A stretch of 32,000 bases of DNA from Gemmata obscuriglobus. Its GTDB lineage: Bacteria; Planctomycetota; Planctomycetia; Gemmatales; Gemmataceae. The translations under genes and the position numbers were made by a program. Positions 1 through 32,000 of the stretch are shown here, one piece after another. Positions within the stretch are counted from its first letter, which is position 1; every line of letters starts with the position of its first letter. The stretch is from NCBI RefSeq assembly GCF_008065095.1, contig NZ_CP042911.1, forward strand, positions 6,960,001-6,992,000, in the 5' to 3' direction. The notes under the pieces were generated by a model. It was not told where the DNA came from and ran no database searches. It was given only the letters and a program-made list of their open reading frames with translations.

Positions 1-429
1 GTGCGCGGCACCGGAATCGGGCAGTGGGGGGCGAGCGACCGGACGGAACGCCCAGTGGTCGCGCGGGTCCGGCTCGGGCGCATCGTCGGCGGGCACCCTG
101 GCGCCCTGTTCGATCCACAGCCGGACCTTCGCGACCTGTTCGGGCTTCAGCGGGTGCCCTTCGGGCGGCATGCGGGTCGCGTCGTCGGTCGATTCGACCC
201 GCAGCAGCAGTTCGCTGGCGCCGGGCTTACCGGGCACCACCGCCCCGCCCTTCACCATCGCGGCCCCAGTGTCCACACGCAGCTTCGCCTTCTGCGCGAG
301 CGCCCCGTGACAGGAGTAGCACCGCTCCTGGAGCAGCGGGCGAATGTCCTTACGGTAGTCGACCGTGTCTGCGGCCGGCGCGAGCGCGGGGAAAATGAGA
401 GCGGCACAGGCGGTGAGGGAGAATCGCAT
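1..429 (-). CDS. N-terminal part (truncated by the window edge) of a PSCyt1 (planctomycete cytochrome c) / DUF1549-DUF1553-type protein
   Basis: Absent from the supplied ORF track because it is open at the edge. Manual reverse-strand translation from the ATG (complement of 427-429) gives MRFSLTACAALIFPALAPAADTVDYRKDIRPLLQERCYSCHGALAQKAKLRVDTGAAMVKGG...RMPPEGHPLKPEQVAKVRLWIEQGARVP... It has a signal peptide, a single CxxCH (CYSCH) and the KxKLRxD / MPP / WIxxGA pattern typical of PSCyt1 domains. There is no stop down to position 1. Confidence 0.8.
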   Translation of the reverse strand, partial: MRFSLTACAALIFPALAPAADTVDYRKDIRPLLQERCYSCHGALAQKAKLRVDTGAAMVKGGAVVPGKPGASELLLRVESTDDATRMPPEGHPLKPEQVAKVRLWIEQGARVPADDAPEPDPRDHWAFRPVARPPLPDSGAAH

Positions 430-712
430 GGGAGTCGCGTTCCGGCGGGACGGCGAGACGGCGCGAAAGGCCAAAGGCGGTGGAGCACAGGTTAAACGAC
501 CCGAACGCCGCACGCAAGCGCCCGACACATCAGCATGACGGGCCATTCGGTCGTGCGTTCCTCGGTCCCGGCGGAGAACGCCGTGGCTTTTTCGAGCATG
601 CCGCGCGCTGCGTCGAGACTCTTCACCGCGGTCCAGCGCCGCCGGTTCACCTCGACGACGCGGGTACACGGCCAGCGGGTAGCGGCGGGTGGCGTTCCCA
701 ACTACCGATACG

Positions 713-846
713 CTTCAACCGGACCTCAGTAGTTTCAAGTTCCAGGTTCCAGGTTCCAAGTGGAGTCACGAGCGACACGAATCGCCGGCGCGTTTGACGA
801 GTTGGGTTCCGACTTGGAACTTGGAACCTGGAACTTGGAACTACTG
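713..846. repeat. Inverted repeat built from tandem GTTCCAG/TTGGAAC heptads; member of a dispersed family whose second copy is at 22759-22975
   Basis: The left arm 728-762 (cagtagtttcaagttccaggttccaggttccaagt) pairs with the right arm 812-846 (acttggaacttggaacctggaacttggaactactg). That is 35 bp with 2 mismatches around a spacer of about 49 nt. The flank cttcaaccgga..cagtagtttcaagtt (713-740) recurs in reverse complement at 22950-22975. Confidence 0.85.
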
Positions 847-1021
847 AACCTGGCATGAGTCGTCTCGGGTGGCGGATGCCCCGTCCGGCAACGGCGATGC
901 GGCCACCGGTCTAGCGGGTCGAAGAATGAGAGTTCCAAGAGAAGTCCACCGGTGCGGTTGCGGTGCCCGTTCCGGGCGGATAGTGTCGAGAGTGTCGCCC
1001 TCACTCTCTGGGACGCCGCCG

Positions 1022-1864
1022 ATGTCTCGTCTCGCCGCCCTCACCCTGCTCTGCGGTCTGCTGCTGCTCAACGATGGCAGAGGCCAGGAACCGAAAGGGA
1101 ACCCCTGGGGCAAATCCGCACCGGCGCCGAAGCTCCAGCGCGCCGTTTACGCCGTCAAGAACGCCGACCCGGCCGTGCTCGCCCAGGTGATCGGACCGCA
1201 CTTCAGGGGCGAGGCCAGCGCGTTCGCCGCACCGCCCGGGTCGGGCAACGCGGTGCTCGTCAGCGGCACCGCTGAAACCGTGCCCGAGGTGATCAAACTG
1301 CTCGAACTGCTGGACCGCAAGCCGCGCACGGTCGAGATCGAAGTTACCATCGCCGAGGTGCCGGCCAAGGACTGGAAGGAAGCCGAGCCGAAGCACGAGG
1401 AGCTGGCCAAGTGGGGGCAGCGGATCAAGCTGACGGCCGTCGAGGGGCAACCGGTGTCTACCCAGATGGGCGCCAGCAAGCCGATCGTGACCAGCACCGC
1501 GGTCACCCCCGGCGGGTTCGGCGGACCGGGGGGAGCCGGCGGACCGGGGGGAGCGGCCGGGGGCCGGGGCGGGTTCCAGCAGCGGTCGATCAGCTACCAG
1601 GATGTCGGAACGACCGTGAAGGCGTCGGCGCGGGTCGGGGCCGACGACATTGTGGCCGTCGAGTTGAGCGTGAAGGGCACCCGGGTCCGAACGCCGGACG
1701 CGACCGATGAGCCGGCGGCGCACTCAGTGGAGACCGGCTCACTGACCACGAATGTCAGCGTTCCGGCCGGGAAAAGCGTGGTGGCCCAGGCGGTGCGAAC
1801 CGAGGGGAAAGGCGGGGCCACGATATCGGTTGTGGTCGTCACCGCGCGCCCGACTGCCAAGTAA
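1022..1864 (+). CDS. Short secretin-like protein: one NolW-like secretin N-domain plus a minimal secretin core, with a signal peptide
   Basis: In-frame ATG at 1022 gives MSRLAALTLLCGLLLL (signal peptide); the track ORF starts upstream at GTG 869. AVYAVKNADPAVLAQVIG...NAVLVSGTAETVPEVIKLLELLDRKPRTVEIEVTIAEV resembles the short secretin N-domain. IKLTAVEGQPVSTQMG..., ISYQDVGTTVKASARVGADDIVAVELSV... and SLTTNVSVPAGKSVVAQAV... resemble the secretin C-domain core. Confidence 0.6.
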   Translation: MSRLAALTLLCGLLLLNDGRGQEPKGNPWGKSAPAPKLQRAVYAVKNADPAVLAQVIGPHFRGEASAFAAPPGSGNAVLVSGTAETVPEVIKLLELLDRKPRTVEIEVTIAEVPAKDWKEAEPKHEELAKWGQRIKLTAVEGQPVSTQMGASKPIVTSTAVTPGGFGGPGGAGGPGGAAGGRGGFQQRSISYQDVGTTVKASARVGADDIVAVELSVKGTRVRTPDATDEPAAHSVETGSLTTNVSVPAGKSVVAQAVRTEGKGGATISVVVVTARPTAK

Positions 1865-1933
1865 CCGCGCCGCCCGCAGCTCGTGCCGTCACGAACTCGT
1901 CCCAGTGGACCAGGACGAGTCACCTCCGGCCGG

Positions 1934-2032
1934 CTACCGCCAGTGCCGGTGATGATGGTGGTGCGGGTGGCAGCACCCCGCGGCCGACAGGAGCAGCACA
2001 GCGGCGAACACAGCGCAGCAGATCGAACGCAT
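1934..2032 (-). CDS. Candidate 32-aa His-rich micro-lipoprotein (MRSICCAVFAAVLLLSAAGCCHPHHHHHRHWR)
   Basis: Below the track's size cutoff; translated by hand. The ATG is the complement of 2030-2032 and the stop is the complement of 1934-1936. GAGG lies 7 nt upstream of the ATG on the minus strand. A hydrophobic signal-like segment ends in AAG-C (lipobox-like), followed by CCHPHHHHHRHWR. Confidence 0.3.
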   Translation of the reverse strand: MRSICCAVFAAVLLLSAAGCCHPHHHHHRHWR

Positions 2033-2277
2033 CGCATCACCTCGCGGACGAACGCAACCGTCCAATTGTACCCGCGTCACCAAGGCGCGGTGCGCCTTCA
2101 CAGCAAGCCGACGCGCCGTTCGGGTCCCTGGTCACGTTGCCCCGGCCCCGAAGCGCAAACCCCCGATCGGCCGATCGACCGCTCTTTCACCTGTCCAAGC
2201 CGCAATCGCCGAGAAGCGGGCACGTCTCAACGGCCCAAAGCCCCCAGGTTCCGTACACGAACCGCCCGACATTTTCC

Positions 2278-2305
2278 TTGACGCCCGGGCGCGTTCGGGT
2301 ATAGC
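2278..2305 (+). promoter_or_regulatory. Candidate sigma-70-type promoter for the multihaem cytochrome gene
   Basis: TTGACG (2278-2283), a 16-nt spacer, then TATAGC (2300-2305), about 45 nt upstream of ATG 2351. GGGGAG (SD-like) sits at 2337-2342. This is a motif match only. Confidence 0.3.
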
Positions 2306-2350
2306 CGCCGGTTCTCTGCGCCAGTCCGTGTACACTTGGGGGAGTACCGC

Positions 2351-5300
2351 ATGGACGCGGTCCACACATCGGCCCGCGGCCGCACGCCCGCCGGGCGCCC
2401 GCGCCGCACGAAGGCGGGGCGAGCGGCTGTTCTGTTCCTGCCGGTTCTCCTGGCGTTGGCTGTGTGCGCCGCCGTTGCCTACGCCAAGCAGCCGCCCGCG
2501 CCGAAGCACCCGACCAACCCGGTCCTCCCGGCCGCCGGCGACGGCACCCGCGACCCCAAAGACCCCAAATGGTCCACCGACCCGTCTGACCCGTTCCCCA
2601 TGCCGCCGGAACTGGCCAACGTCGAGCTGATGAAGCAAACGCCCGCGGAGGCCTACGCCAAGTCCGCCGGGTGCATGGCGTGCCACAAGGGGGTGGGCGA
2701 CCCGCACGGCAAGGACACGCTCCGCATCGGCTGCACCGACTGCCACGGCGGGGACGCCACCACCACGGACAAGAACCGGGCGCACGTGCTCCCGTCGATG
2801 CCGCAGTTCTGGCCGTCGTCGGGCAACCCGGTTCGGTCCTACACGCTCCTGAACAACGAGTCGCCGGCGTTCGTCCGGTTCATGAACCCGGGCGACTTCC
2901 GCATCGCGCACATCTCGTGCGGCACCGCCGGGTGCCACCCGAAAGAGGTGCAGACGAACCGCAAGCAGATCATGGCCACCGGGTGCATGCTGTGGGGCGC
3001 CGCGGCGTACAACAACGGCACCCTGCCGGTGAAGCGCGCGATCGTGGGCGAGGCGTACGGCATGAACGGCGCGTCGCTCATGCTCAAGACGTACCCGCCG
3101 CCCACCCCCGAAGAGGAGAAGCGCGGGGTCGTCGCGCAGCTCGTGCCGCTGCCGCGGTTCGAGATGAGCCAGCCGGGCAACGTGCTCCGCATCTTCGAGC
3201 CGGGCGGGCGGTTCCTGCCCGAGATCGGCATCCCCGAGCGGATGGACGAGCCCGGCCGCACCCGGGTGCGTCTGAGCCTGCGCGGGCTGGGCACCAGCAA
3301 CCGCACGGACCCGGTGCTCGTCAGCGCCGGCAAGACCCGCCTGTTCGACCCGACGCTCAACTTCCTGGGCACCAACGACAACCCCGGCGACTACCGCTCC
3401 AGCGGGTGCAGCGCGTGCCACGTGCCCTACGCCAACGACCGGTCGCCGGTCCACTCCGGCTCGTACGCCAAGTTCGGCAACCGCGGGCTCACCGCCAACC
3501 CCGACCCGACCATCCCGAAGAACGAGCCCGGGCACCCGATCGACCACAAGTTCACCAACGCCATCCCGACCAGCCAGTGCATGGTGTGCCACATGCACCC
3601 CGGCACCACGGTCATGAACAGCTACCTCGGGTTCATGTGGTACGACGAGGAGTCGGACGGGCGCCACATGTACCCCGCCAAGCAGAAGAACCCGACCGCC
3701 GAGGAGCTGATCCGCTCGATGCTGCGGAACCCGAACGAGTCGGCCGCCCGGGGGCACCTCGCGGACCCCGAGTTCACCGCCAACCTGGCCGACCTGAACC
3801 CGCACCTGTCGAAGGTCCACTTCGCGGACTTCCACGGCCACGGGTGGGCGTACCGCGCGGTGTTCAAGAAGGACAAGAAGGGGCACTGGACCGACTACCA
3901 GGGGCGGTTCGTCGGCCCGCCCACCGCGGCGAAGATGGCCGCGGCGGTGGACTGGTCGAACAAGGCCCGGGCGTTCCACCAGGACCACCGGTTCCCGGAC
4001 CCCAAAACCGGGTCGGCGGAGGCGAAGAAGGCGGAACAGGCGCTCGGCGACTCGTGCCGCAGCGGCCAGCCGGTGCACATGCTCGACATCCACCTGGAGA
4101 AGGGGATGCACTGCGTGGACTGCCACTTCTCGCAGGACATGCACGGCAACAACCGGCTGCACATGGAGGTCCGCGCGGCCACCGAGATCGCGTGCATCGA
4201 CTGCCACGGCACCCCGGCCCGGCACGCCACGCTGAAGACCAGCGGCCCCGCGAGCTACACCTCGGCGCCGGACGGCCTGGGGCGCAACCTGCTCGCCATG
4301 AAGACCCCGTTCGGGGTCCCGCGGTTCGAGGTCCGCGAGGCCCCGGACGGCACCCGGCGGTACTTCCAGAACAGCTCGGTGCAGAAGGGGCTCCAGTGGG
4401 AGCTGGTGCAGACGAAGGACGTCATCACGAAGGGGCACCCCCGGTATAACGAGAAGGCCGCGCACGCCAAGACGGTGCGGGTCGACAAGGCGACCGGGAA
4501 AATGGTGTGGGGCGAGCTGCCGGCCGACGGCCAGTGCGCCCACTCGAACGACAACATGACCTGCATGACGTGCCACTCGGCCTGGAACCCGAGCTGCTTC
4601 GGGTGCCACCTGCCGCAGCGGGCCAACGTCAAGGCCCCGACCCTGCACGCCGACGGGGACACGCAGCGGAACTACACCGCGTACAACTTCCAGACGCTCC
4701 GCGACGACGTGTACATGCTGGCCCGCGACGGCGACGCCACCGGCAACAAGATCAACCCGGCCCGGTCGAGCTGCGCGATCCACGTCACCTCGGCCAACGG
4801 GAACCGCGAGTCGATCTACGTCCAGCAGCAGACGCTGTCGGCCGAGGGGTACAGCGGGCAGGCGTTCAGCACCAACGTGCCGCACACGGTCCGCGGCAGC
4901 GGGGTGGGCGAGACCAAGCAGTGTAGCGACTGCCACCTGTCGAAGAAGAACGACAACAACGCGTGGATGGCCCAGCTCCTGATGCAGGGCACGGGCGTCA
5001 TGAACTTCATGGGCCGGTACACGTGGGTGGCGGCCGGCGAGGAGGGGCTGTTCGGCGTCCAGGTGACCGAGAACAGCGAGCCGCAGGCGGTGTACGGCAG
5101 CGACCTGCACTACTACGCGTACCCGGACCACTACAAGAAGCACGCCGCCGCCGGCGGGCTCCTGAAGAACGCCCACGAGCACCCGGGCCGCGACATCGCC
5201 AAGGGCGTGACGCGCCCGCTCAAGAAGTCCGAGGTGCTGATGGTGCAGAACCGCGGCGAGTACTGCTACGCCGCGTGCGGCGAGGGCGGGGTCCGGGTGT

Positions 5301-6382
5301 TCGACATCGCGTTCATCGACGACAAGGCGTTCGCCGAGCGGATCACCACCGCCCCGGTGTCGCCCCTGGGCCAGAAGTTCTACGTGGACACGAAGTACGC
5401 GACCTACGTCGCGGCCCCCTGCACCCCGGCCGTGGACCCGACGCGGAAGATGATCCCGGGCAACAAGGAGCAGCCGATCCACCCGCTGTTCGGGTACCTC
5501 TACGTCTGCGACAAGTACGAGGGGCTGATCCTGATCGGCGCGGCCACCACGCTCGACGGCAACCCGGTCAACAACTTCCTCAAGAAGGAGGTGTGCTTCA
5601 ACCCGGACGGGCTGCTGTACGGGGCCAAGCACGCGCACGTGGTCGGGCACTACGTGTACGTGTCGTGCGACGCCGGGCTGGTGGTGATCGACATCGACGA
5701 CCCCAAGAAGCCGAAGGTGACGAGCGTCGTCGGCGAGAAGCACCTGAAGCACCCGCACATGGTGGCGACCCAGTTCCGGTACGCCTACGTGTGCGACGAG
5801 GAGGGCCTCAAGGTGCTCGACATCACCGACCTGGCGCGGCCGGTGCCGAAGTCGAAGGTCCTGCTGCCGGACGCCCACAGCGTCTACCTGGGCCGCACCT
5901 ACGCCTACGTGGCGGCCGGGCCGCGCGGGCTCATGATCTTCGACATCCAGAACGCCGCCGAGCCGAAGTTCGAAACGGCGTTCACCGCCGGCGGCCACAT
6001 GAACGACTGCCACGACGTGAAGCTGGCGATCACGTACAACAGTCTGTTCGCCTACGTCGCGGACGGGAAGAACGGGCTACGGGTGGTGCAACTGTTCTCG
6101 CCCGAGACGCCCGGGTACGAGGGGTTCAGCCCCAAGCCCACCCCGCGCCTGGTGGCGACGTACCGGCTGCCGCACGGCGGGCACATCCTGAACGTGGCCC
6201 GCGCCCTCGACCGCGACCGCGCGGTGGACGAGAGCGGCAACCAGATCGGCGTGTTCGGCCGCGTCGGCGCCCGCCCGCTGAACGAGAAGGAGCAGCACAA
6301 GATGTACCTGCGGAACGGAACCCCGTGGTACGTCAGCGACGACCCGAAGGACGCCCTTTACGAGGAGCGCCGGCAGAAGTAA
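2351..6382 (+). CDS. Exported ten-haem c-type cytochrome fused to a C-terminal LVIVD-repeat beta-propeller
   Basis: ATG 2351 is preceded by GGGGAG. The Arg-rich N-terminus plus hydrophobic helix ...LLALAVCAAVAYA looks like a signal peptide. Nine CxxCH motifs are present (CMACH, CTDCH, CSACH, CMVCH, CVDCH, CIDCH, CMTCH, CFGCH, CSDCH) plus one CxxxxCH (CGTAGCH), spanning nt about 2672-4936. At least six LVIVD-like blades span nt about 5275-6125: GVRVFDIAFIDD, YEGLILIG, AGLVVIDIDDPKKPKV, EGLKVLDITDLARPVP, RGLMIFDIQNAAEPKF, NGLRVVQLFSP. Confidence 0.9.
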   Translation: MDAVHTSARGRTPAGRPRRTKAGRAAVLFLPVLLALAVCAAVAYAKQPPAPKHPTNPVLPAAGDGTRDPKDPKWSTDPSDPFPMPPELANVELMKQTPAEAYAKSAGCMACHKGVGDPHGKDTLRIGCTDCHGGDATTTDKNRAHVLPSMPQFWPSSGNPVRSYTLLNNESPAFVRFMNPGDFRIAHISCGTAGCHPKEVQTNRKQIMATGCMLWGAAAYNNGTLPVKRAIVGEAYGMNGASLMLKTYPPPTPEEEKRGVVAQLVPLPRFEMSQPGNVLRIFEPGGRFLPEIGIPERMDEPGRTRVRLSLRGLGTSNRTDPVLVSAGKTRLFDPTLNFLGTNDNPGDYRSSGCSACHVPYANDRSPVHSGSYAKFGNRGLTANPDPTIPKNEPGHPIDHKFTNAIPTSQCMVCHMHPGTTVMNSYLGFMWYDEESDGRHMYPAKQKNPTAEELIRSMLRNPNESAARGHLADPEFTANLADLNPHLSKVHFADFHGHGWAYRAVFKKDKKGHWTDYQGRFVGPPTAAKMAAAVDWSNKARAFHQDHRFPDPKTGSAEAKKAEQALGDSCRSGQPVHMLDIHLEKGMHCVDCHFSQDMHGNNRLHMEVRAATEIACIDCHGTPARHATLKTSGPASYTSAPDGLGRNLLAMKTPFGVPRFEVREAPDGTRRYFQNSSVQKGLQWELVQTKDVITKGHPRYNEKAAHAKTVRVDKATGKMVWGELPADGQCAHSNDNMTCMTCHSAWNPSCFGCHLPQRANVKAPTLHADGDTQRNYTAYNFQTLRDDVYMLARDGDATGNKINPARSSCAIHVTSANGNRESIYVQQQTLSAEGYSGQAFSTNVPHTVRGSGVGETKQCSDCHLSKKNDNNAWMAQLLMQGTGVMNFMGRYTWVAAGEEGLFGVQVTENSEPQAVYGSDLHYYAYPDHYKKHAAAGGLLKNAHEHPGRDIAKGVTRPLKKSEVLMVQNRGEYCYAACGEGGVRVFDIAFIDDKAFAERITTAPVSPLGQKFYVDTKYATYVAAPCTPAVDPTRKMIPGNKEQPIHPLFGYLYVCDKYEGLILIGAATTLDGNPVNNFLKKEVCFNPDGLLYGAKHAHVVGHYVYVSCDAGLVVIDIDDPKKPKVTSVVGEKHLKHPHMVATQFRYAYVCDEEGLKVLDITDLARPVPKSKVLLPDAHSVYLGRTYAYVAAGPRGLMIFDIQNAAEPKFETAFTAGGHMNDCHDVKLAITYNSLFAYVADGKNGLRVVQLFSPETPGYEGFSPKPTPRLVATYRLPHGGHILNVARALDRDRAVDESGNQIGVFGRVGARPLNEKEQHKMYLRNGTPWYVSDDPKDALYEERRQK

Positions 6383-6400
6383 GCAACGGCCCGGATTGAA

Positions 6401-6525
6401 GACAGGTTGGCCACAAAAAAGCACACAGGGCACAAAAGAAAACCAAGACAGAAGAGTGAGTTCAAACACTTCTTCTGTCTTGGTTTTCTTTTGTGCCCTG
6501 TGTGCTTTTTTGTGGCCAATCTGTC
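6401..6525. terminator. Very long, low-GC, near-perfect hairpin between convergent genes (putative bidirectional terminator or foldback element)
   Basis: Arms 6401-6458 and 6467-6525 pair over about 57 bp, with one G-T pair (6406/6520) and one single-nt bulge. The loop is agttcaaa (6459-6466). The hairpin lies between the stop of the cytochrome gene (6382) and the stop of the cupredoxin gene (6556). Confidence 0.6.
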
Positions 6526-6555
6526 TTTATCTGCCGCGTTTCGCGGCCGGTCACA

Positions 6556-7344
6556 TTACTTCGGGGACACGTCGAAGTCGGTCGGCTTCAGTTCGGTGGT
6601 CGGGCCGGTGACCTCGATCGTCTCGCCGGCGCGGCCCTTCACCCCGCCGCGGAGGCCGTTCTCGTGCCAGTACACGATCCGCACCTTGCCGGCCGGGACG
6701 TTCTTGATCTCGAAGTTCCCGTTCTCGTCGGTGACCGCGTAGTACGGGTGGTCGAAGATGCGCACGTAGCCGGTCATCCACGGGTGAACGGAGCACTTGT
6801 ACTGGATCGGCGCGGACTCCTTGACCAGCGGGGTCGGCATCGTCCAGTCGGTCTGCTTGGGCAGGTTCGGGTTGTGGGACCCGTTGTTGCCGCTCTCCCA
6901 GTAGAAGTTGTGCGCCACCGGGGACGGGTTCTTCACCACCAGCGTGTCGCCCACCCGGGCCGCGGTGACCCGCTTCACGAACACGCAGCACGGCTGGTCG
7001 ATCACCACCTCCCCCGGCTTCCGCTTGGCGTCGTCCGGGTGGAACTGGTCCTTCTTGAACTCGGCTTTCAGGTCGGTGTCGTCCGGGCGCAGGTACACGA
7101 CCACGTTTTTGACGCCCCGGCTCTTCGGGTTCACGATGACCGACTCGTCGAGCAGCGCGCCCTTGCTCAGGCAGTGTTCCTTGTCCTGGGTGACGTTGAG
7201 TTCACCGCGCTTGGGCAGGTCCTTGTCCTTCGGGAACAGCACCTGGCCCTTGACCGTAACCCACTTGTCATCAGCCGAGGCAGCGAAGCCGGTGCCGGCG
7301 AGCACAACCGCCGCGCACAGGGAGGCAAACGAGAAACGTTGCAT
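6556..7344 (-). CDS. Exported cupredoxin-like (type-1 copper site) protein with a CarboxypepD_reg-like C-terminal beta-sandwich
   Basis: The start is moved to the ATG at 7344 (MQRFSFASLCAAVVLAGTGFAASA, signal peptide). Candidate T1-Cu ligands are H in VAHNFYW and C-x2-H-x2-M in KCSVHPWM. The C-terminal YYAVTDENGNFEIKNVPAGKVRIVYWHE is a CarboxypepD_reg-like motif. Confidence 0.75.
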   Translation of the reverse strand: MQRFSFASLCAAVVLAGTGFAASADDKWVTVKGQVLFPKDKDLPKRGELNVTQDKEHCLSKGALLDESVIVNPKSRGVKNVVVYLRPDDTDLKAEFKKDQFHPDDAKRKPGEVVIDQPCCVFVKRVTAARVGDTLVVKNPSPVAHNFYWESGNNGSHNPNLPKQTDWTMPTPLVKESAPIQYKCSVHPWMTGYVRIFDHPYYAVTDENGNFEIKNVPAGKVRIVYWHENGLRGGVKGRAGETIEVTGPTTELKPTDFDVSPK

Positions 7345-7509
7345 AACTGGAGCAACTCCGTCGGGAAAGGTAGGTGAGGCAGGGTGGCGAGAACCGACTC
7401 TGGTATTGTTCCCGCGAAGTGTCCGTTCGTCCAGAGGAGGAACGGAAGGCCGCCGCAGAGGCACAAGGGAAACACAAAAGCGACGGAGACGAGGTTGAGA
7501 ATAACAAAG

Positions 7510-7564
7510 GCCGTTGGGCACCGAGAATGGGAGCTAGTTGCCCGCATTCTTGGTGCCCAACGGC
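7510..7564. terminator. 20-bp stem hairpin downstream of the IMPase-family gene
   Basis: gccgttgggcaccgagaatg (7510-7529) pairs with cattcttggtgcccaacggc (7545-7564). There is one G-T pair and a 15-nt loop. It lies in the 315-bp lower-GC spacer between two minus-strand genes. Confidence 0.45.
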
Positions 7565-7659
7565 GCCAATCGCTTCGCTTTTAACCTGTTATTTCTGTTT
7601 TCTTAGTCCCCTCTTCCATCCACCCGCGGCGTCCCTCTTCGTGGTGAACTCTTCTATCC

Positions 7660-8430
7660 CTACCCCCGGAGGATGGCCAGCACGTCGGAGTGCAGCTTGC
7701 CGTTGGTGGCGACGACGTCGGGAGTGTGGATAGTGGGCACGCCGCCCCAGTCGGTGAACGTGCCGCCGGCCTCCTCGACAATGGCCTTGGTCGCGGCCAC
7801 GTCCCACGGGTTCACCCCGTGTTCGATCATCACGTCCGCGGCGCCCTCGGCCACCAGCACGAACCCGTAGAAGTCGCCGTGCCCGCGCTGGCGCTGGGTC
7901 TGCTTGTACAGGTTGTGGAACGCCTGCTCCCGGCCGGACCGGGTGAACCAGCCCATGCTCGAGTAGCACAGCGAGCACTCGGCGAGCGAGGACACGTTCG
8001 ACACCCGGATGCGGCGCTCGTTGTGGTAGGCGCCGTCGCCGCGGAGGGCGCGGTACGTCATCCCGAACACCGGGATATAGACCACGCCGCCGATCAGCTC
8101 GCCCTTGTGCTCCAGCCCGACCAGCGTCGCCCAGATCGGCACGTGGCGGATGAACGATTTAGTGCCGTCGATGGGGTCGATGATCCACCGGTACCCGCTG
8201 GCACCGGGCTGGTCGCCGAACTCCTCGCCCAGGAACCCGTCGTCCGGGAACGCGGCGGTGACCGCCTCGCGGATCAGCTTCTCCGCGTTCTTGTCGGCCT
8301 CGGTCACCGGGCTGCTGTCGGCCTTATGCTCGACCTGGAACGTCGACTCGTAGTAGGCTCGTGCGAGGTCGCCGGCCTTTTGGGCCACGTTCACGGCGAG
8401 GTCGTACCGGTTGCGCCAGTCCGCGTTCAT
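7660..8430 (-). CDS. hisN: Inositol monophosphatase family protein, most similar by motif to HisN-type histidinol-phosphatase
   Basis: WIIDPIDGTKSFIRHVPIWATLVGL and GDFYGFVLVAEGAADVMIE...VNPWDVAATKAIVEEAGGTFTD match IMPase metal-binding motifs. The TK(S/N)F(I/V)R..P.WATL and VAEGA.D patterns are ones I associate with HisN. ATG at 8430 (an alternative GTG is at 8436). The HisN assignment is from memory, not from a search. Confidence 0.75.
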   Translation of the reverse strand: MNADWRNRYDLAVNVAQKAGDLARAYYESTFQVEHKADSSPVTEADKNAEKLIREAVTAAFPDDGFLGEEFGDQPGASGYRWIIDPIDGTKSFIRHVPIWATLVGLEHKGELIGGVVYIPVFGMTYRALRGDGAYHNERRIRVSNVSSLAECSLCYSSMGWFTRSGREQAFHNLYKQTQRQRGHGDFYGFVLVAEGAADVMIEHGVNPWDVAATKAIVEEAGGTFTDWGGVPTIHTPDVVATNGKLHSDVLAILRG

Positions 8431-8552
8431 CAGCACCTACTCCCGCCCCTCGCCGCTGGGGAGGGGGCCAAACCGTACCTTCGCGCCGCCGCAACACGGC
8501 CCTCCGGCGGTTCGTCCCCGCGCGACAGGGAGAACCCGGGCATTGCGCACAC

Positions 8553-9524
8553 TCACACCACTTCCGTCGGCGCCACCACCGGCGTCCGGCTCTTCGCGTA
8601 GGCCGCGCAGCCGACGATCCCCGAGTCGTCGCCCAGTTGCGCCGCGACGCACCGCACGCCGGCGGCGGCGCCCGGGAGCGTGTACCGCTGGGCGATCTCC
8701 CAGATCCGCTCGATGAAGTTGTCGCCCAGCGCGCCGGTCACCCCGCCGCCGAGGACGATCACCTCCGGGCTGACGAAGTTGATGAGCCCGCCCAGCGCGC
8801 CGCCCAGGGCGCGAGCCGCGTCGTCGACCAGTTCGACCGCGATCGGGTCGTCCTTCTGGTAGTACTCGGCGAGTTGCGAGCTGCGGACGGCGCTCAGGTC
8901 CACGCCCTTCCATTCCTTGCGCACGCGCTTGGGGGAATCGTCGAGCTTGTCCTTCGCCCGCTTCATCATGTACTTACGGCCGGCGATGCCTTCGAGGTGC
9001 GTGCCCCGCCGCCAGTGGACGACGAGGTGCCCGATCTCGCCGGCGTTGCCGTTGAACCCGGTGAACAGCTCGCCGTTGAGGATCAGCCCGCCGCCCACGC
9101 CGGTGCCGACGAACACGCCGAGCACGTTGCGGGCGCCCTTGGCCGCGCCGTAGGCGAACTCGCCGTAGGTGCCCATCCGCACGTCGTTCTCGACGACCAG
9201 CGGCCACCGCCAGGACGCGGGCATCAACGGCCGCACGTCGACATCGCGCCACTCGAGGTTGGGCGCGAACTTGACCCGCGTGGTGCCCAGCTCGATCTGC
9301 CCCGGGACGCCGATCCCCATCCCGCGGATCTGGGCCGGGTCGACGTTCGACTCGCGGACCACGGCGTCGACGGCTTTGACGATGTTGCCGAACACGCCCG
9401 CCGGGCCGGTGTCGGCGGCGGTGGGCTGTTTGGATCGCGCAAGTAACCGCAGGTCGTCGTCGAACAGCCCGGCGAGAATCTTGGTTCCGCCGAGGTCGAC
9501 GCCGAGCCAGTATCCGGTGCTCAT
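8553..9524 (-). CDS. ROK family sugar kinase/regulator paralog 1 (lacks the Cys zinc motif)
   Basis: MSTGYWLGVDLGGTKILAGL is an N-terminal ATP-binding (actin-fold) motif. FVGTGVGGGLIL and GNAGEIGHLVVHWRRGTHLEGIAG follow, but the CxCGxxGC of canonical ROK proteins is missing after the GH. Confidence 0.85.
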   Translation of the reverse strand: MSTGYWLGVDLGGTKILAGLFDDDLRLLARSKQPTAADTGPAGVFGNIVKAVDAVVRESNVDPAQIRGMGIGVPGQIELGTTRVKFAPNLEWRDVDVRPLMPASWRWPLVVENDVRMGTYGEFAYGAAKGARNVLGVFVGTGVGGGLILNGELFTGFNGNAGEIGHLVVHWRRGTHLEGIAGRKYMMKRAKDKLDDSPKRVRKEWKGVDLSAVRSSQLAEYYQKDDPIAVELVDDAARALGGALGGLINFVSPEVIVLGGGVTGALGDNFIERIWEIAQRYTLPGAAAGVRCVAAQLGDDSGIVGCAAYAKSRTPVVAPTEVV

Positions 9525-9627
9525 GCCGGGCTTCCGTGAGGGTCTGTCCGGTCGTGGGCCGCGAGCCGTCCTGGCGCCGCTATTGTAAGACCGGGTTGCG
9601 CTTCCGCAATGAGAAACAATGCCGCAC

Positions 9628-10281
9628 TCATGTGCGGACGGCCGCCGCGGCGCGCCGCACGTTCTGCACGAACCGCGTCACCTTGTCCGGGTCTTTGACG
9701 CCCGGCGCGCGCTCGACCCCGCTGGCGACATCGACGCCCCACGGCCGAACGGTGGCAACGGCCTCTTCCACGTTTTCCGGTGTCAGGCCGCCTGCGAGGA
9801 TGAGCGGCACGCCGACATCGAACTGTTGTAGCAACTGCCAGGGGGCGCGGTGCCCGGTGCCGCCCATCTGCCCGACCACAAACGAGTCGATCAGCACCGC
9901 CGACGGGGGGCGCCCCGCCGCCACTGCGGCGTCCACGAACCGGCGCACCGCCTCCAGTCCCTCCCGATCCTTCACCCGGAACGCGGGGACGTGCGCGAAG
10001 GGGAACGTGTCCTCGGTCGGCGGGTGGTCGTCGTAGCTCTGAACGCCCCGTAAGCCGAGCTGGAACGCGATCGCACACGCCTGCCGCATCGGCATACCGA
10101 CGAACACGCCGACGGCCGATGTGAACGCTGGCAGCGCGCGAACGAGCGGGGCGGCCTGCTGGGGCGTGATGTAGCGGGGCGATTGGGGGTAGAAGTTCAG
10201 CCCGACCGCGTCGGCCCCGGCCTCGGCCGCGAACCGGGCGTCCTCGGGCGTGGTGACGCCGCAGATCTTGATGCGAACCAT
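9628..10281 (-). CDS. trpF: Phosphoribosylanthranilate isomerase
   Basis: MVRIKICGVTTPEDARFAAEAGADAVGLNFYPQSPRYI... and ...ILAGGLTPENV are typical TrpF. No other trp genes are in the window. Confidence 0.9.
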   Translation of the reverse strand: MVRIKICGVTTPEDARFAAEAGADAVGLNFYPQSPRYITPQQAAPLVRALPAFTSAVGVFVGMPMRQACAIAFQLGLRGVQSYDDHPPTEDTFPFAHVPAFRVKDREGLEAVRRFVDAAVAAGRPPSAVLIDSFVVGQMGGTGHRAPWQLLQQFDVGVPLILAGGLTPENVEEAVATVRPWGVDVASGVERAPGVKDPDKVTRFVQNVRRAAAAVRT

Positions 10282-10290
10282 GCGGTCGTT

Positions 10291-10878
10291 TTACGACCCG
10301 GCCGGCGGAGAAGTAGGTGGGGGCGGATTGCGGCCCCCGGGCAGTTTGAAGATGTCCGCGACTTGGATGACCAGTCCGGGCAGATCGTCCCCGCCGGTCA
10401 ACTCGCCGCTCTCACGCACCACTTCCATCACCTTGTTCGGACGATAAACCGTAACGTTCCGCTCTTCGTAATCGACCTGCCAAACAACCTTTACGCCGTT
10501 CGCAAGGCACGCGCGGACCTTCTCGTTCGTGGTTCCGGTATTGTCGCTCGGGGACGATACCTCCACCGCCAACACAGGCGGCACGTCGCCCCATTTGGGG
10601 GGCAGGTCCTCGAACCTGTTCACATCCGTGAAGTAAGCGACGTCCGGCCCGATAACGGTTACCGGATTCTGAGCCAGGATCACTCCGGACGCCAAGACGA
10701 CGTACCCAAAGCGAATGCGCCGCGCATACTCTTCCAGAAACGAACCGAGCCGGACGGCAACAACGCCGTGCAGCCTTTCCGGACGCGCCTCCTCAACAAC
10801 CGTGCCGCGGATGAGGTGGAACGAGCGGGGCTCGTGTTCCGGGCGGTGGACGAACTCCCAGAATTCCTCGACGGTCAT
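10291..10878 (-). CDS. Uma2 (DUF820) family PD-(D/E)xK endonuclease
   Basis: ATG at 10878 is preceded by GGAGG 7 nt upstream. MTVEEFWEF...GTVVEEA...HGVVAVRLGSFL..., PDVAYF..., PPVLAVEVSSPSD..., K...Y...GVKVVWQVD is the Uma2 pattern. It is wedged 9 bp upstream of the trpF start codon and 24 bp downstream of ROK-2. Confidence 0.85.
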   Translation of the reverse strand: MTVEEFWEFVHRPEHEPRSFHLIRGTVVEEARPERLHGVVAVRLGSFLEEYARRIRFGYVVLASGVILAQNPVTVIGPDVAYFTDVNRFEDLPPKWGDVPPVLAVEVSSPSDNTGTTNEKVRACLANGVKVVWQVDYEERNVTVYRPNKVMEVVRESGELTGGDDLPGLVIQVADIFKLPGGRNPPPPTSPPAGS

Positions 10879-10902
10879 TGGGGCGCCTCCTTTTCGCACA
10901 GG

Positions 10903-11823
10903 TTACCCGCCGAACTTCTGCCGCGCCAACGCCAGCGCGCCGTGGATTACCACCTCCTCGCCCAGCGCCGCGGGTACGATGTCGGTCAGCCCGGCGAAGG
11001 GCGGAAATGTGCGGTCTGCAACAGCCGCTTGGAGGGGATTGAAGAAAAGCTCCTGTCCCATCAAGGAAACGCCACCACCAATGATGATGAGTCGCGGGCA
11101 CAGCAAGGTAATCAGTTGCGCAATCCCTTCCGCAAGCAGCTCAATTGCTGTGCTCAGAAGTGCCTGTGCTGTCAGGTCTCCGTTACGTGCCGCTGCTGCC
11201 ACGTCTTTCGTTGTGATGCGCCCGTTCCGTTTCAATTGCGTAAAAAGAGGAGTTGCGATCCATGCAGCACGTTCCTCAATGGCCGCGCCAGACGAATACT
11301 GTTCGACCGGCCCGCCACTCGAAGGCACACGTAAATGCCCGATCTCTGCGGCCCCTCTTCCGACGCCGCGGTAGATCTGACCGTCGATGATGAGCCCGCC
11401 GCCCACGCCGGTGCCGACCGTGATGTAGAAGATCGGCGACAGCCCCTTCCCTGCGCCGAACAGCGCCTCACCAAGCCCGGCTACGTCGGCGTCGTTGCAC
11501 AGTACCGCCGGCGCGCCCACGAGGTCGCTGACCCAATCGGCGAGCGGGAAGCCGTCCCAGCCCTGAATTTGATGTGATTTGATAACCGTCTGGCTGCGGT
11601 CGTCGGTGGGTCCGCCGAACCCGACTCCGACGCCCTTCAGTGAACCGCGATCGGTGTTCGCTTTCGCGAGCAGTTCCGGCACGGCACTGATGATTTGCTT
11701 GCGGATGCCTTCGCCGCCCTCTGCAGGGTTTACGGTGCCGCGCCAGAGGGCGTGAATGTGACCGTCGCCGTGCCCCAGTCCGAGTTGGAGCTTCGTACCG
11801 CCGATCTCGATCCCGAGGAACAT
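10903..11823 (-). CDS. ROK family sugar kinase paralog 2 (lacks the Cys zinc motif)
   Basis: MFLGIEIGGTKLQLGLG..., CNDADVAGLGE, ITVGTGVGGGLII and GAAEIGHLRVPSSGGPVEQYSSG are present, with no CxCGxxGC. Confidence 0.85.
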   Translation of the reverse strand: MFLGIEIGGTKLQLGLGHGDGHIHALWRGTVNPAEGGEGIRKQIISAVPELLAKANTDRGSLKGVGVGFGGPTDDRSQTVIKSHQIQGWDGFPLADWVSDLVGAPAVLCNDADVAGLGEALFGAGKGLSPIFYITVGTGVGGGLIIDGQIYRGVGRGAAEIGHLRVPSSGGPVEQYSSGAAIEERAAWIATPLFTQLKRNGRITTKDVAAAARNGDLTAQALLSTAIELLAEGIAQLITLLCPRLIIIGGGVSLMGQELFFNPLQAAVADRTFPPFAGLTDIVPAALGEEVVIHGALALARQKFGG

Positions 11824-11871
11824 GCGTAGCCTCCCTGTACCCGTGGATACAGGGAGACCCTACCGACTTCC

Positions 11872-14538
11872 TCAATCTTCGTCATCGTCATCGTCGTCGT
11901 GATCTTTCTTCGCGGCCTTCAGCGGCACGAAGAACGCGGCCCGCACCGGCGGCGGCATCGGGCTCCGCTGGCCCCGCACCGCCTTCCAGATGATCTCACT
12001 GAACAGGATGTCGTCCAGCGTGTCCTCCTTCGCGAGGTTCTGCTTCTCCATCCACGCGGCCCCGAACCCGCCGGGCTTGTTCTTCTCGGTGAGGTCCACC
12101 TTCGGCGCCTCGTGCGAGTAGCCCGACAGGTCCGGCTTCGCGGTGAACGAGTTGTACATCGGTCGCGCCGCGGCATCGAACTGGCTCATCGGCTTGACGC
12201 CGAGGATCAGTTCCATCGTCCGCAGCATGCTGGTCGTGGAGTAGAGCGTGCTGTCCACGAACTTGCGCTTGGTGTACGGCGACACCACCAGCGCCACGGA
12301 GCGGTGCGCGTCCACGTGGTCCGGGCCGTTCTGGGTGTCGTCCTCGATCACGAAGATCGCGGTCTCTTTCCAGAACTTGCTCTTGCTGACCGCTTCCACC
12401 AGGAGCCCGAGCGCGAGGTCGTTGTCCGCCACCATCGCGGTGACCGTGGGCGCCCCGACCTTCGTTCCGGCGGTGTGGTCGTTGGGCAGCCGCACCACCT
12501 GCATCCGCGGCATTTCGCCGGTCTGCTCGAACCGCTTCAGCTCGCTGATGAACCGCTCGGCGCGTTTCACGTCGGTGTATTCCAGATCGTAGCCGCGGAA
12601 CCGCGGGTCGATTTTGCCCTCGAGCGCCGGGACCGCGGGGATGCCGTCCTCGAACCCGCCGTCCGGGCGGCGTTTCCCGTTGTTGACCCACTCGCCGTAG
12701 GCGCGGTAGCTCACCTTGGCCTCCGCGCACTTGTCCCACAAGTAGCCGCCGCTGGGCCGGGCGATCAGGTCCTTGGCCCCCTCGCTCGGGTACCCGAAGA
12801 TCTTGCCGCCACGGTAGCTGAGCGGCCAGATCTTCTCGACGAAGTCGGTCGCGTAGGCGCCCATCGTCCACTCGTGCCCGTCGGCGGACACCTCACCGTC
12901 CACGTACAGGTTGTCGAGCAGCACGAACTGCTTCGCGAGTTTGTGGTGGTTCGGGGTCACGCTCTCCGGGAACAGGCACAGCGACGCGTCGCCGTTGCCC
13001 TCCTTGATGTCCCCGAACACCTGATCGTAGGTGCGGTTCTCCTTCACGACGTAGATGCAGTACTTGATCGGCGACGCCTCGCCGAGCTTCTTCGGGATCG
13101 GGTTACCGGGTTCGACGGCATCGGCCCGCACGGCGCTGTCGTTGCGGAGCGGGCTGCACGCGTAGGCGGTCTTGCTGTGCGTGGCCATTTGATCGGGCGT
13201 GGGCACCCGCATCACCGTCAACGAACCCTTCAGAAGCTGGCCGATGTACTCGTTCAGGTTCCGCGACTGCGGCACCAGCGGGTTCGGGCCGTTGCGGTTC
13301 GACTTCGACGACAGGCCCTTACCGTTCGCGATGTAGAGCTGCTTGTCGCTGGCGTTGTACCGCACGCTGGTGGGATACCAGCCGGTGGGGACGAACCCGA
13401 GCGAGACCGCCTTGGTGCGGTCCTTGACGGCGAACACGCTGAGGTTGTTGGCGTCGGCGTTGGCGACGAACAGCATCTCGCCGTCGGGCGTGAGGGTCAG
13501 GCTGTTGGGGGTGTTACCGTTGGGCGCGTTCGGGTACAGCGCGCAGTTGATCGTTTGCAGCCCCTTGCCGGTGGCCGGGTCGATCACACTCACCTTCGTG
13601 GAGTTCGCGCACGCGACGTAGAGCGCGTCCCCCTTCGGCGCGAGGACCATCTCCGTCGGGTGTTCGGCGGTGGGCCAGGTCTCGACCACCGCGTTCGTCT
13701 CCAGGTCGATGACGGCCACGCTCGCCCGCGCCCACAGCGACACGAAGCACCGCTTACCGCCCGGTTCGACGAGGCAGGTGTACGGGTACACCTGCGGCTC
13801 CGGCTCCTTCGGCTCCTCGCTCGGGGCCTTCGCTTTGGGCTTCTCCTCCTTGCGCCCGTCCGGCGGGGACGGCGGCTCGCCCTTGCCCGGCTCCTTTTTC
13901 GCCGGCTCGGGGTTGAACGGGATCACCTTTTTGTTGTCGGGATTCACGAGCGGGACGCGGACCACGGCGTCGGCCCACGGGACCGCGACGAACAGGTCCT
14001 TGCCGGTCGGGTCGAACGCCAGCCCGCCCACCACGCCCTTCTTCTTGGGAATGCTCGCGTCGAGGGCCTTACCCTTGGTGAGATACCCCTTGTCGAAGTC
14101 GAACACGTGAACGGTTTCGTCCTCGCCGCCGCTGGCGAAGACCTGCCTCCCGTCGGGGCTCCACGTCAGGCCGTAGAACGCCTGGTGGACCTGCACGCGC
14201 GACAGCACACGAGTGCGTTCGGGGTTCAGGTCAACGATCACGATCTCGTGCGGGCCGTACCCGGCGCACAGCACCGCGGCGAACTCGCCGGTGGGGTGGA
14301 GGGCGATGTTCACCGGGAAGTCGCCGGTCTCGATGTGCCGGCCGGCGGGCTTCAGGGACCACTGGTTCGGGAGCTGCACGAACCCGTCGCGGCGCAGCCC
14401 GGGCAGCACCCGTTCGAGCGGCTTGGATTCCGTTTTCGGCTCGCCCTTGGCCGGCGGCTGGGCCGGCGCGGTGACGCCGAACAGTCCGACCCCGGCCGCG
14501 AGCAGCAGCCCGGCGGCCCACAGCGATTGCGCGTGCAT
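11872..14538 (-). CDS. Exported bifunctional YncE-like beta-propeller / phosphoesterase-family (PLC/AcpA-type, alkaline-phosphatase superfamily) protein
   Basis: The start is moved to the ATG at 14538 (MHAQSLWAAGLLLAAGVGLFGVTAPA, signal peptide). The N-terminal half has propeller-like repeats (SPDGRQVFASGG, DPTGKDLFVAV, PKGDALYVACANS, TPDGEMLFVANAD). The C-terminal half has IYVVKENRTYDQVFGD, GHEWT, VRLPNDHTAG and VIEDDTQNGPDHVDAHRS (phosphoesterase family). It ends in KKDHDDDDDDED. Confidence 0.85.
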   Translation of the reverse strand: MHAQSLWAAGLLLAAGVGLFGVTAPAQPPAKGEPKTESKPLERVLPGLRRDGFVQLPNQWSLKPAGRHIETGDFPVNIALHPTGEFAAVLCAGYGPHEIVIVDLNPERTRVLSRVQVHQAFYGLTWSPDGRQVFASGGEDETVHVFDFDKGYLTKGKALDASIPKKKGVVGGLAFDPTGKDLFVAVPWADAVVRVPLVNPDNKKVIPFNPEPAKKEPGKGEPPSPPDGRKEEKPKAKAPSEEPKEPEPQVYPYTCLVEPGGKRCFVSLWARASVAVIDLETNAVVETWPTAEHPTEMVLAPKGDALYVACANSTKVSVIDPATGKGLQTINCALYPNAPNGNTPNSLTLTPDGEMLFVANADANNLSVFAVKDRTKAVSLGFVPTGWYPTSVRYNASDKQLYIANGKGLSSKSNRNGPNPLVPQSRNLNEYIGQLLKGSLTVMRVPTPDQMATHSKTAYACSPLRNDSAVRADAVEPGNPIPKKLGEASPIKYCIYVVKENRTYDQVFGDIKEGNGDASLCLFPESVTPNHHKLAKQFVLLDNLYVDGEVSADGHEWTMGAYATDFVEKIWPLSYRGGKIFGYPSEGAKDLIARPSGGYLWDKCAEAKVSYRAYGEWVNNGKRRPDGGFEDGIPAVPALEGKIDPRFRGYDLEYTDVKRAERFISELKRFEQTGEMPRMQVVRLPNDHTAGTKVGAPTVTAMVADNDLALGLLVEAVSKSKFWKETAIFVIEDDTQNGPDHVDAHRSVALVVSPYTKRKFVDSTLYSTTSMLRTMELILGVKPMSQFDAAARPMYNSFTAKPDLSGYSHEAPKVDLTEKNKPGGFGAAWMEKQNLAKEDTLDDILFSEIIWKAVRGQRSPMPPPVRAAFFVPLKAAKKDHDDDDDDED

Positions 14539-14716
14539 GTTGATGTCCCCGAGAGGATGGAGGGGGCGGTTATTGTGCGAAGTCGCGGCGGGCGCGGCGC
14601 GAAGATGGCGCGAAGGTGCGAGCGGAGAGCTTCTTCCCCACCCGCCCGGCAATTTATTGGGCCGCGGTAGCGCCCTTGAAGCACCTGTGGGGTAACACAA
14701 TTCCCGGAGGTGCCGC

Positions 14717-17506
14717 ATGCCCGCCACGCCCGCCGAAATCGCCCGCCGCGCACTCGCCGGACGCATTGCCCCACCGGCGGAACTACTGGCGCGGTATGCC
14801 GCGGGGCGCGACCCGGACGCGTTCGCCGCCCTGGTGCGACAGTTTGGCCCGCTGGTGCTGGGCACGTGCCGCCGGGTGCTCGGCCAGTCCCCCGACGCCG
14901 ACGACGCCTTTCAAACGGTGTTCCTGGCGCTCGCACGCAGGGCCGGTTCGTTCCGCGACCCCGCCACCCTGCCCGCGTGGCTCCACCGGGTCGCCCTCCG
15001 CACCGCGCGCCAAGTCCGCCCCCGACATCGACCTGCGCCCCACGGGACCGCGGAACCGGTCGCCCCCACCGACCCGTTCGCGACGGTGGTCTGGCGGGAC
15101 GTGCGGCGGATACTCGACGAGGAACTGGACGCGCTACCCGACAAGCTCCGCGGCCCGGTGCTGTTGTGCTGGCTCGACGGTCTCACGCGCGACGAAGCGG
15201 CGAGCGTCCTCGGCGTGCCGCTCGGCACCCTGAAGCGGCGGTTGAGCGAGGGACGTGAGCTGCTTCGCGAACGCCTGACGCGGCGCGGGCTGGCGCCGGC
15301 CCTGGCGGCGTGCGCGGTGCTCGCACCCGACGGGCTCCGGGCGGACGTACCGCGCCCCCTCGCGGAGGCCGTTGCCGACGCCGCACGGCGTGTACCCATG
15401 CGGAGCGCCGTGTCCGTCTGGGCGGCCGTCGCAGCGGCGGTTGCCGCGTGCGGCGTGGCGCTCGTCACGGCCGGGCACGCGCCGCCCGAGGTCGCTCCGC
15501 CCCCACGCGCGGCAGTAGCGCTCGAGCGCCCGGCCGGCCTCCCAGATGTGCCGCTGCCGGCCGGCGCCGTGGCCCGCTTCGGAAGTATGCACTTCAGTGC
15601 CCCCGATCGCATCTTCTCGGCCGCCCGATCGCCCGACGGCACGCGCCTGGCGTTGGGAGACGGGCTCACGGTTCGGGTGTACGAGAGCACGACCTGGCGC
15701 CTGCTGCACACGCTGGCGGCAGACGGAGGCCCGGACGCCTGGCAGAAGCGCCAGTCGCTCGCGTTCTCTCCCGACGGCAACCGGCTCGCGTACGCGCAAA
15801 ACGGAAAGCTCGCGCTCACGTGGGATTTGACGACCGGCCGGTTGACGCGCCGGTTCGACCGCGACGGCTGGGTGTGGCAGGGCTTCTGCGCGTTCACCCC
15901 GGACGGCCTGCTGGCCCTCTCAGACGAGGAAGAGCTCCGGTTCTTCGATCCGGTCACCGGGGCCGAGAAGCACGCCGTGGGTGTGCCGAACGCGATCGCG
16001 TTGTCACCCGACGGCAAGCACTACCTTCGGCACACCGGACGCGCCGGGGCCGGAACACTCGTGCTGGGGAACGCGACCACCGGGGTGGACCTGCACCGGC
16101 TCGATACCGCCGTCGGTTCTGAGCCCGAGGTATCGTTCTCACCCGACGGCACACGCTTTGTTCTGATGACGAGGTATGGTGCCGCGGTCGAGGTGTGGGA
16201 CGTGGCGAAGCGGGCGCTGGTGAAGCGGCTCCCGGCGCCGCCCCAGCCGACCGATGGCGAGCGATCGGGGTACGGTGCCGCCTTCACGCCCGACGGGCGC
16301 GAGTTCTGGCTCAAGCTCCCTGGCAACGATCTCATGCGGTGGGACGCCGCCACGTTCCTTGAACTGCCACGGTTCGCCCCCGGAACGTCACAGTCGCCGC
16401 TCACAATTGCCCCGCTGCCCGACGGCCGGACCGTTCTCGTGCCCTGCGACATCGGGCGCGTGCTGGTGTTCGACCGCCAGACCGGGCGGGAGCGCCCGGT
16501 GCCGGGCCGCTACCGCGACGCCGCGTTCGCGCTCTCGCCGGACGACAAGTTCGTGGCGGTCGGCGACGCGAGCGGGCGCATCGACCTGCTCAACGCCGCC
16601 ACCGGCAGGCTGGAGCGCGTCGTGCGCGAAAGCGGTGACCCGGTTCATAAACTGGTGTTCGGCCCGAACGGGCGCACGCTCGGCGCGGCCGAGGTCGTTT
16701 ACAACGGTATCGACCTGACAAAGGACCGCGCCGCCGTGCGCGTGTACGACACAACGGACGGGAAGGAACTGCGGGCACAAAAGCGAGACGGCGCGAAAGA
16801 CAGAGAGTACCGGTCGCACTGGCCGTTACTGCCCCTTGGGTTCACCGCCACCGATCGCATGGTTATCTCGCGTTACCCGCAGAACACGCGCCTCTGGGAC
16901 TTCAAGACCGGGAAGCACACGGATCAACTTGCGGCGTCCAACATTCACGCGGCGCTCAGCCCTGACGGGACATTACTGGCAACGGAAGAACACGGCGAGG
17001 CGGTCATTACCGACGTGGCGACCGGACGCGAAACCGCTCGCGTCGAGGTCGACCCCGAGGAGAAAGCGAACCGCCGGTTCGGCGATATCATGCGGTTCGC
17101 GTGGGCGGGCGACGGCAACACGCTGGCGGCGAGCGCGCCAGGGGGCAACGTGTGCCTGATCGACCCGCGCAAGGGACGAGTCCGCACCCGAATCAACGTG
17201 GCCCGCGGCGGCGACTGGCGCTTTTCGTTCCTGCATCAACCGCTGTACCTGCCCTTCTCGATCCAGGCGCTGGCGCTGTCGCCGAACGGGCAACAGTTGC
17301 TCGCGTCGGCTCGGGGCGGGTATTACGTCGCGCTCTGGGATACCGGCGGCAGGGGTAAGCGGCTGGCGAAGCTCGAGTGCGAGTTCTCAGTACACGGCCG
17401 CGGCGCCACGTTCAGCTCGGACGGCAAGCGGCTGTTCACATTCAGCAGCACCGGTTTCGGCTACTCCTGGGACGTCGAGAATACCATCGCAGCACCGAAG
17501 AATTAA
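14717..17506 (+). CDS. ECF-type sigma-70 factor fused to a transmembrane helix and about 13 WD40/SPDG-type beta-propeller repeats
   Basis: GGAGG lies 6 nt upstream of ATG 14717. Region 2 is FAALVRQFGPLVLGTCRRVLG..DADDAFQTVFLALARRA...PAWLHRVALRTA. Region 4 is LPDKLRGPVLLCWLDGLTRDEAASVLGVPLGTLKRRLSEGRELLRERL. The TM segment is AVSVWAAVAAAVAACGVALVTA. After it come repeated SPDG/TPDG blades (SPDGTRLALGD, SPDGNRLAYAQ, SPDGKHYL, SPDGTRFVL, TPDGREFWL, SPDDKFVAVGD, SPDGTLLATEE, SPNGQQLLASA, SSDGKRLFTFS ...). Confidence 0.9.
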   Translation: MPATPAEIARRALAGRIAPPAELLARYAAGRDPDAFAALVRQFGPLVLGTCRRVLGQSPDADDAFQTVFLALARRAGSFRDPATLPAWLHRVALRTARQVRPRHRPAPHGTAEPVAPTDPFATVVWRDVRRILDEELDALPDKLRGPVLLCWLDGLTRDEAASVLGVPLGTLKRRLSEGRELLRERLTRRGLAPALAACAVLAPDGLRADVPRPLAEAVADAARRVPMRSAVSVWAAVAAAVAACGVALVTAGHAPPEVAPPPRAAVALERPAGLPDVPLPAGAVARFGSMHFSAPDRIFSAARSPDGTRLALGDGLTVRVYESTTWRLLHTLAADGGPDAWQKRQSLAFSPDGNRLAYAQNGKLALTWDLTTGRLTRRFDRDGWVWQGFCAFTPDGLLALSDEEELRFFDPVTGAEKHAVGVPNAIALSPDGKHYLRHTGRAGAGTLVLGNATTGVDLHRLDTAVGSEPEVSFSPDGTRFVLMTRYGAAVEVWDVAKRALVKRLPAPPQPTDGERSGYGAAFTPDGREFWLKLPGNDLMRWDAATFLELPRFAPGTSQSPLTIAPLPDGRTVLVPCDIGRVLVFDRQTGRERPVPGRYRDAAFALSPDDKFVAVGDASGRIDLLNAATGRLERVVRESGDPVHKLVFGPNGRTLGAAEVVYNGIDLTKDRAAVRVYDTTDGKELRAQKRDGAKDREYRSHWPLLPLGFTATDRMVISRYPQNTRLWDFKTGKHTDQLAASNIHAALSPDGTLLATEEHGEAVITDVATGRETARVEVDPEEKANRRFGDIMRFAWAGDGNTLAASAPGGNVCLIDPRKGRVRTRINVARGGDWRFSFLHQPLYLPFSIQALALSPNGQQLLASARGGYYVALWDTGGRGKRLAKLECEFSVHGRGATFSSDGKRLFTFSSTGFGYSWDVENTIAAPKN

Positions 17507-17547
17507 CGACAGTGGGAATTGCGCCGATCACCAGTGACCGAAAGCCC

Positions 17548-17985
17548 TCACCAACCGGCGTCCTCGTCATCGTAGAGCGAGGGCCGGTCGGTGATCGAGT
17601 TTTCGCTCGCTCCGAACACCCCCACCCGTACCCCGTTCCTCCTCAACTCAGCGTTGGCGTAACTGTTCACCAGCGTCAGGATGATGAGGCCCATACACGG
17701 GAGCACCGTCGCCGCCGCGAACATGAACGCCGCGAACGGCCCCTTCAGTTCCCACGACAGCAGGAACACGAACACCGCACCAACGGCGCCCAAAATGAAC
17801 GTCAAGACCATCGGGAACTGTACGGCGGGGCCGCGCCGGCTCACGAACGCCAGCGCAACGAACCCGGCCCACAGGATGAGCTGCCCCAGCACCACCGCGA
17901 TCAGCCACCGCTGGTAGCGGGCGATCCGCTTCAGGGCCGCCACCGGGCGTTCCGGCGGGCCGAACTCGTCGTCGAATGCGGACAT
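17548..17985 (-). CDS. Small integral membrane protein of unknown function (about 3 TM helices)
   Basis: MSAFDDEFGPPERP... is followed by hydrophobic segments WLIAVVLGQLILWAGFVALAFV, FPMVLTFILGAVGAVFVFLLSW and FAAFMFAAATVLPCMGLIILTLV, with an acidic C-terminus DDEDAGW. Codon usage is coherent. I recognise no family. Confidence 0.6.
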   Translation of the reverse strand: MSAFDDEFGPPERPVAALKRIARYQRWLIAVVLGQLILWAGFVALAFVSRRGPAVQFPMVLTFILGAVGAVFVFLLSWELKGPFAAFMFAAATVLPCMGLIILTLVNSYANAELRRNGVRVGVFGASENSITDRPSLYDDEDAGW

Positions 17986-18171
17986 CCGCTACCCCCGGAA
18001 AATGCCCCGAGCCGAGGTCACCTGGTCGCGCCGCCGCGCACCGCGGGAAGTGGAACAGGGACCCAGAACAGCTCTCGAACGCGCGACAGAATGGCCCCCA
18101 CTTCGGTTGGCACGGCGGCCCCCAGGCGAGGGAGTGTACCACCAAAGCTCAATAGAGTGGCCCAGAAGATG

Positions 18172-18235
18172 TTGACAGGATCAACAGGATGAACAGGATC
18201 TATCTTTATCCCGTTCATCCTGTTAATCCTGTCAA
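18172..18235 (-). terminator. 28-bp stem hairpin whose arms are three tandem (A/G)ACAGGATN 9-mers; likely 3' structure of the ROK-3 transcript
   Basis: ttgacaggatcaacaggatgaacaggat (18172-18199) pairs with atcccgttcatcctgttaatcctgtcaa (18208-18235), with an 8-nt loop. The two plus-strand mismatches (C-A, A-C) become G-U wobbles in a minus-strand RNA. The hairpin is located 81 nt downstream of the ROK-3 stop. Confidence 0.5.
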
Positions 18236-18315
18236 AACTTGTCTTCATGAGCACGAGGCTCGTGTGGGCCGGAACGAGCCGCGACCATCCGCCCACGCTC
18301 TCACCCGTTCTTAGC

Positions 18316-19308
18316 TCATTTGCCGCGGGCGAGCAGCCGGGCACAGCCGGCGGCGCCGATGAACCCGGCGTCGGAGCCCAGGCTCGCGAACGTGATCTTG
18401 ACCGACTTGGTCGGGAACGGCAGCCCGAACCGCTTCACGTAGTTGTCGATCTTCGAGCGGAACCACTCGCCGGCGGCCACCATGCCGCCGCCGAACACGA
18501 TCACCTGCGGGTCCACGGTGGCGATCACCGCGCACGCGCCCAGGGCCAGGTAGTACGCGGTGTCGTCCACCACCTTGAGCGCCAGCTCGTCGCCCTCGGC
18601 GGCGTGCTGGAAGATGACCTTGGCGGTGAAGTCCTCGTCGTTGGCGGTGTAGTAGTTGCGGAGCTTGCTCGCCGGGCCGCGCCAGCACGCCATGTCCTCG
18701 CGGGCGCGGCGCACCACGTTGGTGGCGCTGCCGTAGGCCTCGAGGCACCCGCGGGCGCCGCACCCGCACTGCCGCCCGGTGTCCGGCATGGCGATCCGCA
18801 GGTGCCCGAGTTCGCCCCCGTGGCTGTGCTCGCCCTCAATGATCCGGTCGTCGATGATGATCCCGCCGCCCACCCCGGTGCCGAGGGTGAACAGCACCAT
18901 GCTCCGCGCGTCGCTCGCGGCCCCAACCCAGAACTCGCCGTAGGCCGCCGCGTTGGCGTCGTTCTGGTAAGCCGTGGGCTTGCCGAACGCTTGCGCGACG
19001 TGGTCGCGAACGGGGACGTTCTTCCACGGCTTGAGGTTCGGCGGGTCGAGGATCAGGCCCGCCTTGATGTCCATCAGGCCCGGAGTTGCGACCCCGATGG
19101 CGGCGATGTCGGCGAGGGTCAGGCCGGCGGCGGCGACGGCCCGGCGGATCGTCTCGCACATCGTCTCGAGCCCTTCCTCCTGGCCGCGCTCGGGGTTGGT
19201 GTCCATCACCACCGGCTTCGACAGCGGAACCCCGGCCCCGGTCACCACGGCGGCCTTCATGGTGGTGCCGCCGACATCGAGCCCGACGTAATTTTCCGGA
19301 GCGGCCAT
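18316..19308 (-). CDS. ROK family glucokinase-like paralog 3 (canonical zinc motif present)
   Basis: The start is moved to the ATG at 19308 (MAAPENYVGLDVGGTTMKAAVV). YQNDANAAAYGE, LGTGVGGGIII and GELGHLRIAMPDTGRQCGCGARGCLEAYGS are present; the last is GH...CxCGxxGC. Confidence 0.88.
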   Translation of the reverse strand: MAAPENYVGLDVGGTTMKAAVVTGAGVPLSKPVVMDTNPERGQEEGLETMCETIRRAVAAAGLTLADIAAIGVATPGLMDIKAGLILDPPNLKPWKNVPVRDHVAQAFGKPTAYQNDANAAAYGEFWVGAASDARSMVLFTLGTGVGGGIIIDDRIIEGEHSHGGELGHLRIAMPDTGRQCGCGARGCLEAYGSATNVVRRAREDMACWRGPASKLRNYYTANDEDFTAKVIFQHAAEGDELALKVVDDTAYYLALGACAVIATVDPQVIVFGGGMVAAGEWFRSKIDNYVKRFGLPFPTKSVKITFASLGSDAGFIGAAGCARLLARGK

Positions 19309-19611
19309 CGTTACCTCGTGGGTGGGTGTGCGGTGCCGGTGCCGGCGGCCCGTGCGTTGCCGGTCCCGGAACGAAACACGAGACACCAAACGCCGCACAC
19401 GTTCCACCCGTTTTACCGACGGCATCACGGTTGTGACAGGTGAAGCGCTAACGGCGGTTAACAGCGGTCGCCGGCGCTAACGCCCGGCCGCGGCCGGGGC
19501 AAATTGCCCGGTTCCGCGCGCCCCGGCCGCGGGCCGTGACCTACGGTTGGGGAGAATGTAAGCCCACCCCGCGACCCGCTCAGCGGTCGCCCCGCTCGGA
19601 AGCTCCGGCAC

Positions 19612-20277
19612 ATGGAACCGCTCACCCCGCAAGTGATGCACAAGCTGGTCTTCACGATCCTCGTCCACGGGCTGCCGGACGCGCAGACCAACGTGGCTTA
19701 CGAGGTGCTGGTCGAAGCCCAGAACAACCCGAACCCGCAGGTGCGGGAGCTGGCGGTGGTGGCGCTCGCGGACCTGCCGGTGCCGGCCCCGAAGCGGGTG
19801 GCGGCGCTCTCGAAGGGGCTGCGGGACACGTCCTCCCGGGTGCGCCGCCGGGCCGCCCGGGCGCTGGGCGACTTCGGGGTGCAAGCGATCCCGGCGGTGC
19901 CCGTGCTCATTACCGGGCTGCGGGACTGCGACACGAGCGTGCGCCGCGACTGCGCCGGCACCCTCGGGCGGCTCGGCCCGGCCGCCGGCCCCGCGGTGAC
20001 GTGGCTGGTGGCGCTGCTGTCCGAGCCCGAAACCCGGAGCCGCGTGGTGGCCGCGACCGCGCTCAAGCGCGTGGGCCGAGCGGCGGTCCCGGCGCTGCTC
20101 GAAGGGCTGCGGGTCGCCGACCCGGACGTGCGCGACCGGTGCACCCGACTCCTGACCCACCTCGCGCCCGACGACGACGAGGTGACCGGCGCGATCCGGG
20201 CCGCGGCCGAAGAAGCGGCCCGCTGTGACCCGGGCGCCACCACCATCCTGCCCGCTCTGGCGATGGCGGCCGGCTGA
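19612..20277 (+). CDS. HEAT-repeat (PBS-lyase HEAT-like) protein
   Basis: It has repeated units of about 31 aa: NPQVRELAVVALADL, TSSRVRRRAARALGDFG, CDTSVRRDCAGTLGRLG, PETRSRVVAATALKRVG, ADPDVRDRCTRLLTHL. Confidence 0.75.
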   Translation: MEPLTPQVMHKLVFTILVHGLPDAQTNVAYEVLVEAQNNPNPQVRELAVVALADLPVPAPKRVAALSKGLRDTSSRVRRRAARALGDFGVQAIPAVPVLITGLRDCDTSVRRDCAGTLGRLGPAAGPAVTWLVALLSEPETRSRVVAATALKRVGRAAVPALLEGLRVADPDVRDRCTRLLTHLAPDDDEVTGAIRAAAEEAARCDPGATTILPALAMAAG

Positions 20278-20316
20278 TTTCGGAACGCGATGCGAGCCAT
20301 TCCCATGTGAAGCGGC

Positions 20317-20361
20317 GAACCCGCCCCGGCGCCCACCCGGTTGGGAGCAGCCGGGCGGGTT
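20317..20361. terminator. GC-rich hairpin between convergent HEAT and SDR genes
   Basis: gaacccgccccggc (20317-20330) pairs with gccgggcgggttc (20349-20361): a 13-bp stem with one bulged C and an 18-nt loop. Confidence 0.45.
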
Positions 20362-20388
20362 CTGCGCGTCACGTTCAACACGAACTCC

Positions 20389-21186
20389 TCAGCCGGCCCG
20401 GCGCCAGAGCATCAGCTTCACGGCGCGGATCACGATCCCCCGCGGCGCGAACCGCTCCAGAAACAACAGCATCCGGTTCCGCCAGCCCGGCACGACCATC
20501 CGCCGGCCGGCCTTCATCGCGCGAAGCCCCACCTCCGCAACCGCGCGAGCGCTGAGCGCCTGGCCGGCACTGAACCCGCCGGTCGCGGCCCCCGCGACCG
20601 TCAGGAACTCCGTCGCCACCGGCCCGGGGCACAGAGCCGTTACCGTCACGCCGGTCCCGAGCAGCTCGCTGTGCAGCGCCTCCGAGAACGAGTTCACGTA
20701 AGCCTTGGTCGCGTAGTACACGGCCATGAACGGCCCCGGCTGGAACCCGGCCACCGACCCCACGTTCAGCACGCGCCCGCGGCCCCGCGCGACGAGTTCC
20801 GGGAGGAACAGGGCGGTGAGTTCGGTCAGCGCGGTCACGTTCACCTGAACCATCCGGAGGAGCTTCCCGGGGTCGGCCCCCGCGAACGCGCCGATGTCGC
20901 CGAACCCGGCGTTGTTCACCAGCACCTCAATGCCGCCCCCCGCGGCCCGCACCGCCTCGAACAGGTGCCGCGCGGCCCCCGGCTCGGACAGGTCCGCGGG
21001 GAGCACGCGACACACAGCCCCGTGCGTTCGTGTCAGCTCCGCCGCGAGCGCCTGGAGCGGTTCGGTCCGGCGGGCGGTGAGAACGAGGTCGTGGTCCGGC
21101 GCGAGGAGTCGCGCCAGCTCGGCGCCGATCCCGGCGCTGGCCCCGGTCACGAGCGCGACCGGGCGCGCCGCGGGTGCAGTGGACAT
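20389..21186 (-). CDS. Short-chain dehydrogenase/reductase (SDR) family oxidoreductase
   Basis: VALVTGASAGIGAELA is the TGxxxGxG motif. NNAGFG and YYATKAYV (YxxxK) are also present. Confidence 0.9.
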   Translation of the reverse strand: MSTAPAARPVALVTGASAGIGAELARLLAPDHDLVLTARRTEPLQALAAELTRTHGAVCRVLPADLSEPGAARHLFEAVRAAGGGIEVLVNNAGFGDIGAFAGADPGKLLRMVQVNVTALTELTALFLPELVARGRGRVLNVGSVAGFQPGPFMAVYYATKAYVNSFSEALHSELLGTGVTVTALCPGPVATEFLTVAGAATGGFSAGQALSARAVAEVGLRAMKAGRRMVVPGWRNRMLLFLERFAPRGIVIRAVKLMLWRRAG

Positions 21187-21221
21187 AGTGGTGGGTTCGG
21201 GTGGGTGCGGTAGCGCGGGCG

Positions 21222-22025
21222 TTACGACACATTAGCCGGTTCGGGCGCCGGCGGCTCGTCTGCTGGTGGTCCGTCGACCGGTTCGTCGACCGGTTCAAGC
21301 GGCGGCAGGGCCGAAGCCGCGACGAGGAAGATGTCGCCGGTCGGCTCGGGCTGGTCGAGCCCCAGCCCGTGGTGCCGGATCAGTTCGAGGACGGCGAGGA
21401 AGATGCCGATGAGCCGCGGTTTGGTGTGCGGCGGCGGGAACGCGTCCCGGAACGGCAGCCGCCCGCCGGCCGCCGCGACCCGTTCCAGGAGTTGCGCCTC
21501 GTGGACGTGTTGCGGGGTGTCGTCGACCGCGATCGTCGCGGGCTGGAGCGCCTGGGTCTCGCGCATGAGCCGCGCGAACGCACTGACCAGGTCCCACAGC
21601 TCCACCGCGCGCACGTTCGGCGTGCGGTCGCGGACCGGGTTGGGGTCGGGCGGCTCGACCCGCGCGAGCCGCCCCGCCGCCTCCTCGGCCCGCGCCTCGA
21701 GCGCGGCGGCGGCGTCCTTGAACTTCCGGTACTCCAGCAACTGCCGGACGAGTTCGCGCCGCGGGTCCGGCTGGTCGTCGGGCGCGAACTGCGCGTCGGC
21801 CGGCAGCAGCGTCCGGCTCTTGATCTCCATGAGCGTCGCGGACATGACCAGGAACTCACCGGCGAACTCGATGTCAAGCTCTTTGACCGCCAGGACGTAA
21901 CCGAGGAACTGCTCGGCAATGGCGGCGATCGGGATGTCGAGAACGTCCACCTCGTTCCGCTTGACCAGGTACAGAAGCAGGTCGAGCGGGCCGTGGAACG
22001 CATCGAGCCGGACGAGGTGCGACAT
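21222..22025 (-). CDS. scpA: Segregation and condensation protein A
   Basis: ATG at 22025. MSHLVRLDAFHGPLDLLLYLVKRNEVDVLDIPIAAIAEQFLGYV is the hallmark ScpA N-terminus. No scpB follows; an SDR gene does. Confidence 0.88.
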   Translation of the reverse strand: MSHLVRLDAFHGPLDLLLYLVKRNEVDVLDIPIAAIAEQFLGYVLAVKELDIEFAGEFLVMSATLMEIKSRTLLPADAQFAPDDQPDPRRELVRQLLEYRKFKDAAAALEARAEEAAGRLARVEPPDPNPVRDRTPNVRAVELWDLVSAFARLMRETQALQPATIAVDDTPQHVHEAQLLERVAAAGGRLPFRDAFPPPHTKPRLIGIFLAVLELIRHHGLGLDQPEPTGDIFLVAASALPPLEPVDEPVDGPPADEPPAPEPANVS

Positions 22026-22356
22026 ACCGCCGCAACATAACACCCCGCGCCGGAATGTCCAGGCGGGTAGGAATCGCGCGTCCCACGTCGGTTATTCTTC
22101 GGCCTGATTCGGCACCGGAGGTCCGATTACATTACTCTGGTAATTGTAAAAGACTGACGCATGCGACCGGCTCACGAGTGCGAGACCGGGCCGTTGTTGT
22201 TCACTCCGGGGAGCGCGGTTACGTCGGCCACTGAATTCCGTCGCGGGCGCGAAGAAGTTCTACCCTGTTCTTACTTGCCGGACCTGAAATTCGCTGCGCC
22301 GAGTTCTATGGTCCCAGTGAACATCTACGTGACCTGCCCCCCTCAGGCCGACACTC

Positions 22357-22746
22357 ATGAACCAGCTCCTCGACGCGGTCCCGACCCGAGCCCACGAGCG
22401 CCGCCGCTCGGCCCGCTTCCAGCCCGCGTTCGGCACCGTGTGCCGGGTCGGCCCCGCCAACGCCCGCCGCACCAGCGGGCTCGTGTGGGACCTGTCCGCG
22501 ACCGGCGTCAGCATGTTGATGGCGGACCCGCCCGCGGAAGGTGAACTTGTGCCCGCCGAACTGGTCATGGAGGTGGGCACGGAGCGGCTCACGGTGGAGC
22601 TCATCGTCGTCCACGTGCGCCCGGTTTCGACCGGCGACTACTTCGTCGGCGCCCGGTTCGAGCGGTCCCTGTCGGCCGACGAGATGGCACCGTTCGTGAC
22701 GCCGGACGCCTCACGCCCGCTGCCCGCCGCGCCTCTGAGCGCTTGA
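22357..22746 (+). CDS. Stand-alone PilZ-domain protein (putative c-di-GMP receptor)
   Basis: RRSAR (RxxxR) is followed about 25 aa later by DLSATG ([D/N]xSxxG), the two PilZ c-di-GMP-binding motifs. The protein is 129 aa. Confidence 0.75.
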   Translation: MNQLLDAVPTRAHERRRSARFQPAFGTVCRVGPANARRTSGLVWDLSATGVSMLMADPPAEGELVPAELVMEVGTERLTVELIVVHVRPVSTGDYFVGARFERSLSADEMAPFVTPDASRPLPAAPLSA

Positions 22747-22758
22747 CGCGTACCGAAG

Positions 22759-22975
22759 CCAGTGGTTTCAAGTTCCAGGTTCCAAGCTCCAAGTGGAGTC
22801 CAGTAGTTTCAAGTTGGCGGTGTTAGTGCGCCACCCGCCTGCTGACGCAGGCGGTTCGACCGTGGCTCGTCGAACCGCCTGCGTCAGCAGGCGGGTGTAA
22901 CGTGGGTGTGCCCGGGGTCCGCGATTGATCTCATCAAGGCGGTCGCCAACTTGAAACTACTGGAATCCGGTTGAA
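22759..22975. repeat. Composite repeat: a heptad unit homologous to 727-766, then a 166-bp MITE-like unit with 21-bp terminal inverted repeats enclosing a perfect 29-bp nested palindrome
   Basis: 22759-22800 (ccagtggtttcaagttccaggttccaagctccaagtggagtc) resembles 727-766. The TIRs are 22799-22819 and 22944-22964 (core cagtagtttcaagttggcg / cgccaacttgaaactactg). The inner palindrome has arms 22832-22860 and 22869-22897, perfect, with an 8-nt loop. Each arm also contains its own 8-bp hairpin (ccgcctgc tgac gcaggcgg). Confidence 0.85.
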
Positions 22976-23046
22976 GAGTGCCGCACGACCGTTCCCGGGG
23001 CGAAGCGGCCCCTTTCTGCGTTCGGTTAAGACCTTGGCTCGCGGCG

Positions 23047-23859
23047 TCAGACGCGGTCCACCAGCCCGGTCGCGAGCGCGGACAGTGCGGCGCTCTCGAT
23101 CTGCCGCACCCGCTCCTTGGTGAGGCCCAGCGCCTCCCCGACTTCTTTGAGCGTTTTGGGCTCTTCCCCGCTCAGCCCGAACCGCAGCCGCAGCACGTCC
23201 GCGTCCCGCGGGTTCAGCCGGTCGAGTTGCTCGAACACGAGCTTGAGTTGCTCCGCCGCGTCCGCGTCCGAGCCCGAGTCGCGCGTGTCCGGGATCAGCC
23301 CCTCCAGCCCGCCCTCGGCGTCGTCCGCCTGCGTCCCGGCGCCGGCCACCTTGAGGGCCAGTTGTACCATCGCCAGCTTCCGCCGCGACAGCCCGAGGTG
23401 CCCCGCCACCTCCTCCGGGGCGGGCGCCCGGCCCAGTTCGTCACCCAAGGCGGCAGTGGCGCGGCGCCAACGGGCCACCAGCGCAGCCATGTACGTGGGC
23501 ACCCGGATCGTGCGGGCGGTGTTCACGATCGCGCGCTGGATGCTCTGCTTGATCCAGAAGCTGGCGTAGGTGCTGAACCGGGTGCTCATGCCCGGGTCGA
23601 ACCCCTCGACGGCGCGCAACAGGCCCATGTTGCCCTCGGCGACCAGGTCGTCGAGGGAGAGCCCGCGCCCGGTGTACCCGCGGGCCAGGTTCACGACCAG
23701 CCTCAGGTTGGCGCGGACCATGCGGTCCCGCGCGGCCGGGTCGCCGTCGAGAATGCGGCCGCCCAGCTCGCGCTCCTCGGTGGCGGACAGGAGCGGGGTG
23801 CGGTCGATCTCGCGCAGGTAGGCGGACATGGCGGTGCCGCCGGGAGCAGAGATGCCCAT
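23047..23859 (-). CDS. Sigma-70 family RNA polymerase sigma factor (regions 1.2-4; no long region 1.1)
   Basis: YLREIDRTPLLSATEERELG is region 1.2. ARDRMVRANLRLVVNLARGY...DDLVAEGNMGLLRAVEGFDP..STRFSTYASFWIKQSIQRAI is region 2. RVPTYM is region 3. LNPRDADVLRLRFGLSGEEPKTLKEVGEALGLTKERVRQIESAAL is region 4. The start is uncertain: in-frame ATGs at 23829, 23859 and 23889. The 557-aa track ORF is an over-extension. Confidence 0.85.
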   Translation of the reverse strand: MGISAPGGTAMSAYLREIDRTPLLSATEERELGGRILDGDPAARDRMVRANLRLVVNLARGYTGRGLSLDDLVAEGNMGLLRAVEGFDPGMSTRFSTYASFWIKQSIQRAIVNTARTIRVPTYMAALVARWRRATAALGDELGRAPAPEEVAGHLGLSRRKLAMVQLALKVAGAGTQADDAEGGLEGLIPDTRDSGSDADAAEQLKLVFEQLDRLNPRDADVLRLRFGLSGEEPKTLKEVGEALGLTKERVRQIESAALSALATGLVDRV

Positions 23860-23975
23860 CGGTTTCTCCGGGCCGTCGCGCGGGCGCATCGGGCGCCGCG
23901 CCGCAGTTGATTGAACCAGAGCCGGTCGCGTCACGCAAGGGGCCACTTCGCAGCATTCTCCGTGCCCGGCCGCGG

Positions 23976-24587
23976 TCACGGCCGTGGGCCGCGCGCGACC
24001 CACGGCCGCACGTCCACCCCCAGCATCCCGGCGCGCCGGGCCGCTTCCAGCCCGATGTCGGTGTCCTCGAACACCACGCACCGGGCCGGCTCCGCGCCCA
24101 ACCGCCGGGCCGCCTCCAGGAACACGTCCGGGTCGGGCTTGTGGCGGGCCGTGTCCTCGGCGGTCACGATCGCGTCGAACCAGTCCCGCACGTTCAGCCG
24201 GTCCAGGGTCCGGGTGATGGTGTCGCGGTACCCGCCGCTGGCCACCGCGATCGGCACCTTGCCGCGGTGCGCCGCCGCGATCATCAGCACCGCCTCGACC
24301 GGCTCCACCGCGTCCAGGAACGTCAGGAACGTGTCCTCCTTCTCTTTCACCATGCCGTCCACGTCCGGCACCGCGACGCCGGACTCGCTGGCGAGCACCC
24401 GGATGATGCTGGCGGTGGGCATCCCGCCCATCGCGTAGAACCGCGGCTCGGGGAACGGGATGCCGTACCGGCCCAGGAGCGCGAGCCACGCCTTGTAGTG
24501 AGCCGGCATCGTGTCCGCGAGCGTCCCGTCGCAGTCGAAAATGAGGGCGGCGGTGCCCGGGGGCGGGGTCCAAACGTGGGTCTGCAT
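23976..24587 (-). CDS. HAD-IA family hydrolase (beta-phosphoglucomutase/phosphatase-like)
   Basis: LIFDCDGTLADT is the DxDGT motif I. VASGG is motif II-like. KPDPDVFLEAARRLG and VVFEDTDIGLEAARRAGM are motifs III/IV. Confidence 0.88.
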   Translation of the reverse strand: MQTHVWTPPPGTAALIFDCDGTLADTMPAHYKAWLALLGRYGIPFPEPRFYAMGGMPTASIIRVLASESGVAVPDVDGMVKEKEDTFLTFLDAVEPVEAVLMIAAAHRGKVPIAVASGGYRDTITRTLDRLNVRDWFDAIVTAEDTARHKPDPDVFLEAARRLGAEPARCVVFEDTDIGLEAARRAGMLGVDVRPWVARGPRP

Positions 24588-24746
24588 GTCGCGCTCGTGG
24601 CGTGCGTGGTAAGGCGGTCCTACGGACCAGTTTACCCGCCCGCGCCAACTTGTCGGGCCGGTTCGGCGTCATATCATTGTGATTCGTCCAACTCGGCGAA
24701 GCCGCCCGCTCTGCATCCACACAGGCCGCAACACGAACGGACGAAC

Positions 24747-25733
24747 ATGCAGACGCCCGCGATCGACGTTCAGAATCTGTGCAAGAACTACGGCCCGGTC
24801 CAGGCCGTGGACAACATCACCTTCCAGGTGCCGCACGGCGAGCTGGTCGGGTTCCTCGGGCCGAACGGGGCCGGGAAGTCCACCAGCATGCGCATCCTGA
24901 CCACGTGGCTGCCCGCGTCGAGCGGGTACGCGCGGCTCAACGGCTACGACGTGATGTACGAGTCGATGCAGGTCCGCAAGCACATCGGGTACCTGCCCGA
25001 GAGCGTGCCGGTGTACGGCGAGATGCGGGTGAGGGAGTACCTGACGTACCGCGCCAAGCTGAAGGGCGTGGACCGCCGCGGCCGCGCCGCCAAGATCGAC
25101 GAGTGCATGGCCAAGGGCCGCGTGCAGGGCGTCGCGAACCGGCTCCTCAGCACCCTCTCGAAAGGGTACCGGCAGCGCGTCGGGCTGGCCGACACGCTCC
25201 TGGCCGACCCGCCCATCCTGATCCTCGACGAGCCGACCAGCGGCCTGGACCCGGTGCAGATCGGCGAGACGCTGGCGACCATCAAGGCGCTCGGCGGCCG
25301 GCACACCATCCTGTTCTCGACGCACGTGCTGCCGGAGGTCGAGCGGGTCTACGACCGCGTCATCATCATCGACAAGGGCCGGATCAAGTTCGACGAGACG
25401 AAGAAGGCGATCGAGGGCCGCGAGGCCACGTACCTGCTGGAGGTGCGCGGCCCGGCCGACGCGGTCGCCGGGTTCCTCCGGGAGCAGCCCGAGCTGGCGG
25501 CCGTGGAGGCCAAGCCCGTCGAGCCGGACCTGACCGCGTTCGAGCTGAAGGCCCGCGACCGGAAGGACCCGCGCGAGCTGCTGGCGGCGCGGGTGGCGGC
25601 GAAGGGCTGGGGCCTGCGCCGGGTGGAGGTGCAGCGGCCGAGCCTGGACGCGATCTTCAACGACGTGGTCCGCCGCCGCGAGACGGTCGCGGTCGCCCCG
25701 GCGACCGAACCCGCCGCGGCCCCGGCGGCGTAA
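24747..25733 (+). CDS. ABC transporter ATP-binding protein (ABC-2 / GldA-like)
   Basis: ATG at 24747. Walker A is GPNGAGKST, the signature is LSKGYRQR and Walker B is ILILDEPTSGLD. A C-terminal regulatory-type extension is present. Confidence 0.92.
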   Translation: MQTPAIDVQNLCKNYGPVQAVDNITFQVPHGELVGFLGPNGAGKSTSMRILTTWLPASSGYARLNGYDVMYESMQVRKHIGYLPESVPVYGEMRVREYLTYRAKLKGVDRRGRAAKIDECMAKGRVQGVANRLLSTLSKGYRQRVGLADTLLADPPILILDEPTSGLDPVQIGETLATIKALGGRHTILFSTHVLPEVERVYDRVIIIDKGRIKFDETKKAIEGREATYLLEVRGPADAVAGFLREQPELAAVEAKPVEPDLTAFELKARDRKDPRELLAARVAAKGWGLRRVEVQRPSLDAIFNDVVRRRETVAVAPATEPAAAPAA

Positions 25734-25824
25734 CAGGTTCGGCGGCGGGCGCCCGCGCGACCCGCTGTTCGGCCCTGGGTTCCTGTCTTCTGTCCTCTGT
25801 CCTCTGATCGAGCGGCGAAGAACC

Positions 25825-27642
25825 ATGAGCAGCACCCCGCCCGCGACGACCGACTCGCCCGCGCCGCCCTCAGCCGCGGCGGTGCCGCTGCCCGGCCCCG
25901 TCGAGGTGTCCGGCCCGTCCGAGCTGACGGCCGAGGGGCCGGCGCTGGCGCGGCTGATCGGGTTCGTCGGCCTGTTCCTGCTGGTGCTCGGCACGGTCGT
26001 GGTGGTCGCCACCCGCGCCACCGGGCAGGCCCGGCTCCTGCCCGAAGGGTGGGGGTTCCTGTTCGCCGGCCTCGGCGTGGCCATGATGCTGTACCACGCG
26101 GTCACCGACGGCGAGCAGGAGGTGCGCCGGATGTACGGCCTCCTGGCCGCGACGCTGTTACTGGTGGCGCTGGTCGCGGCCGTGCTGCCGGGCGCGCCCA
26201 AGGGGAGCCCCGACAAGGTGATCGGGCACTACTTGCTCCCGTGGGGGCTCACCGGCGGGTTCCTGGCGCTGCTGTTCGCGATCCCGTTCGTGCGGCACGA
26301 GACCGACGAGCTGTTCCGCTCGATCGGGCTGAACGGCATCCTCGCGGTCGGCTCGCTGCTGTGCGTCGGGGTGCTGGTGAAAGGCGTCCAGGACCCGGAC
26401 TGGCTCGCGGGCACGGGGCTGGCCCTGGCGGTGCTGGGGCTCAGTTTCGTCGCGGCGTACCTCGGGCAGGTGAACACCGACGAGGGCGCCGGGTACACGG
26501 TCGCGTTCGCGCTCGGGGCGGTGGGGGCGGCGGCGGCGCTGTACGCGGCCGGGCGGGCGGCGTTCCCGGCGGTGCTGTACGACGGCCCGTCGGTCCTGCG
26601 GAACGAGTTCCAGGCGCTGGACGTTTGGAAGGTCGCGGGGCGGGCGGGCGTGGTGCTGGCGGCGCTCGGGCTGGCGGCGCTCGGCGCGCTGGGCAAGTTC
26701 CCGGTCTGGCTCCGCGCGTCCCTCGCGGCCGTCGGGCTCACGACGGCCGCGGTGTTCGTCCTGGCGAGCACGAAGGCGGTGCTGACGCAGCCGCCGGCCC
26801 CGTTCCTGGTGCCGGGCGGGCTGCTCATCGGCGGGATCGGGCTGGCGTACCTGGTGCTCGCCCTCGGGGTGTGTTCGGACGCCCAGTTCGTCACGCTCAC
26901 CCGGCGCGAGTTCTCGGGGTACTTCTACTCCCCTATCGGGTACCTGGTGCTGGCCGGAATGGCGCTGATCCACTGGGCCGGCTACGTCATGTTCGTGAAC
27001 GTGCTGTCGAGCGCGACGATGGGGGGCCGCGAGCCGATGCCCGAGCCGATCGTGCGGAACTACATCTTCGCGCTGTTCCCGGTGATCGGCGTCACGGTGC
27101 AGGTGGCGGCGCTCACGATGCGGCTGTTCGCCGAGGAGAAGCGGAGCGGCACCCTGGAGGTGCTGTTCACCGCCCCGGTCAACGAGTGGGTCACGGTGGC
27201 GAGCAAGTTCATCGCCACGTGGACGTTCTTCATGCTCTGCTGGCTGCCGGTCGGGCTGTTCCTGATCGCGCTGCGGATGGAGGGCGGGGCGCCGTTCGAC
27301 TACCGGCCGCTGCTGGGGTACTACGTGGCGCTCGGGGCCACCGGGGCCGCGTTCGTGGCGATGGGGTTGCTCCTGTCGGCCCTCACCAACAACCAGATCA
27401 TCGCCGCCATGCTCACGTTCCTGGGCATGCTCGGGTTCCTGCTGAACTACTTCGTGGCGGCCATGAACGTCGGCCTGAACCCGACCCTGATGGCGTTCCT
27501 CAACAAGCTGTCGTACCTGCGGCTGTGGAGCACGGCGCTGGGCGGGCAACTGCCCGTGCGCGACGTGATCCTGTGGCTGTCGCTGGCCGTCTTTTTCCTG
27601 TTCACCTCGGTCAAGGTGCTCGAAGTGCGGCGGTGGCGCTGA
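25825..27642 (+). CDS. ABC-2 type permease (GldF-like) with an extra N-terminal polytopic membrane domain of about 350 aa
   Basis: The C-terminal part of about 250 aa (REFSGYFYSPIGYLVLAG..., LFAEEKRSGTLEVLFTAPV..., LSALTNNQIIAA...) matches the ABC-2/GldF-type permease pattern. It is preceded in the same ORF by about ten additional hydrophobic segments (counted by eye), with no in-frame stop. Confidence 0.85.
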   Translation: MSSTPPATTDSPAPPSAAAVPLPGPVEVSGPSELTAEGPALARLIGFVGLFLLVLGTVVVVATRATGQARLLPEGWGFLFAGLGVAMMLYHAVTDGEQEVRRMYGLLAATLLLVALVAAVLPGAPKGSPDKVIGHYLLPWGLTGGFLALLFAIPFVRHETDELFRSIGLNGILAVGSLLCVGVLVKGVQDPDWLAGTGLALAVLGLSFVAAYLGQVNTDEGAGYTVAFALGAVGAAAALYAAGRAAFPAVLYDGPSVLRNEFQALDVWKVAGRAGVVLAALGLAALGALGKFPVWLRASLAAVGLTTAAVFVLASTKAVLTQPPAPFLVPGGLLIGGIGLAYLVLALGVCSDAQFVTLTRREFSGYFYSPIGYLVLAGMALIHWAGYVMFVNVLSSATMGGREPMPEPIVRNYIFALFPVIGVTVQVAALTMRLFAEEKRSGTLEVLFTAPVNEWVTVASKFIATWTFFMLCWLPVGLFLIALRMEGGAPFDYRPLLGYYVALGATGAAFVAMGLLLSALTNNQIIAAMLTFLGMLGFLLNYFVAAMNVGLNPTLMAFLNKLSYLRLWSTALGGQLPVRDVILWLSLAVFFLFTSVKVLEVRRWR

Positions 27643-27695
27643 GCCCCCCGCCCCGGACCCGAAGTGCCCCGAACACCCGACACCCCTGAACCGCC

Positions 27696-29903
27696 ATGCA
27701 ACCGACCAGCCCGACCCCGCCCGCGGCGCGCCCCGAACCGGTGACCGAACTGCTCCGCACCCAGCGGCAGAACGTCGGTTACCTGCTCCTCGTCGCGTCC
27801 GCGGTGTGCCTCGCGCTCACCGGGTGGCTGGCCCTCAAGACCAGCCGCATCTCCGCCCCGGTCGAGGCGACGAAGGGCGAAAAGGACAAGGACAAGCTCG
27901 ACAACCCGTTCGCCCGCACGTCCGAGCTGTCGCAGCCGAGCCGCACCGACTACATCATCGGCGCGCTGGTCGCGTTCGCCGGGTGCGTGTCGCTCGGCGG
28001 GGGCGGCGCGTACCTGCTGGCCGGGCGCCCCAAGCCCACCGTCGAGGAGCAGCGCACCGAGGCCCGGCAGGTGGTGCTGGTGCTCGGGGCCGCGCTGGGG
28101 GCGGCGCTGATCGTGCTCGGGGCCTTGTACTTCTACAGTTGGAGCGAGAGCCTCACCAAGTGGCTCGACCAGGGCGAGCGGGCGGAGTCCAAGTGGGTGC
28201 TCACGCCGCTGCTGATCGTGGTCCTGGGCGGGGGGCTGATGTTCGCCGCCGCCCAGCCGGCCCGGGCCGAGGAGCGCAACAACGCCCGCGTCCGCCAGTT
28301 CATCTACGGGTCGAACTTCGGGCTGACGGTGCTGATGCTGTTCGTGGTGCTGGTCATCGTCAACGTGGTGGTCGCGCTGCGGGTGCCGAACAAGCTCGAC
28401 ACCACCCAGACCGGGATGTACACGCTCAGCCCGCAGACCAAGCAGGTGCTGGAGGCCCTGGAGCAGCCGGTCCAGGCGTACTCGATCTTCCAGGAGAACG
28501 ACCCGGTCGCCGAGGACCTGAACCGGCTGCTCGCGAACTGCCAGGACTCCGCCCGCGGCAAGTTCCGCGTGACCCTGCTCAACCCGGCGCTGAACAAGGC
28601 CGAGATCGCGAAGCTCCGGTCCGAGTACCCGCAGGCCGAGCTGAGCCGCGAGGGGCTGCTGCTGGTGGCCGGGGGCGAGGGCGACCGGAACCGGCACTCG
28701 TTCCTCCGGGCCGACGAGTTCGAGGAGAGCAAGCCCGACGCCCAGGGGCGGCCGGTGCCGGTGTTCAACGGCGAGCCGAAGCTGCTCCGCGAGCTGCTGT
28801 TCCTGGCCGAGAACAAGCAGAAGCCGAAGGTGTACTTCACGCAGTCGTCCGGCGAACTGGCGCTGGCCGGCGGCGCGGACCGGCGGCGGTCGGCGGCCGG
28901 GCTCAAGGCGTACCTGGAGAAGAACTACTTCGAGGTGGTGCCGCTGAAGGCCGACCCGGGCGCCCCGACGCGGGTGCCCGACGACGCCGCCGCGGTCGTG
29001 ATCGCGGACCCGACCGCGACGCTCCCGCCCGCCCTCTCCGACGCGATCCGTGACTACATGACGCGGACACTGCCGGACGGCCGCAAGGGCAAGCTGGTGG
29101 TGCTGGCCGGGCAGCAAGCGGGGGTCGACGGCAAGCCGCTGGTGACCGGCGTGGAGCCGGTCCTTCAGACCTTCGGCGTGCGGCTGTCCGACCGGTTCCT
29201 GTACGCCACCCCGGACGACGAGTTGGGCGCGCTGGACCGCGCGCGGGGCACCCGGGTAATGGTGGGCCGGCTGACCCAGCAGGCGGTGGACGCGCGCAAC
29301 CCTGTGGCCCTGGGATTCAACCGGATGTCCGCGCTGGCGCTGGTGGACTGCCGCGAGCTGGCCGCGACCCCGGGCGGTAACACCCAGGCGGTCACCGTGT
29401 TCGTGAGCGACCCCGGGCGGCAGACGTGGTCGCCCGCCCGCTACGAGCCCGACCCGGCCCGCGCGTGGACCGAGTTCAACCAGCGGGTGAACCGCATCCT
29501 CGCGGGACCGGGCACGCTGGACGAGAAGCGCCGGGCGGCCCAGCCGCTCGTGGCCGAGATGCAGATCCGCGACGAGCCGCGGGCCCTGGTGGTGTTCGCG
29601 TCCGAGGGGCCGACGGCCCGGGTCGCGGTGTTCGGGTGCGGGTGGTTCGCCAGCGACGACGCCGAGCGGACCGCCAGCGACCGGTTCGGCAGCCGCAACG
29701 CCACCATCTGGCTGGACCTGATGGGCTCCACCCTCGACTGGGTGCGGGACCGCCCGACCGTCAGCGCGAGCGAGAAGCAGTACACGGTGTACCAGTTGCA
29801 GCCCGGGTACAGCAGCATGCGGCTGGTCTGGGTGCCGCTCGGATTGGCGCTGGTGTCGGTCGCCGGGCTCGGCGCCGGCGTGTGGGTGGTCCGCCGCAAG
29901 TGA
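27696..29903 (+). CDS. GldG-like ABC-transporter auxiliary protein (ABC_transp_aux family) with multiple N-terminal TM helices and a C-terminal TM anchor
   Basis: YTLSPQTKQVLEALEQPVQAYSIFQENDP...LLANCQDSARGKFRVTLLNP is the GldG-type N-terminal module. About 5 hydrophobic helices precede it. The C-terminal LVWVPLGLALVSVAGLGAGVWVV is an anchor. Confidence 0.8.
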   Translation: MQPTSPTPPAARPEPVTELLRTQRQNVGYLLLVASAVCLALTGWLALKTSRISAPVEATKGEKDKDKLDNPFARTSELSQPSRTDYIIGALVAFAGCVSLGGGGAYLLAGRPKPTVEEQRTEARQVVLVLGAALGAALIVLGALYFYSWSESLTKWLDQGERAESKWVLTPLLIVVLGGGLMFAAAQPARAEERNNARVRQFIYGSNFGLTVLMLFVVLVIVNVVVALRVPNKLDTTQTGMYTLSPQTKQVLEALEQPVQAYSIFQENDPVAEDLNRLLANCQDSARGKFRVTLLNPALNKAEIAKLRSEYPQAELSREGLLLVAGGEGDRNRHSFLRADEFEESKPDAQGRPVPVFNGEPKLLRELLFLAENKQKPKVYFTQSSGELALAGGADRRRSAAGLKAYLEKNYFEVVPLKADPGAPTRVPDDAAAVVIADPTATLPPALSDAIRDYMTRTLPDGRKGKLVVLAGQQAGVDGKPLVTGVEPVLQTFGVRLSDRFLYATPDDELGALDRARGTRVMVGRLTQQAVDARNPVALGFNRMSALALVDCRELAATPGGNTQAVTVFVSDPGRQTWSPARYEPDPARAWTEFNQRVNRILAGPGTLDEKRRAAQPLVAEMQIRDEPRALVVFASEGPTARVAVFGCGWFASDDAERTASDRFGSRNATIWLDLMGSTLDWVRDRPTVSASEKQYTVYQLQPGYSSMRLVWVPLGLALVSVAGLGAGVWVVRRK

Positions 29904-30166
29904 GCCGCGCCCGGGGCACCGCTCTCCCGCGCCCCGCCGCGCAACACCACGTCGTCCGGGCGACAGACGAAGCCGAGCCGAGCACGGACCGGTCGTGCGT
30001 TCTCCCTTACGCGAGCGGGTAAAGGGGAACGCGCGGCCGAGCCCCGCCCGCGCCGCGGGGCCGAGCAGTAGCAGCGCCGCGGGCGGAACGCGCCCCGGCC
30101 CGACCATCTCCTGGTGACACGAAGCCGCAGCGCCAGACGCACCGACCGCCACGGGGGCAACCGCCG

Positions 30167-32000
30167 ATGAACTTCCGCCTGACCGCCATCCTGTTCGGGA
30201 TCGTTTTTGTAATCGGGGTGGTCCTGCTCATCCTGTCGTTCGACGCCCCCGACACCTCACCCACCGGGGTGCTGGTGGCGGAGCTGGACACGGCCGGCAA
30301 AAAGTCCGACGACGTGGACGAGATCGAGTTCGAGCGCCCGGGCGCCGAGCCGCTGCTCATCAAGCGCACCGACAAGGACCGCAACACCTGGCAGATCCAG
30401 AAGCCGATCGTCGCGCCGGCGGACGCGTCCCGCGTGCAGCCGGTGATCGTCGCGCTGCTGAAGGCCAAGCCCACCACCTACGCGGGCAACACCGGCAACC
30501 CGGCCGCCCACGGGCTCGAGCCCGTGGGCCTGAAGGTGACCCTACGGGCCGGCGACAAGTCCTCGACCGTCAACCTCGGTGACGTCACTCTGGGCGACAA
30601 AGGCGTGGTGTTCGTCACCACGTCCGCGCAGCCGAAGCGGTCGATGGCGGTGCGCCGGGACGACCTGATGGCGCTGTTCCGCGAGCCGAAGGACGGGTCG
30701 GCTGCGGCGCTCGCGAAGTGGACCGCCGACTACCGCGCCACGGCCGTGTTCCCGGGTAGCACGGAGGACGTGGCGAGCGTGCGGCTCGAACTGCCGAACA
30801 AGAAGCAGGCGCTGGCGCTGACCCACACGCCGAGCGGGACGTGGACGTTCGACGCCCCGGCCAACTGGGGCGACGCCGATGTCGAGGGCGATGCGGTCCC
30901 GCTGCCGGGCACGTTCACCGGCGTGCGGCGGCTGCTGGGCGCGCTCACCAGCCTCAACGCGGCGACCACGGCCGACTTCATCGACCAGCCCAAGGACCTG
31001 AAGGAGTACGGGCTCAACGCCGACAACCCGGACCTCGTGAAGGTGGAACTGAAGACGCGAGACGGGCAGTCGGCGACGGTGTTCCTGGGCAAGCGTGAAA
31101 CGGCCCCCGCGGCCCCCGCGGTGCCGGGCGCCGCGCCGCAACCCAGCTCGAAGGTCTACGCGCGCGTCGAAGGGGTGTCGGGCGTGATCCGGGCCACCGC
31201 GGGCGACCTGACCGGGCTGACCGGGGTGATCGCCGACCCGGCGCCGCTCCGCGACCGCACCCTGGTGAACGTGGACCGGAACAAGGTGGACGGTATCGAC
31301 ATCGCGCTGCCGGGTCAGCCGGTCACGAAGCTGCGCCGGTCCGGCGGGCCGGTGTGGCGGCTGTACGGCTCCCCGAACGACCCGCAGCCGGCGTTCGGCG
31401 CGACGGTGGACAAGTTCCTCGACGTGGTGCTCGCCCGGCGCACGGTCAAGGACTTCCCGGCCGCGGCGACTTTCCCGGTCGCGGCGACGGTGTCGGTGTG
31501 GGCCGACGGGTTCATCCCGACCGCGGACCCGAAGGCCGAGCCGACCAAGAAGGGCGAGCCGATCAAGCTGGAGTTCGGCCCGCGGGAGGGCGATTCGGTG
31601 CGCGTCCGCCGTTCGGTTCCGGGCCAGCCGCCGGTGGAGTTCATCCTGCCGGCCCAGGTGCGGGTCGGGGCCGGGCTGGACGCCGCGGACGTCGAAGCGG
31701 CGGTGAAGAAGACGCGGCTGGATCTGCTGGACCCGTCGCTGCCCACCTTCGGCTCGGACGCGGTCACGACGCTGACCGTGAGCGGCGCGAACGGGTTCAC
31801 CGTAACGAAGGACGAGAAGCCGGACCCGGCCACGAAGGAGGTGCTGTGGCGGTACACGGCCCCGGAGGCGAAGAAGGGGCAGGTGGCCGACGCCAAAACG
31901 CTTGACGGGCTGCTGCAACTGCTGAGCACGACGCAGTCGGTCACGCGGTTCGTGGACGAGTCGCTCGACGCCGCCAAGCCGGACGAGGCCAAGAAGCTCG
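30167..32000 (+). CDS. DUF4340-like protein (N-terminal TM anchor, repeated beta-rich modules), truncated by the window end
   Basis: Absent from the supplied ORF track because it has no stop before the window end. Manual translation from ATG 30167 gives MNFRLTAILFGIVFVIGVVLLILSF...EIEFERPGAEPLLIKRTDKDRNTWQIQKPIVAPADASRVQPVIVALLKAK...LGDVTLGDKGVVFVTT... This fits the DUF4340 pattern that commonly follows GldG-like genes. The frame is open for 611 codons with coherent GC3 codon usage. Confidence 0.7.
   Translation, partial: MNFRLTAILFGIVFVIGVVLLILSFDAPDTSPTGVLVAELDTAGKKSDDVDEIEFERPGAEPLLIKRTDKDRNTWQIQKPIVAPADASRVQPVIVALLKAKPTTYAGNTGNPAAHGLEPVGLKVTLRAGDKSSTVNLGDVTLGDKGVVFVTTSAQPKRSMAVRRDDLMALFREPKDGSAAALAKWTADYRATAVFPGSTEDVASVRLELPNKKQALALTHTPSGTWTFDAPANWGDADVEGDAVPLPGTFTGVRRLLGALTSLNAATTADFIDQPKDLKEYGLNADNPDLVKVELKTRDGQSATVFLGKRETAPAAPAVPGAAPQPSSKVYARVEGVSGVIRATAGDLTGLTGVIADPAPLRDRTLVNVDRNKVDGIDIALPGQPVTKLRRSGGPVWRLYGSPNDPQPAFGATVDKFLDVVLARRTVKDFPAAATFPVAATVSVWADGFIPTADPKAEPTKKGEPIKLEFGPREGDSVRVRRSVPGQPPVEFILPAQVRVGAGLDAADVEAAVKKTRLDLLDPSLPTFGSDAVTTLTVSGANGFTVTKDEKPDPATKEVLWRYTAPEAKKGQVADAKTLDGLLQLLSTTQSVTRFVDESLDAAKPDEAKKL

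What the first reader, a model, noticed from the sequence alone, without database searches (positions are those of the whole stretch)
2351..6382. Ten-haem cytochrome c fused to an LVIVD beta-propeller: a candidate novel periplasmic or cell-surface redox enzyme
Seen in sequence: a single 1343-aa exported protein carries 9 CxxCH plus 1 CxxxxCH haem-attachment motifs in its first about 860 residues. The motifs include two widely spaced clusters separated by a His-rich haem-free insert of about 170 aa (HFADFHGHGW...). At least six LVIVD-type blades follow in the last about 400 residues. Established knowledge: CxxCH and CxxxxCH are covalent haem c sites, and LVIVD repeats (Pfam PF08309) fold as beta-propellers mostly found in surface proteins. 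Inference: a haem wire joined covalently to a propeller suggests electron transfer to or from a ligand or surface bound by the propeller. I do not recognise this architecture as any characterised multihaem family (HAO, NrfA, OTR, MtrA/OmcA-type). The gene is flanked by a cupredoxin and a His-rich micro-lipoprotein candidate.
Basis: partly seen in the sequence, partly recalled or inferred. Interest (0 to 1): 0.7.

Follow-up and report, generated by a model that had tools for sequence, protein, structure and literature searches.

The report
Ten-haem cytochrome fused to beta-propeller
This Gemmata gene encodes an exported ten-haem cytochrome rigidly fused to a seven-bladed propeller; it belongs to a large, strongly conserved but unstudied family in soil and water bacteria that probably ends an electron-export chain across the cell envelope.

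Summary
ORF 2351-6382 (+) encodes a 1343-aa Sec-exported protein with 9 CxxCH and one CGTAGCH. Behind them lies a C-terminal LVIVD propeller, which I read as seven-bladed. The window is Gemmata obscuriglobus UQM 2246.

The fusion is not an artefact. Full-length relatives occur in at least 595 species genomes of Planctomycetota and Acidobacteriota, and named protein hits add KSB1, Nitrospirota and Wallbacteria. All ten haem sites and 13 further His are conserved.

AlphaFold gives one rigid body (pLDDT 89, pTM 0.91). The haem domain has no relative among solved structures. Pfam and NCBIfam give only weak generic or ExtM-like matches. I found no paper on the family.

Outside Gemmatales the gene usually directly follows a novel outer-membrane-barrel-like gene. 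It often lies near multihaem cytochromes, a four-helix candidate b-haem membrane protein, a cNMP-binding FeS protein and a NuoEF-like dehydrogenase. In G. obscuriglobus the gene stands alone.

My best reading is the terminal redox subunit of a trans-envelope electron-export pathway (confidence 0.45). A periplasmic enzyme for a soluble substrate is the main rival. This is a new variant of a known kind, and I score interest at 0.62.

The parts
2351..6382 (+). Gene for the 1343-aa decahaem cytochrome c fused to an LVIVD propeller (stop codon included)
   Evidence: exact match to G. obscuriglobus UQM 2246 contig ABGO01000134; third-position GC 0.98
2351..2485 (+). Predicted Sec signal peptide (residues 1-45, cleavage after AYA), read from the sequence
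   Evidence: family N-termini are Sec/SPI-like, with only 15 of 220 showing a lipobox-like motif
2486..2644 (+). Pro-rich, low-complexity linker (residues 46-98), left out of the models
2645..4990 (+). Haem domain (residues 99-880): mostly helices and loops, with no relative among solved structures
   Evidence: AF2 models; Foldseek best E 2.4; PDB profile search gave only NrfB at 1.7e-4, over the region spanning haems 1-3
2672..2686 (+). Haem 1, CMACH (residues 108-112)
2732..2746 (+). Haem 2, CTDCH (128-132)
2918..2938 (+). Haem 3, CGTAGCH (190-196); this site is CxxCH in 6 of the 12 ten-haem-pattern full-length representatives counted
3407..3421 (+). Haem 4, CSACH (353-357), inside the strongly conserved GTND.PGDYRSSGC.ACH block
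3578..3592 (+). Haem 5, CMVCH (410-414), followed by invariant H416
3818..3847 (+). HFADFHGHGW (490-499): conserved His pair H495/H497, candidate distal haem ligands
   Evidence: H497 100%, H495 92%
3938..4063 (+). Residues 530-571, present in fewer than half of the aligned relatives; the model is mostly helical here
   Evidence: alignment occupancy below 0.5; model helices at positions 428-447 and 456-472
4112..4126 (+). Haem 6, CVDCH (588-592)
4193..4207 (+). Haem 7, CIDCH (615-619)
4562..4576 (+). Haem 8, CMTCH (738-742)
4595..4609 (+). Haem 9, CFGCH (749-753)
4604..4879 (+). Beta-rich subdomain between haems 9 and 10 (about residues 752-843); part of it is confidently modelled only when the propeller is present
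   Evidence: Model positions 714-740 have pLDDT about 75-89 in the full model and below 50 in the haem-only model
4922..4936 (+). Haem 10, CSDCH (858-862), the last haem before the propeller
5003..6244 (+). LVIVD beta-propeller, read as seven-bladed (about residues 885-1298)
   Evidence: Pfam LVIVD 2.7e-18; about 29 strands in the AF2 model; best fits are the lactonase-family propellers 6nau and 1ri6, TM 0.70 on the target
6245..6379 (+). C-terminal tail (1299-1343), not modelled; its first part is conserved (R.GARP)
6399..6527 (.). Near-perfect hairpin with 57-nt arms, 17 nt after the stop codon and between convergent genes; likely a two-way terminator or a small palindromic element
   Evidence: dG -119.6 kcal/mol, z -19

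Best explanation
The gene encodes a Sec-exported c-type cytochrome. Its ten haems sit in a roughly 780-residue domain with no solved structural relative. That domain packs rigidly against a propeller that I read as seven-bladed and that has no conserved Cys and only one partly conserved His.

I propose it is the terminal, outermost redox subunit of a multi-cytochrome pathway that exports electrons across the cell envelope. The inferred route starts with cytoplasmic NAD(P)H, oxidised by a NuoEF-like flavoprotein. Electrons then pass through a cNMP-binding 4Fe-4S protein and cross the inner membrane through a four-helix protein that carries the His pattern of a dihaem b cytochrome. In the periplasm they pass through decahaem and pentahaem cytochromes and enter this protein at its N-terminal NrfB-like haems 1-3. 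They run down the haem chain to haem 10 next to the propeller. The propeller docks the protein to a dedicated outer-membrane barrel and/or to the acceptor, which could be a metal oxide, humic matter or another extracellular oxidant.

Shown here: the haem motifs, the export signal type, the predicted fold, the conservation and the gene linkage in other lineages.

Inferred: the direction of electron flow, the protein's location at the outer membrane, the acceptor, and that G. obscuriglobus carries the partner genes elsewhere in its genome.
For: - Ten conserved haem sites, plus 13 other His at 92-100% and 2 Met at 97-100% conservation. That is enough for all ten haems to be six-coordinate.
- No CxxCK motif.
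- One rigid body: pLDDT 89.3, pTM 0.91.
- In the propeller no Cys and only one His (H920, 86%) reaches the 85% conservation listing, so it shows no obvious metal site. Its conserved residues look mostly like the repeat motif itself.
- A gene for an outer-membrane-barrel-like protein lies upstream in 42 of 57 non-Gemmatales loci with enough upstream sequence. Where it directly precedes the gene (44 loci), the median gap is about 25 nt; in locus L007 the two genes overlap by 1 nt. 46 of 47 of these proteins end in Y or F.
- The cytochrome and the barrel are the best-conserved parts of the cluster: 51% and 47% identity between phyla, against 26-42% for the other components.
- 35 of 54 non-Gemmatales loci carry electron-transfer genes within 10 kb. 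These are decahaem and pentahaem cytochromes, a four-helix protein with paired transmembrane His, a cNMP plus 4Fe-4S protein, and a NuoE/F fusion.
- One relative (P0141) carries 18 extra haem motifs fused at its N-terminus, which marks that end as the input side.
- The divergently transcribed HbpS-like partner carries dockerin and 'Planctomycete extracellular' signals.
- Other Gemmata species have the membrane and cytochrome module as a separate cluster.
- Porin-propeller-cytochrome clusters have been proposed for extracellular electron transfer in Acidobacteriota and Tenderiales.
Against: - None of the partner genes is in this 32-kb window, and their presence in G. obscuriglobus was not shown.
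- The family Gemmataceae is described as aerobic and chemoorganotrophic (abstract listed), and I know of no report of extracellular respiration in it.
- The protein is globular and has only about one haem per 78 residues.
- It is conserved far more strongly than the accompanying cytochromes, with many invariant Arg, Asp, Asn, Tyr and Lys in the haem domain. To my knowledge that pattern is more typical of an enzyme with a defined pocket than of a surface wire.
- It has no lipoprotein anchor, unlike MtrC and OmcA.
- The barrel nature of the upstream protein rests on sequence features only.
Confidence: 0.45

Rival explanations
1. It is a periplasmic multi-electron enzyme acting on a small soluble substrate such as an oxyanion, an N- or S-oxide or a reactive oxygen species. 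One haem would be catalytic, the other haems would feed it, the propeller would shape the pocket or channel, and the conserved outer-membrane barrel would be the substrate's entry pore. Cytochrome cd1 nitrite reductase and hydrazine synthase are known examples that combine c haems with a propeller.
For: - Unusually strong conservation over about 1200 residues: 51% identity between phyla, against 26-32% for the neighbouring cytochromes.
- Many invariant polar residues around haems 3-5, for example F.NPGD.R, YNNG, KTRL.DP and GDYRSSGC.ACH.
- Sec signal without a lipid anchor.
- Low haem density.
- More conserved His and Met than ten distal positions require, which leaves spare residues for catalysis.
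- The reducing supply chain starts from NAD(P)H.
- A cd1 nitrite reductase is the top Foldseek hit for the whole model.
Against: - No similarity to any solved catalytic multihaem enzyme. The profile search reached only NrfB at 1.7e-4 and the eight-haem nitrite reductase at 0.015, both over short haem motifs. Foldseek found nothing for the haem domain.
- No CxxCK or other special haem motif. The Cx4CH site is plain CxxCH in half of the counted relatives.
- The cd1 match is a generic propeller match (TM 0.20 on the query).
- No conserved Cys and only one partly conserved His in the propeller.
- A supply chain of roughly 25 or more further haems is more than a periplasmic reductase usually has (my own judgement).
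Confidence: 0.3
2. It works in the opposite direction. It would take electrons from an extracellular or periplasmic donor such as Fe(II), Mn(II) or reduced humics and pass them inward, like the two-part decahaem-plus-porin modules PioAB and MtoAB.
For: - The pairing of a decahaem cytochrome with an outer-membrane-barrel-like gene in one operon. From my own knowledge this resembles PioAB and MtoAB.
- Haem chains are reversible.
- A cupredoxin, a typical high-potential carrier, lies next to the gene in G. obscuriglobus.
Against: - The linked cytoplasmic module is a NuoEF-like NAD(P)H-type flavoprotein with FeS proteins. Pushing electrons from Fe(II) to NAD+ would need energy input, and no energy-coupling subunit is seen.
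- There is no linkage to terminal oxidases.
- The cupredoxin was not found in any fetched related locus.
Confidence: 0.1
3. It is part of an assimilatory system that reduces ferric iron or processes haem to acquire iron, not a respiratory one.
For: - Conserved divergent partner with two HbpS-like ('haem-degrading') domains and secretion signals.
- A small secreted His-rich protein in 15 loci.
- The Gemmata sp. G18 counterpart of the membrane protein is named 'ferric oxidoreductase domain-containing' by UniRef.
- The family occurs widely among planctomycetes generally regarded as aerobes.
Against: - A very large haem investment for an assimilatory task.
- No linked iron transporter, TonB-dependent receptor or iron regulator was seen in the 88 loci.
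- The HbpS-like family name is not a tested function for these proteins.
Confidence: 0.08
4. The fusion is an assembly or frameshift artefact, or the C-terminal part is not a propeller.
For: None found.
Against: - The same full-length protein is encoded on 6 independent contigs.
- Relatives of 1150-1450 aa with the same layout run into the thousands.
- The structure prediction is confident.
- The LVIVD match is above Pfam's cut-off.
Confidence: 0.01

Closest known systems
ExtM (GSU2935), the 12-haem cytochrome of the Geobacter sulfurreducens extHIJKLMNOPQS cluster (NCBIfam NF040943)
   Same: It is the only named family with a significant sequence match to the haem domain: 66 bits for this protein and 102 bits for an acidobacterial relative, in 3-4 stretches. 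It is likewise encoded with a porin-like protein, other multihaem cytochromes and a membrane b-type cytochrome (PMC5877670). It is also biochemically uncharacterised.
   Different: The score is far below the 800-bit family cut-off. ExtM has 12 haems in about 600 aa and no propeller. Its cluster uses a Rieske protein and cytochrome b, not a NuoEF-like, FeS and four-helix module.
Two-part porin-decahaem modules (MtrAB, PioAB, MtoAB) and other porin-cytochrome complexes
   Same: A ten-haem, Sec-exported cytochrome is encoded with an outer-membrane-barrel-like protein, with short gaps or overlapping genes, and further periplasmic multihaem carriers lie nearby.
   Different: No sequence match to the DmsE/MtrA or OmcA/MtrC models. 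The solved Mtr and OmcA structures that are in the PDB did not appear in the PDB profile search or the Foldseek search. The haem domain is a roughly 780-aa globular body, not a roughly 300-aa wire. It carries a fused propeller. The barrel matches no Pfam family, MtrB/PioB included, and no PDB sequence. The partner barrel is absent from this window.
Porin - NHL-propeller - cytochrome clusters ('EET1' of peat Acidobacteriota; the uet cluster of Tenderiales)
   Same: These combine an outer-membrane porin, a beta-propeller taken to be a scaffold, and a multihaem cytochrome. They were proposed for extracellular electron transfer in overlapping phyla (bioRxiv 10.64898/2026.05.27.727921; bioRxiv 10.1101/2022.05.06.490989).
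   Different: There the propeller is a separate six-bladed NHL protein (DUF5128) and the cytochrome is a 13-haem OmcE-like protein. Here an LVIVD propeller is covalently fused to a decahaem domain that has no solved structural relative.
Cytochrome cd1 nitrite reductase and hydrazine synthase alpha subunit (enzymes combining c haem with a propeller)
   Same: One exported polypeptide combines c-type haem with a beta-propeller. A cd1 reductase is the top Foldseek hit for the full model.
   Different: The match is generic to propellers (TM 0.20 on the query). From my own knowledge, cd1 has an eight-bladed propeller holding haem d1 and a single c haem. Here there are ten c haems and a propeller with no conserved Cys and only one partly conserved His, so no evident cofactor ligands.

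Membership tests
LVIVD-repeat beta-propeller (Pfam PF08309) | Repeats score above Pfam's gathering cut-off | tested here: met
   65.5 bits against a cut-off of 20.2, in 4 stretches; relatives carry PF08309 as well
LVIVD-repeat beta-propeller (Pfam PF08309) | The repeats fold into a closed propeller | tested here: met
   AF2 pLDDT is mostly 90-98 in this region, with about 29 strands. Foldseek hits are propellers, with the best fits at TM 0.70 on the target (6nau, 1ri6). This is a prediction, not an experiment.
Multihaem c-type cytochrome | Several CxxCH-type sites, conserved candidate axial ligands, and export to the compartment where haem is attached | tested here: met
   10 sites and 13 further conserved His; Sec-type signal
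Multihaem c-type cytochrome | Covalently bound haem in the mature protein | not testable with these tools
   Needs haem staining, mass spectrometry or spectroscopy
ExtM (NCBIfam NF040943, equivalog) | Whole-protein score of at least 800 bits | tested here: not met
   66.3 bits
ExtM (NCBIfam NF040943, equivalog) | 12 haems in about 600 aa, within an ext cluster that has a Rieske protein and cytochrome b | tested here: not met
   10 haems in 1343 aa, and no such neighbours in the window or in related loci (ExtM description from PMC5877670)
Catalytic multihaem enzymes (NrfA, octahaem nitrite or tetrathionate reductases, HAO, MccA) | Sequence or fold similarity to the family core | tested here: not met
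   A single-sequence PDB search found nothing. The profile search gave only E 0.015-0.027 over about 50 residues. Foldseek on the haem domain gave a best E of 2.4.
Catalytic multihaem enzymes (NrfA, octahaem nitrite or tetrathionate reductases, HAO, MccA) | A special active-site haem (CxxCK, Lys or Tyr ligation, or an open coordination site) | tested here: inconclusive
   No CxxCK motif. Ligation could not be read without the model coordinates. Conserved K228, K328, Y220 and Y360 exist.
DmsE/MtrA/PioA periplasmic decahaem family (TIGR03508) | Match to the family model; a compact protein of about 300 aa | tested here: not met
   No match at E <= 1; the haem domain is about 780 aa
DmsE/MtrA/PioA periplasmic decahaem family (TIGR03508) | Encoded next to its outer-membrane barrel partner | tested here: not met
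   There is no barrel gene in this window. The feature is met in 42 of 57 non-Gemmatales relatives, but with an unrelated barrel family.
OmcA/MtrC outer-surface decahaem family (TIGR03507) | Match to the family model and a lipoprotein signal | tested here: not met
   No match; only 15 of 220 family N-termini show a lipobox-like motif
Cytochrome cd1 nitrite reductase | Eight-bladed propeller binding haem d1 plus one c-haem domain (features from my own knowledge) | tested here: not met
   Only a generic propeller match (TM 0.20 on the query, 11% identity). Here there are ten c haems, about 29 strands, and best fits to lactonase-family propellers.

The most novel reading that the evidence does not exclude
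This protein is the conserved core of an undescribed envelope-spanning redox system found across phyla. In that reading a NAD(P)H-fed, cyclic-nucleotide-regulated chain bypasses the quinone pool: a NuoEF-like protein, an FeS protein, a four-helix dihaem b protein and deca- and pentahaem cytochromes. The chain delivers electrons to a decahaem protein with a new fold and a built-in propeller. That protein works with a new family of outer-membrane barrel and a secreted HbpS-like protein. This would give abundant 'aerobic' soil and water Planctomycetota and Acidobacteriota an unrecognised way to reduce extracellular or periplasmic oxidants.
Probability: 0.35. Interest if true: 0.8.

Novelty: new variant of a known kind. 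Interest (0 to 1): 0.62.

Why it matters
Planctomycetota and Acidobacteriota are, to my knowledge, among the commonest bacteria in soils, peat, lakes and marine particles. How they cope with low oxygen and handle iron, manganese and humic matter is poorly known.

A ten-haem protein kept at about 50% identity between phyla, present in at least 595 species genomes and in thousands of metagenome proteins, is very likely doing something important. Yet it has no name, no structure and, as far as I could find, no paper.

If it ends an electron-export chain, these groups would have to be counted among electroactive organisms, which bears on carbon turnover and methane suppression in peat. If it is an enzyme, it is a new multihaem catalyst with a new fold. 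Either way the gene is a clear target, because genetic methods for planctomycetes have been developed (PMC5394234, abstract listed).

Tried and rejected
- Single-sequence and profile searches against PDB sequences gave no hit, or only NrfB and TvNiR fragments.
- Foldseek of the full model returned only generic propellers. Foldseek of the haem domain alone returned nothing. Caveat: the models lack haems, and Foldseek is weak on loop-rich cytochromes.
- Pfam and NCBIfam gave only weak c3, c7 and ExtM matches.
- I looked in the window for partner genes with tblastn, using representatives of 12 neighbour families. None was found, apart from WD40-like noise.
- The rest of the window is unrelated housekeeping.
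- I tried to find the G. obscuriglobus copy of the membrane module through the homologue search and cluster look-up. Only other Gemmata species could be named.
The cupredoxin and the secretin-like gene are absent from all fetched related loci, and no His-run ORF lies beside relatives.
- The barrel-like partner family has no Pfam or PDB match.
- Rfam found nothing in the window, and no sigma-70-like promoter was found.
- Eight completed literature searches found no paper on this family (one further query was rejected). The peat 'EET1' cluster looked promising but is a different system, with a separate NHL propeller and an OmcE-like cytochrome.
- Horizontal transfer into G. obscuriglobus is not suggested: GC is native and orthologues are found across Gemmataceae.
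- I could not read haem-haem distances or axial ligands, because model coordinates are not exposed.

Full report
**1. What is there**

The window is high-GC DNA (69%). The protein encoded at 2351-6382 (+) is found with the identical sequence on contig ABGO01000134 of Gemmata obscuriglobus UQM 2246 and on five further contigs. The ORF encodes 1343 aa.

It has CxxCH at residues 108, 128, 353, 410, 588, 615, 738, 749 and 858, and CGTAGCH at 190-196. From the protein's own Cys and His content I estimate about 0.03 such motifs by chance. Pfam finds LVIVD repeats in the C-terminal part (2.7e-18; 65.5 bits against a cut-off of 20.2) and only sub-threshold c3 and c7 matches. Third-position GC is 0.98 and overall GC matches the flanks, so this is a real, native gene.

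**2. The fusion is real and the family is very large**

A first protein search returned 6694 relatives among the 8000 candidates scored. The best 120 are mostly full-length proteins of about 1300-1390 aa, at 63-99% identity, mostly from Gemmataceae and other Planctomycetes. Those that carry a functional name are called hypothetical or 'LVIVD repeat', apart from one automatic 'formate-dependent nitrite reductase' label.

An exhaustive HMMER scan with the haem domain alone found 2564 cluster representatives at E <= 0.001, and 505 at E <= 1e-30. The full-length ones are 1170-1700 aa long. Twelve of the 19 sequences counted keep the same ten-haem pattern without extra motifs, and in six of those twelve haem 3 is CxxCH instead of Cx4CH.

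A search seeded with a distant member (P0139, 42% identical) gave proteins of 1108-1290 aa, plus the 1648-aa P0141. The named ones come from Acidobacteria/Thermoanaerobaculia, KSB1, Nitrospirota and Wallbacteria.

The 80 best loci are from Gemmatales, Pirellulales, Isosphaerales, Planctomycetales, Terriglobia, Blastocatellia and Bryobacteraceae.

In a 149-sequence alignment all ten haem sites are at least 97% conserved. Thirteen further His are 92-100% conserved: 119, 145, 395, 399, 416, 495, 497, 576, 581, 598, 731, 766 and 845. M208 and M586 are 97-100% conserved.

Only residues 530-571 are missing from more than half of the aligned relatives.

**3. Structure**

AlphaFold2 on residues 99-1298 with that alignment gave pLDDT 89.3 and pTM 0.91. 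The model has three parts:
- a helix-and-loop haem domain;
- a beta-rich subdomain between haems 9 and 10;
- a propeller of about 29 strands.

Seven LVIVD-like repeats can be read in the sequence. The best structural fits are the lactonase-family propellers 6nau and 1ri6 (TM 0.70 on the target), which I know to be seven-bladed.

The high pTM means the two halves form one rigid unit. In a haem-domain-only model (pLDDT 83.5), positions 714-740 drop below pLDDT 50, whereas they score about 75-89 when the propeller is present. This suggests that the region before haem 10 packs on the propeller.

Foldseek of the whole model returns only generic propellers (cd1 nitrite reductase, lactonases, AztD, BtuG2), with TM on the query of 0.22 or less. 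Foldseek of the haem domain alone finds nothing (best E 2.4). Sequence and profile searches of the PDB give nothing, or only NrfB (1.7e-4, over the region spanning haems 1-3) and short eight-haem nitrite reductase fragments.

The only named family with a significant match is ExtM, at 66 bits against an 800-bit cut-off. ExtM is the uncharacterised 12-haem cytochrome of the Geobacter ext cluster.

**4. Gene context**

In this window the neighbours are:
- a short secretin-like protein (1022-1864, +);
- a convergent gene at 6556-7341 (-) that aligns weakly with amicyanin (E 0.011), with all four type-1 copper ligands in register, and that also has a CarboxypepD_reg-like part;
- an inositol monophosphatase, ROK kinases, PRAI and a Uma2 nuclease.

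Further on lie an ECF-sigma/WD40 fusion, an SDR, ScpA and an ABC system. None of these is a conserved partner. The cupredoxin and the secretin-like gene are absent from all fetched related loci. No comparable His-run ORF to the one at 1934-2032 (-) is found beside relatives.

I called genes in 88 loci and clustered their proteins. Outside Gemmatales a clear pattern appears.

The upstream barrel-like gene:
- It has a core of about 550 aa, no Cys-rich or haem motifs and no Pfam or PDB match.
- It is present in 42 of 57 non-Gemmatales loci with enough upstream sequence.
- Where it directly precedes the gene on the same strand (44 loci), the median gap is about 25 nt. In L007 the two genes overlap by 1 nt.
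- 46 of 47 members end in Y or F after an alternating hydrophobic stretch, which I recognise as the usual signature of an outer-membrane barrel.

Other linked genes:
- Divergent from the barrel-like gene lies a secreted protein with two HbpS-like domains, in 37 loci.
- In 15 loci there is also a small secreted His-rich protein with a conserved Cys motif.
- Within 10 kb, 35 of 54 non-Gemmatales loci carry electron-transfer genes. These are one to three pentahaem cytochromes and a decahaem cytochrome, a roughly 290-aa four-helix membrane protein with paired transmembrane His, a cNMP-binding 4Fe-4S protein, and a NuoE/NuoF fusion.
- The Gemmata sp. G18 counterpart of the four-helix protein is named 'ferric oxidoreductase domain-containing' by UniRef.
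- Regulators recur nearby: an adenylate cyclase with GAF and FHA domains, FHA proteins and Ser/Thr kinases. So does glucose-6-phosphate dehydrogenase.

Conservation within the cluster is uneven. Between Acidobacteriota and Planctomycetota the cytochrome-propeller (51%) and the barrel (47%) are better conserved than the other cytochromes (26-32%), the membrane protein (35%) or the NuoEF-like protein (41%).

In Gemmatales the linkage is mostly lost, at 2 of 11 loci. Other Gemmata-like genomes keep the cytochrome, b-type, NuoEF and FeS module as a separate cluster. No partner is in this window.

**5. Mechanism**

The following points fit the last link of an electron-export chain that works at a dedicated outer-membrane barrel:
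- there are ten haems with enough conserved His and Met for full six-coordination;
- there is no special haem motif;
- the N-terminal haems resemble NrfB;
- one relative has an 18-haem wire fused at that same end (P0141);
- haem 10 lies next to a propeller that shows no obvious cofactor ligands;
- the gene is probably co-transcribed with a barrel-like gene;
- an upstream chain can be traced back to a NAD(P)H-type flavoprotein.

I give this reading 0.45.

The main rival, at 0.30, is a periplasmic enzyme for a soluble substrate. It is favoured by the very strong conservation, the many invariant polar residues near haems 3-5, the low haem density and the lack of a lipid anchor.

Inward electron uptake (0.10) and reductive iron or haem acquisition (0.08) are less likely. 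An artefact is excluded.

**6. Comparison with known systems**

The closest by sequence is ExtM, but membership fails. The closest by organisation are the porin-decahaem modules (MtrAB, PioAB, MtoAB) and the recently proposed porin-NHL-propeller-cytochrome clusters of Acidobacteriota and Tenderiales. In those the propeller is a separate protein and the cytochromes belong to known folds.

The cd1 nitrite reductase and hydrazine synthase share only the idea of joining c haem to a propeller. I found no paper on this family.

**7. Verdict**

This is a real, strongly conserved and widespread but unstudied decahaem-propeller protein. Its haem domain has no detectable relative among solved structures. 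It is a new variant of a known kind, the multihaem cytochromes of envelope electron transfer.

For this particular window the gene is solitary, so the pathway is inferred from relatives. Interest is 0.62.

Noticed in passing
window 6399-6527: A near-perfect inverted repeat with 57-nt arms (98% complementary) and a 15-nt loop lies 17 nt after the stop codon, between two convergent genes. It is AT-rich relative to the genome. It folds at -119.6 kcal/mol (z -19). It occurs only once in the window. It could be a two-way terminator or a small palindromic mobile element.
   Followed up: partly
window 1934-2032 (-): A 32-codon ORF, MRSICCAVFAAVLLLSAAGCCHPHHHHHRHWR, has a lipobox-like LSAAGC followed by a run of His. 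No comparable His-run ORF lies beside the gene in other species, so it may be a chance ORF.
   Followed up: partly
window 6556-7341 (-): A secreted protein aligns weakly with amicyanin (E 0.011), with all four type-1 copper ligands in register (AHN...C.VHPWM), and has a CarboxypepD_reg-like C-terminal part. It was not found in any fetched related locus.
   Followed up: partly
window 1022-1864 (+): A 280-aa exported protein has a Secretin_N domain and only a fragment of the secretin domain, with a Gly-rich stretch between them. It is too short to be a normal secretin. Among the fetched loci it was found only in those that encode the identical cytochrome (L001-L003).
   Followed up: partly
window 8553-9524 (-), 10903-11823 (-), 18316-19428 (-): Three ROK-family sugar-kinase or regulator paralogues lie within 11 kb.
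   Followed up: no
window 14717-17506 (+): A 929-aa ORF has ECF sigma-factor regions 2 and 4 fused to long WD40-type propeller repeats. My simple gene caller preferred ORFs on the opposite strand here, so the gene call is not settled.
   Followed up: no
window 11872-14550 (-): A large exported protein combines lactonase/WD40-type propeller repeats with a phosphoesterase (phospholipase C-like) domain. It ends in an acidic tail, DHDDDDDDED.
   Followed up: no
loci L024, L026, L031, L034, L038, L041, L042, L048, L050, L056, L061, L068, L070, L072 (upstream of the barrel-like gene); also in L036: A small secreted protein family (about 150-280 aa) has very His-rich N-terminal repeats in some members (HGHGHGH, HEYEHEYEH) and a conserved Cys motif (HPRKP...DCPP.RY.M.DC.RAGNPHC). 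In most of these loci it is encoded next to the HbpS-like partner. It may be a metal-binding accessory protein.
   Followed up: partly
P0141 (1648 aa): A relative carries 18 extra CxxCH motifs fused in front of the ten-haem core, giving 28 haem motifs in all.
   Followed up: partly
loci L089-L094, L015, L038, L048 and others: A compact module recurs: one to three pentahaem cytochromes, a four-helix membrane protein with paired transmembrane His, a decahaem cytochrome, a NuoE/NuoF fusion, and an FeS protein of up to 918 aa with a cyclic-nucleotide-binding domain. Ser/Thr kinases, FHA proteins or an adenylate cyclase are often nearby. It looks like a regulated, quinone-independent route for electrons from NAD(P)H to the periplasm, and I found no description of it.
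   Followed up: partly
window 23907-32000 (+): A four-gene ABC system runs off the window end: an ATPase, an ABC-2 permease, an ABC_transp_aux/DUF7088 protein and a DUF4340 protein. It resembles the gliding-associated GldA/F/G type.
   Followed up: no
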